From Chloroflexota bacterium (GTDB lineage: Bacteria > Chloroflexota > Anaerolineae > DUEN01): a DNA stretch of 64,000 nucleotides. Location: positions 18,672-82,671 of the forward strand of contig JAADGJ010000062.1 in NCBI GenBank assembly GCA_013152435.1. Reading direction: 5' to 3'. The position numbers and the translations under genes are program-made. Below, piece after piece: positions 1-64,000 of this stretch (position 1 is the first letter of the stretch; each line of letters begins with the position of its first letter). The notes below the pieces were generated by a model that was given only the letters and a program-made list of their open reading frames with translations, ran no database searches and was not told the DNA's origin.

Positions 1-282
1 TGTTTTCACGGGGATCGCTGGTTCGACACGATCTACCATGGGCTGATCATCTTCCTGCGTCGCCACGTGCGAGACCCGCGGGTCAGCATCTATCGGGCGC
101 ACACGATCGAGGTCGATACGGCTCGGCCGTTGCCCGTCCATGTGGATGCCGAACCGTTCGGCACGACGCCGGTGCATATCCGGGTCGTCCCCCGTGCTTT
201 GCGATTGATCATTCCGCCCACGGCACCGGCTCATATCTTGTCCCGGACTGCGGCGCAAGAGCAGGAGCCCGTGCACGCGTAG
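1..282 (+). CDS. C-terminal fragment of a YegS/BmrU/DAGK-family lipid kinase; the N-terminus lies outside the window
   Basis: Frame 1 is open from nt 1 to the stop at 282. The C-terminal pattern EVDTARPLPVHVDAEPFGTTPVHIRVVPRALRLI resembles the C-terminus of DAGK_cat/YegS-type kinases (VxxDGE..G..P..I.V.P.AL). Confidence 0.4.
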   Translation, partial: CFHGDRWFDTIYHGLIIFLRRHVRDPRVSIYRAHTIEVDTARPLPVHVDAEPFGTTPVHIRVVPRALRLIIPPTAPAHILSRTAAQEQEPVHA

Positions 283-324
283 CGGACATGACGGCCGTAC
301 ACGCTCGTACACGCGAACACAGGG

Positions 325-1317
325 ATGAGGGGGGTTATGGCAAACATCTGGATATGGATCATCTTTAATCTCTTCGTCATCTTGATGCTGGCTTTGGATC
401 TGGGCATCTTTCATCGAAAATCCAAGGAGATTGAGGTTCGGGAGGCGTTGTTGTGGAGCGCCTTCTGGGTCGCCTTGTCCCTGGCGTTTAACGTGGGAAT
501 CTATTTCTGGCAAGGCCCGGAGAAGGCTCTGGAGTTCCTCGCCGGGTACCTGATCGAGAAGTCCTTGAGCGTGGATAACATCTTCGTGTTTCTGCTCATC
601 TTCTCCTATTTCGGCGTGCCCCCTCGCTATCAGCATCGAGTCCTCTTTTACGGGATCCTGGGGGCCCTGGTGATGCGTGGGATCTTCATCGCCGCCGGGG
701 TCACCCTCGTCGAGAAATTCCACTGGACGATCTACGTGCTCGGGGCCTTCCTCGTGTATACCGGTATCCGCATGGCCATCGAGAAGGATAAGGAGATCCA
801 TCCGGAGAAGAACCCGGTGATCCGGGCGTTCCAGTGGATCCTGCCGGTCACGCCGGAGTATGAGGGGAGCAAGTTCTTCGTCAAGCGGGCGGGAAAATAT
901 CTCGCCACGCCGTTGTTCGTGGTTCTCCTTGTGGTGGATACCGCGGATGTGATGTTTGCTGTGGATTCCATTCCGGCCATCCTGGCCGTTACGTTAGATC
1001 CTTTCATCGTGTACACGTCCAACGTGTTCGCGATCCTGGGGTTGCGGGCCCTCTACTTCGCTCTGGCCGGGATCATGCGGCTGTTCCACTATCTCCACTA
1101 TGGGCTCTCGCTCATCCTCGTCTTCATCGGCGTCAAGATGCTGATCGCCGAGTTCTACAAGGTGCCCATCGGCGTCGCCCTGGGGGTGATCGCCGCAGTC
1201 TTGACGGCCTCCGTCGTTGCCTCCCTCATCTGGCCGCAAGAGAAGGAGGAGACGCCCACTCCATCGATGCACGGTCGACATACGGTCGTACAGGTCTCCT
1301 CCGGCCAGGGGGAGTGA
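325..1317 (+). CDS. TerC-family integral membrane protein
   Basis: 330-aa polytopic membrane protein. N-terminal WIWIIFNLFVILMLALDLGIFH and EKSLSVDNIFVF are typical TerC-family blocks. The start may instead be the downstream Met (MANIW). Confidence 0.8.
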   Translation: MRGVMANIWIWIIFNLFVILMLALDLGIFHRKSKEIEVREALLWSAFWVALSLAFNVGIYFWQGPEKALEFLAGYLIEKSLSVDNIFVFLLIFSYFGVPPRYQHRVLFYGILGALVMRGIFIAAGVTLVEKFHWTIYVLGAFLVYTGIRMAIEKDKEIHPEKNPVIRAFQWILPVTPEYEGSKFFVKRAGKYLATPLFVVLLVVDTADVMFAVDSIPAILAVTLDPFIVYTSNVFAILGLRALYFALAGIMRLFHYLHYGLSLILVFIGVKMLIAEFYKVPIGVALGVIAAVLTASVVASLIWPQEKEETPTPSMHGRHTVVQVSSGQGE

Positions 1318-1346
1318 TGATCTGGGCCGTATGAGGTAGAGAGCGG

Positions 1347-2564
1347 ATGTCATTACCCGTCTATACCGTCTCCCAACTTACGGGCTATATCAAGGGCCTG
1401 TTCCTCCAGGATGATCGGCTGCAGGACATCTGGGTGGAAGGGGAGATCAGCAATTTCTCCCGTGCGGCCTCCGGGCATTGCTACTTCACCCTGAAGGATG
1501 CCTCCGCCTCGCTGAGCTGCGTCATGTGGCGGCAGCAGGCCGCCCAGCTTCCCCGAGACCCGCGCAATGGCGATGCCGTGCTGGTCCATGGGTATGTGTC
1601 CGTTTACGAGCAGAGGGGCGTCTACCAGCTTTACGTGGACCTGTTGCAATCGGCGGGGCTGGGCCGGCTGTACCTGGAGCTCGAGGCTTTGAAGGCCCGT
1701 CTGGCGGCCGAAGGGCTCTTCGCGGAGGAGCGAAAGCGCCCGATCCCCCCGTGGCCCCAGCGGATTGGAGTGGTCACCTCGGCGGACGCGGCCGCCCTGC
1801 GCGATATCCTGCGCACGCTGGCTGCCCGTTATCCGCTGGCGGAGGTGATCCTGTCCAGCACGCTGGTGCAGGGGGAGGAGGCACCCGCGCAGATCGTGGA
1901 GGCTTTGGCCAGGGTCCACCGCTGGTCGCGGGAGCGAGAGCCCGTCGACGTGATCATCCTGGCGCGCGGCGGCGGAAGCCTGGAGGAGCTGTGGGCGTTC
2001 AACGATGAGCGGGTGGTGCGGGCCATCGTGGCCTCTCCCATCCCGGTGATCAGCGGTGTAGGACACGAGACGGACTTCACGCTGGCGGATTTCGCGGCCG
2101 ATCGACGGGCGCCGACGCCCACCGGCGCGGCCGCCATGGCCGTGCCGGATGCTCAGGAGCTGGCGCGGCAGGTCCGGGCGCTGCGCGATCGGCTTGTCGT
2201 CCTGGTGAATGGCCGGTTGCTCGAGAGCCGAGAGCGGATCGAGCGGTTGGAGCGCTCCCTGCGGCGGGCCTCTCCGTTGGCCGTGATCGCCGATCGACGG
2301 CAGCGGGTGGATGAGCTCGCTCGCGCGCTGCAGACGCAGTTCCTGCATGGGTTGGAGCTGCGCCGGGCGCGGGTCGAGGGGATGCGCGCCCGATTGGAGG
2401 GGCTCAGCCCCGTGGGCGTGCTCCAACGGGGATACGCCATCGTGCGCCAGGTGGATTCGGGACGGATCGTGCGCTCCGTTCGGGAGGCGGTCCCTGGCCT
2501 GGGGTTGCGCGTGCGCGTGGCGGATGGCGAGTTCGGCGCCCACGTGGACTCGGATGGAGGGTGA
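1347..2564 (+). CDS. xseA: Exodeoxyribonuclease VII large subunit
   Basis: 405 aa. Has an N-terminal OB-fold (YTVSQLTGYIKGLF...VWVEGEISNFSRAASGHCYFTLKD) and a central catalytic region typical of XseA. The stop overlaps the xseB start region. Confidence 0.9.
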   Translation: MSLPVYTVSQLTGYIKGLFLQDDRLQDIWVEGEISNFSRAASGHCYFTLKDASASLSCVMWRQQAAQLPRDPRNGDAVLVHGYVSVYEQRGVYQLYVDLLQSAGLGRLYLELEALKARLAAEGLFAEERKRPIPPWPQRIGVVTSADAAALRDILRTLAARYPLAEVILSSTLVQGEEAPAQIVEALARVHRWSREREPVDVIILARGGGSLEELWAFNDERVVRAIVASPIPVISGVGHETDFTLADFAADRRAPTPTGAAAMAVPDAQELARQVRALRDRLVVLVNGRLLESRERIERLERSLRRASPLAVIADRRQRVDELARALQTQFLHGLELRRARVEGMRARLEGLSPVGVLQRGYAIVRQVDSGRIVRSVREAVPGLGLRVRVADGEFGAHVDSDGG

Positions 2565-2575
2565 GAGGGCGAAGT

Positions 2576-2818
2576 ATGGAAGAGAAGGAAAAGTTGACCT
2601 TTGAGGAGGCGTTCTCGCAACTGGAGGAGGCGGTGCGGCGTCTGGAGGAGGGCGGCCTCACTCTGGAGGAATCGCTGGCGTTGTACGAGCGGGGAATGGA
2701 GCTGGCCGCGCTGTGCGCGGAGCGGCTGGATCAGGCGGAGCTGCGCGTGCGTCAACTCATGCCCGCGCCCGACGGCGAGCTGACCGCTGAGCCTTTCGAG
2801 GGGTGGCAGGACTCGTGA
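2576..2818 (+). CDS. xseB: Exodeoxyribonuclease VII small subunit
   Basis: MEEKEKLTFEEAFSQLEEAVRRLEEGGLTLEESLALYERGMELAALC matches the XseB helical consensus. It lies immediately downstream of xseA. The ORF track begins at GTG 2561 (a GTGA overlap with the xseA stop); the ATG at 2576 behind GGAGGG/GAGAGGG is the more likely start. Confidence 0.85.
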   Translation: MEEKEKLTFEEAFSQLEEAVRRLEEGGLTLEESLALYERGMELAALCAERLDQAELRVRQLMPAPDGELTAEPFEGWQDS

Positions 2819-3276
2819 ATGTATTGGTGGCGAAGTCGGGCGTGTGGCAGAATTCCGCCCTCTGGTTGCCCCTGGCCTCCGGTGCACTGGTTCAGCTCAT
2901 CAAGTTCCTGGTCTTCTGGGTTCGCAAGCGTCGTATCGACTTTCGCATCTTCGTTCAGGCAGGAGGCATGCCCAGCTCCCACTCGGCCATGGTGACCGCT
3001 CTGGCGACGGTCGTGGGAGTGCGCGATGGGACGGACTCCACCATCTTCGCGTTGACGTGCATCATGGCCGCTATCGTCATGTACGATGCCGCGGGGGTGC
3101 GCCGCGCGGCGGGGCGTCAGGCTCGCGTGTTGAACCACATCCTGGAGGACCTGTATCAGGGGCGCCCCGTCGCGGAGGAGCGATTGCGTGAGCTGCTGGG
3201 GCACACCCCGATCGAGGTGATCGTGGGCGCCCTGCTGGGGTTCATATTCACGTGGGGATGGCTGCGATGGATGTAA
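2803..3276 (+). CDS. Divergent PAP2/DUF212-family membrane protein (acid phosphatase / vanadium haloperoxidase-related)
   Basis: 157 aa. GGMPSSHSAMVTALATVVG and MYDAAGVRRAAGRQARVLNHILEDL are characteristic DUF212 (YuiD-like) motifs. It overlaps the xseB end by 16 nt. Confidence 0.7.
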   Translation: MAGLVNVLVAKSGVWQNSALWLPLASGALVQLIKFLVFWVRKRRIDFRIFVQAGGMPSSHSAMVTALATVVGVRDGTDSTIFALTCIMAAIVMYDAAGVRRAAGRQARVLNHILEDLYQGRPVAEERLRELLGHTPIEVIVGALLGFIFTWGWLRWM

Positions 3277-3351
3277 GCGGCCTTCGGACGCGATGAGAGG
3301 CCGGCGATCACCGGCCCCTCATCCCCTTGCGATCCTCTCCTCCTTCTCGGC

Positions 3352-4935
3352 CTACTGGCGTCGTCGGCGCATTCCCGCCACTCCGCCAGCCAGGACGAGC
3401 CCTATCGTCACCAGCGCCATCGCCCCCGGCGCTCCCGGGGATTGGGCGCTGGCCGAAAGCGAAGCCAGCGTCACGGCCGTCGGTATGCCGCCGCTCACCC
3501 AGTAGTCCTCGACCTCGCCGTTGTTCCACAGCCCTGTGTAGGTCAGGGCCCCGTTGGGGTTGTCCTGGGTGAACCGGAAGCGAGCGTAGATCCGCTTGCT
3601 CGCCGCCCCGCTGGGGACGGGGAAGCACAGGTTGTTGGTGCCGGCCGTGACGGCCTGATCGAAGAAGACCCGCTCGCCGCTGTCATCCCAATCCCCATCA
3701 CCGTTGAAGTCGAACCAGGCGTTCAGGTATCCATCCACGGAGACGGAGACGTCGATGCAGTTCTGCTGCCCCGGGGTCAGCGCCGCCGGCAGGGTCACGC
3801 CGTCCTCGTCATTCGCCCCGTTCAGGTCATCCCCCACGGCATCCCCATGAGGCTGTCCGTCCGATTCGGAGTCCACGGAGTTCCCCATGTAGACTCCGGG
3901 CACGATGAAGTGTCGGGCCCCATCGTCGCTGAACAGCGTCGGATAGTGGTAGGTCATGCCCAGCTCGGGCAGATATCCCGTGGGGGCATCCCCGAAGTCC
4001 CGCTCCCAGCTGACCTGGGAGGTCGCCACACGCGCCCCCTGGGTCGGCGTCGCCAGGACCAGCTTCTGCTTGTCATTGGGCGCCGACACATGGATGTACC
4101 GGGTACCCTGCGGGATGATGACGTTCGCCGTCGCCGTGATGGTCGCCTGGAATCCGTTGCTATTCCGGGTAACCGTGATCGTGCCGGTCGCTCCATTGCT
4201 ACCCGTCGTGGCGGTGCTTGCGCTCAGCGTCCCGCCGGTGACGGAGAGGTTGATCTGTACCCCCGCCACGCCGTTCCCGTTATGGTCGCGGGCGATCACG
4301 ATGAACTGCACCGTCGTGTCGTCCTGACCGGTGATCTGGATCTCCAGCGTGTCCACAGGGGTGGTCGTCCCGGCGTTGGCGTTCGCGTCGGCCACGATGG
4401 CCAGAGCCCGATTTCGGATCTCCTTCGGCTGCGTCTTCGTCACGTCGATCCCGTCGGAGAAGTGCCAGATGGCCACCTGGACCGCCGCCGCCTCCTTCCC
4501 CTTCGTGCTCAGCTCGTCCCCTCGGGTCCCATAGGCCACGTGGGGGTAGTAATGGTTCAGGATGTATGTGATCTTGGACGGGGTAGGCCCGTCATCGGTG
4601 TAGTTCTGGTTCGTGGCCAGGCGGTGGTTCACGTCGATGCAGTAGAACGACGCTGCATTTCCATCGACCGTGCCCACCAGCGTGCCTGCGAAGACGCTGT
4701 TCCCACCGTTGATCTGTGGGTGGGTGACACTGACGCCGTCGCCAGTGCCCGTGACGATGGCGATGGAGCCACCGCTAATGGATCCCTCGCCGATCAGCGG
4801 CGGGGTCCCTATCTGCACATCTCCCTTTTCCGTCCCGTCCCCTGCCGATGCAGCCACCGGGTAGGTGATGAGCAGGGATAGTAGAACAGCGGCAAAAACC
4901 ACTGCCAATCGCGTCCAAACGGAAGTCCGATACAT
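3352..4935 (-). CDS. Secreted TQXA thioester-domain surface protein with Ig-like repeats, a GEVED domain and a C-terminal TM anchor with a basic tail
   Basis: True start is Met13 of the ORF (ATG at 4935 behind GGAGA), followed by a signal peptide MYRTSVWTRLAVVFAAVLLSLL. Contains the AAAVQVAIWHF (TQxA[IV]W) thioester motif with an upstream Cys (FYCIDVNH). Has T/G/N-rich Ig-like repeats (ITVTRNSNGFQATITATANV). A GEVEDYW motif sits near the C-terminus, followed by a hydrophobic helix and MRRRRQ. Confidence 0.7.
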   Translation of the reverse strand: MYRTSVWTRLAVVFAAVLLSLLITYPVAASAGDGTEKGDVQIGTPPLIGEGSISGGSIAIVTGTGDGVSVTHPQINGGNSVFAGTLVGTVDGNAASFYCIDVNHRLATNQNYTDDGPTPSKITYILNHYYPHVAYGTRGDELSTKGKEAAAVQVAIWHFSDGIDVTKTQPKEIRNRALAIVADANANAGTTTPVDTLEIQITGQDDTTVQFIVIARDHNGNGVAGVQINLSVTGGTLSASTATTGSNGATGTITVTRNSNGFQATITATANVIIPQGTRYIHVSAPNDKQKLVLATPTQGARVATSQVSWERDFGDAPTGYLPELGMTYHYPTLFSDDGARHFIVPGVYMGNSVDSESDGQPHGDAVGDDLNGANDEDGVTLPAALTPGQQNCIDVSVSVDGYLNAWFDFNGDGDWDDSGERVFFDQAVTAGTNNLCFPVPSGAASKRIYARFRFTQDNPNGALTYTGLWNNGEVEDYWVSGGIPTAVTLASLSASAQSPGAPGAMALVTIGLVLAGGVAGMRRRRQ

Positions 4936-5298
4936 TTCCCAATCTCCTTGCCCTATACGACTCAATCCCAAATAGTTTTCTTACTCATACGAGTCGTAAA
5001 TGATTTCTGGGCGTCTCCTCCATCTCACTTCTCGTCTGCATTATCCCTCATTTTCAGGGTGGATGTCAATTGCCTTGGCTTACGGTAAGCTTACAGGCAA
5101 TAATGGGAGCAGTCGGGGTGCTTTTGGCCTGCTTCCGCGCGAACGCGGCGAGAGGACTCGCTTGGCGGTCATGGGTGTAGACATAAGAGGTTGTCGGTTG
5201 GGGCGTGGGCGGGGAGGATAGGGGCGCCTTGCCCGCTGATCACGCTCGCGCGTGCGTGGAGCAGGAGGCGGGAGGTTGGAGGGGAGCGCTTCGGACGG

Positions 5299-5991
5299 CT
5301 ACCGGCTGGCCTGGGCTGAGGACGTGTGCTCGCCGGGCTCCTGCCGTTCGATCCACAGCACGGCCGCCAGCTCGCTCCCGATCACGCACTCTTCCCCTCC
5401 CAGGCCGATCCTCAGCGGGCCGTTGAACGGGGCCCGTGCCAGCAGTCGGATCTCCACACCGGGAAGTAAGCCCAGCTCGGCCAGATAGCGGAGCTTATCC
5501 GGATCGTGGGTGCGCACCCGGCTGAGGCGCCCTCGCGTGCCGGGCTCCACGGCGATCAGGCGTACATCGTTCAGGGGCGGCATTTTCCCATCACGGCTGG
5601 GGATTGGCTCGCCGTGCGGGCATCGGGTGGGGTGCCCCGTCAGCTCGTCGATGCGGTCCTCCAGCACCTGGTTGATCCCCGGTTCCAGCGCGTCGGCCAG
5701 GTGATGGACCTCCTCCCACCCGAAGCGCATGATCTGCACCAGGAATACCTCCGTCAGGCGGTGGCGTCGGATCACCGGCAGGGCAATGCGCTCGCCCTCC
5801 GGGGTGAGCCGGACCCCCTGATAGGGCTCGTGAGCGATCAATCCGGCGTCCTTCAGCCGCCGGATCATGCGCGAGGCCGCTTGTAGGGATGTCTCCGCCT
5901 GCTCCGCCAATGCGGATAGGGGGACAAAGGGTAGATCTTGTTGGAGTCGGTACACCTCGGCGGCATATCGCCGCATGGCAGGACTGACCAT
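5299..5991 (-). CDS. DtxR/MntR-family metal-dependent transcriptional repressor with a C-terminal FeoA/SH3-like domain
   Basis: 230 aa. Has an N-terminal wHTH (YAAEVYRLQQD...LSALAEQAETSLQAASRMIRRLKDAGLI) and a metal-binding/dimerisation region (RRHRLTEVFL...HHLADALEPG...TRCPHGEPIP). The C-terminal FeoA-like segment reads RGRLSRV...LGLLPGVEI. It is divergent from the FTR1 permease gene. Confidence 0.8.
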   Translation of the reverse strand: MVSPAMRRYAAEVYRLQQDLPFVPLSALAEQAETSLQAASRMIRRLKDAGLIAHEPYQGVRLTPEGERIALPVIRRHRLTEVFLVQIMRFGWEEVHHLADALEPGINQVLEDRIDELTGHPTRCPHGEPIPSRDGKMPPLNDVRLIAVEPGTRGRLSRVRTHDPDKLRYLAELGLLPGVEIRLLARAPFNGPLRIGLGGEECVIGSELAAVLWIERQEPGEHTSSAQASR

Positions 5992-6017
5992 CTCCTCCTC
6001 TATGTTTGAACCGCGTT

Positions 6018-6030
6018 GAAACCTGGTTTC
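6018..6030. promoter_or_regulatory. Candidate metalloregulator operator: 6-1-6 palindrome GAAACC-T-GGTTTC in the DtxR/FTR1 divergent intergenic region
   Basis: GAAACCTGGTTTC is a perfect inverted repeat, flanked by the related TTGAACC / TTGAAACC. It lies between the divergently transcribed DtxR-family and FTR1 genes. Confidence 0.3.
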
Positions 6031-6063
6031 TACGCGATCGAAAGCGAGATTTCATATAGAGGC

Positions 6064-6097
6064 CTTGACGCTGACAGCGATGACCCGGTAGAGTATA
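6064..6097 (+). promoter_or_regulatory. Putative sigma70-like promoter for the FTR1 permease gene
   Basis: TTGACG (6064-6069), an 18-nt spacer, then TAGAGT/TATAAC (6088-6097). It sits about 50 nt upstream of the RBS GGGAGGAG and the ATG at 6149. Confidence 0.3.
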
Positions 6098-6148
6098 ACA
6101 CGAGTGCAAACGAGTCGCAATAGCAATGACGTAGACGGGAGGAGATGA

Positions 6149-6964
6149 ATGGGATCCGCGTTGCTGATCACGCTGCGAGAGGGTATGGAAGCGGCATTGA
6201 TCCTGGGGATCGTGTTGGGCGTGTTGACCCGGCTGGGCCAGGATCATCTCAAGCGTTTCGTGTGGATCGGCGCCCTGGTGGCGAGCCTGCTCAGCCTGGT
6301 GGCCGGGGGGATCCTGTATAGCACCGGCGTCGCGTTCGAGGGGAGGTGGGAGGAGGCCTTTGAGGGGGCGACGATGCTTCTGGCCGCCGGCTTCCTCACC
6401 TGGATGATCTTCTGGATGAGGCGTTACGGACGTGAGCTGGCCCATGCCCTGGAGATGAACGCCCGCCGGGCCGTCTCGACGGGAGGCCGGGCGCTTTTTG
6501 GCATCTCGTTCTTCGCCGTGCTGCGCGAGGGGCTGGAGACAGCCCTTTTCCTGACCGCCGCCGCGTTTCAGGGGCACGCGCTGGCGACGCTGGGGGGAGG
6601 GGTGGCCGGGCTCGTGTTGGCGATCCTGTTGGGTGTGTTGATCTTCAAGGCCGGTTTGCGTTTGAACATCAGCATGTTCTTCCGCGTGACGGGGTGGCTC
6701 CTGCTTCTCGTGGCGGCGGGCCTGGTGGCCCACGGCGTTTACGGGCTGCAGGAAGCCGGGCTTTTGCCGGTCTTCGTTGAGCATGTCTGGGATCTGAGCC
6801 CCATCCTCACGGAGGACGGGGCGGTGGGAGGCGTCCTGAAGACGTTATTCGGCTACGACAGCAATCCCTCCCTCCTGGAGGTCGTCGCTTATCTTATCTA
6901 TTTGCTCGTCGTCGGTGCTGTAGGGGTATCGCGTCCTGCGCTCCCGCGGCGGGCGGCCGCGTGA
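6149..6964 (+). CDS. FTR1/EfeU-family high-affinity iron permease
   Basis: 271-aa polytopic protein with two REGxE motifs (TLREGMEAAL and VLREGLETAL), diagnostic of FTR1-type Fe2+ permeases. Confidence 0.8.
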   Translation: MGSALLITLREGMEAALILGIVLGVLTRLGQDHLKRFVWIGALVASLLSLVAGGILYSTGVAFEGRWEEAFEGATMLLAAGFLTWMIFWMRRYGRELAHALEMNARRAVSTGGRALFGISFFAVLREGLETALFLTAAAFQGHALATLGGGVAGLVLAILLGVLIFKAGLRLNISMFFRVTGWLLLLVAAGLVAHGVYGLQEAGLLPVFVEHVWDLSPILTEDGAVGGVLKTLFGYDSNPSLLEVVAYLIYLLVVGAVGVSRPALPRRAAA

Positions 6965-7020
6965 TGGTCGCCCGTAGGGTGAGCCGGAGCTGAGCAACTG
7001 CACATCGGCCTGCGTCCGAT

Positions 7021-7944
7021 TTGACCTGCGGGCCGATATGTACTATAAAGGCGATCACAATCGTCTTTGTAGATTTTGCATTTTTACTATCCGGCGGAGG
7101 ACGGACAGCATTGGTGAACGAGGAAGGAAGCATCGCGAGCAGGCGAGGATGGGCGCGTTCTCGGCCCCGGTTGCGATCGATCGCGCTTCCCACCGAGCAT
7201 GGCGGCTGGGGGTTCCTGATCGAGCCCCTCCTGTTGGGGCTTGGGGTGGCTCTCTCAGCCGCTGGGGGATGGCTGGGACTGGCGACGTTGGGGGGCTTTC
7301 TGGCCCGCCATCCCTTGAAGCTGGCGTGGGGCGATCGGCGCCGGGGACGATATTACCCTCGCACCCTGTGGGCGGAGCGATTCGCCCTTCTCTATAGCCT
7401 GGTGGCTCTGGCGGCCTTCGCGTTGGCCTTGCGAAGCGCTCGCTCGGCCTTTTGGGTCCCTCTGATCCTGGGGGCTCCTTTTGCCCTTGTGCAGATCTAC
7501 TCCGACATCCAGAACCGGGGACGACAATGGATCTCGGAGGTCTCCGGAGCGATCGCCCTGGGGACGGTGGCCTCGGCGATCGCGATGGCCGGTGGGTGGT
7601 CGCTTGGGGATGCCCTGGTGCTGTGGTGGATCCAGATCGCGAGGGCGATCACCTCGATCTCGTACGTGCGCGCCCGGCTGCGTCTGGAGCGCCAAGAGCC
7701 CGCGGACGTCTTGTCGTCCTGGGGCATGCATCTCGCGGCGCTGATCGTGCTGGCCGCGCTCTCCTATGCCGGTCGCGCCCCGTGGTTGGCCGCGGTGGCG
7801 ATGGGCATCCAGCTGGCCCGGGCGCTCAAGGGCCTTTCTCCTTATCGTCGCCCCGCGCGCCCGCAGGCGATCGGCTTCGGCGAGATCGCGTTCGGCCTGA
7901 TCAACGCGACGCTGGTGGTTGTGGGGTACGCCTTCGGCCTGTAG
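7021..7944 (+). CDS. YwiC-like polytopic membrane protein (hypothetical)
   Basis: The hydrophobic multi-TM protein contains EHGGWGFLIEPLLLG, resembling the YwiC-family N-terminal block (QHGAWAMLLVPFLLG). The real start is probably an internal GTG/ATG around 7100-7180, because the annotated N-terminus is unusual. Confidence 0.5.
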   Translation: MTCGPICTIKAITIVFVDFAFLLSGGGRTALVNEEGSIASRRGWARSRPRLRSIALPTEHGGWGFLIEPLLLGLGVALSAAGGWLGLATLGGFLARHPLKLAWGDRRRGRYYPRTLWAERFALLYSLVALAAFALALRSARSAFWVPLILGAPFALVQIYSDIQNRGRQWISEVSGAIALGTVASAIAMAGGWSLGDALVLWWIQIARAITSISYVRARLRLERQEPADVLSSWGMHLAALIVLAALSYAGRAPWLAAVAMGIQLARALKGLSPYRRPARPQAIGFGEIAFGLINATLVVVGYAFGL

Positions 7945-7947
7945 CGC

Positions 7948-8634
7948 TCATTGGGGAGGGGGGCTAAGAGGGCCGCCCGTGCGCTCACGAAGGTAGGAGA
8001 GGGCTTTCTGTCGCTCCGGCGCCACGTCCGCCAGGAGCTGATCCAGCGCCTGGCGCTTCTCCCGCACAAAGGCACGATCCTCGACGCCGGACAGGTTGAT
8101 ATGGATGTTGAGGCGAGCGCCTTGCAGGCCCGCATCCGCCAGAAGCGCCCCCACGCTCATGTCGCTGCGAGCGTTCGGATTCACCAGGGAGATCGCCTGG
8201 CCGGCCAGGCGGATGACATGAGCGCACGCCTCCGCGATCTCCAGCGGGACCCGCGTGGCCTCTTTCAGCGCCGCCTGTACGGCCTCGTGCCGCTCCTCCC
8301 GTTGCGCCTGGGTTTCCTTGGGCAGGCGATATGCCGCCATCACCTGATCGAAGGCGCGTCGATCACTGTCCGCCAGCTCCATTAGGCGGTCCCGCAGGCG
8401 CTCGGCCTGATCCAGGATGTCCCTGACCTCCTCCTCGACGGCGGCGAATCGCGCTCGTCCGCTGGTGAGCCTGCACGCCATACTCACCAGCGCGGCCCCC
8501 ATCGCTCCGGCCAGCGCGGTGGCCGCACCTCCCCCCGGCGCGGCTGATGCGGCGGCCAGCCGATCCAGGAACTCTCGGACGCTCCCCTCCGCGATCTCGG
8601 CCCCCGGATGGGGGGCAGGTGTCCCCTGGCTCAT
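7948..8634 (-). CDS. Cyclodeaminase/cyclohydrolase family protein (FTCD C-terminal domain-like; methenyl-THF cyclohydrolase-like)
   Basis: 228-aa all-helical protein. REFLDRLAAASAAPGGGAATALAGAMGAALVSMACRLT is the hallmark of PF04961. It is the last gene of the minus-strand operon that follows the nos cluster. Confidence 0.75.
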   Translation of the reverse strand: MSQGTPAPHPGAEIAEGSVREFLDRLAAASAAPGGGAATALAGAMGAALVSMACRLTSGRARFAAVEEEVRDILDQAERLRDRLMELADSDRRAFDQVMAAYRLPKETQAQREERHEAVQAALKEATRVPLEIAEACAHVIRLAGQAISLVNPNARSDMSVGALLADAGLQGARLNIHINLSGVEDRAFVREKRQALDQLLADVAPERQKALSYLRERTGGPLSPPPQ

Positions 8635-8653
8635 CCTCCGTCCTTCCGCCCGC

Positions 8654-9781
8654 TTATGCCCTGGCGTCGTGGGTGGGCTCGTGGGGAGCCGCCTGGCGCG
8701 TGGTGGACCGGATCGTGTTGCCCAGGAACAGGAGCACGGCGATCACGTTCAGGAGGCCGCCCCATCGTCGCCCTGGCCACCAAAACGCCAGGTCGCCCAC
8801 CAGCCGGATCAGCAGGGAGAGGTGTAACAGGATGAGGTGGGCGTAGAAGCTCCGTTGGAAGGTCACCGGGATTCCCAACAGTGCTGGGAAGATGATGGGC
8901 GCGTGCCCGAAGATCATGGCCATGACGAAGCCCAGGAGCACGGCGTGGAGCATGGCGTCGTACTGGGGTCCGGCCGTCATTCCGCCGATGAGCAGCCCGA
9001 TCAGCCCTCCGATCCCCAGCCAGACGTATCCGGAGAGCAGGCTGATGGCGATGAACCGGGATTGTCCCGGCCGCCTGATGGTGCGTCGGGCGATGTCATA
9101 GCGCAACAGCCATATGGCGATGGCCAGCATGCCCAGGCCCGATAGATGCGCCCCGGGGGCGAAGCGAATGCTGGAGACGACGAGCCCGATGAGGAGGATG
9201 GCGATGGAGGCCAGGAAGCTGGCGTATCCCCACCTGGACAGACGGCGCAGACGGCTGAGCTCCAGGCGCTCCCCGGCGATGGTCAACACCAGGAATCCCA
9301 CCCACCAGAGCACGGCGACCGGTATCGGGCGGCCCGCCAGCCACAGGAGATTCCCGACGAGCCAGGCGATCGCCCCCGTTTCCATGACCGCGATGGAGAG
9401 CTCGGGGCGTCGCCGGATCACCGCGACGAAGATCAGCACGACGCCGAAGGCGCCCAACGTCATCAGCAGGGGGCCGATGGCGCCGGGCAGGCCGATGATC
9501 AGGAGCAGGCCCCCGAGCCCCGTCGAGAGCGGCGCCAGATAGGGCCACCACCGCCAGGGCCCCGGTTTCCCCGTGGTGGCCAGGGCTACCGCTCGCTCCA
9601 GGCCGATGACGGTGCCCAGGAATCCCGAGATCATCAGCGGGCCATGGGAGATGGGTAGACCCGGTTGCCAGGTGGGCAGGCTCCACCCCAGCCGGATAAG
9701 CCCTGCCCACATCGCCGCCAGCAGGGCGACCATACCCATGAACAGCAGTGGCAAGCGACCTTTTCCTGCTGGTGCCATCAC
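8654..9781 (-). CDS. Polytopic membrane protein of unknown function (~12 TM; possibly NnrS-like)
   Basis: 375 aa and almost entirely hydrophobic helices. It follows the DUF1858 gene in an operon directly downstream of the nos cluster. A weak resemblance to the NnrS family (MLHAVLLGFVMAMIFGH) could not be verified. Confidence 0.6.
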   Translation of the reverse strand: MMAPAGKGRLPLLFMGMVALLAAMWAGLIRLGWSLPTWQPGLPISHGPLMISGFLGTVIGLERAVALATTGKPGPWRWWPYLAPLSTGLGGLLLIIGLPGAIGPLLMTLGAFGVVLIFVAVIRRRPELSIAVMETGAIAWLVGNLLWLAGRPIPVAVLWWVGFLVLTIAGERLELSRLRRLSRWGYASFLASIAILLIGLVVSSIRFAPGAHLSGLGMLAIAIWLLRYDIARRTIRRPGQSRFIAISLLSGYVWLGIGGLIGLLIGGMTAGPQYDAMLHAVLLGFVMAMIFGHAPIIFPALLGIPVTFQRSFYAHLILLHLSLLIRLVGDLAFWWPGRRWGGLLNVIAVLLFLGNTIRSTTRQAAPHEPTHDARA

Positions 9782-9850
9782 GCTCCTCTCGTTGCGGTCC
9801 GTCTTGCTCGTGACGCCACCGGCTGGCCTAACCCGGTTCCGGCGATGGCG

Positions 9851-10123
9851 TCACCGGTAGTCCTCCCGGCAGGTGAAGAGGTGAGGGCCGGGCGCGGAGA
9901 TGACCTGGCGCAGCTCGCCGAGGAAGCGATTCAGATCAAGGTTGTAGGCCGCCGCTACATCGGCCAGGGTGTCGAAGGGGGACATGGCGCAGCCGATGCA
10001 GGCCATTCGGTGGCGGAAGAAAACCTGCGCCGCTTGGGGCCAGTGTGAAAGCGTCTCAGCCACTGTCAAGCTGGCTTTAAGATCCGGGTGCTTCATAAGC
10101 GATTCCTCGGCTTGTGGGGGCAC
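9851..10123 (-). CDS. DUF1858 domain protein (hybrid-cluster-protein-associated redox disulfide domain, ScdA N-terminal-like)
   Basis: 90 aa. MACIGCAMSPFDTLADVAAAYNLDLNRFLGEL matches the small CxxC DUF1858 domain commonly found near NO/N2O-stress genes. Confidence 0.65.
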   Translation of the reverse strand: MPPQAEESLMKHPDLKASLTVAETLSHWPQAAQVFFRHRMACIGCAMSPFDTLADVAAAYNLDLNRFLGELRQVISAPGPHLFTCREDYR

Positions 10124-10354
10124 GCATGGGATACGAGATCCTCACGTCATTGCAAGCGAGACCCTGGGCGATCCCTGGCGGGATGTCGGGATCGGCTTGG
10201 CTGCTGATGCGCGTATCCGTAACCCCGAGGGCGCTTGCGTCATCGGGCCGTTTCACTCGCGACGTCGTCGCACGGGTTCCCGTTTGTTCGCCCCACGGTG
10301 CGCTCGATCGGGGGATATACCCCCGGGGTATGCGCAAGGGTGGGGGCTGATGTG

Positions 10355-10392
10355 GAAAAAAGGAATCTGCGGAGCGCTCCCCGCAGATTCCT
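10355..10392 (-). terminator. Rho-independent terminator of the nos operon (after the cytochrome c gene)
   Basis: On the minus strand there is a perfect 12-bp stem (AGGAATCTGCGG ... CCGCAGATTCCT) with an 8-nt loop, followed immediately by TTTTTT (plus-strand A-run 10356-10361). It sits 25 nt after the cytochrome c stop. Confidence 0.55.
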
Positions 10393-10415
10393 GCTCATGT
10401 CCGTGTGCTCCCTCG

Positions 10416-10820
10416 TCACTCCTGCAGCGAGCGTATATATCCGATGATCACCTGGATCTGTTCGTCGGTCAGCGCCGGGTTCCCGCCCTTCGGCGGCATG
10501 TCCACGCCCGTGGTGTTCTCCGGATCGCTGGCCGGCCGTCCCTTCTTGATGAACCCCAGCAGCTCCTCGTCGGTCATCCCCTTGACGAACTCGCTGGTCG
10601 TCAGGTCCTTGCCCAGCCCCGGCAATCCCTTCGCATCCGGGCCGTGGCAGGCGGAGCAGCTTTGCTCGAACAGCTTCTTCCCCTGCGCCAGGTCCTCAGC
10701 CGAGGGCCCCGATGGCGTGGGCACGGGTGTGGGCGTGGGCTCCTTCTTCTTGCCACACCCGGTCACGATCAGCGTGAAAGCCAACAAGATGATCAGGATC
10801 CACGATAGTTTGCGCATCAA
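10416..10820 (-). CDS. Class I c-type cytochrome lipoprotein, the likely electron donor of the nos cluster (NosC-like)
   Basis: 134 aa. Has a signal peptide with a lipobox (LIVTGC), a Pro/Thr linker, and a single CSACHG haem-binding motif. It lies directly downstream of nosL. Confidence 0.8.
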   Translation of the reverse strand: MMRKLSWILIILLAFTLIVTGCGKKKEPTPTPVPTPSGPSAEDLAQGKKLFEQSCSACHGPDAKGLPGLGKDLTTSEFVKGMTDEELLGFIKKGRPASDPENTTGVDMPPKGGNPALTDEQIQVIIGYIRSLQE

Positions 10821-10861
10821 TGTGCCTCTCCCTTCGCCTGTTCTCTGGGATCGGGACGGGA

Positions 10862-11470
10862 TCAGTGCCCGCCTCCCGAGTGCTCGGTTTGCATGTCCTT
10901 ATCCTGCTGCGTGTCCTTCTGCATATCCATTTGCATGTCTTGCTTCGTGTCCGACTCCGACTCCGTGTCCATTTGCATGTCCATCTGCATGTCCTTGTCG
11001 TGCATGGAGCCGGACATCGTCATCTCGCCTGAGGCGAATCGCTCGTGTAGCTCCTTAAAGGACACGACCTCACCCTGGTTCTCAGCGGCCAGCTTCTTGG
11101 CCCGTTCCTCATCGCCGAGGGCTACCACGCCATATCCCATGGGCGTGTACAGGGCCTGGCTGATCACGAAGAACGCTTGATCGGCTTTCAGCCAATCCTC
11201 GGTCTCATAATCGTGCACCCAGAGCGTGCCCTCCTCCTGCTGGTCCAGCAGGAAGAGCACCATATCGCCGATGTCGTCGAAGCGACGTACCTCGCCCTGG
11301 GGTGTCACGTAGGCCGCCGCAAAGCGCGGCTCGCTGATGATCATGCGGCATTGATCGCAGGCATCTTCACCATACCGAATGTCAGGTGGCTTGTCAAGTG
11401 GTGGGCTTGCCTGACACCCCATGGAGACCAGGAGGATCGATAGGAGACCCAAGAAAATCCGTGACATCAT
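10862..11470 (-). CDS. nosL: NosL copper chaperone lipoprotein with a Met-rich repetitive C-terminal tail
   Basis: True start is ATGATG at 11470 (MMSRIFLGLLSILLVSMGC lipoprotein signal), which overlaps the nosY stop as ATGA. Has the NosL-like core (EDACDQCRM...YVTPQGEVRRFDDIGDMVLFL...WVHDYET). The C-terminus is DKDMQMDMQMDTESESDTKQDMQMDMQKDTQQDKDMQT. Confidence 0.75.
   Translation of the reverse strand: MMSRIFLGLLSILLVSMGCQASPPLDKPPDIRYGEDACDQCRMIISEPRFAAAYVTPQGEVRRFDDIGDMVLFLLDQQEEGTLWVHDYETEDWLKADQAFFVISQALYTPMGYGVVALGDEERAKKLAAENQGEVVSFKELHERFASGEMTMSGSMHDKDMQMDMQMDTESESDTKQDMQMDMQKDTQQDKDMQTEHSGGGH
10895..11010. repeat. Imperfect tandem microrepeat (GCATGTCC-like 9-12 nt units) encoding the Met/Asp/Gln-rich NosL tail
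   Basis: Repeated ...tgcatgtccttatcc...catttgcatgtcttg...catttgcatgtccatctgcatgtccttg... On the opposite strand it produces the artefactual HLHVLLRVRL ORF at 10820-11032. Confidence 0.6.
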
Positions 11471-12300
11471 AGTGCCCCTCGCTGTCGAAAGATGAAATAG
11501 GCCAGGATCAGGGGCAGTACGATCCACGCCGTCAGGATGGCGATCAGGAGGGCCATCGCCCATTCGCCGTAGGTGCGCAGAGCGTATAGCCCCGCCGGCC
11601 CGAGAACTTCCCAGTTGCCGCGAATCGTCAGGATGGCGGCGATCTTGAAGACCTGAAGGGGGTTGAGCAGGGCCAGGGCGAACAGCTCTCCGATCTTCAT
11701 CCGGAGCATGATCGCCGTCCCCATCACCCCCAAATCGCCGAAGAAGACCAGCACGAGCCATAGGAAGAGGGCGATGCCGATGGCCATCGAGCCCTTCCGC
11801 AGGAAGGCGGATATGAGGAACCCCAGGCTCAGGCTGATCAGGGCGAGGAAGAAGGCCAGCACGGTCAGGCTCAGGTAATCCCACGTGTGGGCCGTGCTCC
11901 CTTGCCACGCGATCAGCAGGCCGCTCAACCCGAACCCCAGGGCTAGGGCCGCCAGGAGGGCCAGTCCCAGGCCCAGGTATTTGCCCGCCAGGACCTCAAA
12001 TTGGGTAATCGGCTGGGATAGGAGATAGAGCAGGGAGCCGCGCTCCCGCTCGCCCGCCAGGCTCAGCGCGCCCAGGGTCAGCCCCATGAGGGGGACGATC
12101 AGCAGCACCAGGTTGATGAGGCTGGCTCCCGTGCGCCCGAAGCCGGCCAACCCATACGACCCCGCTCCCGACAGCCCTAGCCACGCCAGGGCCAGCGCCA
12201 ACCCGGCGAAGGCCACGGTGTAGAGCAGGAACCACCGGTTGCGGCGCGCATCCAGCAACTCCTTTTGGGCCAGCACCAGGATATTGGTCAAATCGATCAT
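11467..12300 (-). CDS. nosY: NosY ABC-2-type permease
   Basis: 277-aa six-TM protein with the LAQKELLDARRNRWF N-terminus typical of NosY/ABC-2 permeases. It is positioned between nosDF and nosL. Confidence 0.8.
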   Translation of the reverse strand: MIDLTNILVLAQKELLDARRNRWFLLYTVAFAGLALALAWLGLSGAGSYGLAGFGRTGASLINLVLLIVPLMGLTLGALSLAGERERGSLLYLLSQPITQFEVLAGKYLGLGLALLAALALGFGLSGLLIAWQGSTAHTWDYLSLTVLAFFLALISLSLGFLISAFLRKGSMAIGIALFLWLVLVFFGDLGVMGTAIMLRMKIGELFALALLNPLQVFKIAAILTIRGNWEVLGPAGLYALRTYGEWAMALLIAILTAWIVLPLILAYFIFRQRGAL

Positions 12301-12304
12301 GGGC

Positions 12305-14617
12305 TCATATCCTCTCTTGCAGGCTGTGCACGTCGAAATCTTCTACCGGGATGCCCGCCTGCGCCAGCAGGGAGATGGGCTTTCCCTTCTCACGGAGCGC
12401 GACGGGCACTCGCACCCCCGCCCCGTTTCGGCTGGCGGCGAACCCCTGTCCCTTCAGGAGCGCGATGGCGGCCTCGACCTGTTCGGCCGGCACGTGGAGT
12501 CGCAATTCGGTGTGTCTCCCCAGGTGCGCGTCCAGCTCGTCCGGCGAGCAGTCGGCCACGATCCGCCCGTTCTCCATGAGGAGCACGCGGTCGGCCAGGT
12601 TGACCACCTCGTCCAGGCGATGGGAGGAGAAGATGAGCGTCTTCCCCTTCTTCTTGACCTCGGCCAGCAGGGCCAGGATGTCCTCCCTCGCCCGGGCGTC
12701 CAGGTTCGTCGTCGGCTCGTCGAGCACCAGCAGCGGCGGATCGGCCAGCAGCGCCGCGGCCAGCGCGAGCCGTTGCTTCATCCCGCCGGATAGGGTCTGC
12801 ACCGCCTGGTGAACCACCGATGTGAGCCCCATCTCCTGCAGGGAGCGCTCGATGGATTCGGGCGAGGCCCCCTTGAGGTACGCGTAGAAGCGCATGGTCT
12901 CCCACACCGTCATATCGTCATAGAAGCTCAGCTCCTGGGGCACGAAGCCCATCTGTCGGCGCGCGGCCTTGCCCTCTCTCCGGACGTCGTGGCCTGCCAC
13001 GTGTACCGTTCCCTGGAAGGGAAGGAGCCCCAGCAGGCATCGGAGCGCGGTGGTCTTCCCCGCACCGTTCGCTCCCCATAACGCCACAGCTTGTCCGGCC
13101 TCAACATCGAACGAGAGTCGGTCCACGGCGACCAGTGAGCCGAAGCGCTTGGTCAGATCGCGAACGTGGATCATGAGTTCTCCCTCATTATTGGACAATC
13201 TCTTGCCTCCTCCCTGCCGCCTGATGGGAACCTGGGTGAGGAAAATCAGCATGGCGGCCAGGGCCAGCAGGCCAATGGACGGCACCCCCAGTTGCCGGGC
13301 GGCCTGTTGGGGGATGGCGGGGAGGCCCTCGGGTATGCGCGGCGCCATCAGCGGACGATCGTCCACCAGCTTCGGCTGCGGCTTGATCAGCGGGAACGCT
13401 CGGGCGGCGAAGTCCAGCGCCTGGGTCGCCGGGCTGTAATCGAACAGCCGCAACATCGGGTAGCGGTCCATAAGGTTCTCGAACAGCCGCGTGGCCCGGT
13501 AGGGAAGATCGCCGATCCCATCCTGGTCCGCGTCGTAGCCCGTGTAGTCGCTCCAATAGTTCCCCAGGCCGTTGACGGTCCAGATGTTCCCTTGCAGTTG
13601 TCCACCGCCCGACACGCCGACCTGTTCCCGATTCTCGATGAACCCGTTTTCAGTGAGGCGGTTGCGTCGTACCGATGGCTGGAACAGGATGCCGACATCG
13701 TTGAAAGCGAAGATGTTCCCGCGGAACAACACGGTGCTGTCGATCTCGCGCGGCGAGTTGTCCACGAACGCTCCCACGCGGTTGTCCAGGAAGAGGTTCT
13801 CCTCGATCACCGCGTCGTCCATGTCCTTGAGGCCGATGCCGAAGCCGCTGGGGCCGCGATTGTAGGCGAAGGTGTTCCGTCGTAAATGCAGGCGGCGGCT
13901 GTACATCAGGAAGGCGCCCACGGAGTTATTGGACAGCCGGTTCCCCTCGATGAGGGCATCATCGCAGTACATGAAGTGCAGGCCGTAGCGTCCTCCCTGG
14001 ATCACGTTCCCGCGCACGGTGAGGCGCTCCGAATACCAGAGCACCACGTCCCGGCCCTGCTCCACCACGTTGTCCTCCACCCGCACGTCATTGCTGTACC
14101 AGACCCGGATGGGATCCCCCCGGCGGGGCAGGGGCAGGTCCTTGCTATAGATCGTGTTCCCCCGGATCACGCTGCCGACCGCCTTGCGCAGGTAGATGCC
14201 GAACAGGGTTCCCTCTAGCCGGTTGCCCTCGACCACGACCTCCGGGGCTTCGACGGCGATGCCGGAGTTCTCCTGGTCCAGCGCGTCGCCGCTGTTTTGA
14301 ACCACGAACCCCTTCAGCATGGCGCCCCGGGCGGTCAGGCGGACCACGGTGCCCTGGCCGCCGCCGTCGATCACGGGCCAGCCATAGCCGATGATCTTGA
14401 CGCTTCGGTCTACCACCAGGGGACCGCTGTAAATACCCTCGCGCACCTCGATGGTGTCCCCATCCCGGGCCTCCGCCAGCGCCTCCGCGATGGTGCGGTA
14501 TGGCCCTTGCGGGGAGACGACCAGGGTCGCGGGGCCCTCCTGGGCCAGGAGCGGTGTGGCGCCGCTGGCCCACAGGAGGAGAGCTATCCCCAGGAACATC
14601 CAATTGCGACGTCGCAT
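12305..14617 (-). CDS. nosDF: NosD-NosF fusion: periplasmic right-handed beta-helix copper-processing protein fused via a TM helix to an ABC ATPase
   Basis: Single 770-aa ORF. Residues 1-~440 have a signal peptide plus NosD-like parallel beta-helix repeats (GNRLEG..., RGNTIYS..., VEDNVV..., RGNVIQGGRYGLHFMY..., EGNRLSNN...). There is a hydrophobic segment VPSIGLLALAAMLIFLTQV. Residues ~480-770 form an ABC ATPase with Walker A GANGAGKTT, signature LSGGMKQRL and Walker B LLVLDEPT. Confidence 0.8.
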   Translation of the reverse strand: MRRRNWMFLGIALLLWASGATPLLAQEGPATLVVSPQGPYRTIAEALAEARDGDTIEVREGIYSGPLVVDRSVKIIGYGWPVIDGGGQGTVVRLTARGAMLKGFVVQNSGDALDQENSGIAVEAPEVVVEGNRLEGTLFGIYLRKAVGSVIRGNTIYSKDLPLPRRGDPIRVWYSNDVRVEDNVVEQGRDVVLWYSERLTVRGNVIQGGRYGLHFMYCDDALIEGNRLSNNSVGAFLMYSRRLHLRRNTFAYNRGPSGFGIGLKDMDDAVIEENLFLDNRVGAFVDNSPREIDSTVLFRGNIFAFNDVGILFQPSVRRNRLTENGFIENREQVGVSGGGQLQGNIWTVNGLGNYWSDYTGYDADQDGIGDLPYRATRLFENLMDRYPMLRLFDYSPATQALDFAARAFPLIKPQPKLVDDRPLMAPRIPEGLPAIPQQAARQLGVPSIGLLALAAMLIFLTQVPIRRQGGGKRLSNNEGELMIHVRDLTKRFGSLVAVDRLSFDVEAGQAVALWGANGAGKTTALRCLLGLLPFQGTVHVAGHDVRREGKAARRQMGFVPQELSFYDDMTVWETMRFYAYLKGASPESIERSLQEMGLTSVVHQAVQTLSGGMKQRLALAAALLADPPLLVLDEPTTNLDARAREDILALLAEVKKKGKTLIFSSHRLDEVVNLADRVLLMENGRIVADCSPDELDAHLGRHTELRLHVPAEQVEAAIALLKGQGFAASRNGAGVRVPVALREKGKPISLLAQAGIPVEDFDVHSLQERI

Positions 14618-14621
14618 AGAT

Positions 14622-15290
14622 CTATCCTTCAGTCGGTGACCGCTCGGTGGCTTCCACCAGCGGCTTATAGGCTCGTCGATGGAAGTAGAGGCCCAGCAGG
14701 ATCAGGAACGAGGCCAATGCCGCCAGGTAGAACCCTCGATCTACGGAGGCAATGGTCTGGAACTGTCCGATTTTCCCCTCACCGAGCACGGGGGGAACGA
14801 ATGGCTCGATGGCGTTGCTCAGCGGCGCGCTGGGGTCCAGGTTCTGACCGAAATGGCGCAGCCAGAAGTACAGATCGCCCAGGAAGATGGCCGGGAACAG
14901 CAGGGCCGGCAGGGAGAGCAGCGCTGCCCACTGGTTGTGCACGTAGATCGCTGCGATGACCAGCAACGAGATCACCGCGATGGCGAAGATGCTCAGGGAG
15001 CGCTCCAGTTGTGCCGCCTCCTCCAGGGGGCGCATGCCGATATAGTGGTTCAGCCCGTCGATCTCTTTCACATCTCCGGTCATACGGTTCACGTAGACCT
15101 GGACCTCCAGCCCGTCCGGGTATTGGGGAGCCAGGAGCTTCAGTCGCCAGTAGGGCACGAAGATGGATACCAGCAGGCAGAAGGCTGCCAGTCCTAGGAA
15201 GACCGTGGGCAGGAGATAGCGTAACTGTTGTTCCGCCGTCTGCTCCGCAGGCAGGCGTGGCCCGATCAGCTTGTCCCATAACCCTGTCAT
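14622..15290 (-). CDS. nosB: NosB-like membrane protein (clade II nos clusters)
   Basis: 222-aa protein with ~4 TM helices. Its position immediately downstream of nosZ and upstream of nosD matches the nosB gene of clade II clusters. No informative motifs were found. Confidence 0.45.
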   Translation of the reverse strand: MTGLWDKLIGPRLPAEQTAEQQLRYLLPTVFLGLAAFCLLVSIFVPYWRLKLLAPQYPDGLEVQVYVNRMTGDVKEIDGLNHYIGMRPLEEAAQLERSLSIFAIAVISLLVIAAIYVHNQWAALLSLPALLFPAIFLGDLYFWLRHFGQNLDPSAPLSNAIEPFVPPVLGEGKIGQFQTIASVDRGFYLAALASFLILLGLYFHRRAYKPLVEATERSPTEG

Positions 15291-15371
15291 CGGTAGTTTC
15301 CTTCCGATATGGGCCGAGGGTGGTGGGCGGGGAGGTCCTCCCCGCCCACCACCGATGGTCCGTTCTGTATT

Positions 15372-17420
15372 TTACGGTTGCACCAGGAAGTAGCCCGTCA
15401 TCTCCAGGTGCAGGGCAGAGCAGAACTCGGTGCAGTAGAAGGTGTAGACGCCGTCCTGGTCTGCCACGAACTCAAAGGTGGCCGTCTCTCCCGGCTCCAG
15501 GCTCAGGTTGATGTTGTACCCGGGCAGCGCGAAGCCGTGAGTGGCATCCTTGGCCCGCTCGATGTTGGTGATGTGCCAGATCACGCGGTCGCCCTTCTTC
15601 ACCTCGATGCGCTCGGGGTTGTAGTGGCTGCGCACGGCCGTCATCCAGATCTCCACGGTGTTGCCGTTGCGCACCACCCGCTCCTGTCCGGCCTCCACCG
15701 CGTTGGGATCCTTGCTCTGGGTGTTCGGGTTCCATCCGATCTCCGGATATACCTCCCAGGGCTGGAGCTTGTCGGCTTTGATGATCTGCGCGTAGTGCGG
15801 CTCGCCGATACCGATGGGCATATCATACAGGAGCTGGAGCTGGTCCCCCGGCTGAGAGATGTCGATGAGCTGGAAGTTCTGCGGCAGCAGCGGCCCCACC
15901 GTCAGGAACCGGTCCACCGACCACTTGTTCAGGGAGACCAGGTACTTGCCGTCCGGGCTGACCGTGTCCCCCTCGGCGGCGGCGATGTGCCCCACGTTGT
16001 AGTGGACGGGGATCTTGGTGACCAGGGACCACTCGGGATCGCTGTGCAACTCCTGGTAGGGGCCACCCAGCGTCCAGCGGGCCACCGCGCTGTCCAGGAA
16101 GAGGCTGGTGTAGGCGTACCCCTGGTTGTCGAACTGGGTGTGGAGAGGCCCCAGACCCAGCTCCACCTGGGCCTCCATCACATCGTCCAGGTTCAGGATG
16201 GTCACGCCGTACTGGTCCTTCTCGCCCGCGCCGCTCTCGATGGCCTTCTGGATCTTGTCGAAGCTGTACACGGTCACGTGGGGATCGAGCTTACCCGAGA
16301 CCACGATGTAGTCCCCGCCGGGTGCCACATCGACGCCGTGAGGGCTCTTGGGCTCCGGGGCGAAGTACAGCAGCCCTTCCGCGATCGACGTCTCCAGCGG
16401 GATCACGTTGAACCCGTTGACCTGGGTCACCTGGCCCGCCGCCGCCACCTCGGCGGCCTTCTTGAGGTTGATGATGTGGAGGTAATCCATGTCCTGCTGA
16501 GACGCGCCCGCCTCGAACGGAGGATTCCCCTCCTCGACGCCGCCGGTGCTCATCTCCGTGTTGAAGGAGTTGCAGAACACCCACCCTTCGCTCACCTTCT
16601 TGCCGGCGTCACAGATGTCCTGCCAGTAGGGGGGCAGCTCCATGGCGAAGGATTCCTCCGGCAGGATGCGGCCCTTCTCCCGATCGAACTTCCAGAAGGT
16701 GATCATGCCGCGGTAGGCCTCCGCGTAGTCGTTCAGGGAGGCGTACGTCCAGCCCAGCGGCGTGGCATACTGGCCGCCCTCGATCACCCACTCGGTGTTG
16801 GGGGTGGCCATGGTCCCGCCGTGATCGTTGATGGCGATGGGGTTCTTGACGATCTGCTTGGTCTCAAAATCTCGCAGATCGATGACCGCCACCCGGGCGT
16901 TGGCCTTGTCGTTGATGAACAGGAATTGGCCATCATAGTCTCCGCCCGTCTCGCTCAGGGCCGGATGATGGGTATCTCCCCAGGTGATCTTCTTCCCATT
17001 CACCGCCCCCTCGGCCAGCACTCGGTCCGTCTCCTCCGCGCCGTACCCCCAGCCCTGCCATGGCTCGGGCGTGAACACGCCGATCACCTTGAGCAGGCGC
17101 ATGGACGGCAGCCCGATGACCAGCACCTGGCCGGAGTGACCGCCGGAGGAGAACATCACGTAGTCGTCCTGCTTCCCCGTGGGGAGGTACGTCTTCAGGG
17201 CGGCGACGACGTCATCCGGCGTGAGTCCGCGTTCCTGGGCGATCGCCATGGCATCGCCGGATAGCTCCGTGGCTGGTTCGGCCACTGCCGTGGTAGCCTC
17301 CGGTGTGGCAGCCGGCTCCCCTGGCCCCCGCACGATGATCGCGACGACGATCAGGACGATGATGACGATGAGGGCCGCGACGAGAAGGGGGAGATACCGT
17401 TGCAAACTCTGGCTTTGCAT
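15372..17420 (-). CDS. nosZ: Nitrous-oxide reductase NosZ, Sec-type (clade II)
   Basis: The ORF spans 15372-17540, but the likely start is Met41 (ATG ~17420, behind AAGGAGG), followed by a hydrophobic anchor LPLLVAALIVIIVLIVVAIIV with no twin-arginine motif. It has the seven-bladed propeller CuZ region and a C-terminal CuA motif (YTFYCTEFCSALHLEMTGYF). Confidence 0.9.
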   Translation of the reverse strand: MQSQSLQRYLPLLVAALIVIIVLIVVAIIVRGPGEPAATPEATTAVAEPATELSGDAMAIAQERGLTPDDVVAALKTYLPTGKQDDYVMFSSGGHSGQVLVIGLPSMRLLKVIGVFTPEPWQGWGYGAEETDRVLAEGAVNGKKITWGDTHHPALSETGGDYDGQFLFINDKANARVAVIDLRDFETKQIVKNPIAINDHGGTMATPNTEWVIEGGQYATPLGWTYASLNDYAEAYRGMITFWKFDREKGRILPEESFAMELPPYWQDICDAGKKVSEGWVFCNSFNTEMSTGGVEEGNPPFEAGASQQDMDYLHIINLKKAAEVAAAGQVTQVNGFNVIPLETSIAEGLLYFAPEPKSPHGVDVAPGGDYIVVSGKLDPHVTVYSFDKIQKAIESGAGEKDQYGVTILNLDDVMEAQVELGLGPLHTQFDNQGYAYTSLFLDSAVARWTLGGPYQELHSDPEWSLVTKIPVHYNVGHIAAAEGDTVSPDGKYLVSLNKWSVDRFLTVGPLLPQNFQLIDISQPGDQLQLLYDMPIGIGEPHYAQIIKADKLQPWEVYPEIGWNPNTQSKDPNAVEAGQERVVRNGNTVEIWMTAVRSHYNPERIEVKKGDRVIWHITNIERAKDATHGFALPGYNINLSLEPGETATFEFVADQDGVYTFYCTEFCSALHLEMTGYFLVQP

Positions 17421-17562
17421 GGGCAAGAACCTCCTTTCTTTGGCTCTGTGGCCGGGAACTTGAAGGTAGCACCGGGGGAAAGTGCCCATGGTGCCGCGTG
17501 AAGAGGCCACGTTCAGTGGCCACTCCTCCCGACCCAGCATACGACAAACCGAGGGAGGTTTC

Positions 17563-17578
17563 TTTGCGCCAACGCAAA
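17563..17578. promoter_or_regulatory. Candidate Crp/Fnr-family binding site, TTTGCG-N4-CGCAAA, between crp and nosZ
   Basis: A perfect 6-4-6 palindrome TTTGCGCCAACGCAAA lies 20 nt after the crp stop and ~145 nt upstream of the nosZ start codon. It resembles the FNR/Dnr-type TTGAT-N4-ATCAA architecture. Confidence 0.4.
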
Positions 17579-17597
17579 TAGCGGCAAGCGTGTGAGC

Positions 17598-18356
17598 TTA
17601 TCGTGCGGTGGGGGCTTCTGCGGGGATGTCCGGAGGCAGATCTTCAGCGATAGTCACCAGGCCATGAGGCCTCAGTACGACCACGCGGGCTCGTCCGCTG
17701 GCGATGAGTCCCTGCTCCTCCCATCGGCTCAGGACGCGACTGACCGTGTACAGGGTCGTGCCCGTCATCTCCGCCAGGTCCTGGCGGGTCAGAGCCAGAT
17801 CGATCAGGATCCCGCCTTCCACCTTGCGCCCGAGCTGGCGCACCAGGCGGAGCAGAGCGCGGGCGATGCGTCGCTCCACCCGCTCCGTCACCAGCTCTCG
17901 AAGGCGGTCTTGCAGATCTCGAACGTGTTGTGCCATCAGATCGATCGCGTTCAGGGCCAGTCGGGGGTAGATCTCCATCAGCCGGGCCATGCGCTCCCCG
18001 TCCCAGGCCAGCGCCTCACAATCCTCCATCGCCTCGGCCGATACGGGGTACGACATGGCGCTCAGCACCGCGATGCACCCGAACATGCGCCCCGGCTCGA
18101 TGAATCCCAGGACGGTCTGGTGTCCCTCTGGAGTGACCTGGGTCAGCTTCACCTGCCCCCGGACGAGCACGTAGAGGAATGAGGCGGCGTCGTCCTGGAG
18201 GAAGAAGAAGCTCCCCCGGGCCACCCGTTTGAAGTAGGCGGTCTGGATCACGTGCATCAGGGTGCTCGGATCCAGGCCCCGGAACAGGTAGATCCGTTGC
18301 AGGTGCTCGACCTGTTGGCTGAGAGGTTCAGAAGCGCTCATGCTTGGATTGTACAC
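17598..18356 (-). CDS. Crp/Fnr-family transcriptional regulator (Dnr/NnrR-like, no Fe-S cysteine cluster)
   Basis: 252 aa. Has an N-terminal cNMP-binding beta-barrel (RGSFFFLQDDAASFLYVLVRGQVKL) and a C-terminal HTH (TRQDLAEMTGTTLYTVSRVLSRWEEQGLI). It lies directly upstream of nosZ on the same strand. Confidence 0.8.
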   Translation of the reverse strand: MYNPSMSASEPLSQQVEHLQRIYLFRGLDPSTLMHVIQTAYFKRVARGSFFFLQDDAASFLYVLVRGQVKLTQVTPEGHQTVLGFIEPGRMFGCIAVLSAMSYPVSAEAMEDCEALAWDGERMARLMEIYPRLALNAIDLMAQHVRDLQDRLRELVTERVERRIARALLRLVRQLGRKVEGGILIDLALTRQDLAEMTGTTLYTVSRVLSRWEEQGLIASGRARVVVLRPHGLVTIAEDLPPDIPAEAPTAR

Positions 18357-18506
18357 GATACCGGAGAAAAGAAAAGGGTTGAGGGGGGCGAGGGGACGTG
18401 CGTTCCCTTTCCTTTTGCTGGCCTTTCATGGATCTGTCTTACCTCCTCTCGGCGATGGCGTATCCGCGTGCGGTGTGGAAGAGAGCACCTCTGGTCGAGA
18501 TCTGGG

Positions 18507-19853
18507 CTACCATGTGCCCGACGGGCGAGGACGCCAGTGACCATCCCCTGAGGGGGGCCTGTAGGGGTGCGATGGGGTTGACTCCAGGCGTGCCGGCGTC
18601 GTCAGCGCCGCCTCGATCGCGTCGTCCCGGCGCACGACGTAGGCGGGGATGTTGCTCGCGTACAGGAGCCTCAGCGTCTCGTGCCATGACGGCGCGGGCC
18701 CGAACGTGTTCGCCGCCAATAGCACGGCCACGCTGCGCACGCCGCGACGCCCCAACTCCCGCAGTGCGATGACCCAGTCCGGGGATATGGAGGGCGTGAT
18801 CGCGATGAGGGTCACGCTCCGGTTCAGGTGCTGTCCTTCCATGGCGATCACCTGGGCGAACGGCATGCGGCCCTGCGCCTCGACCACCGCCAGGGTCTCC
18901 AGGATTCGATCCAGCTGCCGCTCGCCGCGATCCGCCTGGATCACCTCCCGGGTTTGGGCGTGCGTGATGAATCCCACGGCCCGGTTGCGGCGCAGGAAGT
19001 GGCGAGCCAGCGATGCGGCCGCCGTGACCCCGTACTCCTCTGTGCTGGGGATCAGCTCCAGGCGGGTGGGCTCCCGGCGCAGCAGGAACGGCTGTCGGAA
19101 GCCGTTGTCGGTGGGCGGCGTCCAGGGCGCCTCGACGTGGACCGATTGGTCCATATCGAGGAAGATCCAGACGTCGGCCGTGGGATCGAGCTCGAACTCC
19201 TTCACGATCAGCCGGCCTGTGCGGGCGGTGGAGGGCCAGTGGATGCGGCTGAAGGAATCCCCCGGCTGATAATCGCGCACGCCGGAGACGTTCGTGGTCA
19301 CGTGGTGGATGCGGCGTCGCATGGCATCGCCCCCGGGCATCTCGCCCACGGGGAGCATGAAGCCGGGCAGCTCCACCGTTGCCGGATAGATGACCAGGGA
19401 GGACGTGGCGGGCAGCACGCGCTCCATCCGGAACAGCCCCAGGGGGTCGCCGGAGGCCAGGACCATGGGGCCCAGCGTATAGCGGCCGCGCTGCCGGCAT
19501 AGTGTGCGCACCAGCCAGCGCTGCCTTCGATGGCCGCCCAGGGCGCTGATCACCCGGCTCGTGTGATGCCCGGGCAGATCGGACAGGTCGCGAATCTCCA
19601 GCCACAGCTTGGGGAATCGGGAGCGGTTTTGGACCTCGAACTGCTCCTCCACGAATCGTCCGACCTGTGAGCGAAGCGAGCGCGTATATCGCCTGATCTG
19701 GACCCAGTTGACTCCCGACCAGGCCCACACGAAGGAGAAGATCACCACAGCGGTGATCAGATAGGCGACCGTATATGCGATTTCCCGGCCGGTGTTCAGT
19801 GCGAAGATCCAGGCGGCCAGGCCGAGGAGGATGACGCCCCATGAGCGTCGCAA
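18507..19853 (-). CDS. DUF58 domain protein (vWA-like, MoxR-associated)
   Basis: 448 aa. Has two N-terminal TM helices and the DUF58 signature DYQPGDSFSRIHWPSTARTGRLIVKEFE. It is directly downstream of the MoxR ATPase. Confidence 0.75.
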   Translation of the reverse strand: MRRSWGVILLGLAAWIFALNTGREIAYTVAYLITAVVIFSFVWAWSGVNWVQIRRYTRSLRSQVGRFVEEQFEVQNRSRFPKLWLEIRDLSDLPGHHTSRVISALGGHRRQRWLVRTLCRQRGRYTLGPMVLASGDPLGLFRMERVLPATSSLVIYPATVELPGFMLPVGEMPGGDAMRRRIHHVTTNVSGVRDYQPGDSFSRIHWPSTARTGRLIVKEFELDPTADVWIFLDMDQSVHVEAPWTPPTDNGFRQPFLLRREPTRLELIPSTEEYGVTAAASLARHFLRRNRAVGFITHAQTREVIQADRGERQLDRILETLAVVEAQGRMPFAQVIAMEGQHLNRSVTLIAITPSISPDWVIALRELGRRGVRSVAVLLAANTFGPAPSWHETLRLLYASNIPAYVVRRDDAIEAALTTPARLESTPSHPYRPPSGDGHWRPRPSGTW

Positions 19854-19952
19854 GGTTTCACCTCAGATCAAGGGGAGGATAAGGGGAAGATGTCGTCGGC
19901 GAAGATCCCCAGAGCTGCCCTCCACCGGCGTGATGGAGTGTAGGGCCGGTGG

Positions 19953-20906
19953 TTAGCGCGCCCGCACGCGGGTGCCGGGCACGGGCACGGAGCCGAGCGT
20001 CTCCTCCACCACGGCGCGTGGGTCGACGTTCTTGATGCGGGCTGATGGGCTGATGATGAGCCGGTGTGCCAGGGTGGGCTCGGCCAACGCCTTGATGTCA
20101 TCCGGGATGACATAATCGCGGCCCAGCACGGCTGCCCTCGCCCGGCTCGTCTTATATAGCGCCAGGGAGGCTCTCGGCGATGCCCCCAGGTAGACATCCG
20201 GGTGCTGCCGCGTTGCGGTGACCAGCGAGATGATGTATTCCTTGATCAGATCGTCTACGTAGATCTTCTTCACCGCCTCCTGCGCGGCCAATAGCTCGTT
20301 CACCTCGATGACCTGTCCGATCGTCTCGATGGGGTGGACCTCCCGTTGCATATCCAGCATGGCCATCTCGTCCTTGGGCGTCGGATACCCCAGGCTGATG
20401 CGCATCATGAAGCGGTCCACCTGAGCTTCCGGCAGAGGGAACGTGCCCTCGTATTCGATCGGGTTCTGGGTGGCCAGAACCAGGAAGGGGCGCGCCATCG
20501 GATAGGTCACTCCATCGACCGTGATCTGGCGCTCTTCCATGGCCTCCAGCAGGGCGGATTGGGTCTTCGGGGTGGCCCGGTTGATCTCGTCCGTCAACAC
20601 GATCTGGGCCATGATCGGCCCCGGTCGAAACTCGAACTCCCCCGTCTTCTGGTTGAACACGGACACGCCCGTGACGTCGCTGGGGAGCATGTCCGGCGTG
20701 AACTGGATGCGTCGGAAGCTGCACCCGATGGATCGAGCGATGGCCCGGGCCAGCATGGTCTTGCCGACGCCCGGCACATCCTCGATCAGGATATGCCCTT
20801 CACACAGCAGGGCGAAAAGGATCAGTTGGATCTCGTCCGTTTTGCCGATGATGACCTTCTCGACGTTGTCCACGACTCTCGTTACGACACTCTGCACTTG
20901 GTTCAT
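19953..20906 (-). CDS. MoxR-family AAA+ ATPase
   Basis: Likely start at the ATG at 20906 (MNQVQSVV..., behind AAGGAGAG). Walker A is GVPGVGKT, Walker B is VLTDEINRA, and the sensor/arginine-finger region is typical of MoxR ([23 protein letters not shown]). Confidence 0.85.
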
Positions 20907-21184
20907 ATGTCGACTTTCTCTCCTTAAGACACGCACGCTGTGGGCCCAGGACATCTCCCGGCCCTCTCAGTTCGAGAAAGATTATACCAGCAATTCATGA
21001 AAGGAGTAAGCGGGCTCGCATACATTCTTCCTCTTGCCGGGGTCGGCCCACCGACTCGAGGCGGGTATGCGAGCCCGGGCGAGGAAGGTCCCTTCGCCCT
21101 TCCCCTGAGGGCTTGCGATGAGCGTCGTGGGTCGTCTCGCGGGACTTTCACTATTTTGGATACACTACCCTGGGCGTTGTCATG

Positions 21185-21213
21185 TTGTCGGGAGGTCACG
21201 GAGGTGCTATACT
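21185..21213 (+). promoter_or_regulatory. Putative promoter of the mvk operon
   Basis: TTGTCG, a 17-nt spacer, then TATACT. It sits ~35 nt upstream of the mvk ATG (21250) with RBS GGGGCGAGAGG. Confidence 0.35.
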
Positions 21214-21249
21214 GCGCTGTGTGGTAACCTTCCATAGGGGCGAGAGGTC

Positions 21250-22206
21250 ATGGGATCTGCCATCCTGGGGAGCGGCCACGCTCCCGGCAAGGTGATCCTG
21301 TTCGGCGAACATGCGGTGGTGTATGGCCGCCCGGCCATCGCCGTGCCGGTGACCCGCGTTCGGGCGGAGGCAACCGTCGCCTCGGGGGAGCCCGGGTCGG
21401 GGCTCTCCATCCATGCCCCGGACCTGGGACGCACCATCTCGCTGGCGGCCGCCCCGGCGGATGAGCCTCTGGCCGCCATCGTGCGGGTGACGCTGGACGC
21501 GTTGGGGGTGACGCCTCCCCCGGATTGGGTCGTGACGGTGCGTTCCACGATCCCGATCGCGGCCGGCATGGGGAGCGGGACCGCCGTATCCGCCGCGATC
21601 GCCCGGGCCCTGGCCGACGCGGCAGGGCGTGATCTGGCACTGCCCGTCCTCTCCGATCTCGTGTACCAGATCGAGAGGCTGCACCATGGCTCCCCATCCG
21701 GGGTGGACAACACCGTGGTCTGCTATGGGCGCCCGGTGTACTTCGTGCGCGGGCGATCCCCTCAGTTGCTTCGGATCGCCCAACCCTTCTGGCTGGTCAT
21801 CGGGGATACGGGCGTGCCCAGCTCCACCCGGGAAGCGGTTGCGCATGTGCGCCGGGCCTGGGAGGCGGATCGCGCTCGCCTGGAGTCCCTGTTTGATGGG
21901 GTGGCGGCGCTGGTGGAACGGGCCCGCGAGGCGATCGAGGCTGGCCGCGTGGAGGTTCTGGGGACGCTGATGGACGAGAATCACGCGCTGCTGTGTGAGA
22001 TGGGAGTGAGCTCTCCCGAGCTGGACCGGCTGGTCTCGGCAGCCCGGGAGCACGGCGCGGCCGGTGCCAAGCTGGCGGGGGCGGGACGTGGCGGCAACAT
22101 GATCGCGCTGGTCCCACCCGAACGGGCGATCTCGGTGGCCGATGCCCTGCGCGCCGCCGGCGCCGTGCGCACCATCACGACCGAGGTGGGCTCGGAGGCG
22201 ACATGA
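21250..22206 (+). CDS. mvk: Mevalonate kinase (GHMP kinase family)
   Basis: Has the N-terminal PGKVILFGEHAVVYG motif, the GHMP ATP-binding loop PIAAGMGSGTAVSAAI, and the C-terminal GAKLAGAGRGGNMIAL. Confidence 0.85.
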   Translation: MGSAILGSGHAPGKVILFGEHAVVYGRPAIAVPVTRVRAEATVASGEPGSGLSIHAPDLGRTISLAAAPADEPLAAIVRVTLDALGVTPPPDWVVTVRSTIPIAAGMGSGTAVSAAIARALADAAGRDLALPVLSDLVYQIERLHHGSPSGVDNTVVCYGRPVYFVRGRSPQLLRIAQPFWLVIGDTGVPSSTREAVAHVRRAWEADRARLESLFDGVAALVERAREAIEAGRVEVLGTLMDENHALLCEMGVSSPELDRLVSAAREHGAAGAKLAGAGRGGNMIALVPPERAISVADALRAAGAVRTITTEVGSEAT

Positions 22207-23579
22207 GCGAACCTTTCCCGACCCTGCGCTCGTTCCTGGCCGACGCGGAGGCCGCGGGCCATCTGATCACCATTCGACGCTCGGTGAGCCCTCACCTGGA
22301 GATGGCCCGGGTGATCCTCGCCCTGGACGGCCGCCCGGTGCTCTTCACCGATGTGCCCGGCTATGCGTATCGCGTGGCCGCCGGGATCTGCTCTGATCGA
22401 CGGTATTTCGCCATGGCGTTGGGCTGTAGGCCGGAGGAGGTCTCCTTCCGCCTGGCCGACGCCCTCTCCTCCCCGCGAAGGCCGCCTGTGTTACAGGACG
22501 CGCCCTGTCAGGAGGTGGTCGAGGAGGACGTCGATCTGGAGCGTATCCCGTTCCTCACCCATTGGGAGGGAGATGCCGGCCCCTACGCGACGGCCGCCGT
22601 GGCGATCGTGAACGACCCGGATACCGGCCCGAACGCGTCCTATCACCGGCTGCTGAGGCTGGATCGGCGTCGTCTCGTGGCGCGGATCATCGAGCAGCGC
22701 GGGACCGATACGGCGCTGCGCAAAGCCGAGGGGGATCTGCCGGTGGCGATCTGCATCGGGCTCCCGCCTCATATCCTGCTGGCCGCGGCCATGTCCCCGC
22801 CGCCTGAGGTGGACGAGATGCACATCGCCCAGGCGCTGGCGCCCACCCCGCTGGTGGCCTGTCGCACGGTTCCCCTGCACGTGCCCGCCGCCGCGGAGAT
22901 CGTCCTGGAGGGCCGGATCACCCGACAGACGGCTGCCGAGGGGCCTTTCATGGATCTGACCGGCACCTGGGATATCGTCCGTCAGCAGCCGGTGATCGAG
23001 ATCGATTGTATCACGCATCGCCGGGACCCCATTTACCAGGCGCTGCTCCCAGGGCGGCTGGAGCATCGGTTGCTGATGGGGATGCCGCGGGAGCCGACCA
23101 TCTTCGCCGCCGTCAACCAGGTGTGCCAGTGTCTCAACGTGTACGTCACGCCCGGCGGGGCCTCCTGGCTGCACGCTGTGGTGCAGATCCGAAAGCGCCA
23201 CCCCGAGGATGGACGGCGCGCGGCCGAGGCCGCCTTTCGGGGGCATGGCTCGCTCAAGCACGTGTGGGTCGTGGATGAGGATGTGGACCTCTTCGATCCC
23301 AACGACGTGGAGTGGGCCATGGCGACCCGGTTCCAGGCGGATCGGGATCTGCTGATCTGGCGGGATCAGCCGTCCAGCTCGCTGGATCCGTCGGCCACCC
23401 ACGTGCCCGGGGAGAAATCTCGCTCGGCCAAGATGGGGCTGGATTGCACGATCCCGTGGGACTCACCCCAGGGGCCCAGCGACCCGGCCGCGTTCCAACG
23501 CGTCCCGATCCCGCACGTCGATCTCACCCCTTACCTGGAGGAGCAGGGAGGGGCGAAGCCATCTCGCGAGCGAGGATAG
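22203..23579 (+). CDS. UbiD-family (prenyl-FMN-dependent) decarboxylase; candidate anhydromevalonate-phosphate decarboxylase
   Basis: 458 aa with UbiD-like architecture throughout. Its start overlaps the mvk stop (ATGA), implying co-translation with mevalonate kinase. Confidence 0.8.
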   Translation: MSEPFPTLRSFLADAEAAGHLITIRRSVSPHLEMARVILALDGRPVLFTDVPGYAYRVAAGICSDRRYFAMALGCRPEEVSFRLADALSSPRRPPVLQDAPCQEVVEEDVDLERIPFLTHWEGDAGPYATAAVAIVNDPDTGPNASYHRLLRLDRRRLVARIIEQRGTDTALRKAEGDLPVAICIGLPPHILLAAAMSPPPEVDEMHIAQALAPTPLVACRTVPLHVPAAAEIVLEGRITRQTAAEGPFMDLTGTWDIVRQQPVIEIDCITHRRDPIYQALLPGRLEHRLLMGMPREPTIFAAVNQVCQCLNVYVTPGGASWLHAVVQIRKRHPEDGRRAAEAAFRGHGSLKHVWVVDEDVDLFDPNDVEWAMATRFQADRDLLIWRDQPSSSLDPSATHVPGEKSRSAKMGLDCTIPWDSPQGPSDPAAFQRVPIPHVDLTPYLEEQGGAKPSRERG

Positions 23580-23580
23580 C

Positions 23581-24209
23581 ATGAGCACACGACACGCATC
23601 TCGATCATCGTCTCCGGGGAATTCCTCGCCGGACATCCTGCGGACCTTCATCGCCATCGAGCTGGACGAGACCGTGGCGATCGCTTTGGGTGCGATTCAG
23701 GAGGAGCTGAAGTCTCGGGTTCCGAAGGGAAGCGTTCGGTGGGTGAATCCGGCCAGCATCCATCTGACGTTGAAGTTCTTGGGCGATACGCCGAGATCGC
23801 GACTCTCGGAGATCGAGGAGGCCCTGCGGGAGGCGTGCGCGCGCCTCTGGATCTGACGATCGAGGGGCGCGGTTGTTTTCCCAACTTTCGGCGCCCCAAT
23901 GTGATCTGGGTGGCGGTGCGGGATCATGGAGGGGCGTTGACCCGGCTGCAGGAGGCCGTCGAGGCGCACGTCGCGCCGCTGGGCTGGCCGACGGAGAAAC
24001 GGCCCTTCCGCCCGCACCTCACCCTGGGGCGGGTGAATCGCCGGGTCTCCTCACGGGAGCGGGCGGCCATCGGCGCGGCCGTGGAGTCTCTGGAGGTGGA
24101 ACAGATCGCGACCGTTCACGTGACCCATGTCAGCTTCATGCGCAGCGATCTGCGCCCGACCGGCGCCGTATATACCCGGTTGTTCGCGGCCGCTCTGGGC
24201 GGGGGATGA
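23581..24209 (+). pseudogene. thpR: RNA 2',3'-cyclic phosphodiesterase (ThpR/LigT, 2H family), frameshifted
   Basis: The first HxTx motif (HLTLKFLG) is in the frame of ORF 23581-23856. The second (HLTLGRV) and the C-terminus are in the +2 frame (ORF 23739-24209). The shift is at the GC run around 23835-23850 (gcgtgcgcgcgcctctgg). Confidence 0.55.
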
Positions 24210-24243
24210 CAGCTACGGAATGAGGCGGCGCTCCGGATCGCCC

Positions 24244-25773
24244 TCACGCGATGGAGGAATCTTGCTCGTAGAAACGGGGATCGGCTGCCTCGGCCTGTTG
24301 AGCCTCTGAGGGCTCGAACAGCGGCTCGTCCGCCGGTAAGGGTTCCGGGACTGATGCGGTCGTGCCCTCCCAGATGCGGGCCAGCATCGCGATGAGGCCG
24401 TACCAGACCGAGGCCGCCAGGAAGGCGATGAGGGCGACCGCGGCCAGGCCCACGATCTGGGCCTCCATCTGGCCGGGCCAGTCCGGTTGCATCCGGGCCG
24501 CGGCGAGCAGGCCGGTGACCCCCTGCCCGACGACGCCCTGGTACTGCTCAATGCCGATCCTGTTCCAGCCAACGCCTGCCGTTCCATCGGCGAACAGGCC
24601 CACCGCCAGCAGGCTTAGGACGGCCCCGATCCCGTGGGTGCTGATGACGGCGGTGGGATCGTCCAGGCGCAGGACGTGATCGATGATGTACGTTGCCAGC
24701 GGTACCAGCAGGCCAGCGATCGTCCCGATGAGCAGGGCGGCCCAGGGCGGCATGAAGGGGCCCGCTGCCAGCGCGGCGATCGCCCCGGCGGCCACGCCTC
24801 GGGCGGACATCAGTGGGTCATGTCGGCCGGCCACGAACCAGGTGTAGGCCATGGGGGCCAGGACGCCGCCGGTGGCGGCCAGCAGGCCGTTGAGGGCGCC
24901 GCGAATGGGCTGGACGGATGACGGATCCAGCAGGGGATTCCCGTAGCTCCATCCCAACCCTCCCACGATGAGCAGGATCGCCCCCAGGGCGGATAGCAGC
25001 GGGAGATGCACGGGGGGGAGCTCGATGGGCTCTTGATCCGAGTGTGGCGGGCGACGCGTGCAGAAGATCAGGATGCCGGCCACGGCCACGGTAGCGCCGA
25101 GCAAGTGCACGCCGGCGGCGCCGCCGAAGTCGACCAGGCCGTGCCCCAGGCCCAGATTGTTGCCCAGATTGGCCAGCCACCCGCCGCCCCAGATCCAATT
25201 ACCGACCAGCGGGTAAAGCAATGCGCCGATCAGCAGCCCGCCGATCGCCGAGGCGAAGGTGGGAGATCGGCCTCGCAGGCTGAGCAGCGGGATGAGCACC
25301 GCCGTCGTGACCCAGGGGAGTTGTGCGAAGAACAGCGCGTATGCGGCCGGGGTCGCCGCCTCGTGCAGCAGTCCCCATCCGCTCAGGCCCACCATGCCCC
25401 AGCCGGGGCCCCAATCCGGCCCCAATGCGGACCACTCCCACACCAGGCCCTCCAGCCCCGGCAGATCGTGGACCAATCCAACGCCGCCGAACTGGATCCC
25501 GAAGCCGATGGCCCAGTATCCTAAAGTGGCCAGGCCCACGGCGGACAGCCCGGTGAGCGCGGCCTGGCGGGATAAGGAGGGTTCCATCCCACCGGCCGCG
25601 ATCAGGACGAAGCCGATGGGGACGAGCCAGGAGAGGCTTCCGGCGATCAACGTCCAGGGGAAGCTCCCGTTCGTGGTGGATTGGGAGGCATCGCCGGCGG
25701 CGGCGACGCCGTAAGAGAGCAGGATCAGCGCGAGGACGCCGGCTGTCGCTCGTGCGAGTTGGCGCTTGCTCAT
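24244..25773 (-). CDS. amt: Ammonium transporter (Amt family)
   Basis: Likely start at the ATG at 25773 (MSKRQLARATAGVLALILL signal). Has 11-12 TM helices with the Amt signature region GLVDFGGAAGVHLLGA. No glnK gene is adjacent. Confidence 0.85.
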   Translation of the reverse strand: MSKRQLARATAGVLALILLSYGVAAAGDASQSTTNGSFPWTLIAGSLSWLVPIGFVLIAAGGMEPSLSRQAALTGLSAVGLATLGYWAIGFGIQFGGVGLVHDLPGLEGLVWEWSALGPDWGPGWGMVGLSGWGLLHEAATPAAYALFFAQLPWVTTAVLIPLLSLRGRSPTFASAIGGLLIGALLYPLVGNWIWGGGWLANLGNNLGLGHGLVDFGGAAGVHLLGATVAVAGILIFCTRRPPHSDQEPIELPPVHLPLLSALGAILLIVGGLGWSYGNPLLDPSSVQPIRGALNGLLAATGGVLAPMAYTWFVAGRHDPLMSARGVAAGAIAALAAGPFMPPWAALLIGTIAGLLVPLATYIIDHVLRLDDPTAVISTHGIGAVLSLLAVGLFADGTAGVGWNRIGIEQYQGVVGQGVTGLLAAARMQPDWPGQMEAQIVGLAAVALIAFLAASVWYGLIAMLARIWEGTTASVPEPLPADEPLFEPSEAQQAEAADPRFYEQDSSIA

Positions 25774-25802
25774 GGTATGCAATGTAAACGCCCCCTTGCA
25801 AG

Positions 25803-26321
25803 GTGAGTGAATTGTATCAGAATCCCGGGGAACACACAAAAGACGAGGCGCCGCGCCTGTTGGTCGATGCCATGCTGGGCAGGCTGGCGCGCTGGCTCCG
25901 CCTGCTGGGCTGCGATGCCGTGCTGGCTCCCAACGACGCGACCGATATGGAGCTGGTGCGGCGCGCTCGCGCCGAGGGACGCACCATCCTGACGCGGGAT
26001 ACCGCCCTCGCGCGGCGACGCGGCGTGGCCGTGTTGCTGGTCGCCAGCATGGAGTTGACGGCCCAGCTCCGGCAGGTGGTCGGGCAGCTGGGGATCGGTC
26101 GGGAGCGCATCGGCACGCGCTGCCTGGTCTGCAATCACGAGCTCGTTTCCCTGAGCCGGGAGGACGCCCGCGGTCGGGTCCCCCTCTACGTGTGGGAGAC
26201 GCAGCATCAGTTCCACTATTGTCCGCAATGCGATCGGGTCTACTGGGCGGGCACGCACTGGGAACAGATGCGCGCCCGGCTGGATGCCATACTGGACCCG
26301 GACGACCGGACGAGCCGGTGA
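25803..26321 (+). CDS. Mut7-C RNase domain (DUF82) protein with a C-terminal zinc ribbon
   Basis: RLLVDAMLGRLARWLRLLGCDA is the conserved Mut7-C N-terminal block. The C-terminal motifs CLVCNHEL...YCPQCDRVYW form a zinc ribbon. The ORF starts with GTG, so the start is uncertain. Confidence 0.7.
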   Translation: MSELYQNPGEHTKDEAPRLLVDAMLGRLARWLRLLGCDAVLAPNDATDMELVRRARAEGRTILTRDTALARRRGVAVLLVASMELTAQLRQVVGQLGIGRERIGTRCLVCNHELVSLSREDARGRVPLYVWETQHQFHYCPQCDRVYWAGTHWEQMRARLDAILDPDDRTSR

Positions 26322-28192
26322 TCGATCGTCACCGCGCTCCACGGCAGGACCAGCGGATCTCCCAACGGGACCAGATCCGGCCCGGCGTAAAGCCCGATGC
26401 GAAGGCTGTACGGGCCGGGCGGGAGGGTATCCGGCAGGGGGATTGAGTGGCGGTCGCGCAGCACCTCGCCGGGCTGCCACAGCGACGTGGGGTAGTACAT
26501 CCCGCCGGGGGGGGCGTCGTGCTGTCCGATCTTCTCCCCATTTCCCGCCAGCAAGTGCACAAAGGACGTGTAGTCCCGTTCCAGGGACCTCTTCGGCTCC
26601 CAGTAGAGCGTCAGCTCTAGCGGCTGCCCCGGCTGCGGATCGGGCGTGTCGGTTGCCACGGCCAGCAGGATAAGGGCGTCCCCCACGACGCCCAATGGCT
26701 CACCGGGCGGCCTGGTCACGCTCCCCTCGACCTGCACGACGGCTCCCACGGGCCGTAAATCGAAGCGCACGTCCAGCCCCGGCATCGGCTTGACCAGGAA
26801 GACCGGACGCCCCGTGTCCAGGGCGGACGCCGTCACCTGGCCCACGTTGAGCCATCCCGGTCGCATCACCATCAGGGGGAAGAGCCCGGTGAGATCCGGC
26901 CGTCGATGTTCCACCTGCTGGAGGTAGATCAGCGGCACCATCTCATCGCGATCGTTGCTGACCAGGATCGCCTGCTGGGGCAGCGGCTCGCTCAGGATGT
27001 TCTCCCAGAACGTTCGGGCCTCTCGATCGGCGCTCCGGTCCACGCGCGGGAAAAAGGTCACCATGAGGAAGATCGGCAACAGGAGTCCCGCGGCCGCGAT
27101 CGCGAGCGCCAGCGCCCGTCTCCATCGAATCGCCAGCGTCGCCAGCGCGGAGAGCCCCACGCCGGCCCATAGGGCTGCGATGAGATAGACCGGCACGTAC
27201 AGGACGTACACGTCGCCGATGCCGTAGAACAGGTTGAAGCCCACCTGCGCCAGGAGCATGAGGCCGGTGGGCGCCAGGAGGTCCCAGCTTCTCCGCTCGA
27301 TCATCCAGGCCAGCCCGATGATGGCCAGGGCCAGACCTATCTCGCTCAGGTTTTGGGATATGAGGGAGAGGGCGGCGGGGATCTGTCCCCAGGCCGCCGC
27401 GGGCGTCAGCAGCTCCCCGGCGAAGACGCGTCCCGTCACGAACGCCAGGAAGCCGTCCAACGAGCGATCGTACAGGGGGAGCGTCTCGCCGGGGCCGAGC
27501 GGGACCCACAGGTACGGCGTGGCCGGCGCCCGCAACGGGATGTACAGGTAGAGCAGTTGGGGCAGGATCAGACCGGCCAGCATCCTCCCCACCGTGCCAC
27601 GATCCACGGCGGGACGCTTCAGCCAGGCCCACGCCAGCAATCCAGGCAGCCAGAGGATCGTCGTGCGGTGGTGGGCCAGGCCGAGCCCGACGACCCAGGC
27701 CAGGAGCACCGGGGCTCGTTGGCCTTCATCCTCCCGCACGATCAGCCACAGCGCGCAGGCCAGCAAGAGCGCGTGCAGCGTGTACACCTCGGCGATGACG
27801 GCCTGGGACCAGAAGGTGGGATTGGCCGCGAATGCCAGCGTCGCGCTCGCGGCGGCCAATCGTCGCGCCGAAAGGGGTAGCCGGGGCGACACGCGGCTGA
27901 TCATCCCCAGGGCGACGAGGTAGCCGATGCCCACGGCCGTCCCGCCCCAGGCGGCCGATAGGAGGTTCATGCGCCAGGGGGGCGTGCCCAGGACAAGCAG
28001 GTGGCTCCACAGCCAGCCCAGCAGGAGGTATAGAGGGTATCCCGTGGGGTGTGCCAGCCCCGCGATCCACGCCGCGACCTGGAACTCGGCCGGATCGCCG
28101 AAGAGGAGCCCCGGGGCCAGCGTGCGCAGGTAGAGGATGCCGGCGGACAGGCCGCATCCCGCCGCCAGCCAGCGATCCACCCTCCGGCTCAT
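26240..28192 (-). CDS. GT-C-fold polytopic membrane glycosyltransferase-like protein (DUF2723/PMT-like) with a C-terminal beta-rich module
   Basis: Real start is the ATG at 28192 (MSRRVDRW...), which overlaps the upstream gene's stop as ATGA. It has ~12 TM helices with PMT/ArnT-like N-terminal loops, then a soluble C-terminal domain containing LELTLYWEP...DYTSFVHLL...YYPTSLWQPGEVLRDRHSIPLPDTLPPGPYSLRIGLYAG. Confidence 0.65.
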   Translation of the reverse strand: MSRRVDRWLAAGCGLSAGILYLRTLAPGLLFGDPAEFQVAAWIAGLAHPTGYPLYLLLGWLWSHLLVLGTPPWRMNLLSAAWGGTAVGIGYLVALGMISRVSPRLPLSARRLAAASATLAFAANPTFWSQAVIAEVYTLHALLLACALWLIVREDEGQRAPVLLAWVVGLGLAHHRTTILWLPGLLAWAWLKRPAVDRGTVGRMLAGLILPQLLYLYIPLRAPATPYLWVPLGPGETLPLYDRSLDGFLAFVTGRVFAGELLTPAAAWGQIPAALSLISQNLSEIGLALAIIGLAWMIERRSWDLLAPTGLMLLAQVGFNLFYGIGDVYVLYVPVYLIAALWAGVGLSALATLAIRWRRALALAIAAAGLLLPIFLMVTFFPRVDRSADREARTFWENILSEPLPQQAILVSNDRDEMVPLIYLQQVEHRRPDLTGLFPLMVMRPGWLNVGQVTASALDTGRPVFLVKPMPGLDVRFDLRPVGAVVQVEGSVTRPPGEPLGVVGDALILLAVATDTPDPQPGQPLELTLYWEPKRSLERDYTSFVHLLAGNGEKIGQHDAPPGGMYYPTSLWQPGEVLRDRHSIPLPDTLPPGPYSLRIGLYAGPDLVPLGDPLVLPWSAVTIDHRLVRSSGSSMASSRARICSQCVPAQ

Positions 28193-30975
28193 GGCGTCGG
28201 CTCCAACCTCACCCAGTCCACGGCGGCCGCCAGCGCCCGGCGGTCCGGGTTGCGCCCGATGCGGAGATAGGCCCCGCCGGATCGGACGACCTCCGCGGCG
28301 CTCCCGGGCGGCGCCCCCTTCACACCGATCAGCGCGTGGGAGGCGCCCGGCACCATCCTGGGATCCTGCCCCGCGCCGATGGTCTGCAGCGCGGCCCATG
28401 CCTGGTCCGTCAGGTGATCGATGGCCGGACCTCGCGTGGCCACGACTACCAGCATGCCGTCTGGCACGTCCTGCAGGAACTGCGCCAGCCGCTCGGCCTC
28501 GTAGATGTTGGCGGCGGTGTCGAACCCTCGCTTCTCCAACAGGCGACCGTCGCGGGGATCCACCACGGCCACGTTGTACCCGCGTCGTCCGGCCGAGGCG
28601 TCCACCCGCTCGCCCGCGTCGTCCTCCAGCGTGATGTAGGCGAAATCGGCCGATGCGTTGATCTCGATGTCCACCGGCGTTTCCACGCCCGTCTGCCCGA
28701 TGCGCGCGTCGGCCGGGAGCACATCGCGAGGGCGGGCCGCCCAGGCGAACTCCAGGGCGATCCGGTTGAGTCCACTCCGCACGATCCCCGCTGGGACCTG
28801 GACCTCGTAGGTCTCCCAGTCGGCGGCCAGTGTGATCCGATCCCCCACCGGCCGGCCGTTGAGCAGCACCCGCATGTGTTGAGGAGGGGCATCGGGGTAG
28901 GCGAAGGGATGGACGCGCAGGGAGAGCCGGTAGGGGGGCGCCGGCGATGTCAGGCGTATCGGCAGGAACAGGCGCGCCCGTCGTGCCCCCGCCCAGTTGG
29001 CCGTGACCCCGAAGATCTGCTCGTCGTCGTGCCAGCCCTCGCCGCGATAGGGGGCCGATCCCTCGACCCCGAGGTCCAGCTCGAAGTCCGGGCGCCCTTC
29101 CGGCTGATAAACCCGGTAGGCCTGCACGCCATCGCGATCGTAGAACGGCTGGCGGTCGACCGGCAGCAGCTCCAGCGTGTAGTCTCGGACGGCCGCGTAG
29201 GTGTCCGCGTAGGGGAACCGGCCGGGGATGGGCGGCAGGACGATGAGGTAGCGCACGTCGTAAAGATACATGAGATCGGCCGCCTGGGCGCGCGCGGCCG
29301 CGTCCACCTCCGGCGGGACTGGCCGCCCGAACTCCGTTTCCGTGATGGCCTGGAACAGCGGCAGGCGGCGGAAATACGCCATCTTGAACTCAGGGGCACG
29401 GCTGATGTTTCCGCCCAGCATGGGCTTCCCGTGCACCGTCTGGTAGAACTGCACCTGCGTTCGCTCCGATCCGAGGACGCCGAAGGAGTTGCGCCACCCC
29501 AGCGGCAGTTGTAGGAGGGCGAAGTCCCCCGGCTCGTTGGCGATCTGCTCGTAGATCGGAGGCACGCGGGCGTCGGTCAGCGGGAGGGGCACGGCCGCGT
29601 GCTCGAACAAGATCGCCGCGGCCAACAGCCCGGCCAGCGCGCCGGCGATCCCCTCGCGTCGATGGCCGGGTGAGAGCCTGCGGATGGCCCACGCGATGGC
29701 ATAGGCGGCCAGCACCGCGATCCCCAGCATCAGGATCACGCTGTTGCGGTTGGGAGCCCGGTTGGCCTTGACGAAAGGGATATAGTGTAAGAGCGCGAAG
29801 GGCATGGGGAACGTGACGCCGCGGTCCCCCAGCAAGCGGTCCAGGCTAAACTCGTATCGGCCGTTGATCTGAAGCAGCGGTCCCAGGCAGAACGCCCCGA
29901 AGAGGACCGCCACCCAGCGCCAGGGACGGCCCCGCTTCCAGGCGGCCACAGCCCCGATGACGGCCAGCGCCAGGGTCACCCATCCGACGAACACGGTGTT
30001 GATGTCGGAGAAGCGCGCTGTGCCCTCCTCCACCGCCCGCAGCGCGCGGGGCCACTCCTCGCCCCAGAGGGGATGGAGGGCGGTGGGCGTGATGAACCCC
30101 AGCAGATCTGTGCTGAGCTTCAGGCCCTCTCCCCATCCCTCCAGCGCGTAGTCGCCGCTCACGAATTCACGCACGATGGGCACCAGCGCCGGGCTCCAGA
30201 TGAGGGCGGCCACCACGGCCACGATGGCCATGCGGGCTGCCAGCGAGGCGATCTCGCGTCCCGCGTCCTTAGGCTGTTTGTGGGCGCGCACGGATTGCGC
30301 CAGACGGAACCCCAGAAGCACCACGGTCAGGATCGCCAGGAAGACGGCGAAGATCATCTCGGCCAGCGCGGCCAACGCCAGGAAGAACCCGGCCAGGGAT
30401 GCATCCCGCCATCCCGGGCGACGCAGCGTGCGTATGAGGTACAGGGCGTAGAAGGGGATCCACTGGGTGGTCACCATGTCGTAATGCCCCAGCGCGGCGT
30501 AGATGGCCCGGTTGGATCCGAAGGCGTAGATCAGGCCGGCGATCAGCGGGACCAGGTGGCCGAGGGTCCCGGACGGCAGGCGGTGCTCATCGGCCAGCAA
30601 CTGGCGCACGAGCAGGTAGGTTCCATAGCCGCTGAGGGTCGTCGCCAGGATCAGCGTGGCGTTGGAGGCGGGCACCACTCCCCACGCCAGCAGCATCGGC
30701 AGGGCCATCAGCGCGTTGAAGAAGTTGTACGTGTACAGGATCAGGTCAATGCCCAGCGGATACCAGATGAGGTCGGTGTGCAGGGGGGAGGTGTGCAGGT
30801 CCAGGAGGGCGTGTTTGAAATACCAGATGTTCCAGAGGAACGTGGACTCGTCAAAGGCCCAGGTCGCGCTGCCGGGCGTGTGGGTGGCGAAGCGCAGGAG
30901 CAACGGGTAGCTCAAGAGAAGAGCCAGGATCAGGAAGGCGGCCGGGATCAGCCACTGCCATCGCTTGCGTATCAT
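28189..30975 (-). CDS. Large (928 aa) polytopic membrane protein with a GT-C/YfhO-like N-terminal domain and a large extracytoplasmic C-terminal domain
   Basis: The N-terminal ~470 aa are multi-TM. The C-terminal ~450 aa are soluble. The extreme C-terminus ([49 protein letters not shown]) tentatively resembles an ILEI/FAM3-like domain. It is translationally coupled to the flanking GT-C genes. Confidence 0.6.
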
Positions 30976-31002
30976 ATCCTCCCACTCGCGTGCGCCATGG
31001 GG

Positions 31003-33408
31003 TTAGGGCGCCAGGGTCACCGAGAGCTCAATGCGATCCGTCAGCGGCTGGCCGGCCTCGTCCAGGATCGACAGCCGCTCCCCGGTGCGCCAGTCGTACC
31101 AGCCCAGCGCGATGGTGTAACGCCCGGCGGGCGCCCCGGGCGGCAAGGCGACCTCCACCTGATCGCGCACCGGCACCCCGGGCGGCCAGGCATCCGTCGG
31201 GAACAGCCCGGCGACCGGAATGGTGTCCGCCTGGGTGACGAGCTCGTTCTCCTGGTTGATCAGGTGCACGAACATCGTGTACGACTTCTCCGGTAGTCGC
31301 TTGAAGCGCCACACCGTGTCGATGATCACCCGGGCTGGGTCGCCGATGGCCGGCCGGGTCTGGATGTCCAGCAGTTGCAGTCCCTCGCTGAACTCCGCCG
31401 GGACGACGCGCGGCAGCTCGAAATCGGGATCGGGGCCGCCCGGCGATAGCCGAACCTCCGCTACCCCCGGGTAATCCATGCCGACGCGCACGGCGTAAAG
31501 CCCGAACGGCGCGTCCTGGCCGATGGTGACCCGTTGCCAGGTCGCCACCACGTCTCCCGCGTGCCACTCCCCGTAGCGATAGGGCAGCGTCCCCGTCCAC
31601 ACGCCGCGTGGTATCCCCTCCGCATCCTCCACCACCAGCTGCACCGAGGGGGCCTCCGTGGGGGGCACATCCCCGGGATCATCCACCATCCAGTAGAGGG
31701 TCACCTCCAACGCGCCGCCGGGCCGCGCCTCGCCGGCGATGTCGTATCCGACCAGTCGGGGCAGCCCCTGGCCGGGCAATCCCTGGGTGCGGGCAGGTGG
31801 CCCCCCTTGATCGACGCGGTAGACCTCCAGTCCCGGCTCCCCTCTGGGGCTCTTCACCACGGCCAGCGGCGTCATCACGGGCAGCAGGCGTTGTAACCGT
31901 TCCCGATCCGGCATGGCCGAGTTGCCCAACAGGTAGATCGCCCCGCCGGGCGGCGGCATAAGGAGCGCCTTCCTGGCGTCGAACCATCGCAGCTTCGGAT
32001 CGCTGCGATCGAAGAACTCGGTCAGCGGCACCTCCTCGTACAGGAGCATGAACGAGGGATGGCGGTAGATATCGGCCGAGAGGTAGGCCAGTTGCTCCGG
32101 CTGGTTGCGCTTTAGCCAACGCGCCGCGGCGACCACATCTCCATCGAACGCCTCGAACGCGCCCGCGGAGCGTCCCCACGACACGAAGTACCCCCACCAG
32201 TTCAGCGTGGCATGGAAGATGAGCGCGCCGGCCAGCACCGCGGCGAAGGCCGTCTGTCGGTCCTTGGGGTTTACCCGGGCCCGCGCCCACTCCGCCACCT
32301 GCCAGGCTCCGATGGCCGGGAAGAAGTAGAGCCCGGGGAGCACTCCCAATGCTCGCGGCAGCGCGGGAATGCGGTCCACGGCCAGGAAGGTGGGGATCAT
32401 CATGACGGGCCACCACAGGAGGAGGAAGAGGAACCGCCGTCTGCGCCACTGTTGGATCAGATAGAGCACGCCGACGATGGCCAGGGCGCCGGTGATCACG
32501 TCGAACACTGGACGGCCCGGCAGGTTGTAGAACCAGTCCCGGTCCCCCAGCCCCGCCACGAAGAACTGCAACGTGTTGCCGAACAGCGCCAATACCGATT
32601 TCACGATCGGATTGCCGGAGCTGACGTGCGGGTTGCCGACGAACACCTCGCCCGCGCGAGAGGTGAAGCTGCCGGGGTGCTGGATGAAATAGCGGAACAG
32701 GGGGAGGAAGATCACGGTGGCGGCCGCGTACATGGCCAGGATGCCGCCCGGGAAGCGGCGCAGGATGGATGGCCGTCCCCGGCGGCCGTTGATCCACCAC
32801 TCGACGGCCAGATAGAGCGCCAGGAAGCAGGGCACCAGCCGGGAGGCGGTGTAGAAGTACAGGTTGATCCCCATGGCGACGCCGGATCCCACCATCCAGC
32901 GCCAATCTCGCCGGTTGATCCCCCGCCAGAACGCCCAGAAGCCGATGGTGGTCATCAGCGGCGTGAACACGCCCCGCACCCCGAAGCGGCTGAAGTGCAC
33001 ATGCCAGAAGCTGGTGGCCAGGAACCCGGCGGCCAGCAGCGGCACGGGGGTGTCCTCCAACGGGGTGCGGCGCAATAGCTCCTTGCCCAACCAATACGTC
33101 ATGGGCACGGTGATCAGCCCGGCGACGACGGAGGGGAAACGCACGGCGAACTCGTTAACGCCGAAGAGGAGGAAGCTGAAGGCGACCAGGAACATGTGCA
33201 GGCCCTCGCGCCCGTAGTTGGCGGGGAAGAAGACCTGCCCTCGCCCGGCGAGGACGTCGAGCGCGTCCAGCCCGTCGACCGCCTCATCGCCGAAGAGGCC
33301 GGGTGGGATAGTCCCGATCCGCCACAGCCGGAAGGCCACGGCGACGACGATCAGGAGAAACAGTGGGCTGATCGGCCAACGCCGACGGAGAAAGGATTTC
33401 ATGTCCAT
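31003..33408 (-). CDS. PMT/ArnT-family (GT39/GT83-like) polyprenyl-phosphate-sugar-dependent glycosyltransferase with a duplicated C-terminal module
   Basis: The N-terminal motif IPPGLFGDEAVDGLDALDVLAGRGQVFFPANYGREGLHMF is characteristic of the first periplasmic loop of GT-C mannosyl/arabinosyl transferases. It has ~12 TM helices, and its C-terminal domain carries two copies of the TLYW...FVHL...GLYD-type module. Confidence 0.7.
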   Translation of the reverse strand: MDMKSFLRRRWPISPLFLLIVVAVAFRLWRIGTIPPGLFGDEAVDGLDALDVLAGRGQVFFPANYGREGLHMFLVAFSFLLFGVNEFAVRFPSVVAGLITVPMTYWLGKELLRRTPLEDTPVPLLAAGFLATSFWHVHFSRFGVRGVFTPLMTTIGFWAFWRGINRRDWRWMVGSGVAMGINLYFYTASRLVPCFLALYLAVEWWINGRRGRPSILRRFPGGILAMYAAATVIFLPLFRYFIQHPGSFTSRAGEVFVGNPHVSSGNPIVKSVLALFGNTLQFFVAGLGDRDWFYNLPGRPVFDVITGALAIVGVLYLIQQWRRRRFLFLLLWWPVMMIPTFLAVDRIPALPRALGVLPGLYFFPAIGAWQVAEWARARVNPKDRQTAFAAVLAGALIFHATLNWWGYFVSWGRSAGAFEAFDGDVVAAARWLKRNQPEQLAYLSADIYRHPSFMLLYEEVPLTEFFDRSDPKLRWFDARKALLMPPPGGAIYLLGNSAMPDRERLQRLLPVMTPLAVVKSPRGEPGLEVYRVDQGGPPARTQGLPGQGLPRLVGYDIAGEARPGGALEVTLYWMVDDPGDVPPTEAPSVQLVVEDAEGIPRGVWTGTLPYRYGEWHAGDVVATWQRVTIGQDAPFGLYAVRVGMDYPGVAEVRLSPGGPDPDFELPRVVPAEFSEGLQLLDIQTRPAIGDPARVIIDTVWRFKRLPEKSYTMFVHLINQENELVTQADTIPVAGLFPTDAWPPGVPVRDQVEVALPPGAPAGRYTIALGWYDWRTGERLSILDEAGQPLTDRIELSVTLAP

Positions 33409-33409
33409 G

Positions 33410-34252
33410 TCAGTCTGGAACGGCGATGAGGTAGCGGTGGTGCGCCCAGATCGCCTTCACCCACCAGGGCAGCGGGGCACGTTCAAGCCACGCGTGGCGC
33501 ATCACCCGTTCGTACAGGTCCGGCTCTTTCCCCAAATAGTAGGCCATCGTGGACCATTGCCAGTTGTCGCCGCTAAATCGGGCGTTGAGTCGCGATGAGC
33601 GGATCCCGAGGCGCCGCAGCACCTCCGTGGCGGGCATCACCGTGTCAGGCCAGGGCGGGACGTCCAACACCCCCTGTTCCACCACGCGGGCGCCGGCCCC
33701 CTCGATCAACCGACGGATGTACCCCATGCGCGTCCATTGCTCGTCCACCGTTCGGAAGAAATCGCGGTCGATGAGGTACTTGCGCATGAAGTAGCCCACC
33801 TGCCAGCGGTTCGGCATGGCCACGAATACGACCTTGCGGGAACAGCGCACCAGCTCGCGCAACAGATCGCCTGGGTTGGGCAGATACCAGAGGCCGGCCC
33901 ACTCCCAGCATAGGTCGAAGGAGCGATCGTCGAAGGGAAGGGGATACCAGCCGGATTCGCTCACGTCCACCAGCGCCACGTCCAGCCCCAGCTCATCCCA
34001 GATGCGCTGCACGCCGGCCAGCCGCTCCGGCTCATCGTCGACCAGGGTGACCTCGCAGCCGGCCTGGGCCAGGACCACGCTGTTGATCCCGCTGACGCCG
34101 GCCATGCCGTACAGGGGCGCCTCCAGGACGCTCTGGACGTGGAATCGCTTGCGCAGGTGGTCCAGGAAATCGTTGAGGACGAAGCGCTCGTAAACCAGCC
34201 CCAGCCCCTCGTCGTAGTCGGTCAGGTAGCGTTTCCAGTCGGGTTTGGCCAC
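33410..34252 (-). CDS. Class I SAM-dependent methyltransferase
   Basis: Has the Rossmann motif VLEAPLYGMAGVSGINSVVLAQAGCEVTLVDDEPERL. A 2-nt gap separates it from the downstream GT-C gene. Confidence 0.75.
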   Translation of the reverse strand: MAKPDWKRYLTDYDEGLGLVYERFVLNDFLDHLRKRFHVQSVLEAPLYGMAGVSGINSVVLAQAGCEVTLVDDEPERLAGVQRIWDELGLDVALVDVSESGWYPLPFDDRSFDLCWEWAGLWYLPNPGDLLRELVRCSRKVVFVAMPNRWQVGYFMRKYLIDRDFFRTVDEQWTRMGYIRRLIEGAGARVVEQGVLDVPPWPDTVMPATEVLRRLGIRSSRLNARFSGDNWQWSTMAYYLGKEPDLYERVMRHAWLERAPLPWWVKAIWAHHRYLIAVPD

Positions 34253-34267
34253 GGTGACTCCCCGGCG

Positions 34268-35488
34268 TCAGTGGGCGGTATCTTCCGGTTCCGACGCTTC
34301 GCCGTCTTCCGGGGCGAAGGTGACGACCAGCCGGTCGCCATCGTAGCGAGCCCCCACCACCTCGAGCCCGGCCAGGACGCGAGGCAGCATCAGGTTTCGC
34401 TTCCAATTCCCGATGCGGATCACCAGTTCGTCGTGAGCCGTCTTCGTCAGATGGATCCGGGAGCGGTCGGCCAGGGGCAGCGGCAGGCTCAGGTAATATC
34501 GATCGCCTCGCTTGGTGATCCGCTGCGTTCGGCCCCGATAGAACACCTGCGCCGGATCCCGGTCGCCGAAGATAGCCGTCGCCATCTTGCGTAACATCTC
34601 GGGGCCCACCACCTCCTGATCGAAGAGCGGGACGTCGAAGATGGGTAGCGGGCTGAACGTCTCCTCGATCGTGCGATGGTAGCGTTCCTGGATATCCTTC
34701 CACGTGGCGAAATAGCTGTCCCCGACCCGGTCGGGGATCATGCGGTTGCAGATGATGGCGTCCGTGGCGTATCCGTAGAGGTTCAGGTAGGTGAACGCTC
34801 GTTGTGCTTCCTTGATCACCATCTTCTCAGGGTTGAGCACCAGTCGGGCGGTGGTGCGCTTCGGGTTGCTCAGCAGACCATGCATGCGATCGAGCTGTCG
34901 GAGGAGTTCGGCCGCCGCGTCGAACACGGCCTCGTCGGGCAGAGGGACATCTGTGACGGCCTTGAGGAGGGGACGCGCCACCTGCATCGCTTTGCGCTCG
35001 ATGGGGAAGATCTTCTCCAGATACCAGCGCGCCATCTCAGGAAAGGCCAATAGTTGCAACGTGGCCCCCGTCGGCGCGCAATCCACGACGATCACATCGT
35101 ACTCGCCCAGATCGTTCAGATGGGTGATCTGCATGAGGCTGGCCAGCTCCTCCATGCCGGGGAGGACGCTGGTCTCCTCGGCAAGCAGTTCGTCCATGCC
35201 GCGCCAGGCGAAAACGGCGGCCAGGTACTCCTGGACCTTGCCCCAATACTTCTCCATCTGGTACAGGAGGTCGATCTCCTGCCCCCATAGGTTCGACGCG
35301 ATCTGGGTCGGCTCCGGCCCGATGGAGCAATCGAAGCTGTCCGCCAGGCTGTGCGCCGCGTCTGTACTTAACACGATGGTGCGGTACCCTAGCTCGGCGC
35401 AGAGCACCGCGGTCGCCGCGCTGACGCTGGTCTTCCCGACTCCTCCTTTGCCCGTGTACAGGATGATGCGAGCCTGCTCATCCCTCAT
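34268..35488 (-). CDS. ArsA/GET3-family P-loop ATPase with a C-terminal HSP20-like domain
   Basis: Has the P-loop GKGGVGKTSVSAATAV and the DAAHSLADSFD switch. The C-terminal ~100 aa are a beta-sandwich-like extension. It is the first gene of the operon that continues into the methyltransferase and the three GT-C genes. Confidence 0.8.
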   Translation of the reverse strand: MRDEQARIILYTGKGGVGKTSVSAATAVLCAELGYRTIVLSTDAAHSLADSFDCSIGPEPTQIASNLWGQEIDLLYQMEKYWGKVQEYLAAVFAWRGMDELLAEETSVLPGMEELASLMQITHLNDLGEYDVIVVDCAPTGATLQLLAFPEMARWYLEKIFPIERKAMQVARPLLKAVTDVPLPDEAVFDAAAELLRQLDRMHGLLSNPKRTTARLVLNPEKMVIKEAQRAFTYLNLYGYATDAIICNRMIPDRVGDSYFATWKDIQERYHRTIEETFSPLPIFDVPLFDQEVVGPEMLRKMATAIFGDRDPAQVFYRGRTQRITKRGDRYYLSLPLPLADRSRIHLTKTAHDELVIRIGNWKRNLMLPRVLAGLEVVGARYDGDRLVVTFAPEDGEASEPEDTAH

Positions 35489-35510
35489 CTTTCCTCAACC
35501 CGATCCCATC

Positions 35511-35673
35511 CTCTCAAAGCGTATCTGAAGATTTACCGGTATGGTATCTGAGGGAGACCTTCAGATACCAGCTCTACAGGGGGAGGTGTGGAGGGGAACT
35601 CCCCTCTCGGAGGAACTCCGCTCCTCCGGGCCTCCATACAGAGGCAACGACATTTCTCAGACACGCTCTCAGA
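35511..35673 (-). promoter_or_regulatory. Structured 5'-leader element of the ArsA-glycosyltransferase operon; copy 1 of the TCAGACACGCTCTCAGA-type motif
   Basis: On the minus-strand RNA, segment A (UCUGAGAGCGUGUCUGA, 35673-35657) and segment B (GUAUCUGAAGG, 35568-35559) can each pair with segment C (CUUCAGAUACGCUUUGAGAG, 35530-35511). The A:C pairing keeps 15 of 16 positions with two G-U wobbles. Internal GGAGGA...UCCUCC and GAGGGGA..UCCCCUC hairpins are present. The SD GAGGAAAG and the ATG follow C. Confidence 0.35.
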
Positions 35674-35826
35674 TCTCGGTAGGGTGTCCTCTTCCTTGGA
35701 TACGCTGTCCAGACCTCATCTACCTTCGTTGGCCCGCCGGCGGGGCCGGAAGCGGCGCCCTCATCTCTCGCGGGCTTCGTCCCACGTCCAGGGGGAGCGT
35801 GCCTCGGCCGTGGCTCGATGTCCGGG

Positions 35827-37749
35827 CTACGGGGTACGATCGATCTGTTCTCGCTCCCGGAACACCCGATAGTCCAGCGTAGAGAAGGGGTTGTCCAGCT
35901 CTTCGGTTTGCCGCAGGAACAGGCGGTCCTCATCGGTGAGGGATCCCCGCCGCGCCATGCTGATCAGGTGGTTGAAGCGCGCCAGGTGTCCCTGGAAGCG
36001 GTTGATCGCGTACTCCCTCGCCTGTCCCGTGGTGATCAGGAACGGCCAGTCGCTGGATTCCAGCAGCAGGAGCTCCCGACCGGCCTGGTTCAGCACCTCC
36101 GCGATCTCTCCCTCGGCATCCGGATAGCGCGCCACCATCTCTTCCATCATCCGCTCGGCCGCGTGGATCAGCGGCCACATCCACTCCGTGTCCGGGTTGA
36201 GCCAGGTCCAGTGCCCTCCGCCGTTGCCCCAGGAGCTCTCCGGGATCTCCAGGACCTCCTCCGGCGGATGGGCTTCCAGATAGGCCCGCGCCGTGGTCAG
36301 TTCCACCTGCGGGTCACGGGCGAGGCGGCGCAATACCTCTTTCAGCCAGGCGACGCCCTCAAACCACCAGTGCCCAAACAGCTCGGCGTCGTAGGCGGAC
36401 ACGATCACGCCGTACTCGCCGGTGCGATCGTGGTATTCCGCCAGTCGGTCTCGCACCAAGTTAACGAAGTGATCCGCGTGGAGGTTCACCTGCTGAAAGG
36501 CCGGGTATGGATCGTACAGCTCCTTCTGTCCCAGATCGACCCGTGCCCCGGTGATGCGCCAGTATTGGATGCCGGAGACGTCGTCCTTGCGATGGAACTC
36601 GCGGTAGAGGAAATCGCCCGGGTAGCCGTGGGAGGCTGACCACACCTGGAGCCCGGTGCGTTCGTCCCTTCCAAATACCGCCACGTCCGTGCCGTGGACG
36701 TAGTAGGGGCGAAAGGTGGTGCCGGCCCGGGCGCGCGGCCGCTCGTATTCTCGCGTGACGAGCTTGCGCTTGGGGATCGCGCCATAGGGGCCGATGGCGT
36801 CCCCCGCGGCCTTGCCGACCACTGCCCCGCCTTCGATGACGTGGGTGTCGGTGAAGAAGTACCCGATGTTAAAATCGGCCAGGAACTCCTCGATCCCCGG
36901 CTTCACATAACTCCGCCCTCCCTCCTCTTTGATGTAGGCCGGGCGGTATCCGCATTCGGGCAGCCAGATCCCCTTCGAGAACTGCCCCATGTGGCGATGC
37001 GTGGTCTCCACGCCGGTGTGTAGTTGGGCGTATATGCTGGAGTCCCGCTCCAGCAGGGGGGTATAGCAGTGGGTGGCCATGGAGGTGAGCACGTCGATCA
37101 CGCCCATCTCCTGCAGGCGGCGAAACGCGCCGGCGAGATCTCGGCCGTAGCGTTTGCGGAATGAATCCTGGATGCCCTGATACCAGTCTCGATACCATTT
37201 GGCCAGGTAGAGCAGGTGATCCCGTTGCTTCTGGACTTGCTCGGCCGCTTTTTCATCGACCGGGATGGGGGGCGGCGGCAGCGAGGGGTCCCGTTCGAGC
37301 TCGGCCAATGCCTTCTGGACCTCTTCGGCGTCCTCGTCCAGCCCGCGCTCGGCCGCGTCCTCCAGCAGCTCCTGGCGCCTCCGCTCCAGGGCGGCCTGCC
37401 GACGAGCCAGCGCCGCGTCGTGTGCCTCCCGCCACTCCTCCAGAACGGGGCGGCTGAACCGCTGGATGTCCGCCTCCACCAGGGCCATCCGTTCGTCCAG
37501 GTAGACATCGAAGTGGTCGCACACGTCTGGATCGGCGATCTGCTCCAGGAGGATCGGTGTGAGCCCGATGGTGAGTCGGGGCTGCTCGCCTTCCTCCACC
37601 AGATCGTATAGCGCGTTCAGAAGCGGGATGTACGTCTCCGCCATGGCCTCATGCACCATCTCCTCGCCGTGCGGCCAGCGCCCTGCCCGACGGACGTATG
37701 GTAGATGGCTGTGCAGTACGAGGACGAAGGCCCCGATCTCTTCCGCCAT
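35827..37749 (-). CDS. GH57-family 1,4-alpha-glucan branching enzyme
   Basis: The N-terminal FVLVLHSHLPYVR is the GH57 signature. The 640-aa length and C-terminal helical domain fit the TK1436/Thermus-type branching enzyme. Confidence 0.85.
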   Translation of the reverse strand: MAEEIGAFVLVLHSHLPYVRRAGRWPHGEEMVHEAMAETYIPLLNALYDLVEEGEQPRLTIGLTPILLEQIADPDVCDHFDVYLDERMALVEADIQRFSRPVLEEWREAHDAALARRQAALERRRQELLEDAAERGLDEDAEEVQKALAELERDPSLPPPPIPVDEKAAEQVQKQRDHLLYLAKWYRDWYQGIQDSFRKRYGRDLAGAFRRLQEMGVIDVLTSMATHCYTPLLERDSSIYAQLHTGVETTHRHMGQFSKGIWLPECGYRPAYIKEEGGRSYVKPGIEEFLADFNIGYFFTDTHVIEGGAVVGKAAGDAIGPYGAIPKRKLVTREYERPRARAGTTFRPYYVHGTDVAVFGRDERTGLQVWSASHGYPGDFLYREFHRKDDVSGIQYWRITGARVDLGQKELYDPYPAFQQVNLHADHFVNLVRDRLAEYHDRTGEYGVIVSAYDAELFGHWWFEGVAWLKEVLRRLARDPQVELTTARAYLEAHPPEEVLEIPESSWGNGGGHWTWLNPDTEWMWPLIHAAERMMEEMVARYPDAEGEIAEVLNQAGRELLLLESSDWPFLITTGQAREYAINRFQGHLARFNHLISMARRGSLTDEDRLFLRQTEELDNPFSTLDYRVFREREQIDRTP

Positions 37750-37998
37750 ACCTCCCCCTTATCCGGTGATTCTGGAATCTCGCGTTTCGCGGCCGCATTA
37801 TACCATCCCCCAAGGGCATTGCCAACAGAACACGAGCGACGGGCGGCGTATCCAAAGTTGCCCCTAAACCTCCCCGCCGTATTTTCACCGAGGCGGTAAC
37901 TCCATTTGCCGGCTTCGAGGGAGCGCAAAACAACAAAAGGCCGCGTCCACGAACCGTCGACGCGGCCCTCGCTTGTCTCGTACGGCGTTGGGTGATGG

Positions 37999-40704
<2,706 letters not shown>

Positions 40705-40991
40705 ATCACACCATCCATGGAACGAGATCGCTTGGCAAAGGGTCGAAACTGATGACAGTATACGCAGAAACCTGCCGGGCGTCCAAAAGGTGAAGCGCCG
40801 TGGGAATATGGAGGAGACCACAGCAGCCCGGTGAGGGAGATGAACACAAGGGGCTCGCTTATCGTTGGAGAGATCGGCCTCTCCGGGGGTAGATCGATGG
40901 GGCTGTAGCACGCTCACGCTCAGCTCACGTCTCCACGTGGCGTCGCCTGGGGGGCGTGGGCGGGAAAGCGAGCGGGGCCGGTGTTCGCGAG

Positions 40992-41016
40992 AAGGGGGCC
41001 GAATGGTTCGGCCCCT
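40992..41016. repeat. Palindromic hairpin element, copy A (GGGGGCCGAAT-G-GTTCGGCCCC)
   Basis: An 8-10-bp GC-rich stem with a 3-nt loop. It is near-identical to copy B, ~300 bp away, within the acnA upstream non-coding block. Confidence 0.5.
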
Positions 41017-41293
41017 ATTCGCATCAACTGAACAGCATAAGCGAAGCCCCCGCCTGTCGCTTTTTCCCTCCACGGGCGGTCGCGCCTGAAAGGGGTGGTG
41101 CGGAGGAAACCCCTCTGCAGAAAAACGCTTTCTCTCGCCTTTTCCCCGCCTGGTTTGGAGCTTTGGCCGGTGGCCTCCGGCCCCACGGGGCAGGTGAGGG
41201 GCTGAAAATAGATTTCTTCGGAGGGGCGGTAGCCCCTCCGAGCCACCCCGGAGATGCGGGGCCGCGCTTCCGTATCGCTTAATCTGATACCAA

Positions 41294-41318
41294 TGGGGGC
41301 CGAATAGTTCGGCCCCCA
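41294..41318. repeat. Palindromic hairpin element, copy B (GGGGGCCGAAT-A-GTTCGGCCCCC)
   Basis: A 10-bp stem with a TAG loop. It lies 65 nt downstream (minus strand) of the ABC permease stop. It may act as the operon terminator despite having no U-tract. Confidence 0.5.
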
Positions 41319-41382
41319 TGGCGGGTGGTGGAAGTTGGGTGATCGAGCGGTTGTGAGTCGAGCCTTTGCGGGTTCGGCGTAT

Positions 41383-42291
41383 TTATCCCTTCAACCCGGT
41401 CACGGTGATGCCCTCTACAAACGTGCGCTGGGCGAAGAAGAAGATCAGGATCACGGGCAGAATGGTGACCGTGCTGGCGGCCATCAGATAGGGCCAGACG
41501 AGCTTCTCTTGGAACTGGCTGCGGAATAGCTGTAGGCCGAGCGCTACGGGGTACAGTTCCTCGCGATTCAGGTAGATCAAGGGGCCCAGGTAGTCGTTCC
41601 AGGCGCCCATGAACTGAAAGAGCGCTACAACGGCCAGGGCCGGCTTGGAAAGCGGAAGGATGATGCGCAGGAAGATCCCAAGCTCACCTGCGCCGTCGAC
41701 CCGGGCCGCGTCGGAGATCTCCTGCGGAATGGTCAGGAAGAACTGACGCAGCAGGAAGATGTAGTATGCGTTGCCGAAGAAGGTGGGGATCACCAGCGCT
41801 TTGTAGCTGTTGAGCCACCCGAAGTCCTTGAAAATAATGTACAGAGGGATCATGACGACCTGGAAGGGGACCATCATCGTGGCGATGCAGATGAAGAACA
41901 GGATGTCACGTCCCCACCAGCGCAGCCGTGCGAAGCCGTAAGCCGCCAGGGCGGAGGATGCGACGGCCCCGAACGCGGAGGGCAGCGCGTATTTGAGCGT
42001 GTTCAGGAAGAACAGGTCAAAGGGCTGCTTCGTTAGAGCCTCTGGGTAGTTTCGAAGTCGAACCGGATTTGGGATCCAAACCGGAGGGACGCGATAAACT
42101 TGTGGATCGTCTTTGAGCGATGTGGAAAGCATCCACAGGAAGGGCAATGCGAAGACCAAGCTCAAAAAGGAGACGGTCGTGTAGAGGATGATGGATCGAA
42201 TCAACTTGCGGCGGCGCTTGCGTCGCTGAGCTGCTTCGCGCTCGTCAATCGAGGGTGCGTATAGAGTTCGCTTGACCGTGGTTTCGCTCAT
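41383..42291 (-). CDS. Sugar ABC transporter permease (MalG-like)
   Basis: Six TM helices with the EAA-loop region SLKDDPQVY...GAGELGIFLRIILPLSKPAL. Confidence 0.85.
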   Translation of the reverse strand: MSETTVKRTLYAPSIDEREAAQRRKRRRKLIRSIILYTTVSFLSLVFALPFLWMLSTSLKDDPQVYRVPPVWIPNPVRLRNYPEALTKQPFDLFFLNTLKYALPSAFGAVASSALAAYGFARLRWWGRDILFFICIATMMVPFQVVMIPLYIIFKDFGWLNSYKALVIPTFFGNAYYIFLLRQFFLTIPQEISDAARVDGAGELGIFLRIILPLSKPALAVVALFQFMGAWNDYLGPLIYLNREELYPVALGLQLFRSQFQEKLVWPYLMAASTVTILPVILIFFFAQRTFVEGITVTGLKG

Positions 42292-42326
42292 GCTGGCTCA
42301 CCCTTGTGTCTATGGTTGCAGGATGT

Positions 42327-43253
42327 TTATTCCATGCTTCCGCCGTAATACACCCATCTAGCCGAGCTGCGGAAGACGATAATGGTAAAAACGACGACGA
42401 GAAGGAACAGCAGCCAGGCCAGTGCGGAAGCGTATCCCATCTTGAAGAATTGGAAAGCGTTGCGGTAGAGATAAATGCCATAAAACTCTGTGGCCAGATT
42501 GGGGCCGCCACCTGTGAGAAGCCATCCCAGGGTGAAGTATTGGAACATGCCGATCAAGCTGGTGATCAGCACGAACAGGATAGCCGGCGTGCACATAGGG
42601 ATGGTGACATTCCAGAATCGTTGCCAGGCGTTAGCGCCATCCACAAGGGCGGCATCATAAAGGGATCTGGGCACATCCTGCAACGCGGCCAGGAAGATCA
42701 CGATGGCGCTTCCCTGTGCCCATGCATGAATGATGATGAGCGAAGGTTTGGCCATCGCCGGCGAGGAAAGCCAGGGGATGGCCGTCTGTCCCAGGCTGGC
42801 CAGGATGGAGTTGATCAATCCATAACGGGGGTTATAGATCCACAGCCAGACCATGGCGGTGGCGACGGCGGGCACGATGGCGGGCAGGAAGAAGATCGTG
42901 CGAAAGAAGGATCGCCCCCTCATCTCGTTGTTTAGGAGGCTGGCCAGCCCGAAAGCGACGACCACGCCGATCGGAACTCCCAGAAGGACGAAGTACAGGG
43001 TATTTCCCAATACAATGCGAAATTTCTCATCCTCTAAGAGCAATTCCAGATAATTACGCAGGCCGACCCATTTCGGTGGATTCAGCACGTCATACTGGGT
43101 GAAACTGTAGTAGAAGGATGCCAGGATAGGGTAAACCGTCCACGCGAGGAAACCAATCAGCCAGGGGGAGATGAAGGCGATCCCCTTCGTGAAGTTGCGG
43201 ATCTCAGTGCGGTGTATTCGCCGCAATGGGCCTACGATGGACATTGTGTGCAC
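42327..43253 (-). CDS. Sugar ABC transporter permease (MalF-like)
   Basis: Six TM helices with the EAA motif AALVDGANAWQRFWNVTIPM. Confidence 0.85.
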   Translation of the reverse strand: MHTMSIVGPLRRIHRTEIRNFTKGIAFISPWLIGFLAWTVYPILASFYYSFTQYDVLNPPKWVGLRNYLELLLEDEKFRIVLGNTLYFVLLGVPIGVVVAFGLASLLNNEMRGRSFFRTIFFLPAIVPAVATAMVWLWIYNPRYGLINSILASLGQTAIPWLSSPAMAKPSLIIIHAWAQGSAIVIFLAALQDVPRSLYDAALVDGANAWQRFWNVTIPMCTPAILFVLITSLIGMFQYFTLGWLLTGGGPNLATEFYGIYLYRNAFQFFKMGYASALAWLLFLLVVVFTIIVFRSSARWVYYGGSME

Positions 43254-43314
43254 CTCTGTTCGAAATGTGGAGAGCTGGCCAACCCGGGGAGGGCTGGCCA
43301 GCTCTAAGTCGGGG

Positions 43315-44703
43315 TCAGCTGCCGCCGAAGCGCTTGGCGTATTCCTTCGTGAGGGCTTCTTGCATATCAGCCGCGGCTTCCTGTGGGGTCTTGCTGTGAT
43401 GGGTCACGGCTGATACGGCATCCCACCACTGGTTGCCGGTGAACCCTTCGATGGGATCGACGGGCATGCCGTGCATCTCGTCTGCCTCGGTGGCGGAGCG
43501 GATGTAGAAGTCGAGACCCGGATATCGCGAGGTGTCCACTCGCGCCAGGTAGGACTTTCGGGCGCCGATCCAACCCGTCCCATCGTAGATGATATCCATG
43601 GCTTTGTCGGTGAGCAGGAATTCGATGAACTTGAACGCCTCGTCGGGGTGCTTGGCCCCCTTGGGGATCTGAGAGTTGTGGCCGCCGGTGGATTGCACTT
43701 TCTTCCCCTTGCGGTCGGCAGGCACCAACATCCAGGCATAGCCGAAGGTCTTGTCGGGTGCGGCATGGGCCAGCTCGCCGGGCTGCCAATACCCATTGAT
43801 GATCATGGCCTCCACACCGGCCGGGAAGCTGGATGTTGGGCTCTCGGTCCATGTACCATAGCTGTTGCGATAGCCATCGATCTTCTCGGCGCCCACCAGA
43901 TCATAGAACTTCTGAATCGTGGCGAGGACCTCAATGAACCAATCCTCGTTCACGTGGTAGGTCCCGGTGTCCTCGTCGAAGGCCTTCTTGTTGTAGGCCG
44001 CGCCCCAGTAGAACGGATCTCCACCGCCCCATGAGCCACCCATGGCGTCCATCGGGTCAAAGCCCAGGATAGCCACGTTCCCGGCCTGATCCAGCTCGGT
44101 GAGGATCTTGTGCCACTCGTAGGCTTCGTCAAAGGTCTGCGGCGGCGACTCGGGGTCTAGCCCTTTCGCCTTCACCAGATCGACGTTGAAGGAGAGCGCG
44201 TACCGCAGGAAGCTCTCGACGGAGGGGATCCCGTAGATGACACCCTGCCAGCTCGCGTAGTCCCAGGAGGAGTCAAAGATATCCTCCCGATCGATGGACG
44301 AGGCGTTCAGGTAGTCCTCCAGCGGCTGCATGGCCCCGCGGGAGTAGAACTCGGAGTAGGCGATGTTGCCCGTCTCTACGTCTGGTGGCGTGCCGCCCGC
44401 GATGGCCGTGAGCAGCTTGTCGCTCACACTGGCGACCTGGGTGCGCTTGACCTGGAAGCCCGTGTTCTGCTCGTTAAACGCGTCGGCGACCTTCTGCAGG
44501 GTTTCCAGGGCTACTTGGCCGCCCCAGCCATGCCACCAATCTATGACGATGGCCTCGGCCGGAGCCGCAGCGGGTGCCTTTTCTTCAGCGGGTTTCGGCG
44601 CTTCAGACGGGGCTGCTGGAGCGCACGCGGCCAGGATCAACGTTCCTACTGTGCCCCCGGCTACTTTGAGGAAACTCCGTCGGCTGATCCTTTCATTCGC
44701 CAT
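43315..44703 (-). CDS. ABC transporter extracellular solute-binding lipoprotein (family 1, carbohydrate)
   Basis: Has a Tat-type signal with a lipobox (RRSFLKVAGGTVGTLILAAC) and a Pro/Ala/Glu linker, followed by an SBP_bac_1-like fold. It is the first gene of the three-gene transporter operon. Confidence 0.85.
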   Translation of the reverse strand: MANERISRRSFLKVAGGTVGTLILAACAPAAPSEAPKPAEEKAPAAAPAEAIVIDWWHGWGGQVALETLQKVADAFNEQNTGFQVKRTQVASVSDKLLTAIAGGTPPDVETGNIAYSEFYSRGAMQPLEDYLNASSIDREDIFDSSWDYASWQGVIYGIPSVESFLRYALSFNVDLVKAKGLDPESPPQTFDEAYEWHKILTELDQAGNVAILGFDPMDAMGGSWGGGDPFYWGAAYNKKAFDEDTGTYHVNEDWFIEVLATIQKFYDLVGAEKIDGYRNSYGTWTESPTSSFPAGVEAMIINGYWQPGELAHAAPDKTFGYAWMLVPADRKGKKVQSTGGHNSQIPKGAKHPDEAFKFIEFLLTDKAMDIIYDGTGWIGARKSYLARVDTSRYPGLDFYIRSATEADEMHGMPVDPIEGFTGNQWWDAVSAVTHHSKTPQEAAADMQEALTKEYAKRFGGS

Positions 44704-45233
44704 GTTTTACCTCCTGCTGGCGGAAGGAAATGTGTTGAAGAGGAAAGCAATAGAGGATGGTATGCAGAGGATAGGGACTCCCTGTTTCACCTCCTTTCCC
44801 CCCGGGAGCTTGAAGAGTGCCTTCTGAGTTGGTAACTATAGGCTGTATGCCGACGGTTATGCGAGGATTCACATATCTTATACCACCCGGTCGGGCAGTT
44901 GTCAACCCTTTTCCCCAGGGCCTTTTCAAAGTCCAGCGTTCATGTCGGCATCCATGACACCTGCAGGGACGAGGATTGGCCTGCTTCTCGAGATTGGCCT
45001 TTCGAGTGGCGAAAGGCGCTGCCTCCCGCCACCCGCACCAAGACACGAAGCCGTATAGGCAAAGCCGGCCCCGTGAGACACGGCAAGAAGCTGTGTCTGC
45101 ATATGCCTTCTCGGATTTCTCCCCAGCACACGACGTGGCCAGACGTACCCCACCCCCCACCGAAGAGCCCCCTTCTCCCGAGCTCGAGAGAAGGGATGTT
45201 GGGGGATGAGGGCCGTTTTCCCTATGCCTTTGT

Positions 45234-45263
45234 TTGACAGTGACGCTCACTCGATGGTATGCT
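45234..45263 (+). promoter_or_regulatory. Putative promoter of the MtaB/MiaB-like gene
   Basis: TTGACA (45234-45239), an 18-nt spacer, then TATGCT (45258-45263). The transcript would begin inside a hairpin with alternative pairings (CTCACTC / CTCTCAC vs GAGTGAGAG) at 45245-45295. Confidence 0.35.
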
Positions 45264-45326
45264 CTCACGGTTTGAGTGAGAGCATGAGACACATGTCGAT
45301 CGGATAAGCGGGGTGTAGGATCGCGT

Positions 45327-46628
45327 ATGCGGGTGTATCTGGAGACGTTGGGGTGCCGGCTGAATTACAGCGAGATGGAGCGCTTGGCCCGGGATCTCAT
45401 GGCGCGCGGCCACCACGTGGTCGCCTCTCCAGAGGAGGCGGATGTCTGCGTGCTGAATACCTGCGCGGTGACGGTGACCGCCGAGGCCAAGTCTCGCTCC
45501 CTGGCCCGTGCCATGGCGCGGGCCAACCCGCGCGCCCGGCTGGCCATTACCGGCTGTTATGCCACCCTCTCCCCGGATGCCGTGGAGCGTCTGCCCCAGG
45601 TGCGCCTGGTGGTGGATAACCAGGGGAAGGATCGGCTGGCCGAGCTCCTGGAGGCCTGGGCGCGGGAGTTCCCCGAGTTGCCGGCGGAGGAGCTGACCCG
45701 GCCGGATCGCTCGCCTTTCGCCAGCACCCGCACGCGCGCTTTCGTCAAGGTCCAGGACGGTTGCCACAATCGCTGTACATTCTGCATCGTCACCATCGCT
45801 CGTGGCGAGGAGCGCAGCCGCCCTGTGGATCTGGTGGTGGATGAGATCAATCGGCTGGTGGCGGAGGGATATCAGGAGGCTGTGCTCACCGGCGTCCACC
45901 TCGGCTCCTATGGCCGGGATCTGGGTGGCGATCTGGCCACGCTGGTGCGGGCGATCTTGCAACGGACCCGTCTGCCACGGCTGCGCCTTTCCTCTCTGGA
46001 GCCGTGGGACCTGACGCCGGAGTTCTTCGACCTGTGGGCCGAGAGTGATGGCCGCCTGTGTCCGCATTTGCATCTGCCTTTGCAGTCCGGGTGTGATGCC
46101 ACGCTGCGCCGCATGGCCCGCCGGTACACGGCGGAGGCTTATGCCCGCCTGGTGGAGGCCGCGCGGGATCGCATCCCTGACCTCATGATCACCACGGATA
46201 TCATCGTCGGGTTCCCGGGCGAGACGGACGCGGAGTTTCAACAGAGCTACCGCTTTGTCGAATCGATGGGGTTTGCCCATCTGCACGTGTTCCCATACTC
46301 CCCGCGGCCGGGGACGGCGGCGGCCCGGATGCCAGACCAGGTGCCCGACGCGGTGAAGCGGGAGCGGAGCGCGATCATGCGGGAGTTGGACGTTCGGGCC
46401 GGCCGGGCGGCCCGTCGATCGCAGTTGGGCCGGGTCCGCCCGGTCCTGTGGGAGGGAGAAGGGCGGAGGGCGGCCGAGCCCGGATATCGCGTGTGGACCG
46501 GGCTGACGGATCATTACCTGCGCGTCCTGACGTTGGTGCCCTCCGATGTGAACCTGCATAACCGGATCACCCCGGTGCGGCTGGCTCGATTGGATGGGGA
46601 TGCTCTTTGGGGAGAGGTGCTCGCATGA
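45327..46628 (+). CDS. MiaB/RimO/MtaB-family radical-SAM methylthiotransferase (MtaB-like)
   Basis: Has the N-terminal MTTase domain Cys triad (LGCRLN...NTCAV...ITGCY), the radical-SAM CHNRCTFC motif, and a C-terminal TRAM-like region. Confidence 0.85.
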   Translation: MRVYLETLGCRLNYSEMERLARDLMARGHHVVASPEEADVCVLNTCAVTVTAEAKSRSLARAMARANPRARLAITGCYATLSPDAVERLPQVRLVVDNQGKDRLAELLEAWAREFPELPAEELTRPDRSPFASTRTRAFVKVQDGCHNRCTFCIVTIARGEERSRPVDLVVDEINRLVAEGYQEAVLTGVHLGSYGRDLGGDLATLVRAILQRTRLPRLRLSSLEPWDLTPEFFDLWAESDGRLCPHLHLPLQSGCDATLRRMARRYTAEAYARLVEAARDRIPDLMITTDIIVGFPGETDAEFQQSYRFVESMGFAHLHVFPYSPRPGTAAARMPDQVPDAVKRERSAIMRELDVRAGRAARRSQLGRVRPVLWEGEGRRAAEPGYRVWTGLTDHYLRVLTLVPSDVNLHNRITPVRLARLDGDALWGEVLA

Positions 46629-46972
46629 AGGACGATTGCATCTTCTGCCGCATCGTGCGTCGTGAGGCGTACGGCGACATCGTCTATCAGGACGAGGAAG
46701 TGACCGCCTTCCGGGATATCAACCCCCAGGCTCCGGTCCACATTCTGATCGTGCCCAATCGTCATATCCCTGCCGTCTCTGCCCTACAGCCGGAGGACGC
46801 CGCCCTGATCGGCCGGCTGTTCCTGATCGCTCGTGATCTGGCCGAGCAGGAGGGGATCGCCCGGGGAGGGTATCGGCTGGTGTTGAACAATGGGCCGGAG
46901 GCCGGGCAATCCGTGTATCACATCCATCTCCATCTGCTGGGCGGCCGTCGCATGCGTTGGCCTCCCGGATAA
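46607..46972 (+). CDS. HIT-family hydrolase
   Basis: CIFCRIV... plus the histidine triad HIHLHLLGG. It overlaps the MtaB end by 22 nt. Confidence 0.85.
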   Translation: MGRGARMKDDCIFCRIVRREAYGDIVYQDEEVTAFRDINPQAPVHILIVPNRHIPAVSALQPEDAALIGRLFLIARDLAEQEGIARGGYRLVLNNGPEAGQSVYHIHLHLLGGRRMRWPPG

Positions 46973-46976
46973 TGAT

Positions 46977-47005
46977 TTGACGCGGGGGGTGTCGGCGGGT
47001 ATAAT
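46977..47005 (+). promoter_or_regulatory. Strong consensus sigma70-type promoter (TTGACG-N17-TATAAT) upstream of yqeY
   Basis: A -35 TTGACG and a -10 TATAAT with a 17-nt spacer. It precedes a ~200-nt leader containing the inverted repeat GTCTGACA...TGTCAGAC (47018-47095) before the ATG at 47213. Confidence 0.45.
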
Positions 47006-47212
47006 CCCCCCGGTCTGACAATTGCAGATCGCGATCGTATGGTTCCTTGTGCAAAGTGACTAGGGGGCCCCTCCTCTTATGTCAGACGGCTAGCCCGACT
47101 GCAGGACATCGGAGGTATGTGGGCGCCCTTTTCTGTACTTCGCGTATCGGCGGTATCCTTGGGGCGGCGGCGTTCACGCCGCGAAGCCCGGAGAGATTGG
47201 GGAGATAAAAAG

Positions 47213-47662
47213 ATGAAGCTCATCGATCGCCTGAACGAGGATCTGAAGGAGGCCCTGCGTACCAAGGACGAGCCTCGTAAGCTGGCCATTCGCGCTGTGA
47301 AGACGGCGATCCGCAACGCGGAGGTGGAGAAGATGGCCTCGTTGGACGAGGGTGAGGTGCTGGCCATCATCGCGAAAGAGGCGAAGATGCGGCGGGAGGC
47401 CATCGAGGAGTTCAAGCGCGGGGAGCGGCCGGATCTGGTGGCCAAAGAGGAGGCCGAGCTGGCCGTGTTGGAGGCCTACCTCCCACGGCAGCTGACGGAG
47501 GAGGAGATCGAGGCTCGGGCGCGAGAGGTCATCGATGAGCTGAAGGCCGCGGGTCAGGCGAACATGGGGAATGTCATGCGTCGCCTGATGAGCGAGCTCA
47601 GAGGTCGGGCGGATGGCCGTCTGGTCAATCAGATCGTGCGCCGCCTGTTGGAGCAGGGATGA
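47213..47662 (+). CDS. GatB/YqeY domain protein
   Basis: MKLIDRLNEDLKEALRTKDEPRKLAIRAVKTAIRNAEVEK matches the YqeY N-terminal helical domain. The start is the ATG at 47213 behind GGGGAGA. Confidence 0.8.
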   Translation: MKLIDRLNEDLKEALRTKDEPRKLAIRAVKTAIRNAEVEKMASLDEGEVLAIIAKEAKMRREAIEEFKRGERPDLVAKEEAELAVLEAYLPRQLTEEEIEARAREVIDELKAAGQANMGNVMRRLMSELRGRADGRLVNQIVRRLLEQG

Positions 47663-47727
47663 GCCATCCGGCGTGCGGATAGTGGCGATCCCTGGGCGGC
47701 GCGGTCGCCCGACCATCGGAGTGACGC

Positions 47728-49959
47728 GTGGTACAGACAGAGTCCACGGCTCAACAATCGGATAAAGCGTCCGTTCGCCTGCGTGATACCGTCTGGTGGC
47801 GGCGGATTCAGGCGATCTTTTGGGGGGTGGTCTTCACCGCCGGTGCCTCGCTGACCCTCGCCTTTCCGATCCCGCTGAATGGACAGGTCGCGCTCTCCGT
47901 CGGGGATGTGAGTCCCACGGATATCCGATCGCCTCGCCAGATCACGTACGAGAGCGAGGTGCTGACGGAGCAGGCGCGCGAGCGCGCCGCTGCGGCCGTG
48001 CCTGATGTGTACGATCCCCCCGAGGCGCGCGTGCGGCGCGAGCAACTCGCCCGCGCGCGGGAGGTCCTGGACTTCATCGACAGCGTGCGCCATGATGAGT
48101 ACGCCAGCACGGAGCAGCGGGTCGCATGGATCAACGCGATCCCGGACATCTCCCTGTCACGTTCTACCATTGAGCTGCTGTTGGCGTTGGATGAGGACTC
48201 TTGGCGTCGCGTCGCCAACGAGGTTCAGACGGTCCTGGACCGGATCATGCGGGAGGAGATCCGCGAGAACCAGTTGGAGCTGTATCAGCGGCGGGTGCCC
48301 GGCCTGGTCAGCCTGGACCTCACCGATGAGGAGGCCGCGGTCACCATCGAGCTGGTGCAGACCCTGATGCGCCCGAACAGCTTCTTCAACGCCGAACGCA
48401 CGCAGGCCGAGCGGGAGGCCGCGCGCAATCGGGTGCCTCCCCAGACCCGCACTCTGGAGGCCGGGGAGATCATCCTGCGGGCCGGGGACGTCGTGGGCCC
48501 CGAGCACATCGAGGCGTTGGAGGCGCTGGGCCTGCGTCAATCCCATACCTCGCGCCGGGATCTCCTGCAGGCCGTCCTCTTCGTCTTGCTCATCGCCTCC
48601 GTGTTGGGCGTCTACCTGTATCGGCTGGCCCCGTCCTTCTGGACGGAGCGGCGGTGGCCTCCCTTGCTGGCCACCTTGATGCTCAGCTTCATCGTCCTGG
48701 CCCGCGTGATGATCGCCAAGGACTCCCTGCTCTCCTATTTCTTCCCCATGGCCGCCATGGCCATGTTGCTGAGCGCCCTGTTGGATCTGCGGGTCTCCAT
48801 CCTGGCGACGATCAGCCTGGCGCTCATCGTCGCCTATTTGACCTCCGGCTCTCCGGATTTGGTCACCTATTTGCTGACGGGCAGCCTTGTGGGGGCGTTC
48901 ATCCTGGGCCGTGGAGAGCGGCTTAGCACCTTCGTGTGGGCCGGCGTCTCCGTCGCCCTCACGAACCTCGCCGTGTTGTTGGTCTTCCGGCTGCCGACGG
49001 AGCCGCTGGACGCGACCACCCTGACGTCGTTGGTCGGCACGTCCATGGCCAACGGCGGGCTCTCCGCCAGCATCACGCTCATCAGCCTGTTCCTCCTCGG
49101 CTCCGTCTTTGGCATCGTCACCTCTTTGCAGCTCATGGAGCTCTCCCGCCCGACCCATCCCCTGTTGCGGCAGCTATTGCTCAAGGCGCCCGGCACATAT
49201 CATCACACGATCCTGGTCAGCAATCTGGGCGAGCGGGCCGCAGAGGCGGTGGGGGCGGATCCTCTGCTCACCCGGGTGGGCGCCTACTATCATGACATCG
49301 GCAAGACGCTGCGCCCCTACTTCTTCGTCGAGAACCTGGCGGATGGCGCCAACCCGCACGATCGTCTGGATCCATACACCAGTGCCCAGATCATCATCAG
49401 CCACGTCAAGGACGGGCTGGAGATCGCGCGCAAGTATCATCTGCCGCCGCGAATTCAGGATTTCATCCCGGAGCATCATGGCACCACGTTGGTGAGCTAC
49501 TTCTATCACCGGGCGCAGGAGCGGGCGGGCGAGGGCGAGACGGTGGACGAGGCGGCCTTCCGGTATCCCGGCCCGCGGCCGCGCAGCAAGGAGACGGCCA
49601 TTGTCATGTTGGCGGACTCGTGTGAGTCCGCCGTACGGGCCACCCGGCCCGACTCGCGCGAGGAGCTGGATCAGATCGTGGCCAGGCTCATCCGCAAGCG
49701 CCTGCTTGACGGCGAGCTGGACGAGTGCGATCTGACGTTGCGGGACCTGGATCGCATCCGGCAGGCCTTCGTGCGCACGTTGCAGGGCCTTCACCACCCG
49801 CGCATCCAGTACCCCGAGCCGACGCAGCCCGCCGAGCAGCCCGCGGAGCCGGCCGTCGAAGGCGTCGCTCAGGGGGAGGAGGTCGCCTCGGCGACGGAGC
49901 GGCGGGCATCACCGATCCCCCCCGATGGAAACAGGAGTCCGGGCAATGGCGTGGGATGA
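47728..49959 (+). CDS. 7TM-receptor HD-domain phosphohydrolase (7TMR-HDED + 7TM + HDIG; PgpH-like)
   Basis: Has an N-terminal TM helix plus an extracellular domain, seven TM helices (residues ~270-470), and an HD domain with HHTILVSNL...YYHDIGKT (HDIG). Confidence 0.8.
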   Translation: MVQTESTAQQSDKASVRLRDTVWWRRIQAIFWGVVFTAGASLTLAFPIPLNGQVALSVGDVSPTDIRSPRQITYESEVLTEQARERAAAAVPDVYDPPEARVRREQLARAREVLDFIDSVRHDEYASTEQRVAWINAIPDISLSRSTIELLLALDEDSWRRVANEVQTVLDRIMREEIRENQLELYQRRVPGLVSLDLTDEEAAVTIELVQTLMRPNSFFNAERTQAEREAARNRVPPQTRTLEAGEIILRAGDVVGPEHIEALEALGLRQSHTSRRDLLQAVLFVLLIASVLGVYLYRLAPSFWTERRWPPLLATLMLSFIVLARVMIAKDSLLSYFFPMAAMAMLLSALLDLRVSILATISLALIVAYLTSGSPDLVTYLLTGSLVGAFILGRGERLSTFVWAGVSVALTNLAVLLVFRLPTEPLDATTLTSLVGTSMANGGLSASITLISLFLLGSVFGIVTSLQLMELSRPTHPLLRQLLLKAPGTYHHTILVSNLGERAAEAVGADPLLTRVGAYYHDIGKTLRPYFFVENLADGANPHDRLDPYTSAQIIISHVKDGLEIARKYHLPPRIQDFIPEHHGTTLVSYFYHRAQERAGEGETVDEAAFRYPGPRPRSKETAIVMLADSCESAVRATRPDSREELDQIVARLIRKRLLDGELDECDLTLRDLDRIRQAFVRTLQGLHHPRIQYPEPTQPAEQPAEPAVEGVAQGEEVASATERRASPIPPDGNRSPGNGVG

Positions 49960-50431
49960 GCCTACGGAGACGTCGGAGAACGTGGAAGTCCAAAGCGACT
50001 TCCAGATAGATGTCGCCGTTGACGAGGAGGATCTGAAACGTGCTGCCCAGGCGGCGCTGACGGCCGAGGGGTACCCGGACGGCGAGATCACCATCGTGCT
50101 CACCGATGATGCTCGCGTGCGGTGGCTCAATCGGACGTATGCGGGCGTGGACGCTCCCACCGACGTGCTGGCCTTTGGCGCGCAAGAGGGGGATCCCTCC
50201 TTCGTCGTCCCACCGGAGGCCGGCCATTACCTGGGCGATATCGTGATCTCGGTGCCGTTTGCGGCGCGTCAGGCTGCCGAGCAGGGGAACTCGCTGGCAG
50301 CCGAGCTTCGTCTCCTGGTCGTCCACGGGACGCTGCATCTTCTGGGATACGACCATTTGACGGAGGAGGAACGGAGGGAGATGTGGCGGCGCCAGGAGTC
50401 CATACTCAACGCGTTACCTCCGATATCATGA
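49925..50431 (+). CDS. ybeY: rRNA maturation RNase YbeY
   Basis: Has the HGTLHLLGYDH metal-binding motif. The stop overlaps the dgkA start (ATGA). The start may be the second Met (MAWDEPT). Confidence 0.85.
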   Translation: METGVRAMAWDEPTETSENVEVQSDFQIDVAVDEEDLKRAAQAALTAEGYPDGEITIVLTDDARVRWLNRTYAGVDAPTDVLAFGAQEGDPSFVVPPEAGHYLGDIVISVPFAARQAAEQGNSLAAELRLLVVHGTLHLLGYDHLTEEERREMWRRQESILNALPPIS

Positions 50432-50796
50432 GCGATTTGAACCGTTGGCAGAGCTTCCGCTGCGCGCTGTCCGGCGTGGTCCACGTGCTGCGCACGCAGC
50501 GGAACGCTCAAATCGAGATCATCATCGCGGCGATGGTGATCGCTGCCGGGCTGTGGCTGCGGGTGTCTCGGCTGGAGTGGATCCTGTTGGTAGTCGCCAT
50601 TGGCATCGTCCTCTCGGCGGAGATGATGAACACCGCCGTGGAACACGCGGTGGATGTCGCCATCCGTGATCCGGATCCGCTGGCTCGGGTCGCGAAAGAT
50701 GCCGCCGCCGCGAGCGTCCTCGTCGCCATCGCCATCTCCGTCGTGATCGGTCTCCTCATCTTTGGCCCTCGTTTGCTATCTGTGGTGCCGTTCTGA
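50428..50796 (+). CDS. dgkA: Diacylglycerol kinase / undecaprenol kinase family protein
   Basis: 122 aa, 3 TM helices, with the conserved SAEMMNTAVEHAVD block. The ATG is at 50428. Confidence 0.8.
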   Translation: MSDLNRWQSFRCALSGVVHVLRTQRNAQIEIIIAAMVIAAGLWLRVSRLEWILLVVAIGIVLSAEMMNTAVEHAVDVAIRDPDPLARVAKDAAAASVLVAIAISVVIGLLIFGPRLLSVVPF

Positions 50797-50861
50797 ACCC
50801 TGAATTGGGAGATCGCACCGCGCGTGGCCGTCATGCAAGAGCCTATATCCCTGGAGGACCC

Positions 50862-51791
50862 ATGACGATCCCGATCATCCTGGATACCGACATCGGATCA
50901 GATGTGGACGACGCGCTGGCTCTGGCGCTCTTGTTGAGCCACCCCGACGTCGAGCTGGTGGGCGTGTCCACCGTCTATGGAGACGTCGCCTGCCGGGCAC
51001 GCATCGCCCAGAAGTTGCTGCGGCTGGCTGGCCGTCCGGATGTCCCCGTCTTTCCCGGCGCGGGACAGCCTCTCTCCCTGGATCGCTCCGTCTGGTGGGG
51101 TGGCCACGAGGGCGAAGGGATCCTGGAGGGGGACGAGTGGCATGAGCCGGTTCGCGGGACCCACGCGGTGGATTGGCTGGTGGATACGATCATGGCCCGG
51201 CCGGGGGAGATCACGCTGGTCATCATCGGCCCGATGACGAATATCGCCCTGGCGTTGCGTCGCGAGCCACGGCTGGCTCGGGCGGTGAAGGCCGTGGTCA
51301 GCATGGGGGGCGTCGCTCGCGTCGCGAGCAACGCGTTGGACCTGCCCGTGGCCGAGCACAACATCCGCTGTGATCCTGTGGCCGCCCGCATCGTGTTCGA
51401 GGCGGGATGGGTGGTGACCATGATCGGGCTGGATGTGACCATGCAGGCCATGATCACGCGGGAGGACATGCGGCGGGTGACGGCGGCGGGAACACCGTTC
51501 CACGCCGCGTTGGGGCGGCTGGTCGATCGCTGGCTCCGATTCGTCGGCCGCGATCGGACGGCCCTGCACGATCCGCTGGCGGCCGCGACCGCTATGGGGA
51601 TGCCATTCGTCACCTGCCAGGACCTGCGCGTGGATGTGGAGACGGAAGGGCGGATCACGGACGGCGCGACGGTTGTGCGACGCGCGTCGGCACAAGCGCC
51701 CGCTAACGCCCGGGTCGCGCTGGCTGTGGAGGCGGACGCCTTCGTGCGCTATTACGTGGAGCAGGTCAGCGGCTTTCGTCCGGATGCGTGA
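50862..51791 (+). CDS. Nucleoside hydrolase (IU-NH family)
   Basis: The N-terminal DTDIGSDVDDALAL aspartate cluster is diagnostic. The ATG at 50862 sits behind GGAGGA. Confidence 0.85.
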   Translation: MTIPIILDTDIGSDVDDALALALLLSHPDVELVGVSTVYGDVACRARIAQKLLRLAGRPDVPVFPGAGQPLSLDRSVWWGGHEGEGILEGDEWHEPVRGTHAVDWLVDTIMARPGEITLVIIGPMTNIALALRREPRLARAVKAVVSMGGVARVASNALDLPVAEHNIRCDPVAARIVFEAGWVVTMIGLDVTMQAMITREDMRRVTAAGTPFHAALGRLVDRWLRFVGRDRTALHDPLAAATAMGMPFVTCQDLRVDVETEGRITDGATVVRRASAQAPANARVALAVEADAFVRYYVEQVSGFRPDA

Positions 51792-52524
51792 TCTTGGGCT
51801 CCTCGCCCGAGGGAGAGGGACGGGTGATCTCCCAGAGCGCCACCAGGGCCGCGATGAGCCCCAGCACCTGGAAGCCTCGATAGCCGCCTTCCCAGATCCA
51901 CGGCTCCGCCCGGAACGGCTCAAAAGCCAGCCGGGTTAACCCATAGCCCAGCACCAGCGCCCAGGCCATCCAGCCTGGGCGTGCCCGTTCTCGTCGCCAC
52001 CACAGTATGGCCAGGACCCCTAGCAACGCCAGCGCCTCGTAGAGCTGTACCGGATGTCGGCGCGCATCCCATAGGGGGATGGCCCACGGCACGTCGGAAG
52101 GGGTCCCGAAGGCTTCCCCGCTGAGGAAGTTACTCAGGCTGAGAAGTACCAGGGCTAATGCTGCGCCGGGAGCGATCCCGTCCAGCACCTCCACCCGGAT
52201 CAATTGAGCTCGGGCGAGGTACGCAAGGGCGGCCACCAGCCCCACGACCAGAGCCGAATAGAAGGAGATGGTCCCCGGCGTCAGCGATAGGATCGCTCCC
52301 AGGTCCTCTCGATAGGCGGACCAGTGCTGGATGACATAGGCCAGCCGTCCGCCGATCAGGCCGGCTGCCAGCCCCAGGAACCCTGCGCTCCAGAGGGTCT
52401 CCCCATCGAAGCCGCGCCGGGTGACCTCCCGGCTGGCCAGCCATAGGCCGGCGTAGAAGGTGATCAACAGCATCAGCGGCTGGGTGGGGAGCGCCACCCG
52501 GCCGACCTGGATGACAGGTAACAT
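51766..52524 (-). CDS. lgt: Prolipoprotein diacylglyceryl transferase
   Basis: Seven-TM protein with the Lgt signature region (AIPLWDARRHPVQLYEALALLG). It lies directly downstream of the tlpA-like gene. Confidence 0.85.
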   Translation of the reverse strand: MLPVIQVGRVALPTQPLMLLITFYAGLWLASREVTRRGFDGETLWSAGFLGLAAGLIGGRLAYVIQHWSAYREDLGAILSLTPGTISFYSALVVGLVAALAYLARAQLIRVEVLDGIAPGAALALVLLSLSNFLSGEAFGTPSDVPWAIPLWDARRHPVQLYEALALLGVLAILWWRRERARPGWMAWALVLGYGLTRLAFEPFRAEPWIWEGGYRGFQVLGLIAALVALWEITRPSPSGEEPKITHPDESR

Positions 52525-52533
52525 GCGGTCTCC

Positions 52534-53094
52534 TTATCTCCCCAACAGGGCGTCGACCTTGCTCCGGAGCAACGCCTCGCTCATGGGGCCCCCGATGACC
52601 ATATCCCGGATCACTCCCCGCGCGTCGATGAAGTAGGTCGTGGGGTACGCTCGCACCCGGTACAGGCGCCCTACCTCGCCGCGGGTGTCCAGCACGATGG
52701 GGAACGTCAGGTTGTACTCTTCCAGGAAGCGCTGCACCTGGGGGCGAGCTTCCATCTGATTGACCCCCAGAACGACCACGCCGTCCTCGCGGTGATCGCG
52801 ATAGATCTTCTCCAGCGCGGGCATCTCCTCCTTGCAAGGGGGACACCAGGTGGCCCAGAAGTTCAGGATCACGGCCTTCCCTTGCAGGTCACGGAGGGAC
52901 ATGGGCTGTCCGTCCATCCCCTCCAGCGTGAAATCCGGGGCCAGGAATCCCACTCTGGCCCCGCGGCCGAGAGGGGTCTCGGCCGATTGTACCCGATTCG
53001 TCTGGATCCACAGCAGCCCGATCAGGGCCACCAGGGCGAGGAGAATCCATCTCGCCTGGGAGCGAATCGAGGCGCTTGTCTCCGTCGTTTGCAT
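52534..53094 (-). CDS. TlpA/ResA-family thiol-disulfide oxidoreductase (membrane-anchored thioredoxin)
   Basis: Real start is the ATG at 53094 (MQTTETS..., behind GGAGGAG), followed by a TM anchor LLALVALIGLLWI and a thioredoxin fold with WATWCPPC. Confidence 0.8.
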   Translation of the reverse strand: MQTTETSASIRSQARWILLALVALIGLLWIQTNRVQSAETPLGRGARVGFLAPDFTLEGMDGQPMSLRDLQGKAVILNFWATWCPPCKEEMPALEKIYRDHREDGVVVLGVNQMEARPQVQRFLEEYNLTFPIVLDTRGEVGRLYRVRAYPTTYFIDARGVIRDMVIGGPMSEALLRSKVDALLGR

Positions 53095-53108
53095 GGTAAA
53101 ACTCCTCC

Positions 53109-53330
53109 GAGCGTGTCTGGGAGATCCCGTTGTTCCTGCCACGGGGAGCTCCTCCGGAAGAAGCCTTTCTTTCACCTTTGACCTGCCCCTCCTCGGCCTG
53201 GATCCCTGCAGAAAGGGCTGAGAAGGGCCAGTGCAGGCCGGAAAGGTGGGATTTCCGTGGAGGGAAGAACCCCTTCCCACCTCCCTGTGGGGCTGGCAGC
53301 TGGGAGAGCCCTTCAGACACGCTCTCAGAA
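53109..53330 (-). promoter_or_regulatory. Structured 5'-leader element of tlpA; copy 2 of the TCAGACACGCTCTCAGA-type motif, with a long-range stem abutting the SD
   Basis: On the minus-strand RNA, the 5' arm GAGCGUGUCUG (53324-53314) pairs with the 3' arm CAGACACGCUC (53119-53109), a perfect 11 bp. It encloses ~190 nt containing the GGGAGGUGGGAAGGGG...UCCCUCCAC...UCCCACCU alternative hairpins. The 3' arm is followed directly by the SD GGAGGAG and the ATG. Confidence 0.35.
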
Positions 53331-53469
53331 AGGGTTACGTAGTCATACCGTCCGGCCACGAGACCGCTTGGGCCAGGGGATGAGGTATGATATAATGGAT
53401 TTGGCCGATGGGTGTCTGGGCGTTAGGCCAAGGTAGCCGGCCTCGATCTGGCCAATTCATCGCAGGGAG

Positions 53470-54120
53470 ATGCCCGTGCCCTTTTCTGGAATGACCTTGC
53501 CGCTGTTGCTCTCGCGGCTTGTGATTTTGGTGATCGCGTTGAGTTTTCATGAGTTAGCACACGCCTGGGTGGCGGTCCGGCTGGGCGATCCCACCCCGCG
53601 ACGGGATGGTCGTCTCACGCTCAATCCACTGGCCCATCTGGATGTATTGGGCTCCTTGATGTTCGTCGTCGCGGGGTTCGGCTGGGCCAAACCGGTGCGT
53701 TGGAGCCCCTGGAATATCCGTATCGATCAGCGGTGGGGGAGGCTTCTGGTGGCGGCTGCCGGCCCACTGTCCAACCTGCTCTTGGCGTTTCTGGCCGCCT
53801 GGGCGATACGGATCTCTGGTGCATCGTTATGGGGGCTCCAGGGGGGGATCTGGGCTATTCTACCCAGCCCGGGGCTCTTTTTTCAGGAATTTATCTTCCT
53901 GAACGTCGTCCTGTGTTTCTTTAACCTGTTGCCGATCGCCCCGCTGGATGGTTTTGAGGTCGCAACGGGGCTGTTGCCGCCCAATCTGGCTTACTACTTC
54001 CGAAGGTTGGCCCCTTATGGCCCTTTCATCCTGTTGGTTTTGATCATCCTGCCGATCAATCTGCTGGGGCTGATCCTGGGGCCGCCGGTGACGGCGACCG
54101 TGCGGTTGTTGTTGGGATAG
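53470..54120 (+). CDS. M50-family (site-2 protease-like) membrane metalloprotease
   Basis: Has HELAHAW (HExxH) in the first TM region and a downstream LDG motif (NLLPIAPLDGF). It is multi-TM. Confidence 0.75.
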   Translation: MPVPFSGMTLPLLLSRLVILVIALSFHELAHAWVAVRLGDPTPRRDGRLTLNPLAHLDVLGSLMFVVAGFGWAKPVRWSPWNIRIDQRWGRLLVAAAGPLSNLLLAFLAAWAIRISGASLWGLQGGIWAILPSPGLFFQEFIFLNVVLCFFNLLPIAPLDGFEVATGLLPPNLAYYFRRLAPYGPFILLVLIILPINLLGLILGPPVTATVRLLLG

Positions 54121-54245
54121 GCGTCGGGCGGTGGATTTTCAGAAGCGCTCTCGCGCCTTCGCGTGGTGCATCAAGGCGGGAGAGGATTTTCTTGGGGAGA
54201 GAAACGTGCGGGGCGTCCTGAAGCGCCCGCTGATCGAGAGGGGAT

Positions 54246-55220
54246 ATGGCTAAGGCAAAGATCACGATTGTAGGCCTGGGGCTCGTGGGGAGCTCTTTGG
54301 GCATGGCGTTGTGCAGCGGGAATCGTGAGTTTGAAGTGGTCGGGCACGATCGGGAACCCAAGGTCGCGGCCGCGGCCAAAAAGGCCGGAGCGGTGGATCG
54401 TACGGATTGGAACCTGCTTCGGGCTTGCGAGGAGGCGGACCTGGTGATCCTGGCTCTGCCGATGACGGCGATCCGCGATACGCTGGAGGCGATCGCGGAT
54501 ACGTTGAAGCCCGGCTGCGTGGTCACGGATACGGCCAGCATCAAGGTTCCCGTGCTTCAATGGGCCGAGGAGCTCCTTCCCCAAAATGTGCATTTCATCG
54601 GCGGAGATCCGATCGTGGGGGCTCCGGAGGAGGCCACGGGCGTTGAGGCCGCCTCGGCGGAGCTGTTGCATGAGGCGATCTATTGTCTGTGCCCCACATC
54701 TACGGCGGCTCCCGAGGCCGTGCAAGTCGCCGCCGACCTGGTCAGCCGGGTGGGTGCGCAGCCGCTGTTCCTGGACGCCGTCGAACATGACGGCCTCACC
54801 GCCGGTGTAGACCATCTGCCGTCCATCGTGGCGGCCGCGTTGTTGGAGATCACGGCATTGACCTCCCCATGGCGGGAGATGCGCAAGCTGGCGGGGGGGC
54901 AGTATCGGTCCGTGACGCATCTGACCTCCGACGATCCATCCGCCTACCGGGCGATGATGCTGGCCAATCGGGAGAACATCATCCATTGGATCGATGCGTT
55001 GATCGACAACCTGCAACAGTGGCGTCAGCGGATGGCGGATGATGAGGGGGAGACGTTGGAGGCGACGTTCCAGCAGGTGCTGGAGGCGCGCGATAAGTGG
55101 CTGCGGCAGAAGGCATCCGGTCGGTGGGAGGACCGGGAACCTGTGGATGTCGGCGGTATGGGGAGCTATTGGCGTGGCCTGTTCGGCTTCGGTGGACGCT
55201 CCCGTAAGCAAGAGGGATAG
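54246..55220 (+). CDS. tyrA: Prephenate/arogenate dehydrogenase
   Basis: Has an N-terminal Rossmann fold (ITIVGLGLVGSSLGMAL) and a TyrA-like catalytic region with the conserved His/Ser positions (SIKVPV...IGGDPIVG). Confidence 0.8.
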   Translation: MAKAKITIVGLGLVGSSLGMALCSGNREFEVVGHDREPKVAAAAKKAGAVDRTDWNLLRACEEADLVILALPMTAIRDTLEAIADTLKPGCVVTDTASIKVPVLQWAEELLPQNVHFIGGDPIVGAPEEATGVEAASAELLHEAIYCLCPTSTAAPEAVQVAADLVSRVGAQPLFLDAVEHDGLTAGVDHLPSIVAAALLEITALTSPWREMRKLAGGQYRSVTHLTSDDPSAYRAMMLANRENIIHWIDALIDNLQQWRQRMADDEGETLEATFQQVLEARDKWLRQKASGRWEDREPVDVGGMGSYWRGLFGFGGRSRKQEG

Positions 55221-55255
55221 GCTTTCAAGCCCCCTCGTGATGGAGGGGTCGGATC

Positions 55256-56011
55256 GTGCAGAGCACGACGTCAACGACGCGATCGGATGAGGGCGCTCAG
55301 CGGCAGACGGTGCGGAGCCTGTCTGTGTGCATGCCCGCTTATAACGAGGAGGCGAATCTCCCCGGCATGATCGCGGATGTGGTGAGGATCATGCGGGAGC
55401 GCTGCGATGATCTGGAGGTCGTCGTCACCAACGATGGCAGCACGGATCGGACCGGCGAGGTGTTGGAGGAACTCGCTCGCCAGTATCCGGAGTTGAAGCC
55501 GGTCCATCACGAGGTGAACCAGGGATACGGGGCGGCTGCCTATACGGCCATCAGTCACGCCACCAAGGAGATCATCCTTTTCACCGATTCCGATCGCCAG
55601 TTCGTGTTGGAAGAGATCGATCGCTTGTTGCCCCATTTGAACGAGGCGGACATGGTTGTGGGCTATCGTGCCCCCCGACGCGATCCGTTCCTGCGTGTGT
55701 TGTTTGGCCACGGGTGGAGCGCCCTAGTCACGCTGTTGTTCGGCTATACGGCGCGCGACATCGACTGCGCCTTCAAGCTGTTCCGGCGTGACGTGTTCGC
55801 GGCGGTCGGGCCGAGCATCCGATCTCGTGGGGCGACTTTCAGCGCGGAGTGGCTGGTGCGCACGAAGCGGGCGGGGTATCGCATCGTCGAGGTGCCCGTC
55901 AGCCATCTCCCCAGGCAAGCCGGGTCGCCAACCGGCGCGCGGTGGGATGTCATCTCCCGGGCATTTCGTGAACTCTGGCAATTCCGAATGCAACTCTGGC
56001 GGGAAGGTTAA
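55256..56011 (+). CDS. GT2-family polyprenyl-phosphate sugar synthase (Dpm1/GtrB-like)
   Basis: LSVCMPAYNEEANL...VVVTNDGSTDRT...NQGYGAA plus DxD (DSD) in FTDSDRQ. It is 251 aa with no TM anchor. Confidence 0.85.
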   Translation: MQSTTSTTRSDEGAQRQTVRSLSVCMPAYNEEANLPGMIADVVRIMRERCDDLEVVVTNDGSTDRTGEVLEELARQYPELKPVHHEVNQGYGAAAYTAISHATKEIILFTDSDRQFVLEEIDRLLPHLNEADMVVGYRAPRRDPFLRVLFGHGWSALVTLLFGYTARDIDCAFKLFRRDVFAAVGPSIRSRGATFSAEWLVRTKRAGYRIVEVPVSHLPRQAGSPTGARWDVISRAFRELWQFRMQLWREG

Positions 56012-57230
56012 ATCCCTGCGCATCCTGTTCATCGCACCTACTGGCTTCTTCGCGGACTACGGGTGCCACGTGCGTATTCGCGGCCATGCGGAGGCCCTCC
56101 AGCGGCGTGGCCACCGGGTCCGAATCGTCACATATCCGGCGGGGCGAGATGTGCCTGACCTGCGGATCACACGCCCGCCTATCCTCAGTCGTCATCGGCA
56201 GATGCCGGTGGGCTCCTCCTGGCGCAAGATCCTCCTGGATGCCATCCTGTTCCCGGTCGTCTTGAGCGCGGCCTGGCGGTTTCGCCCCCACGTGGTCCAT
56301 GCTTTTCTGCACGAAGGGGCGCTTCTGGGGCTGTTCCCCGCCCGCCTGGCTCGGGTCCCCCTGGTCTTCGACTTTCAGGGCAGCCTCACCAGCGAGATGC
56401 TCGATCACGGCTTTCTCTCCAGGCGCTCGCTCCTGGTCGGCGCATGGCGCCGCCTGGAGCGCTGGATCGATCATCGGCCCGACCTGATCCTGGCCAGCTC
56501 CCGACATGCGGTGGATCTCCTGTCCGCCCAGTTCGGGGTGGCGCGCCGCCGCGTGCGCGCCGTGCCGGACAGCGTGGACCCCCGCCAGTTCCACCCGGCC
56601 ACGGTCGAGGATGTCTCCCGGTTGGAAGCCCTGCGCGCTCGCTGGCATCTCCCCGCCGATCGGCCATTGGTGGTCTATCTGGGTCTGCTGGCTCCCTATC
56701 AGGGCATCGATCTGCTGTTGGAGGCCGCGCGCATCCTGCTCCAGATGGGGGATTCGTCTCCTGATGCTCGCGCGCATTTCCTGATCATGGGATTCCCTCA
56801 CGTGGATCGTTATCGCCGGCAGGCCCGGGCGTTGGGGATTGAAGAGCACGTCACGTTCACGGGGCAGATTCCGTTCGAGGACGCCCCGGCCTGTCTGCGG
56901 CTGGGCACCCTCGCGGTGGCCACCAAGCTCTCCGAGACGGAGGGGAGTGGGAAGATCCTGACGTATATGGCGACGGGGTTGCCGGTGGTCGCCTTTGACA
57001 CCCCGGTGCATCGGGAGTATCTGGGTGAGTGGGGGATTTATGCCCGTCCGGGGGATCCCGCCGAGCTTGCCGAGGGGATCCGGTCCCTGCTGGCTTCCCC
57101 GGCGCGAGCGCGCCGCCTTGGGACGATGCTGCGCGAGCGCGCCGTGCGCTCGTTCAGTTGGGATGTGGCCGCGCGGCAAATACTGGATGCCTACACGGAG
57201 GTTTGCGGCGCCCCTGGGGACGTGCTATAA
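55966..57230 (+). CDS. GT4-family glycosyltransferase
   Basis: Has the N-terminal LRILFIAPTGFFADYGCHVRIRG and the C-terminal EG...GK retaining-GT4 motif region (ETEGSGKILTYMATGLPVVAF). The start is uncertain (a GTG ~55966 overlaps the GT2 end). Confidence 0.7.
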
Positions 57231-57392
57231 TGCTTCCCGTAAGTCAAGGCCGGCGGATCGCATGATCCGCCTTTCTGCATGTTCGGGCGATGAGCGGGTC
57301 ATCCCCCGCCCTGTGGGATCGCAGACCGCCGGCGTGGGTGCAGGCGTGGCTCGGACCTGCATCATGAAGGGTGCCATTCACGAAGGTCGCTC

Positions 57393-59861
57393 ATGCAAGG
57401 GCTAAGCGAACGGCCGGTCGCCACCGAGACGATGTTCCCACGGCAGGCCCATCGACTGTATATCCGATGGTGGCAGTGGAGCCTGGCCGCTCTCCGGTCT
57501 CGTGGCGTCCTCGCGATCGTGCTGGGATATCTGGTGTTGGCCGTCAGCTATGGGGTGATCATCCCCCTGTGGGAGGCTGACAACGAGTGGGCGCATTACC
57601 GGTACGCCCGTTACATCGTCACTCACCACGCGCTGCCCGATCCCACGGAGCGTAAGCCTTCCGAGCGTCCCCCCCTGTTCGCCCGACGGAAGTGGCCAGC
57701 TCGGGAGTGGCATCAGTTCAGCCAGCCGCCGCTTTACTACCTCCTGGCCGCGGCGGTGATATCGCCGGTGGACATCAGCGATAACCTGTGGCCGGTGCCC
57801 AATCCGTACGTCCACAGTAGCACCGGCGTGGGCGGGGTGAACTTCGCCGTCCATGGCCCGGAGGAGTCGTTCCCCTATCGGGGCACGGTGCTGGCCGTCC
57901 ATCTGATCCGCCTGCTATCCGCTGTGTTGGGGCTGGTCGCCCTGGCCGGCGTCTACCGGCTGGCGCAAACCATCGCTCCGGGGCGGCCGGAGCTGGCCTG
58001 GGGCACGTTGGCGCTTACCGCCTTTTCCCCTCAGTTCCTGTTTGCGGCCAGCACGGTGAACAATGATGTCCTGGTCACCGCGGCCGGCGCGTGGACCCTG
58101 GTGTACGGCCTTCGCGTTGTTCAGTCTCCACGACGTTTGAGGAACTGGGGCGGGGCAGCGCTATGGCTCAGCCTGGCGATCCTGGCCAAATATAACGGGC
58201 TCGTGCTGGCGCCGTTCGTCGCGCTCTGTTTCCTCATCGGCTTCGTCCGATTGGCCCGGGAGCGGGAGGTGCGGTATCTGGCGCGGGCGTTATTGGGGTC
58301 GGGGATCGTCGTCTTCCTCCTCACGGGTGGATGGCTGATCAGCAACCGCGTGCGCTACGGCCGCTTCATCACGCGCTATCCCAATCTTGTGGATCGGTTC
58401 GTGAGCGATCTGAGCAGCCTGGGTGGAACCGATCTAAGTTGGTTGACGCGAGAGCGTCTGTGGCAGGCTGCGGTGTACTCCTTTGAGACGTACTGGGCTT
58501 CCTTTGGCTGGGGCAACCTGGGGCTGCCCAAGCTCGTCTACCAGGTGCTGGCCGTCTTCTGCCTCATGGCGGTCGCGGGGATCGCCTTGCGGTTGAGCCG
58601 ATCTCTGTTCGCCCGCAGAATCGAGCGGACGGTGTGGATCAGCCTGCTGCTCTTGGGGCTCGTGATGGTGGCCTGGCTTGTGGGCGCATACAAGGCGTTG
58701 CGCACCGGAGAGGGACGCCTGCACGGCCGCTATCTGTTGCCCGTGTTGCCGGCGATCAGCTTCCTTCTCGTGTGGGGGATCGGCGCATGGTCTTCGGGAC
58801 GTCGCCTGCGCTTCACCATGGCTGTCCTGGGCGGAGCGTTTCTCCTCTTCGCCGGGTGGACGGCGGCGGGCCCTTTGCGAGCCGCCTATGCGCCGCCGGC
58901 GTTCTCTACACAGGTCACCTTAGCTCCTGACGAGCGGCCTTTGGGGGCGCGCTTTGGGGAGAACGCGGAGCTGATCGCCTACACGATCTGGCCGGAGACC
59001 GTGTCCCCCGGGGAGGCTGTGGGCGTTCGGCTGCTCTGGCGTGTGTTGAAGCCGTTGGACCGCAACTATACGGTTGGAGTCCACGTCGTGGACGCGAGGG
59101 GTGTGAAGGTAGGGGAGACCAACATTTATCCGGGGCGCGGGAACTACGCCACGACGTTGTGGCGCCCGGGGGATGTCTTCCGGGAGACCTACTGGGTGGT
59201 CGTGCGGGAGCCCATCACGCGGCCGATCATGGGACACATTAAGGTGGCGTTGTTCATGGACGATGACACCCGGGAGCATCTTCCGGTCACGGATGCGCAC
59301 GGCAATCCGCTGGGTGGGGGCGTCTTTTTCGGCCGCATCAAGCTGGCGCCTTCCGAGCCGCCGACAGAGCCGTTGCCGGAGACCGGGCTGGCGCGGCTGG
59401 ATGATATCGCCTGGCTCAGCGAGGGGGACTGGCAGGCTGAGATCATGCCCGTGACGGCGGGCGAGACCTTTACCGTGACGTTGACGTGGCGCGCGCTGAG
59501 CAGGCCTGCGACGGACTACCAGGTGTTCGTGCATCTGGAGGGTCCCGATGGGCCTGTGGCGTTTGGGGACGGCCCGCCTGCCGGAGGAACGTATCCCACC
59601 GGCCTCTGGGATCGCGGTGAGCGCATCGTCGACGAGCATGTAGTGCGGGTGCCACCCGATCTTCCCGCCGGCACGTATGCGCTGGCGGTCGGCCTGTACG
59701 ACGCGGAGGGGCGCCGCCCGGCGACCTATGGCCCGGACGGCGAGCGGCTGCCTGCGGATCGGGTCGTCCTCGATCGCATTCGGGTGATCCGGCGGGATCA
59801 GAAAGCGTTCATCCCGCTCGTCACCCACCAGGAAGAGGTCAAGGGGCGCAAGAAGCGGTGA
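57393..59861 (+). CDS. Large GT-C-like polytopic membrane protein (DUF2142/ArnT-like) with a duplicated C-terminal module
   Basis: 822 aa. The N-terminal ~480 aa are multi-TM. The C-terminal domain carries two copies of the module shared with the 26-33 kb GT-C proteins (VRLLWRVL...YTVGVHVV...TTLWRPGDVF and TLTWRAL...DYQVFVHLE...YPTGLWDRGE...LPAGTYALAVGLYD). Confidence 0.6.
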   Translation: MQGLSERPVATETMFPRQAHRLYIRWWQWSLAALRSRGVLAIVLGYLVLAVSYGVIIPLWEADNEWAHYRYARYIVTHHALPDPTERKPSERPPLFARRKWPAREWHQFSQPPLYYLLAAAVISPVDISDNLWPVPNPYVHSSTGVGGVNFAVHGPEESFPYRGTVLAVHLIRLLSAVLGLVALAGVYRLAQTIAPGRPELAWGTLALTAFSPQFLFAASTVNNDVLVTAAGAWTLVYGLRVVQSPRRLRNWGGAALWLSLAILAKYNGLVLAPFVALCFLIGFVRLAREREVRYLARALLGSGIVVFLLTGGWLISNRVRYGRFITRYPNLVDRFVSDLSSLGGTDLSWLTRERLWQAAVYSFETYWASFGWGNLGLPKLVYQVLAVFCLMAVAGIALRLSRSLFARRIERTVWISLLLLGLVMVAWLVGAYKALRTGEGRLHGRYLLPVLPAISFLLVWGIGAWSSGRRLRFTMAVLGGAFLLFAGWTAAGPLRAAYAPPAFSTQVTLAPDERPLGARFGENAELIAYTIWPETVSPGEAVGVRLLWRVLKPLDRNYTVGVHVVDARGVKVGETNIYPGRGNYATTLWRPGDVFRETYWVVVREPITRPIMGHIKVALFMDDDTREHLPVTDAHGNPLGGGVFFGRIKLAPSEPPTEPLPETGLARLDDIAWLSEGDWQAEIMPVTAGETFTVTLTWRALSRPATDYQVFVHLEGPDGPVAFGDGPPAGGTYPTGLWDRGERIVDEHVVRVPPDLPAGTYALAVGLYDAEGRRPATYGPDGERLPADRVVLDRIRVIRRDQKAFIPLVTHQEEVKGRKKR

Positions 59862-60040
59862 TGACCCGCACCTTGCTGTGAAGTCACAGAGAGCGCTGGG
59901 GGAAAACGAAGAGGGGGGATCGTCGAGCGTAGGAACGGGCAATATGCCGGTGCGGAGCAGGACGAGTGCTCAGGCGGATGGCTCGTGGCACCCGGCTCTC
60001 CGTATCATTCGAGAAACTTTCCAATGCGAGAGGAGCGCTT

Positions 60041-60967
60041 ATGAGCAAGATCCTGGTTACAGGGGGGGCTGGATTCATCGGTTCTCACGTTGTGGATGCC
60101 TTCCTCGATGCCGGGCACGAGGTGGCGGTGATCGACAACCTGGTCACGGGCAAGCGGGAGAACGTGAATCCCAAGGCGAAGTTCTACGAGGTGGACATCC
60201 GGGACCAGGAGGCGGTGGAGGAGGTCTTCGCCGCCGAGCGGCCGGATGCCGTCTGTCACCAGGCCGCGCTGGCGAACGTGCGCGAGTCGTTGGAGAAGCC
60301 CATTGAGTATGGCGAGGTGAACATCCTGGGCTCTCTGGCGCTGCTGGAGGCGGCCCGCAGGCACGAATGTCGTCGCTTCATCTACGCGTCGACGGGGGGA
60401 GCCTGCTACGGTGAACCGGAGTTCCTGCCGGTCACGGAGGATCACCCGATCAATCCGCTGGATCCCTACGGTGCCAGCAAGCATGTGGTGGAGCATTATC
60501 TGTACCTGTATCGACATAATTATGGGTTGTCCTACGTGGTCTTGCGGTATCCCAACGTGTATGGCCCGCGCCAGGATCCCCTGGGCGAGGCGGGGGTTGT
60601 GGCGATCTTTACCGGCTTGATGCTGCAGGGTAAGCAGCCGACGATCAACGGCACCGGCGAACAGCAGCGCGATTTCGTCTACGTGGGTGACATCGCCCGG
60701 GCAAATGTGATCGCTTTGGAGCAGGGTGAGGGGATTTACAACATCGGCTCCGGCGTCCCGACCGATGTCAACACCATCTTCGCGGAGCTGAAGGAGATCA
60801 TCGGGTATCCGGGGGAGGCGCGTTATGGCCCGCCGAAGCTGGGCGAGGTGTTCCGTATCTACCTGGATGCCAGCAAGGCGCGCGAGGAGTTGGGATGGGA
60901 GCCGACGGTTCCTCTGAGGGAAGGCCTCACCCGAACGGTGGAGTTCTTCCGCCATCGTGAGGGATAA
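60041..60967 (+). CDS. galE: NAD-dependent epimerase/dehydratase (UDP-glucose 4-epimerase-like)
   Basis: ILVTGGAGFIGSH... Rossmann fold and the catalytic YGASK (YxxxK). The ATG at 60041 sits behind GAGAGGAG. Confidence 0.85.
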   Translation: MSKILVTGGAGFIGSHVVDAFLDAGHEVAVIDNLVTGKRENVNPKAKFYEVDIRDQEAVEEVFAAERPDAVCHQAALANVRESLEKPIEYGEVNILGSLALLEAARRHECRRFIYASTGGACYGEPEFLPVTEDHPINPLDPYGASKHVVEHYLYLYRHNYGLSYVVLRYPNVYGPRQDPLGEAGVVAIFTGLMLQGKQPTINGTGEQQRDFVYVGDIARANVIALEQGEGIYNIGSGVPTDVNTIFAELKEIIGYPGEARYGPPKLGEVFRIYLDASKAREELGWEPTVPLREGLTRTVEFFRHREG

Positions 60968-61038
60968 GAGGCGAGGGTGGCGAGTGTTCGGCGGCTCGTT
61001 CGCGGGCCGCCGAATTCATTTGTGCGAGGGGAATCCTC

Positions 61039-61958
61039 ATGCGGATCGCTCTCAACGGCTGGTTTTGGGGCCAGATGGGCACGGGCAGCGGGCAGGTGCT
61101 GCACGGGTTGGTGCGTTGGCTGCCGCGCGTCTCCCCAGGCGATGAGCGATGGTTGATCCTGCCCCGACACGCATCTTCCACAGAGGATGTGCCCGGCTGG
61201 CGGCTCGTGCGCGTGGCCACCCCGTTCGATCGCGTGCAGATCGACCTGGCCAAGGTCTGGTTCGAGCAGATCGCGTTTCCATGGGCGTGTCGGCGGCTGG
61301 GAGTGGAGATAGCCCACGTGCCTTATTGGGGATCGCCGTGGTGGCGGCCGTGTCGCGTCGTCGTCACCGTGCACGATCTGATCCCGCTGTTCGGGGCGGC
61401 CCGTTGCAGCGATTGTACACAGCGCTGGTCTCCCGGACCGCTCGCCGCTCTCATCTGATCCTGACGGATTCCGAGGCGGCGCGTCGGGATATCGTACAGC
61501 ATCTGGGTGTGTCACCGGAGCGGGTCCGCACCGTGTATTTAGCTGCGGACGAGCGATATGCCCGCTCTTTGACCGGGGAGGACCTGCAGCGGGTGCGGGA
61601 GCGGTATCGGCTACCGCATCGGTTCATCCTCTATTTCGGCGGCTTCGATGTGCGCAAGAATGTGCCGCGTTTGCTGGAGGCGTACGCCCGGCTGGTGCGT
61701 CAGGGGCGGCATCGCGACACGCCGCTGGTGATCGCGGGGCGGCTGCCGAGCCAGGATACCCCGTTCACGCCGGATCCTCGTCGCCTGGCGCGTGAGCTGG
61801 GGATCGAGGCGTGGGTGCATTTCCCCGGCTGGATCGCGGAGGAGGACAAGCCGGCATTGTACGCGCTGGCCGAGGTGTTCGTATTCGTGCCCACCTATGA
61901 GGGGTTTGGGCTCCCCGCGCTGGAGGCGATGTCGGTGGGCTTCCCGCCCGAGGTCTGA
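61039..61958 (+). pseudogene. GT4 glycosyltransferase, frameshifted and C-terminally truncated
   Basis: The N-terminal half (MRIALNGWFWGQMGTGSG...HVPYWG...VVVTVHDLIPL) is in the frame of ORF 61039-61458. The continuation (RGGPLQRLYTALVSRTARR...EGFGLPALEAM) is in the +2 frame (61149-61958). The shift falls at the G-run ~61395. The protein ends ~100 aa short of a typical GT4 (…SVGFPPEV*), and non-coding lower-GC DNA follows. Confidence 0.55.
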
Positions 61959-62231
61959 TATCGGAGGCCTTATCAGGCTACCCTCTAGACGTCATAGGCT
62001 CTCTTGTCTTCTCTCCCTGACCTACCCCTCTTGACCCCGATGGACGATCCAGGTCGGAGCTCAGGCGGAGGATCTGTCCATCACCTGTTTGCGAGCAAAA
62101 GCGGTTCGTGAGATCTATTTGTCCGTGCGCCCGGGAGCGGCGTTCCTCTCTTTGATGAGCCTCCATCGCTTGTAGATTCGGGTTGGTCGAGCAAGAAAGC
62201 TTGTTCTATTCCCGTGGTCAACAAAATGTGT

Positions 62232-62237
62232 TATGAT
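62232..62237 (+). promoter_or_regulatory. Putative extended -10 element (TGtTATGAT) for the SPFH gene
   Basis: TGTTATGAT at 62229-62237 lies in a lower-GC intergenic segment, ~80 nt upstream of the ATG at 62319 (SD CAGGAGG). Confidence 0.3.
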
Positions 62238-62318
62238 ATAGGTGGAGGGAGAGGTCCTCCTTGAGGGCCCTGGGTATTTGGGAAGGGTGCGTTTTCCCCA
62301 TCTGTCAGGAGGCGGATC

Positions 62319-63839
62319 ATGAGCGTGGGTACGTCTCAATCCAAATCCCAGCATCGCAGCCTTTCCATAGCCTCTGGGATATTCCTGATCGTACTGGGCT
62401 TTTCGACCTTGTTCGCCTCTGTCCTGCCCATGTCTCCGCGTTTGTTGATCAGCGCCGGCCTGCTGTCGGGCGGTGTCGTGCTGGTCGCCCCTCGGCGTGT
62501 CCGTCGGTTGGCGCTCTTTGGTGCTTCGTCTATCTTTCTGAGCATTGGGGTATTGATTGTTGTCTCTCCCATCGTTCTAGGCATACGCCTCGGCCAGATT
62601 GAGATGTCTAAGGACTTGGCCTATGCGATCCTTTTGTGGTTTGTATGTTTGTTGGCCGCCACCGGGTTGCTGGCCTCCGGGCTTTGGATCCTGGCCTACA
62701 TGAGCGGTGATCTTTTGTTACGAGCCCACCCAATAGGTGATCTTGGCCGTATGGAGGTTATACGCCAGCTCTTTACGCTCGCGTTGGGGCTCCAGGGGCC
62801 GTTCATGATCGTTGAAAAGGGGGAGATCCGTGGAGATGCGAGAATGGGGGTGCTACGGCGCTTGGGTGGGCCGGGGCTCTTGATCGTGCGTCCCTGTCAA
62901 GCCGTTGTGTTGGAGTGGGGGGGGAAGATCACCGGGATTCGGGAGCCTGGGGTCATTCGCTTGAAGCCATTTGAGCGTGTGCGACACGTGATCCTCTTGG
63001 AACCCAAGTTTATCCAGGTGGAGTTTCACGACGTGCTCACCAAGGACGGTGTGACGCTGTCCAGCGTTACTGGTGCCGTTGGTTATCGGTTTCCACCTGT
63101 TGACAAATCCGCCTTCGGATCTGGGGAGGGGATTATCCGGGATGATTTATATCCGACGCGTCGGTCAGATCTGGAACGTATGTTACAGATAGTCCCGGAC
63201 CCGGCGAAGTGGGATGAGGCTATTGCGGAGGTGGTGGAGCGAGCGGCGCGTCGTGCTATCAGCCGTTGCACATTGGAGGATCTGTTTCCTCTTGAAGAAT
63301 CTGGTGAGGAGTCTGATGGGAAGATTGACGCAGGGATTGATTCGGCTGCGCTGGAAATGGTCTCCGAAATCGTCTTTGAGGAAGTTCGCCAGCGAACGAG
63401 ACACTGGGGGGTGCAAATTACGGCGATGGAAATTACAGCAATGACTTTACCGGAGGAGATACCGGATTGGGTTTTGAGTTCGTGGGTTGCGGACCGAAAC
63501 AAGGTGATCAGCGTAGTTCAGGGGGAGGTAGATGCCAAGCGAGCGTATGCCTTTGAGTCGGTGCGGTTAGCCGCACGACGTAGGGCAGTCGAGGACTTCA
63601 TCGCGGCACTCGCTTTGGCACGTGAGACATTGGATTCTCAGGAAGTGGATCGAGTTGCGCGTTTGATGGCGTGGCTAATGGCTCATGTCGCGGAGGATAA
63701 ATCGACTGGAATGCGCTTGGTTGGAGCTCTGGAGCAACTGATGGAGAACCCCAATGCTCATATCATCATTGGATCGCCCGATATGGGAGGCGCGCCAGCC
63801 GGACAACCACCGGCAGTCAGCGATGGTAGCGAGGAGTGA
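62319..63839 (+). CDS. SPFH/band-7 domain membrane protein with an N-terminal 4-TM domain and a long C-terminal helical extension
   Basis: Has four N-terminal TM helices, then an SPFH-like core (CQAVVLEWGGKITGIREPGVIRLKPFERVRHVILLEPKFIQVEFHDVLTKDGVTLSSVTGAVGYRF), then acidic/helical C-terminal ~200 aa. Codon usage and GC are lower than in the neighbouring genes. Confidence 0.7.
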   Translation: MSVGTSQSKSQHRSLSIASGIFLIVLGFSTLFASVLPMSPRLLISAGLLSGGVVLVAPRRVRRLALFGASSIFLSIGVLIVVSPIVLGIRLGQIEMSKDLAYAILLWFVCLLAATGLLASGLWILAYMSGDLLLRAHPIGDLGRMEVIRQLFTLALGLQGPFMIVEKGEIRGDARMGVLRRLGGPGLLIVRPCQAVVLEWGGKITGIREPGVIRLKPFERVRHVILLEPKFIQVEFHDVLTKDGVTLSSVTGAVGYRFPPVDKSAFGSGEGIIRDDLYPTRRSDLERMLQIVPDPAKWDEAIAEVVERAARRAISRCTLEDLFPLEESGEESDGKIDAGIDSAALEMVSEIVFEEVRQRTRHWGVQITAMEITAMTLPEEIPDWVLSSWVADRNKVISVVQGEVDAKRAYAFESVRLAARRRAVEDFIAALALARETLDSQEVDRVARLMAWLMAHVAEDKSTGMRLVGALEQLMENPNAHIIIGSPDMGGAPAGQPPAVSDGSEE

Positions 63840-64000
63840 CGTCTATGGTGCGCGTGATGGCGTCTTGCTTCTTTGGGGGACGGTAATTTAGGCCGAATGC
63901 CTCCGCGATCGCCCGGATAGCTGCCTCGAAACCACGGCGATATAAGCGCATCTCCGGAGAGTCGATCTCGCTTGCGATATCCAGATTCGCTGAATCTACC
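63814..64000 (-). CDS. Partial ORF of unknown function; the N-terminus lies beyond the window end
   Basis: The minus-strand frame is open from the window edge (..VDSANLDIASEIDSPEMRLYRRGFEAAIRAIAEAFGLNYRPPKKQDAITRTIDVTPRYHR*). It is convergent with the SPFH gene and overlaps its last ~25 nt. Confidence 0.3.

Follow-up and report, generated by a model that had tools for sequence, protein, structure and literature searches.

No biological sink for the greenhouse gas N2O is known other than nitrous oxide reductase, and NosZ needs 12 Cu per dimer. Copper supply limits the maturation of the enzyme. Copper is provided by NosL, a lipid-anchored Cu(I) chaperone that passes it to NosD(FY) and onward to nitrous oxide reductase, and which is most important when copper is scarce. 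Canonical NosL structures are available from P. stutzeri (NosDFYL cryo-EM, 7OSF-7OSJ/7ZNQ), S. denitrificans (7OG7) and A. cycloclastes (2HPU). A lipidated N-terminal Cys is a known feature of NosL proteins, and in S. denitrificans NosL (SdNosL) the metal ligands include Cys59 (Zn), Cys62 (bridging) and Met64 (Cu) (Prasser 2021).

In the PCuAC chaperones, such as B. diazoefficiens PcuC and Neisseria AccA, disordered His/Met tails have an affinity for Cu(II) and Cu(I) that is about picomolar. These tails take up extra copper at a lower affinity than the primary site and their importance is conditional; in N. gonorrhoeae, deletion of the AccA tail had no phenotype. The Met-rich domain of CueO is flexible and has several weak Cu(I) sites, forming a dynamic "Cu sponge". 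CopI needs its His-Met tail, which binds Cu(I), for copper resistance. The Mets and MDM motifs of Ctr1 and reflectin are Cu(I)-selective with micromolar affinity (Kd about 1.3 uM) and do not bind Cu(II). In model Met-rich sites, Asp makes no contribution to Cu(I) binding.

The gene considered here lies in a 64,000-nt stretch of Chloroflexota DNA (the window; Table 1) and encodes a bona fide, ordinary NosL of an N2O-reductase operon. This identity, already assigned in the original prediction, follows from the Pfam match, the conserved copper ligands and Cys19, the fold matches and the operon order. Pfam NosL matched residues 35-143 at 6.2e-17 (62.6 bits against a cutoff of 24), and phmmer paired the protein with P. 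stutzeri NosL (7osf_H) at 5.3e-08; an NCBIfam search at E<=0.001 gave no match. Among 120 aligned homologues, Cys19, the predicted site of lipidation, was kept in 117, as were C38 and C41, while M43 and Met111 were present in all 120. From alignment with P. stutzeri NosL and the ligand roles published for SdNosL, C38, C41 and M43 correspond to SdNosL Cys59, Cys62 and Met64, and Met111 pairs with the "GAMG" Met of the P. stutzeri protein. The predicted Cu(I) site is the canonical one (C38-x2-C41-x-M43 plus M111) and is intact, with C41, M43 and M111 as the equivalents of SdNosL Cys62, Met64 and Met145. The Zn-site residues Cys88 and Asp92 of canonical NosL are replaced by Asp65 and Asp69. The core was modelled by AlphaFold2 at pLDDT 97-99 with the NosL/MerB-like two-domain beta-beta-alpha-beta fold, for which the best Foldseek matches were 7osf_H, 7osj_H and 7og7 (E 5e-07 to 2e-06), followed by MerB; target-normalised TM-scores (TMt) to the NosL structures were 0.70-0.78, and 0.73-0.78 for 7osf_H and 7og7.

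Table 1. Positions in the window of nosL, the parts of its product and the neighbouring nos genes.
Feature	Position	Strand	Basis
nosL (202 aa plus stop)	10862..11470	-	translation, Pfam NosL, AlphaFold2, Foldseek
Signal peptide and lipobox to Cys19, MMSRIFLGLLSILLVSMGC (MMSRIFLGLLSILLVSMGC19)	11414..11470	-	sequence
Metal-site motif C38-D-Q-C41-R-M43	11342..11359	-	homologue alignment, ligand roles from Prasser 2021
Met111, equivalent of second Cu(I) Met ligand (SdNosL Met145)	11138..11140	-	alignment
Proximal semi-conserved tail part G148-E-M-T-M-S-G-S-M-H157	11000..11029	-	homologue comparison
Met-rich repeat array D158-T195	10886..10999	-	TRF, repeat search, register analysis
Hexanucleotide repeat GAGTCG (coding strand; Glu-Ser)	10950..10965	-	TRF
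Terminal His motif E196-H-S-G-G-G-H202	10865..10885	-	likeness to Pseudomonas-type NosL ends
nosY (ABC-2 permease)	11467..12300	-	Pfam ABC2_membrane_2 2.9e-29
nosD-nosF fusion: NosD beta-helix, one TM helix, ABC ATPase	12305..14617	-	TIGR04247, ABC_tran
222-aa protein with hydrophobic membrane-like segments, between nosZ and nosDF	14622..15290	-	sequence
nosZ, Sec-type (clade II)	15372..17540	-	TIGR04246 868 bits
Lipoprotein c-type cytochrome directly downstream of nosL	10416..10817	-	Pfam Cytochrome_CBB3, Cytochrom_C; lipobox LIVTGC

The operon runs along the minus strand in the order nosZ, membrane-like protein, nosDF, nosY, nosL and cytochrome c. The start codon of nosL shares ATGA (11467-11470) with the stop codon of nosY, and 41 nt separate the nosL stop codon from the next gene. 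In the NosD-NosF fusion, the TIGR04247 NosD match (429 bits) covers residues 43-424 and ABC_tran residues 499-637, and its transmembrane (TM) segment is GVPSIGLLALAAMLIFLTQVPI. Judging from the sequence, nosZ probably starts at M41 (17420), with a TM anchor after the start. Since NosZ, NosD, NosL and the cytochrome c all have a predicted TM or lipid anchor, the pathway appears to be membrane-tethered. The window protein thus shares with canonical NosL the Pfam family, the predicted fold, the lipobox Cys, the CxxCxM motif and distal Met as copper ligands, and the position after nosDFY, but its operon is of the Sec-type clade II, with NosD and NosF fused and NosZ TM-anchored. The 222-aa protein had no Pfam or NCBIfam match; Thermomicrobium roseum has a hypothetical protein at the equivalent position.

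Beyond the core, the protein continues into a tail of 52-59 aa with 11 Met and 3 His. A Met-rich tail after the NosL core had been predicted, and residues 158-195 are exactly the peptide then quoted, DKDMQMDMQMDTESESDTKQDMQMDMQKDTQQDKDMQT, in frame. The tail has six overlapping MxM motifs, and most of its Met lie in two alternating runs (M161/163/165/167 and M179/181/183). The net charge is -9 over residues 151-202, with 10 Asp and 4 Glu in the last 55 residues. A GE-x-M...H-x-H segment directly after the fold is common to the closest homologues (RFAAGEIMPGH, QPVAGEEMSQHVH, RPLTGEEMPQPMHSHE), and the terminal His motif resembles the ...MSHSGH and ...HAGH ends of Pseudomonas-type NosL, 110/120 of which end in His. 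From about residue 151 onward, the AlphaFold2 model has no secondary structure and pLDDT falls to 57-63, as against 97-99 in the core; the tail is accordingly predicted to be disordered, and the lipoprotein signal predicts an extracytoplasmic position for it. No other among the 411 six-frame open segments of the window reaches 11 Met in 45 residues, the next-highest count being 7 in 45, in a plus-strand frame. Six MxM motifs were reached in 206 of 100,000 shuffles of the tail itself (p about 0.002), so the MxM spacing is non-random. The Met clusters in MxM or MxxM spacing (at least three Met) are those of a Mets-type sequence, and the likening of the repeats to known Cu(I) motifs holds for the MxM/MDM type seen in Ctr1, reflectin and CueO.

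How does this tail compare with those of better-known proteins? NosL from Pseudomonas and Stutzerimonas also has a short terminal Met/His tail, for example ...AASMQHGGMHGHLSDDAHGAHAGH, but the window tail is 3-4 times longer, Met-dominated, acidic and encoded by a tandem codon repeat. The PCuAC chaperones, like the window protein, are extracytoplasmic Cu(I) chaperones that have a high-affinity primary site and a disordered extension at the C-terminus, and in both cases the tails are not conserved across the family. The folds differ, however, PCuAC being cupredoxin-like with an H-Xn-M-X21/22-H-X-M site and NosL MerB-like; since the window protein has the fold and motif of NosL and lacks the PCuAC primary site, it is an analogue of PCuAC and not a member. 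The PCuAC tails are about 16 residues long, His-rich and bind Cu(II) best, whereas the window tail has about 52 residues and is Met-rich and repeat-based. NosL tails family-wide fit the description of a PCuAC-type tail (disordered, short, with His and Met, variably present); that of the window is disordered and variably present but long and Met-rich, with 3 His only. In Met density, the window tail is similar to the Met-rich domain of the E. coli multicopper oxidase CueO (M355-G399), with 11 Met in 45 residues against 14 in 45. In CueO this region is inserted internally, over the T1 site, and is not a C-terminal tail, CueO and CopI serve copper detoxification while NosL serves cofactor delivery, and neither has sequence homology to the window tail. 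Ctr1 Mets motifs and the reflectin MDM motif are, like the window tail, extracytoplasmic-facing and thioether-only (MxM/MDM), but they belong to a eukaryotic copper importer ectodomain and a structural protein, whereas in the window protein, a bacterial chaperone, the motif forms a tandem repeat.

At the DNA level, the tail is encoded by a decayed 6/12-nt (GAC/CAR ATG)n array. The original prediction had described an imperfect tandem repeat of GCATGTCC units at 10895-11010; the repeat is there, but this description is imprecise. Exact copies of the octamer number three in the region (10891, 10975 and 10987). Read on the coding strand, the repeat is in fact (GAC ATG / CAR ATG)n, with a 6/12-nt register, and spans 10886-10999. 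D158-T195 can be read as nine 12-nt units (DMQM DMQM DTES ESDT KQDM QMDM QKDT QQDK DMQT) or as eighteen 2-codon units, and the 12-nt units match the consensus GACATGGACATG at 6-10 of 12 positions. Tandem Repeats Finder (TRF) gave a score of 51 to a 12-nt array at 10966-10994 (2.4 copies, 94% matches) and also found a weaker one at 10902-10952 (66%) and a 6-nt TCCGAC array at 10950-10965 (x2.7, 100% matches); the whole window has three arrays scoring >=50. The GC content of the tail array is 51%, compared with 64.7% for the window. The DT and QT units are one transition away from DM and QM (Thr ACG versus ATG), and the array could therefore be decaying.

Strains were compared using the five members of a 90% cluster and two encoding contigs. 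The members come from NCBI, JGI and ENA, those of full length being 200-202 aa long and from different samples, and an identical protein is found on a Logan contig. The frame and all 11 Met are kept in all five sequences. Close strains differ in the tail by substitutions and an indel: one strain (L001/P0122), from a black-smoker sulfide chimney, is without one GAGTCG (Glu-Ser) unit, the sole unit seen to vary in copy number. Length variation by slippage, as first predicted, is thus seen as one missing 6-nt unit in one strain, but the Met repeats showed no copy-number variation among the five cluster sequences. Four tail substitutions have none at Met, which has a chance probability of about 0.44, too few to show purifying selection. 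A metagenome scan with an unspecific 17-mer anchor (GGCGAGATMACGATGTC-type, exactly GGCGAGATGACGATGTC) yielded at least 120 loci, and the repeat was in none among the matches listed.

The same comparison bears on the possibility that the tail arose from a frameshift, a missed stop codon or an assembly artefact, an outcome that the original prediction had named as refuting it. Its sole basis is the general prior that attaches to low-complexity 3' ends in metagenome assemblies. Frame and length are constant in NCBI, JGI, ENA and Logan assemblies from different samples, the stop codon is followed by the spacer and then the next gene, and the closing EHSGGGH is similar to the way in which tails of homologues end. 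The chance of an artefact is practically nil, and this explanation was rejected, the independent assemblies agreeing on the frame and the 11 Met.

Alignment of homologues had been suggested as a way to learn how common the tail is, and His/Met tails turned out to be the rule in NosL. Short His- and/or Met-rich C-terminal tails (>=2 His/Met) were found in 98/119 close, mostly Chloroflexota-type, homologues, and M-x-H...H tails in 108/120 Pseudomonas-type NosL, including that of P. stutzeri. Counted without regard to kinship, His makes up 13.6% of tail residues and 3.0% of core residues in the 119 homologues, and Met 6.1% and 3.6%, respectively. Most family tails are His-rich, not Met-rich, with HxH in 76/119. 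What is unusual in the window is a matter of degree (length, Met dominance and repeat structure), none of the other low-complexity tails in 150 family representatives being as rich in Met. The tail is therefore not the isolated novelty first supposed, given that PCuAC/AccA and CopI provide known analogues in addition to the tailed relatives. A search with the tail by itself identified no other protein class with MQMD repeats among the matches listed, and no candidate there shared three 5-residue words with it. Sublineages at 36-91% core identity have Met-rich tails, their nearest neighbours often have His-rich or short ones, and the units of the Met-rich tails differ by lineage (MQMD, MEGM/MKGM, MDGM, MKMPMK, MGMSGM). 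As the sequences stand, Met-dominated repeat tails have arisen several times, with different units. The different units, scattered sublineages and His-rich or short neighbours suggest that His/Met ligands were selected repeatedly and independently. Over the homologues, tails are hypervariable in length and sequence, and many lineages are tail-less; these include functional-looking NosL from Thermomicrobium roseum, Bipolaricaulota and Calditrichota, which means that the mechanism does not require a tail. In some other NosL proteins a YtkA-like or FixH domain stands at the C-terminus. FixH is linked to copper handling for cbb3 oxidase. One homologue (P0131) has a C-terminal extension with a CxxxCP-like motif, in which Pfam shows no second domain.

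Is the tail, then, a neutral low-complexity by-product of slippage at the 3' end of the gene, with no copper role, tolerated because the NosL C-terminus is unconstrained? The repeated make-up of the tail and the 6-nt indel that separates strains would fit such an origin, as would the hypervariability, the many lineages without a tail and the single transition between DT/QT and DM/QM units. In addition, Tn5 disruption of the P. stutzeri NosL C-terminus left N2OR synthesis unaffected, as related in a paper citing that work, and the AccA deletion was likewise silent. Against this, a genome of 65% GC would not be expected to gain or retain 11 ATG in 45 codons by neutral drift, tails of Chloroflexota-type and Pseudomonas-type NosL show the His/Met theme again although they are non-alignable, the MxM spacing is non-random and all Met are kept in the five cluster sequences. 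We therefore consider a neutral origin unlikely. By analogy, the P. stutzeri and AccA results suggest that such His/Met tails can be dispensable when copper is plentiful.

Why would a copper chaperone carry such a tail? With moderate confidence, and largely by analogy, we propose that the window tail is an expanded form of the short His/Met tail, acting as a weak, multi-site Cu(I) antenna or sponge that feeds the high-affinity core site, in which it would be like the tails of PCuAC/AccA and CopI and the Met-rich domain of CueO. It would have originated by lineage-specific expansion of the short Met/His tail common to most NosL, through tandem duplication of a 6/12-nt (Asp/Gln-Met) codon unit, with the array inserted between the proximal GE-M...H motif and the terminal H-S-G-G-G-H. 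The thioether clusters would bind several Cu(I) weakly and dynamically, probably with micromolar to nanomolar affinity per site, and the negative charge would add electrostatic attraction. Binding would widen the capture radius and raise the local copper concentration near the membrane, and copper would then pass down an affinity gradient from the tail to the high-affinity Cys/Met core site and on to NosD and NosZ. A Met-only variant would favour Cu(I) and should tolerate low pH better than a site made of His. NosL itself matters mainly under copper limitation, and the benefit of the tail is likewise expected mainly when copper is limiting.

The tail might instead use its Asp, Glu and His to bind another metal or oxidation state, Zn(II) or Cu(II), for example to supply the structural Zn site of NosL or to buffer toxic metals. 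Most family tails are His-rich (HxH in 76/119), PCuAC tails bind Cu(II) best, SdNosL needs Zn(II), the tail is acidic (10 Asp, 4 Glu, net charge -9), and the Dive96 chimney, from which a 97%-identical strain came, is mostly sphalerite (ZnS). However, the window tail has only 3 His against 11 Met, Zn(II) and Cu(II) are poorly bound by thioethers, Asp adds nothing to Cu(I) binding in model sites rich in Met, and motifs with Met only take Cu(I) and not Cu(II), all of which makes this reading improbable. About 52 disordered, acidic residues could reach membrane-tethered partners, so that the tail might be a flexible docking or tethering element (for NosD, NosZ or the envelope) that carries no copper; or it might be a sacrificial Met shield protecting the Cys ligands from oxidation, in line with the oxidation tolerance discussed for Met-rich domains. 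Docking would need a conserved linear motif, but none is shared between tails of different lineages; what recurs is the ligand composition (His/Met), not the sequence. Such roles seem quite improbable.

A broader version of the antenna proposal is offered tentatively, and with more doubt than confidence. The NosL C-terminus would be a general second metal-handling element, represented by the M-x-H...H tails, the His/Met tails in Chloroflexota and Acidimicrobiia and the YtkA/FixH-like domains. The window tail would then be its extreme Met-only form, a thioether antenna with about 3-4 Cu(I) sites, produced and tuned by slippage of the codon repeat and adaptive for scavenging Cu(I) in sulfidic, copper-limited chimneys.

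If NosL tails do capture copper, this would account for Cu(I) acquisition by membrane-tethered clade II systems in surroundings that are sulfidic or poor in metals, and the NosL-NosD-NosZ relay model would gain a second, low-affinity site. The proteins behind that model have unmodelled tails, or tails for which no discussion was found in the literature: Foldseek lists 143-151 of 190 residues as modelled in the P. stutzeri NosL chain, and no discussion of a C-terminal tail was found in the NosL literature searched. Functional tails would also make tail class and length a simple metagenome marker of copper-acquisition capacity. If the tails are dispensable, on the other hand, they neatly illustrate recurrent selection on composition, or slippage, where a terminus is unconstrained.

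Three plus-strand ORFs (10405-11058, 10820-11032 and 10893-11180) lie antisense to nosL, whose own frame is confirmed by hundreds of homologues.

By sequence and predicted structure, the core of the protein is a textbook NosL with its primary copper site intact. Translation of the minus-strand reading frame gives 202 residues that include a NosL signal peptide, with Cys19 as the lipobox cysteine, and a match to the Pfam NosL family over residues 35–143 (62.6 bits; cutoff 24). It retains C38-x2-C41-x-M43 and Met111, which in S. denitrificans NosL are matched by the Cys that bridges Zn and Cu and by the pair of Met that ligate Cu(I) (Prasser 2021). The metal-site residues are invariant or nearly invariant in an alignment of 120 homologues. 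AlphaFold2 pLDDT is 97–99 as far as about residue 150, and Foldseek ranks NosL structures first (7osf_H and 7og7; target-normalised TM-score 0.73–0.78), with MerB next.

Residues 158–195 read exactly as originally quoted, DKDMQMDMQMDTESESDTKQDMQMDMQKDTQQDKDMQT, and are followed by EHSGGGH and the stop codon. The tail has a net charge of −9 and is predicted to be disordered (pLDDT 57–63, without secondary structure). Of 411 open segments in a six-frame translation of the window, none equals its 11 Met in 45 residues (the runner-up has 7). The Met clusters show MxM/MDM spacing, and six MxM motifs were reached in 206 of 100,000 shuffles of the tail, a non-random pattern even for the tail's own composition. 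A DNA repeat does exist, but not with the proposed 8-nt unit (gcatgtcc): the coding-strand register is two-codon or four-codon, GAC ATG / CAR ATG. Across the whole 64 kb, TRF scores of at least 50 are confined to three arrays, the other two lying at 25873–25930 (31-nt, 1.9 copies) and 31854–31891 (18-nt, 2.1 copies). The repeat region has a GC content of 51%, compared with 64.7% for the window. Since the Thr codons of the tail (ACG) are one transition from ATG, the array may once have been richer in Met, or may be eroding under GC-biased mutation.

Coordinates of nosL, its repeats and the neighbouring genes (TRF, Tandem Repeats Finder; TM, transmembrane)
Feature	Position	Strand	Remarks
nosL	10862-11470	(-)	202 aa
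12-nt repeat units, coding strand	10886-10999	(-)	DMQM DMQM DTES ESDT KQDM QMDM QKDT QQDK DMQT
12-nt array, 94% identical	10966-10994		TRF
12-nt array, 66%	10902-10952		TRF
6-nt array, perfect	10950-10965		TRF
nosZ, Sec-type clade II	15372-17540	(-)	N-terminal TM anchor
222-aa protein between nosZ and nosDF	14622-15290	(-)	several hydrophobic segments, membrane-like
NosD-NosF fusion, 770 aa	12305-14617	(-)	NosD beta-helix, residues 43-424
DUF1858 protein (81 aa), 374-aa protein without family match, FTCD_C protein	8654-10123	(-)	downstream of cytochrome c
467-aa protein without family match	18439-19842	(-)	upstream of Crp/Fnr regulator, adjoins MoxR-type AAA ATPase

An artefact is essentially excluded, as the same frame and all 11 Met recur in NCBI, JGI, ENA and Logan sequences. 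These are the five members of the 90%-identity cluster (NCBI, JGI and ENA records), together with two contigs that encode the identical protein, one from NCBI (26.8 kb) and one from the Logan assembly of run SRR33956865; the strain set lacks the power to reveal selection on Met. A sphalerite-rich black-smoker chimney on the Southwest Indian Ridge yielded a 97% identical strain (L001; MAG Dive96_bin10.82), whose tail lacks one GAGTCG (Glu-Ser) unit, has Glu in place of one Asp and shows two synonymous changes. Thus, the expected slippage-type length variation exists, but in the hexamer only: the Met units have equal copy number in all available sequences.

How unusual is such a tail? Among 119 close homologues, mostly of the Chloroflexota type, 102 extend at least 10 residues past the fold, and 98 of these tails have two or more His/Met. 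Tail residues are 13.6% His and 6.1% Met, compared with 3.0% and 3.6% of core residues, in statistics that ignore kinship; 76 tails contain HxH and 18 contain MxM. Tails with at least two His/Met, typically ...PAGMSHSGH, are found in 108 of 120 Pseudomonas/Stutzerimonas-type NosL, a set that includes the P. stutzeri-type tail ...AASMQHGGMHGHLSDDAHGAHAGH and in which 110 proteins end in His. (The NosL of Thermomicrobium roseum, Bipolaricaulota and Calditrichota has no tail.) Met-dominated tails, present in 21 of 266 sequences, are scattered across sublineages with 36–91% core identity, and in many cases the nearest neighbour has a tail that is short or rich in His. Units differ among the Met-dominated tails as well: MQMD in the window protein; MEGM/MKGM, MDGM, MKMPMK, MGMSGM and MDM/MEM elsewhere. 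Across 150 representatives (50% identity, from 2,584 family hits), no low-complexity tail is richer in Met than that of the window NosL.

In Caldilineae J4, at 64% identity the nearest relative at species level, the protein ends in ...GEIMPGHAQEHQMQMAD, a plausible seed for the expansion. In this family context, the window tail can therefore be divided into a proximal, semi-conserved GE-M...H, a (D/Q-M)n expansion inserted after it and a terminal H-S-G-G-G-H, similar to how other NosL tails end. In some NosL (proteins P0256, P0238 and P0158; loci L073:3959-5140 and L079:8001-9194), the NosL fold is followed by a His-rich linker and by Pfam YtkA-like and FixH domains, an extension of 140–375 residues at the C-terminus. 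This extension may represent a second module for copper handling that became fused to NosL, and its position weakly suggests that accessory modules have repeatedly been added at this end of the protein.

What would the tail do? MDM/Mets motifs bind Cu(I) and not Cu(II), with a Kd of ~1.3 µM; tris-Met sites are weak singly, and Met-rich domains, such as that of CueO (14 Met in 45 residues), collectively form a dynamic "Cu sponge". The disordered His/Met tails of PCuAC/AccA have ~picomolar affinity for both Cu(II) and Cu(I). NosL itself has attomolar affinity for a single Cu(I) and matters chiefly under copper limitation. By analogy, we infer that the tail is a weak multi-Cu(I) capture element feeding the core site. 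It would capture several Cu(I) weakly, close to the membrane, and these ions would move along an affinity gradient, first to the core site and from there to NosD and NosZ. With Met alone, such a tail would prefer Cu(I) and withstand low pH; the link to a sulfide-chimney habitat is based on one close relative, the Dive96 strain. Binding of other metals by the tail is quite improbable, and a docking or antioxidant role marginally more so. A neutral slippage product, although unlikely, stays a serious rival to Cu(I) capture: disrupting the C-terminus of P. stutzeri NosL left N2OR synthesis unaffected, deletion of the AccA tail gave no phenotype, many NosL proteins are tail-less, the enrichment statistics are blind to kinship and the strain data are powerless as to selection on Met.

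The tail had been proposed as a novel adaptation. Most NosL relatives are tailed, and other periplasmic copper proteins have well-known analogous tails; the window tail is therefore a new, extreme form of a known feature type on a known protein, and not a new system. The literature searched (the NosDFYL cryo-EM paper fell outside it) contained no link of NosL to Met-rich or His-rich tails, and the tail is not discussed in the NosL structure and function papers and the review that it covered.

In this Chloroflexota bacterium, the minus-strand operon runs Crp/Fnr regulator, nosZ, 222-aa protein, nosD-TM-nosF, nosY, nosL and a lipoprotein cytochrome c, leaving nosL last but one; the nosY stop and nosL start overlap as ATGA. 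NosZ probably starts at M41 (17420), followed by the hydrophobic anchor LPLLVAALIVIIVLIVVAIIV, and NosZ, NosD, NosL and the cytochrome c therefore each have a predicted TM or lipid anchor. The NosD-NosF fusion has a predicted TM helix at about residues 444–465 and an ABC ATPase at about residues 483–700. NosD and NosF matches share one ORF at 37 of 71 related loci, including that of T. roseum, whose 783-aa fusion is annotated simply as NosD. The 222-aa protein has no match in Pfam or NCBIfam; a ~211-aa hypothetical protein occupies the equivalent position in the T. roseum nos cluster, and the gene may be a nosB-like candidate. Downstream, the DUF1858/374-aa/FTCD_C arrangement recurs on another two contigs, L084 and L085. 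In the MAG UBA11865 (L037 8001-8804), no stop separates the NosL frame from the adjoining gene, which encodes a lipoprotein cytochrome c complete with a signal peptide; the two may be truly fused, a stop codon may have been lost or the sequence may be in error.

Follow-up and report, generated by a model that had tools for sequence, protein, structure and literature searches.

Two questions are raised by the nosDF locus of this Chloroflexota metagenome-assembled genome (MAG), namely whether an open reading frame (ORF) that runs from NosD into NosF is a real gene, and how such a chain would serve a complex known from separate subunits. The CuZ site of nitrous oxide reductase is assembled by NosDFY, and no biological sink for nitrous oxide other than this enzyme is known. 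The mechanism of NosDFY is known almost wholly from clade I Pseudomonas, in which NosD is separate and soluble and is present in one copy per NosF2Y2 transporter. Analysis of the window, i.e. the whole stretch of 64,000 nucleotides, supports the view, with a probability of roughly 0.85, that nosDF, which lies in a clade II nos cluster of the MAG, is a genuine fusion gene that evolution has maintained.

The frame starts with ATG and contains zero internal stops, and its product is identical (100%) to the NCBI entry NOZ28162.1. A preliminary description of this DNA had proposed a single 770-aa ORF without a stop between NosD and NosF, comprising a signal peptide, a NosD-like beta-helix, one hydrophobic helix and a complete ABC ATPase of about 84 kDa in all. 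The frame, the quoted helix (VPSIGLLALAAMLIFLTQV, residues 445-463), the quoted ATPase motifs and the size are all confirmed, as can be seen in Table 1. The NosD model TIGR04247 is covered over its full profile at 429.3 bits (cutoff 300), and Pfam NosD (PF05048; E=1e-44, 153 bits vs 23.6) and Pfam Beta_helix are matched as well. In the AF2 model, regular three-strand coils of a right-handed beta-helix are found at residues 31-335 with pLDDT above 90. In a PDB sequence search, residues 57-425 align with residues 46-421 (of 436) of P. stutzeri NosD (7o0y_A, E=4e-35), and residues 483-708 align with residues 4-228 of P. stutzeri NosF (7o0y_B, E=1.2e-40). ABC_tran (PF00005) is matched at residues 499-637 (E=1e-32), and the ABC set, consisting of GANGAGKTT, Q561 (Q-loop), LSGGM, LLVLDE634 (catalytic Glu) and H666 (H-loop), is invariant in a 54-sequence alignment. 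Foldseek aligns the NosF half, including its C-terminal domain, with 7o0y_B over 294 columns (TMt 0.76, 32% identity), and ABCA-type and other ABC ATPases score equal to or above NosF in the PDB and Foldseek searches. The NCBIfam search of this half gave results without a NosF-specific model, and the matches to drrA and others were all below their cutoffs. The NosD and NosF matches are far beyond chance.

Table 1. Features of nosDF and of the surrounding nos cluster (positions in the window).
Feature	Position	Strand	Description
nosDF	12305..14617	minus	One 770-aa ORF: NosD, TM helix, NosF; 84.6 kDa precursor (computed)
N-terminal signal peptide	14543..14617	minus	aa 1-25, MRRRNWMFLGIALLLWASGATPLLA; hydrophobic window, Kyte-Doolittle (KD) 1.8
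NosD domain	13346..14491	minus	aa 43-424; periplasmic right-handed beta-helix (TIGR04247)
Pro-rich periplasmic tether, conserved	13301..13345	minus	aa 425-439
Single TM helix	13232..13300	minus	aa 440-462; 23-residue helix in AF2, KD up to 2.2
Basic disordered cytoplasmic linker	13175..13231	minus	aa 463-481, VPIRRQGGGKRLSNNEGEL
Internal Shine-Dalgarno-like element and start codon	13172..13186	minus	GAGGGAG-N5-ATG; ATG is Met482
NosF ABC ATPase	12308..13174	minus	aa 482-770; nucleotide-binding domain and C-terminal R-like domain
NosF Walker A	13052-13075	minus	Within GANGAGKTT
NosF signature	12779-12793	minus	Within LSGGMKQRL
NosF Walker B	12716-12733	minus	Within LLVLDEPT
nosY	11467..12300	minus	ABC-2 permease, 277 aa; ABC2_membrane_2 E=3e-29; PDB NosY 7o0y_D E=1e-27
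nosL	10862..11470	minus	Copper chaperone, ~202 aa from MMSRIF; Pfam NosL E=5.5e-17
Cytochrome c	10416..10820	minus	134 aa; Pfam Cytochrome_CBB3 and Cytochrom_C; kept after nosL in relatives
Membrane protein between nosZ and nosDF	14622..15290	minus	222 aa; four hydrophobic segments; nosB-like by position
nosZ	15372..17540	minus	Clade II (Sec-dependent) nitrous oxide reductase; TIGR04246, 868 bits vs cutoff 625
Crp/Fnr-family regulator	17598..18356	minus	Upstream of nosZ; cNMP_binding and HTH_Crp_2; equivalent position in L081

The topology proposed earlier, with NosD in the periplasm, a TM helix across the membrane and NosF in the cytoplasm, is supported by the signal sequence, hydrophobicity, the positive-inside rule and the AF2 model. 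The signal peptide is modelled as a helix at residues 2-17, after which residues 19-26 have low confidence, and the cleavage site is an inferred position. Export of the NosD part to the periplasmic side is supported by the basic and hydrophobic character of the signal and by the positive-inside K/R distribution at the TM helix. A hydrophobic segment occupies the TM site in all 120 fused homologues compared (Kyte-Doolittle at least 1.6 in 115), and the positive-inside rule is satisfied in 111/120, the mean K+R rising from 0.98 ahead of the helix to 3.6 behind it. The family motif PQPKLxDxxPLMAP..GLPA starts just upstream of the Pro-rich tether; in alignment A2, P409, P413, D419 and P422 are invariant in the tether region and P415, K416 and L417 are nearly so. 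The linker after the helix has pLDDT below 50 at residues 464-478 and varies from 16 to 86 aa across the family with an unconserved sequence, and the frame is always kept.

The TM helix had been described as joining NosD to NosF. The helix itself is present; its role as a fusion-specific connector does not hold, since all 49 unfused NosD relatives end in a TM helix with a basic tail. A C-terminal TM helix has also been noted for the NosD of Bacillus azotoformans (PMC3475470). Judged from the aligned relatives, the helix is a pre-existing C-terminal anchor of the NosD lineage and is older than the fusion.

The preliminary description had left a choice between a genuine fusion and a missing stop or frameshift, and had suggested looking for the same fusion in related genomes. 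Independent assemblies and homologues decide for a genuine fusion. Two independent contigs carry the in-frame 770-aa ORF, one 99.9% identical (P0122) and the other 98.2% identical (P0121); the latter has 14 substitutions, six of which lie within residues 425-485, and no indel. Both NosD and ABC_tran are present in every one of the best 120 homologues, which are 696-855 aa long and 49-71% identical. One of these (P0016) is present on 9 contigs and another (P0078) comes from a 3.76-Mb contig covered 42x. The 12 fused relatives examined come from differing samples and assemblers (SPAdes, megahit, Logan and a long-read contig at 42x). The idea that separate, overlapping nosD and nosF genes (ATGA) were merged by a 1-nt indel error has in its favour that the source is a MAG and that fused and unfused forms differ by one base in a short spacer, a change of the indel-error type; it is nonetheless highly improbable, given that the frame is held by both independent contigs, by every close relative across samples and assemblers and through linkers of such different lengths. 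The check for indels had been placed at 13250-13350, whereas homology with unfused relatives puts the expected stop and start at 13172-13190; the junction sequence (within window positions 13150-13320) reads GAGGGAGAACTCATGATC.

Unfused relatives suggest how the fusion arose. In 34/48 unfused loci nosD and nosF overlap as ATGA or GTGA, typically in the form GGAGG-N6-ATGA, and fused relatives read GGAGG-N7-ATG. With one extra base in the spacer, the stop is removed and the two frames are joined. This comparison of loci shows that the ancestral state was a TM-tailed nosD overlapping nosF as GGAGG-N6-ATGA. The two genes are once more apart in one relative (L002), where one in-frame TGA lies between them (GGT TGA GGC ATG), and at least 9-11 switches between fused and unfused states are required on the NosD tree. 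Unfused clade II pairs such as those of Fontivita pretiosa (L042) and Ardenticatena (L008) share with the window gene the NosD domain, Pro-rich tether, TM anchor and basic tail, with nosF directly next and the same GGAGG element before its start, and differ in that the nosD stop overlaps the nosF start where the window gene has its additional base. Fused genes are found in about 28/77 classifiable species genomes from many phyla, and organisms with a fused or TM-anchored NosD include Chloroflexota, Planctomycetota, Armatimonadota and others. Four of the fused genes also include NosY in a single chain, namely L051, L054, L068 (Armatimonadota) and L032 (Anaerolineae). These triple fusions have the same NosD-TM-NosF architecture; they differ in running on into a NosY permease (ABC2_membrane_2), in exceeding 1,000 aa and in being without the conserved internal Shine-Dalgarno (SD) element of the window's clade. 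Every fused example found is from a MAG or metagenome, and the sole cultured isolate in the set, F. pretiosa, is unfused.

The junction of the window gene retains an SD-like element and an ATG at Met482, which stem from the ancestral nosF start and may still be active. A start codon with a GGAG/GAGG core occurs in 9/13 fused genes of the window's clade (69%), in 31/48 real nosF starts (65%) and in 4/25 distant fusions, against a background of 0.108. The binomial P for 9/13 is about 1e-6, which overstates the significance because the 13 sequences are kin; the positional profile controls for this in part. Information content is highest at positions -12 to -8, including the synonymous third position of a GGA codon, which is A in 10/13 genes although these genes favour GGC. 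The internal SD is at least equal in strength to the SDs of real starts in the nos cluster. The idea that the whole family has an internal ATG was rejected, the signal being specific to the window's clade: the Met482 column among the best 120 homologues reads M 56, L 37, V 12, I 7 and other 8, and distant fused loci keep the start codon in 9 of 25-26. Where Met is replaced by Leu, Val or Ile, G at -4/-3 is common too. A structural role of the Gly-Gly that precedes the ATPase could be an alternative reason for its conservation. A tblastn search of the 64-kb window at E <= 1e-3 found no second stand-alone nosF or nosD.

It had been proposed that the fusion hard-wires the stoichiometry of the complex. 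The fusion does force a 1:1 ratio of NosD to NosF in the full-length chain; the 1:2:2 ratio in P. stutzeri and the internal start make the outcome for the complex less straightforward. The ratio of 1 NosD : 2 NosF : 2 NosY is taken from PDB chain counts of the solved complex (chains/entries: NosD 16/16, NosF 30/15, NosY 34/17). The reading tentatively preferred here, at somewhat less than even odds, is that nosDF may be a two-product gene. Translation from the 5' start would give NosD-TM-NosF, of which the Sec system would export the NosD part, with the TM helix acting as a stop-transfer sequence that leaves NosF in the cytoplasm, as would be expected from what is established for NosDFY. The former nosF ribosome-binding site and its ATG (internal GGAGG-N7-ATG) would still be used to produce free NosF, and nucleotide-level conservation suggests that the window's clade probably makes this 289-aa product from Met482. 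NosF would dock onto a dimer of NosY, the product of the next gene, and an asymmetric [NosD-TM-NosF][NosF][NosY]2 complex would reproduce 1:2:2 with NosD covalently tethered. NosL would then hand Cu(I) to NosD, which, powered by ATP hydrolysis in NosF, would pass copper to apo-NosZ to form CuZ. Under the two-product reading, lineages could switch between fused and split states by single-base changes because both products would be made either way. Some lineages may later have committed to the fusion by losing the internal start, leading to 2:2:2 complexes or to dimers of single NosD-NosF-NosY chains with two NosD heads. The start signals are gone from both the triple fusions and the remoter fused lineages, and a strict 1:1 (or 1:1:1) ratio therefore has to be viable there as well; these cases show that free NosF is dispensable in principle.

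The same lineages also lend weight to a competing possibility, which is doubtful for the window's clade yet a serious one. Only the full-length chain might be made, giving (NosD-TM-NosF)2(NosY)2 with two NosD heads, and the internal SD/ATG would then be a relic or serve a role other than initiation. Distant fused lineages have lost the start codon (16/25) and the SD, four lineages hold NosD, NosF and NosY in one chain, from which it follows that 1:1:1 works in nature, and the Gly at -4/-3 remains after loss of the Met. Such an obligate homodimer is less easily reconciled with the SD core and start codon of the window's clade, which are kept at the frequency of real nosF starts, with conservation at a synonymous position, or with the single NosD per NosY dimer in the solved homologous complex. 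It is unlikely that the full-length chain is inserted and then cut in the cytoplasmic linker to give TM-anchored NosD and free NosF. The linker is disordered, length-variable and basic, and would therefore be accessible to proteases, and the free evolutionary interconversion of fused and unfused forms suggests near-equivalent states; the aligned linkers, on the other hand, have no conserved cleavage motif, and we know of no precedent for NosDFY processing by linker cleavage.

Genes with two isoforms from in-frame internal initiation are established in bacteria, e.g. CheA (long/short), ClpB and IF2. In these genes, as proposed for nosDF, an in-frame internal SD and start yield a shorter C-terminal product beside the full-length protein; for nosDF, unlike these cases, internal initiation is deduced from sequence conservation. 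We know of no described precedent for an internal start that provides an ABC transporter with its second ATPase subunit. In comparison with P. stutzeri NosDFY(L) (PDB 7o0y and related entries), the machinery has the same components acting in the same order, and NosL is encoded alongside in both. P. stutzeri has three separate chains in a 1:2:2 ratio, and its NosD (436 aa) is without a TM helix, with just 15 residues beyond the aligned region. A separate soluble NosD of this type is not what the window encodes: its NosD carries a TM anchor and runs on into NosF as one covalent chain. The two systems also belong to different clades, P. stutzeri to clade I and the window cluster to clade II (Sec-type NosZ).

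The NosD-NosF fusion is a new form of the known NosDFY system. A literature search for NosD-NosF fusion, nosDF, NosDFY stoichiometry and the clade II NosD TM helix found no paper that describes it. In many clade II organisms NosD is membrane-anchored, often joined to NosF and sometimes to NosF and NosY. Such genomes seem to be missing nosF although it is present, because NCBI names the fusions just "NosD". The fusions question the universality of the 1:2:2 architecture. As natural constructs in which linked subunits are held close together, they are also useful in structural work, and they could ease heterologous expression of N2O-reductase maturation systems, for which E. coli has served as the host with the P. 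stutzeri genes.

The surrounding genes are those of a clade II nos cluster, the content of which (nosR, nosX, nosB, cytochrome c) was inspected over 8.6-19.9 kb of the window. The Sec-dependent model TIGR04246 is matched above its cutoff (Table 1) and the Tat-type NosZ model TIGR04244 scores 434 bits, under its cutoff, which makes this NosZ one of the Sec-dependent type; its start is likely M41 at 17420. The nosY start lies 4 nt past the nosDF stop, nosL overlaps nosY as ATGA, and the C-terminal tail of NosL is Met-rich. The 222-aa membrane protein gave no family match in Pfam and NCBIfam searches; a protein of 194-229 aa is found at the equivalent site in 11/12 relative loci, and the L082 contig stops inside it. 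The order nosZ, ~220-aa membrane protein, nosDF and nosY is common to all 12 relatives examined.

The nosDF gene, proposed in the preliminary description to be a single-ORF fusion of NosD to NosF, is one unbroken frame in which all of the motifs quoted there were found, and its product has a computed mass of 84.6 kDa. Profile searches matched the NosD half to TIGR04247 (aa 43-424, 429 bits, cutoff 300) and Pfam NosD (E=1e-44), and the ATPase half to ABC_tran (aa 499-637, E=1e-32). Against the solved Pseudomonas stutzeri structures, aa 57-425 align to NosD residues 46-421 of 436 and aa 483-708 to NosF residues 4-228; the approximately 57 residues between these parts have no counterpart there. 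By sequence, fold and context, nosDF is both a NosD and a NosF. It belongs to a clade II nos cluster whose genes share one strand (see table).

In the established system, Cu(I) is passed to NosD by NosL, the ABC transporter NosFY carries NosD on top, and CuZ assembly in NosZ requires the NosDFY complex (PMC8457098; PMC13068155; bioRxiv 10.64898/2025.12.16.694761). The nosDF cluster contains the same parts, making it a NosDFY system whose covalent architecture is new: NosD is not a separate, soluble chain as it is in P. stutzeri.

Features of nosDF, of its nos cluster and of the longer fusions in relatives (AF2, AlphaFold2 model)
Feature	Position	Strand	Remarks
nosDF ORF	12305-14617	minus	770 aa, ATG-initiated, uninterrupted
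Signal-peptide helix	nosDF N-terminus		AF2
Beta-helix	aa 31-335		AF2
NosD C-terminal helices	aa 378-407		AF2
Single 23-residue helix	aa 440-462		AF2
Disordered stretch	aa 464-478		AF2, pLDDT <50
Nucleotide-binding domain and C-terminal domain	ATPase half of nosDF		AF2
Crp/Fnr regulator	first in cluster order	minus	
NosZ, Sec-type	after Crp/Fnr regulator	minus	TIGR04246, 868 bits
Membrane protein, 222 aa	14622-15290, between nosZ and nosDF	minus	no family match in Pfam and NCBIfam searches
nosY	starts 4 nt past nosDF stop	minus	
nosL	downstream of nosY	minus	ATGA overlap at 11467-11470
Cytochrome c	after nosL	minus	
NosD-NosF-NosY ORF	L051:3357-6443		Armatimonadota
NosD-NosF-NosY ORF	L054:6001-9186		Armatimonadota
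NosD-NosF-NosY ORF	L068:6001-9108		Armatimonadota
NosD-NosF-NosY ORF	L032:6001-9051		Anaerolineae chromosome; 11 N in ORF

A missing stop or frameshift, the alternative raised at the outset, is ruled out for practical purposes because the frame is kept in independent contigs, homologues and relatives. At NCBI the identical sequence (100%) is NOZ28162.1, which comes from a Chloroflexota MAG and carries only the name “NosD”. Its 90% cluster includes two more proteins of 770 aa, encoded on independent contigs and sharing 99.9% and 98.2% identity with it. The 98.2% member differs by 14 substitutions, 6 of them within aa 425-485, and zero indels. NosD and ABC_tran lie on one chain in 120/120 of the best database homologues (49-71% identity, 696-855 aa). 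In the DNA of twelve relatives, from varied samples and assemblers and including a 3.76-Mb contig at 42x coverage, the gene is fused and the synteny is shared in every case. The fusion is thus real, and the main interpretation of the preliminary description is supported.

Hydropathy, charge bias, the AlphaFold2 model, superposition on NosF and invariant motifs give good support to the proposed topology, in which a TM helix joins an external NosD to an internal NosF. Each of the 120 homologues has one hydrophobic segment between the two domains, with a best 19-aa Kyte-Doolittle mean of at least 1.6 in 115 (median 2.08). Lys+Arg averages 0.98 in the 15 residues before this segment and 3.6 in the 15 after, with more after than before in 111/120; the linker that follows is poorly conserved (16-86 residues). 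The model (input alignment of 54 sequences, mean pLDDT 90) places a single helix between the domains, and its ATPase half superposes on P. stutzeri NosF (294 columns, TMt 0.76). The ATPase catalytic motifs are invariant across the family. The NosD part would be exported by the Sec system, and its own TM helix would hold it in the membrane and tether it covalently to one NosF subunit.

The helix could have been added by the fusion, but this is ruled out. One genome per species was scanned with a NosD-only alignment, giving 551 relatives, and the best 80 of 551 loci were kept. Among these, 77 could be classified: 24 NosD-NosF fusions, 4 longer fusions and 49 unfused loci. The fused loci carry titles from Chloroflexota, Planctomycetota, Thermoanaerobaculia, Calditrichaeota, KSB1, Poribacteria, Elusimicrobiota and Armatimonadota. 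All of the unfused NosD C-termini have the same Pro-rich tether, strong TM helix and basic tail, so the helix is the lineage's own anchor. Heylen and Keltjens described a helix of this kind in each of the five NosD proteins of Bacillus azotoformans (PMC3475470). In contrast, P. stutzeri NosD lacks it, since only 15 residues follow the aligned region.

The stop codon of nosD and the start codon of nosF overlap as ATGA/GTGA in 34/48 unfused loci, typically within GGAGG-N6-ATGA, and fused relatives have GGAGG-N7-ATG. One additional spacer base abolishes the nosD stop and brings nosF in frame. The unfused scan locus L002 (7350-7410), nested among fused relatives, reads GGT TGA GGC ATG in frame, with its TGA one codon ahead of the nosF ATG. 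One point mutation therefore separates the two states, which indicates that L002 is a fusion re-split by a single substitution. Parsimony on a neighbour-joining tree of the NosD domain requires at least 9 state changes, or 11 with extra relatives; these are rough lower bounds because the tree is a quick distance tree.

The fusion was also expected to hard-wire NosDFY stoichiometry, which is not simply so. P. stutzeri PDB entries (NosD, 16 chains in 16 entries; NosF, 30 in 15; NosY, 34 in 17) give NosD:NosF:NosY of 1:2:2, whereas the fusion forces NosD:NosF to 1:1. A second nosF was not found within the 64-kb window. However, GAGGGAG-N5-ATG (13172-13186) is kept at Met482, the old nosF start, with a Shine-Dalgarno (SD) sequence at least equal to those of real gene starts in the cluster. 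A start codon at this site with a GGAG/GAGG core 4-15 nt upstream occurs in 9/13 (69%) fused genes of the window's clade, 31/48 (65%) genuine nosF starts of unfused loci and 4/25 (16%) more distant fused loci. Against the background of 0.108 for in-frame codons of the same genes, 9/13 has a binomial P of ~1e-6, ignoring kinship among these related sequences. The cores encode varied contexts (EGE, GGE, GGT, GGI, GGG, GGD, REA, QGD). In an ATG-anchored profile, information peaks only at -12..-8 (0.65-1.38 bits), and other linker positions have mostly 0.05-0.3 bits (maximum <=0.67). Among the peak positions is the synonymous third base of the GGA codon, which is A in 10/13, even where genes strongly prefer GGC (58 GGC vs 5 GGA in the relative L084). 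As all positions share the same phylogeny yet the peak is confined there, this points to nucleotide-level constraint.

We infer that the old nosF start may still be used in this clade, and nosDF is predicted to yield both NosD-TM-NosF (DF) and free NosF (F). Together they would permit an asymmetric [DF][F]Y2 complex (Y, NosY) with the known 1:2:2 ratio. Weighing against internal-start use, the sequences in the SD test are related, Gly at -4/-3 persists even where Met is replaced, and committed and triple fusions show that strict 1:1 or 1:1:1 is viable somewhere. In four scan loci NosD, ABC_tran and a NosY-type ABC2_membrane_2 permease share an ORF of >1,000 aa (see table), which makes the whole NosDFY transporter one chain. 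At a further locus (L065:6001-7707) NosD is joined to only the first ABC ATPase half (ABC_tran profile positions 1-71 of 137), probably as a broken fusion or pseudogene.

Fusions of neighbouring operon genes are common, so a NosD-NosF fusion is in itself no great surprise. The fused sequences are public under the NCBI name NosD, and the database homologue P0105 also has an IMG annotation. Full-text searches of a library with few subscription journals turned up no paper on the NosD-NosF fusion, on the triple fusion or on an internal nosF start. The across-membrane layout, the conflict with the solved 1:2:2 complex, and the conserved internal start together with the single-chain NosD-NosF-NosY forms are worth specialist attention.

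Elsewhere in the cluster, the membrane protein between nosZ and nosDF (~194-229 aa, four hydrophobic segments) keeps its position in 11/12 relative loci (L081 and L083-L092), L082 being cut off there; it is nosB-like by position only. At its N-terminal end (17360-17540, minus) the nosZ ORF has an extension of 40 codons, and its start is likely M41 (17420). The very hydrophobic 21-residue segment that follows, LPLLVAALIVIIVLIVVAIIV, may be a signal anchor rather than a cleaved signal peptide. The nosY/nosL overlap is of the coupling type seen at relatives' nosD/nosF, where one extra base turns it into a fusion. NosL ends in a 53-residue tail (10865-11023, minus) with 11 Met, DMQMDMQ-type repeats and a final GGGH, which has the look of an additional Met-rich segment for binding Cu(I). 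Downstream of cytochrome c, the DUF1858 gene (9851-10123, minus) encodes only 90 aa, and its counterpart in a relative (L081:10454-11125) encodes 223 aa with DUF1858 and hemerythrin.

Follow-up and report, generated by a model that had tools for sequence, protein, structure and literature searches.

The archaeal mevalonate (MVA) pathway has been reconstructed from Methanosarcina mazei MM_1524-1526 and MM_1762/1763. It was reportedly defined in Aeropyrum pernix by Hayakawa et al. in 2018, and Kanno et al. are said to have shown it in 2024 in Candidatus Promineifilum breve (Appl Environ Microbiol 90:e0110624). According to PMC13001223 and PMC12547664, the latter organism is a Chloroflexota bacterium in which the pathway was reported by Kanno et al. 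2024. The chemistry of the pathway is described in PMC9254496, PMC8791446, and PMC12547664; with this route, each IPP costs one ATP less. The route is being engineered for isoprenoid production, and its oxygen-sensitive dehydratase limits its use (PMC12547664). [quoted passage not shown] 2013, via PMC9254496 and PMC8791446).

The 64 kb stretch of DNA analyzed in this study (the window) belongs to a Chloroflexota bacterium and contains an MVK gene that overlaps a gene for a UbiD-family protein. This pair most probably encodes the MVK and the anhydromevalonate phosphate decarboxylase (AMPD), a prFMN-dependent member of the UbiD family, of an archaeal-type MVA pathway. In such a pathway, MVK would convert (R)-mevalonate to mevalonate 5-phosphate, and a phosphomevalonate dehydratase (PMDh) of the aconitase X (AcnX) family, encoded elsewhere in the genome, would form trans-anhydromevalonate 5-phosphate, which the UbiD homologue would decarboxylate to isopentenyl phosphate; IPK would then produce IPP. 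With Ca. P. breve, the window has in common the Chloroflexota host, a UbiD homologue of the AMPD clade, and an archaeal-type lower part of the MVA pathway, which in the window is predicted from the genes. The "Chloroflexi" modified pathway likewise occurs in the same phylum, begins with MVK, and presumably ends with IPK; however, it uses a single ATP-dependent decarboxylase of the GHMP family, whereas the enzyme coupled to MVK in the window is of the UbiD family, and the window lacks a second gene of the GHMP family.

Mevalonate kinase gene and its junction with the UbiD gene

The MVK gene (21250..22206, + strand) starts with ATG and encodes 318 amino acids, which match the NCBIfam equivalog TIGR00549 with 249.4 bits (cut-off, 163.05; E = 4e-74) and contain both Pfam GHMP domains, GHMP_kinases_N (PF00288) and GHMP_kinases_C (PF08544). 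All 11 PDB entries matched at E <= 1e-10 belong to mevalonate kinases, the closest being 2x7i, 4hac, and 6mde, and the scores of the PMK, GalK, and ThrB models are far under their cut-offs. Identity is 70% both to the MVK half of P0132, in which MVK and UbiD form a single 794-aa ORF, and to the MVK of the L001 and L002 loci. By these matches, the product of 21250-22206 is a mevalonate kinase, which is predicted to phosphorylate mevalonate at O5 with ATP. A sigma-70-like promoter candidate (TTGTCG, 17 nt, TG-TATACT; 21185..21213, + strand), recognized by consensus match only, is located 37 nt upstream of the start codon of MVK, between this gene and a divergently oriented MoxR gene. It is the sole promoter-like site in 20800-24400, where 0.3 are expected from shuffled sequences.

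The coupling junction between the two genes (22194..22206, + strand) can be read directly from the sequence, ...GGAGGCGACATGAGC..., in which GGAGG at 22194-22198 is separated by a 4-nt spacer from the decarboxylase ATG at 22203-22205, and this start codon overlaps the TGA of MVK at 22204-22206 (ATGA). The sequence-only reading had described an ATGA overlap of the mvk stop with the start of a 458-aa UbiD-family gene, and both ORFs were found on the + strand at exactly the positions that it had given. Both ORFs have the coding signature of the window, with a GC3 of 0.84 as compared with second-position values of 0.55 and 0.49. The two genes would be co-transcribed and translationally coupled.

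Domains and residues of the UbiD homologue

The UbiD gene (22203..23579, + strand, ATG start) encodes 458 amino acids identical to NCBI NOZ28169.1, and the profile match, tree, and residues assign the product to the AMPD clade of the UbiD-family decarboxylases. The match to the UbiD family model TIGR00148 reaches 363 bits (cut-off, 244.85; E = 2e-108), and PF20695, PF01977, and PF20696, the three UbiD domains of Pfam, are present as well. The 2,5-furandicarboxylate decarboxylase HmfF of Pelotomaculum (6h6v/6h6x, 288 bits), the closest solved structure, can be aligned over residues 7-441 and has the same three-domain UbiD architecture with the N, R, E, E(D), and K catalytic/cofactor residues. 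The general UbiD residues kept in the window protein are N144, R149, E205, E246, D251, K352, and K410; in the alignment, these are invariant in the AMPD clade and common to HmfF and the outgroup, and the EGPFMD sequence that includes E246 and D251 corresponds to EGPFGE in HmfF. An E(D)-R-E ionic network has been named for UbiD enzymes (PMC8988006), and this network and the cofactor/metal-binding residues appear to be present in the window protein when roles are assigned to residues through the alignment.

The residues that mark the clade were defined from 42 UbiDs whose genes have AcnX as a neighbor; in these, 98 alignment columns show a conservation of 95% or more. Of these 98 signature residues, 93 are retained in the window protein, and its five changes are conservative, whereas HmfF keeps 63/98 and other representatives of the UbiD family keep 51 to 72. 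Eight clade-specific residues, R161, R166, D257, R260, W322, H348, S350, and K405, are all found in the window protein (8/8) and are invariant or nearly so across all 80 clade members, K405 being present in 77/80. HmfF differs at 35/98 signature positions, including R161L, R166H, D257G, R260A, W322R, H348S, and K405D, and is without a mevalonate-pathway context. A reading of the invariant R166, which is His in HmfF, as the loss of a metal ligand was considered and dropped. In many species, the same MVK-UbiD pair is found with identities of 60-83%, and this conservation, together with the retention of the signature residues, argues for purifying selection.

Phylogeny of the UbiD homologue

In a neighbor-joining tree of 94 sequences with 100 bootstraps, which left out the characterized AMPDs of A. 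pernix, M. mazei, and Ca. P. breve, all UbiDs of Chloroflexota form one clade with those of archaea in an operon context, and this clade excludes PtHmfF and a further 11 representatives of the family (99/100). The window protein thus groups with the UbiDs of archaeal MVK-UbiD-AcnX-IPK operons, in line with the earlier proposal, and its identity as a member of the AMPD clade follows from the operon context and source annotations of the other members. Its subclade is sister to the Promineifilum-type subclade (76/100), which itself has a support of 100/100, and the MVK-linked and AcnX-linked members of the clade interleave. The nearest relatives outside Chloroflexota are archaeal (Bathyarchaeia, Thermoplasmatota, Methanomassiliicoccales, Methanomicrobia, and DPANN), with identities of 44-56%; P0160 from Marsarchaeota (48% identity) bears the UniRef name AMPD, and the JGI name AMPD is given to P0053 and P0066, which are 69% identical to the window protein. 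Among the best 80 genome matches at the species level, about 42 are from Chloroflexota, and so are most of those that have a named source among the 120 listed clusters at 90% identity. These counts suggest that the AMPD clade is common and widespread in Chloroflexota, beyond one uncultured species, and we infer that the genes were acquired from archaea. Genes of the bacterial host on the same contig include lgt, xseA, ybeY, and nos genes.

The same data bear on whether the UbiD homologue is instead an aromatic or heteroaromatic acid decarboxylase (HmfF-like, vanillate, or protocatechuate) or an enzyme of quinone biosynthesis (UbiD/menaquinone type) that stands beside MVK by chance. HmfF is the closest solved structure, many close homologues carry the JGI label "2,5-furandicarboxylate decarboxylase 1", and a His tied to furan specificity in the HmfF work is conserved here as H288. 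However, HmfF is located outside the clade and has only 63 of the signature residues. A grouping with aromatic acid decarboxylases, which the sequence-only reading had named as the outcome that would speak against it, was not observed, since the equivalog models for UbiD, the MqnL type, VdcC, and phenylphosphate carboxylase are far below their cut-offs, i.e., VdcC (228 versus 650), TIGR03701 (menaquinone decarboxylase; 188.4 versus 495.9), PRK10922 (UbiD; 159.5 versus 788), and the phenylphosphate carboxylase subunits TIGR02724 (96 versus 469) and TIGR02723 (82 versus 565). Furthermore, the adjacency to MVK is maintained at 45 archaeal and bacterial loci, and hmf, vdcBD, and quinone-pathway genes were absent nearby in the gene scan of the window. 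An aromatic or quinone-related function is therefore close to refuted.

Gene order in archaea and Chloroflexota

At 37 archaeal loci, UbiD is typically preceded by MVK (31/37) and followed by AcnX (32/37) and the AcnX swivel subunit (30/37), often also with AA_kinase, FMN_dh, and polyprenyl synthase downstream, as confirmed by Pfam domains. The archaeal operon order is MVK-UbiD-AcnX large-AcnX small-IPK-IDI2, and the position of MVK directly 5' of UbiD in the window is the arrangement of the 31 archaeal loci. MVK and UbiD occur together at the 45 loci mentioned above (14 from Chloroflexota and 31 archaeal), where they mostly overlap or are less than 90 nt apart, with the exception of a few archaeal loci in which the genes are kilobases apart. 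The archaeal MVA operons and the window are therefore alike in having MVK followed by AMPD, in the UbiD subfamily, and in the catalytic and clade-specific residues. On the other hand, the archaeal pair is usually followed by PMDh-L, PMDh-S, IPK, IDI2, and prenyl synthase, whereas a bacterial 2H phosphoesterase gene follows AMPD in the window. Phylogeny, signature residues, and archaeal gene order all support the claim that the coupling of MVK with a UbiD homologue is a sign of the archaeal-type route. The pair may represent the 5' end of an archaeal operon MVK-AMPD-PMDh(L)-PMDh(S)-IPK-IDI2 that was broken up in Chloroflexota.

Other arrangements are found among Chloroflexota. The L016 locus reads UbiD-AcnX-swivel-IPK, and L019 (Promineifilum sp.), with a UbiD 59% identical to that of the window, has a fused AcnX+swivel gene. 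Promineifilum-type loci contain AMPD and then this fused large and small PMDh (604 aa) without MVK, whereas the window has the order MVK-AMPD-ThpR-like with no dehydratase nearby. UbiX adjoins the UbiD gene in the relatives L032, L038, L053, and L086. In two profile searches (best 120 of about 8000 matches per search) and one metagenome scan, homologues of the PMDh large subunit were abundant in Chloroflexota MAGs and included a large subclade unlinked to UbiD; many of the Chloroflexota AcnX large-subunit genes stand alone, with the small subunit not nearby.

Synteny between the stand-alone PMDh-L loci and the MVK-UbiD loci was also observed. The AspRS beside AcnX in L118, L121, and L174 is 62-69% identical to the AspRS located 2.6-4 kb upstream of MVK-UbiD in L011 and L012, a TPK-SBP-permease cluster is common to L174/L118 and L001, and a miaB-hit-yqeY-HD cluster is common to L098 and the window at only 45-66% identity. 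These similarities are suggestive of related genomes only and are no proof of co-occurrence.

The third gene encodes a ThpR/LigT-type 2H phosphoesterase (23581..24209, + strand), starts 1 nt after the UbiD stop, and is followed by a convergent ammonium transporter gene; as had been noted earlier, neither PMK nor MDD follows the pair. The gene is split by a frameshift into two frames (23581-23856 and 23739-24209), both of which match LigT_PEase and TIGR02258. Alignment with intact orthologues attributes the frameshift to a 7-bp deletion at approximately 23841 relative to the sister assemblies L091, in which the gene is intact (211 aa), and L014. GCA_054014295.1 is a sister assembly that covers the same region. 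LigT is located downstream of UbiD in 12 Chloroflexota loci, and the MVK-AMPD-ThpR-like triad is conserved in Chloroflexota from the subclade of the window to the deep-branching L040.

Remaining enzymes of the pathway

Pfam searches with about 50 genes and tblastn revealed no AcnX (PMDh), IPK (AA_kinase), UbiX (Flavoprotein), IDI, HMG-CoA synthase, or HMG-CoA reductase in the window of 64 kb, and these were likewise not found within 10 kb at 13 related MVK-UbiD loci. PMK, DMD, and PMD were likewise absent from the window, where MVK is the sole GHMP-family gene among the approximately 50 genes scanned. A weak tblastn match of the "PMDh-L" query at 23176-23436 proved to be an artifact of an over-extended L016 ORF that overlaps the UbiD C-terminus. 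No PMDh-L with a NOZ accession was among the matches listed in the two profile searches (again the best 120 of about 8000 per search), and such an accession was likewise absent from the clusters of ten high-GC PMDh-L candidates and from the contexts of P0355, P0324, P0430, P0434, and P0433. In the preferred reading, PMDh, IPK, and UbiX would be encoded elsewhere in the genome.

These absences, in the window and in the flanks of the 13 related loci, are consistent with a different situation, in which the UbiD homologue is an AMPD orthologue and the archaeal route is not a working pathway. IPP would then be made through the route usual in Chloroflexota, with MVK, an ATP-dependent phosphomevalonate decarboxylase, and IPK, or through the MEP pathway. 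The MVK-UbiD pair would be redundant, be used under certain conditions only (e.g., in anoxia), or be what is left of a transferred operon in decay. In the window, the reading frame of the third triad gene is broken, and PMD-type pathways are documented in Chloroflexota (PMC9254496 and PMC8791446), so that a decarboxylase of this type could be located elsewhere in the genome. PMDh is oxygen-sensitive (PMC12547664), yet the organism has nosZ and cytochrome c genes. On the other hand, both ORFs of the pair are intact with a strong codon bias, their conservation bears the mark of selection described above, and no MVK was seen other than that coupled to the UbiD gene. We consider a non-working route unlikely.

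A variant pathway was also considered, in which an AMPD-clade enzyme without a linked dehydratase has some other phosphorylated substrate of the acrylate type or receives its substrate from a non-AcnX dehydratase. AcnX is absent within 10 kb at every MVK-UbiD(-LigT) locus examined, the pair is accompanied by a conserved 2H phosphoesterase gene that the pathway does not account for, and, as described above, many AcnX large-subunit genes of Chloroflexota lack a neighboring small subunit. Nevertheless, conservation with the AcnX-linked enzymes is almost complete at the level of the active site, the MVK-linked and AcnX-linked genes are intermingled in the tree, and scattered pathway genes are common in bacteria. 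A change of substrate or of substrate source is thus very improbable, and trans-anhydromevalonate 5-phosphate is probably the substrate of the enzyme in the window.

A further idea is that the pair acts in a rebuilt bacterial form of the route. The archaeal operon would have been remade, with MVK-AMPD welded to a ThpR-like 2H phosphoesterase that has a role in the pathway, and either a stand-alone AcnX large subunit that lacks its swivel partner or another enzyme would carry out the dehydration. Bacteria of this lineage would then have their own version of the ATP-saving pathway, perhaps with a higher tolerance of oxygen, which we regard as a decidedly long shot.

Implications for Chloroflexota

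The archaeal-type pathway is already known in Chloroflexota, and the 69%-identical proteins are already named AMPD in public annotation. The new details are the wide distribution of the clade in this phylum, the MVK-AMPD-ThpR-like triad, and the PMDh large subunit that is often unlinked to the decarboxylase. The high-GC organism of the window carries nosZ (nitrous oxide reductase) and cytochrome c genes, and the marker enzyme of the archaeal route is thus present in a Chloroflexota bacterium that also has nitrous oxide reductase genes. The genes described here enlarge the choice of AMPD and PMDh genes of bacterial origin that could be used in engineering. They also add data on the transfer of an archaeal operon followed by its fragmentation in bacteria, and the known picture of the pathway is unchanged.

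Organization of the MVK-UbiD gene pair

The sequence-only reading had described a mevalonate kinase (MVK) gene coupled to a UbiD-family gene and had proposed an archaeal-type mevalonate pathway from the pair. Both ORFs were found on the forward strand, at 21250..22206 (318 aa) and 22203..23579 (458 aa), and the coupling is borne out by the junction GGAGG-CGAC-ATGA, in which the UbiD start overlaps the MVK stop and a Shine-Dalgarno-like GGAGG lies four bases 5' of the UbiD start codon. The MVK ORF contains both GHMP kinase domains and matches the NCBIfam mevalonate kinase equivalog TIGR00549 at 249 bits (cut-off, 163); every solved structure that matches it at E ≤ 1e-10 is a mevalonate kinase. 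The UbiD ORF has three Pfam UbiD domains, scores 363 bits against the UbiD-family model TIGR00148 (cut-off, 245), and encodes a protein with the same sequence as NCBI NOZ28169.1, which belongs to a MAG carrying the label 'Chloroflexi bacterium'. GC3 is 0.84 in both ORFs, a strong bias like that of the window itself (GC content, 64.7%). One sigma-70-like site, a candidate promoter by consensus match, is located 37 nt upstream of the MVK gene, and no terminator-like site was found within the MVK-UbiD region. In P0132, a close relative in the 90% cluster of the homologous protein P0002, MVK and UbiD occupy one 794-aa ORF with a linker of approximately 35 residues on a single 4.5 kb contig; this ORF may be a true natural fusion or a sequencing error.

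A third gene, which lies beyond the endpoint of the sequence-only reading, begins 1 nt past the UbiD stop (23579) and runs in the same direction (23581-24209). It encodes a ThpR/LigT-type 2H phosphoesterase that is split into two frames by a 7-bp deletion at approximately 23841, as seen in the alignment with two sister assemblies, and both H-x-T motifs are kept across the two halves. The orthologue in the sister assembly GCA_054014295.1 (locus L091) is intact (211 aa), and its contig matches the window in gene order (nos genes, MoxR, MVK, UbiD, LigT, and an ammonium transporter). The frameshift reflects either a pseudogene confined to this strain or an error in assembly. The MVK-UbiD-LigT order is conserved in 12 Chloroflexota loci, including the window, L001, L005, L007, L010-L013, the deep-branching L040, and L091, and was never seen among the archaeal loci compared. 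A 2H phosphoesterase is not known to take part in the mevalonate pathway.

Placement of the UbiD homologue

The closest solved structure to the window UbiD is HmfF, the 2,5-furandicarboxylate decarboxylase of Pelotomaculum (PtHmfF; 6h6v/6h6x; 288 bits), and AroY and UbiD come next; this explains why many homologues carry the JGI name '2,5-furandicarboxylate decarboxylase 1'. Many proteins outscore HmfF in a search of 1.84 billion representatives, and other homologues, 69% identical to the window UbiD, are already labelled 'anhydromevalonate phosphate decarboxylase' (AMPD). Known UbiD-family functions with equivalog models were rejected, as all fell far below their cut-offs. Among the matches listed, the nearest named relatives outside Chloroflexota are archaeal, and a Marsarchaeota relative (48% identity) bears the UniRef name AMPD. 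Loci were scanned in one genome per GTDB species; the best 80 comprise about 42 from Chloroflexota (Anaerolineae, Thermoflexales, Caldilineales, and Promineifilum sp.; 56-67% identity), one more from the same species as the window (97%), and 37 from archaea (44-56%), which rank directly behind the Chloroflexota. The AMPD clade is larger than these best 80 loci.

The 94 sequences of a neighbour-joining tree comprised 42 from Chloroflexota, 38 from archaea, other representatives of the family, and PtHmfF in a sequence recovered from the PDB alignment. In 99/100 bootstraps, HmfF and the other representatives are split from a single clade that holds every Chloroflexota UbiD and the archaeal UbiDs with operon context, which supports the archaeal-pathway reading of the homologue. 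The window UbiD and that of L001 are a sister pair (100/100) within a 12-member subclade (76/100), and MVK-linked and AcnX-linked UbiD genes interleave. Support for the Chloroflexota sequences as a monophyletic group is weak (36/100), and for this reason a single transfer is not claimed. P0162, a protein of the AMPD clade from a MAG labelled Elusimicrobiota (46% identical), branches beside the Chloroflexota sequences.

Across the 42 UbiDs encoded beside AcnX, 98 alignment columns show conservation of 95% or more. The window UbiD keeps 93 of these residues, with five departures that are all conservative, HmfF keeps 63, and other representatives keep 51-72. The general UbiD residues in the window protein are N144, R149, E205, E246, D251, K352, and K410. 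It also has all eight clade-specific residues (R161, R166, D257, R260, W322, H348, S350, and K405), which are invariant or nearly so in 80 clade members and variable outside; the several basic ones among them might bind the substrate phosphate. The R166 column, possibly the canonical metal-ligand position, is Arg in 80/80 AMPD-clade sequences and His in PtHmfF and half of the outgroup representatives.

Gene neighbourhoods

All ORFs of the compared loci were clustered, and recurrent neighbours were named by Pfam. The archaeal order is MVK, UbiD, AcnX (the large subunit of phosphomevalonate dehydratase, PMDh-L), AcnX swivel (small subunit), AA_kinase (isopentenyl phosphate kinase, IPK), FMN_dh (IDI2), and polyprenyl synthase; among the best 80 loci, the UbiD gene has MVK beside it in 31 of the 37 from archaea and AcnX beside it in 32. 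Since this order starts with MVK and UbiD, the pair in the window corresponds to the 5' end of the archaeal operon. Chloroflexota loci show two contexts. The first is MVK-UbiD, usually followed by the LigT-like gene (window, L001, L005, L007, L010-L013, L029, L035, L036, and L040), and AcnX is absent within 10 kb of these loci; L032 has the order MVK-UbiX-UbiD, where UbiX is the prFMN synthase. The second is UbiD-AcnX without MVK (L015-L022, L024, L030, L034, and L045), including UbiD-AcnX-swivel-IPK in L016 and a fused AcnX and swivel protein of 604 aa in L019 (Promineifilum sp.).

A PF21758 gene (LpdD_chaperone/PAC_bac) of approximately 100 aa lies between UbiD and AcnX in Thermoplasmatota, Methanomassiliicoccales, and Methanomicrobia-type loci (L044, L046, L048, L056-L058, L063, L068, L075, L077, L079, L081, and L086-L088), and in these archaea its product may serve AMPD as an accessory subunit or as a maturation factor. 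Locus L071, from a MAG labelled Candidatus Sulfotelmatobacter sp., carries the full archaeal operon together with SRP19 and ribosomal protein S8e genes, which makes mis-binning of an archaeal contig into an acidobacterial MAG the probable explanation. L085, from a MAG labelled Planctomycetia, is a 2 kb contig with UbiX-UbiD only.

Profile searches with Chloroflexota PMDh-L returned homologues in the thousands, many of them from MAGs assigned to Anaerolineae or Chloroflexota, including a large Chloroflexota subclade of solitary genes (L092, L094-L121, and L174), usually in the context SurA/KaiC-like ATPase/TP_methylase/AcnX, with no UbiD, swivel subunit, or IPK gene in the flanks. Their products are 69-100% identical to one another, approximately 60% to UbiD-linked Chloroflexota PMDh-L, and approximately 50% to archaeal PMDh-L. 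From these solitary loci it follows that dispersed pathway genes are normal in Chloroflexota. An AspRS gene and a thiamine-transporter cluster, common to solitary PMDh-L loci and the MVK-UbiD loci of other species, form weak synteny bridges between the two, which are only suggestive.

Other genes in the window

The contig is clearly bacterial, with lgt, xseA, ybeY, a miaB-like gene, a nosZ-nosDF-nosY cluster, and MoxR-DUF58. The nitrous oxide reductase cluster (10416-17540, minus strand) contains nosZ (722 aa; nos_propeller and cupredoxin), an unannotated 222-aa gene, a 770-aa NosD-ABC ATPase fusion, an ABC-2 permease, and cytochrome c, and a Crp-family regulator lies at 17598-18356. Four very large PMT_2/TMEM260-like glycosyltransferase membrane proteins (719, 928, 801, and 822 aa) are encoded at 26240-33408 and 57393-59861; one has an ILEI domain, and other glycosyltransferase genes adjoin.

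A Pfam scan of approximately 50 likely genes and tblastn of the window with proteins from related loci detected no PMDh large or small subunit, IPK, IDI2, UbiX, or prenyl synthase in the 64 kb, and the genes scanned included no second GHMP-family gene (phosphomevalonate kinase, phosphomevalonate decarboxylase [PMD], or diphosphomevalonate decarboxylase). The aconitase ORF at 37999-41319 (1106 aa) was rejected as a PMDh candidate, being a classical aconitase and not aconitase X; its domain begins only at residue 282, which reflects either an extended N terminus or a start codon called too far upstream. The main rival explanation, in which the usual Chloroflexota route through the ATP-dependent PMD is present and the MVK-UbiD pair is either superfluous or a relic, appears unlikely.

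Pathway assignment

Kanno et al. (2024) have already published on the archaeal mevalonate pathway of a member of the Chloroflexota, Candidatus Promineifilum breve, as cited in passages of PMC13001223 and PMC12547664, and a passage of the former, a 2026 review, states that some Chloroflexota encode the archaeal-type pathway; a 2023 paper still termed it 'unique to archaea'. The window UbiD differs from the Promineifilum sp. orthologue (59% identity) in lineage and gene arrangement. In the literature searched, we found no account of how common the AMPD clade is in Chloroflexota and no mention of the conserved MVK-AMPD-ThpR-like triad or of the solitary PMDh-L subclade. The inference drawn from the MVK-UbiD pair is supported for the two genes; published work already accounts for it, and current annotation captures part of it.

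In the published chemistry, MVK, an AcnX-type dehydratase, a UbiD decarboxylase, and IPK act in turn (PMC9254496, PMC8791446, PMC12547664). MVK would thus form mevalonate 5-phosphate, the dehydratase would convert it to trans-anhydromevalonate 5-phosphate, the prFMN-dependent UbiD homologue would release CO2 and leave isopentenyl phosphate, which IPK would convert to IPP. The archaeal-pathway interpretation is supported for the two genes in the window, whose products are identified by sequence, clade, and operon context as the predicted first and third enzymes; the dehydratase, IPK, and prFMN synthase would be encoded elsewhere in the genome. It is quite probable that this bacterium has an archaeal-type mevalonate pathway in which MVK and the UbiD homologue serve those two steps.
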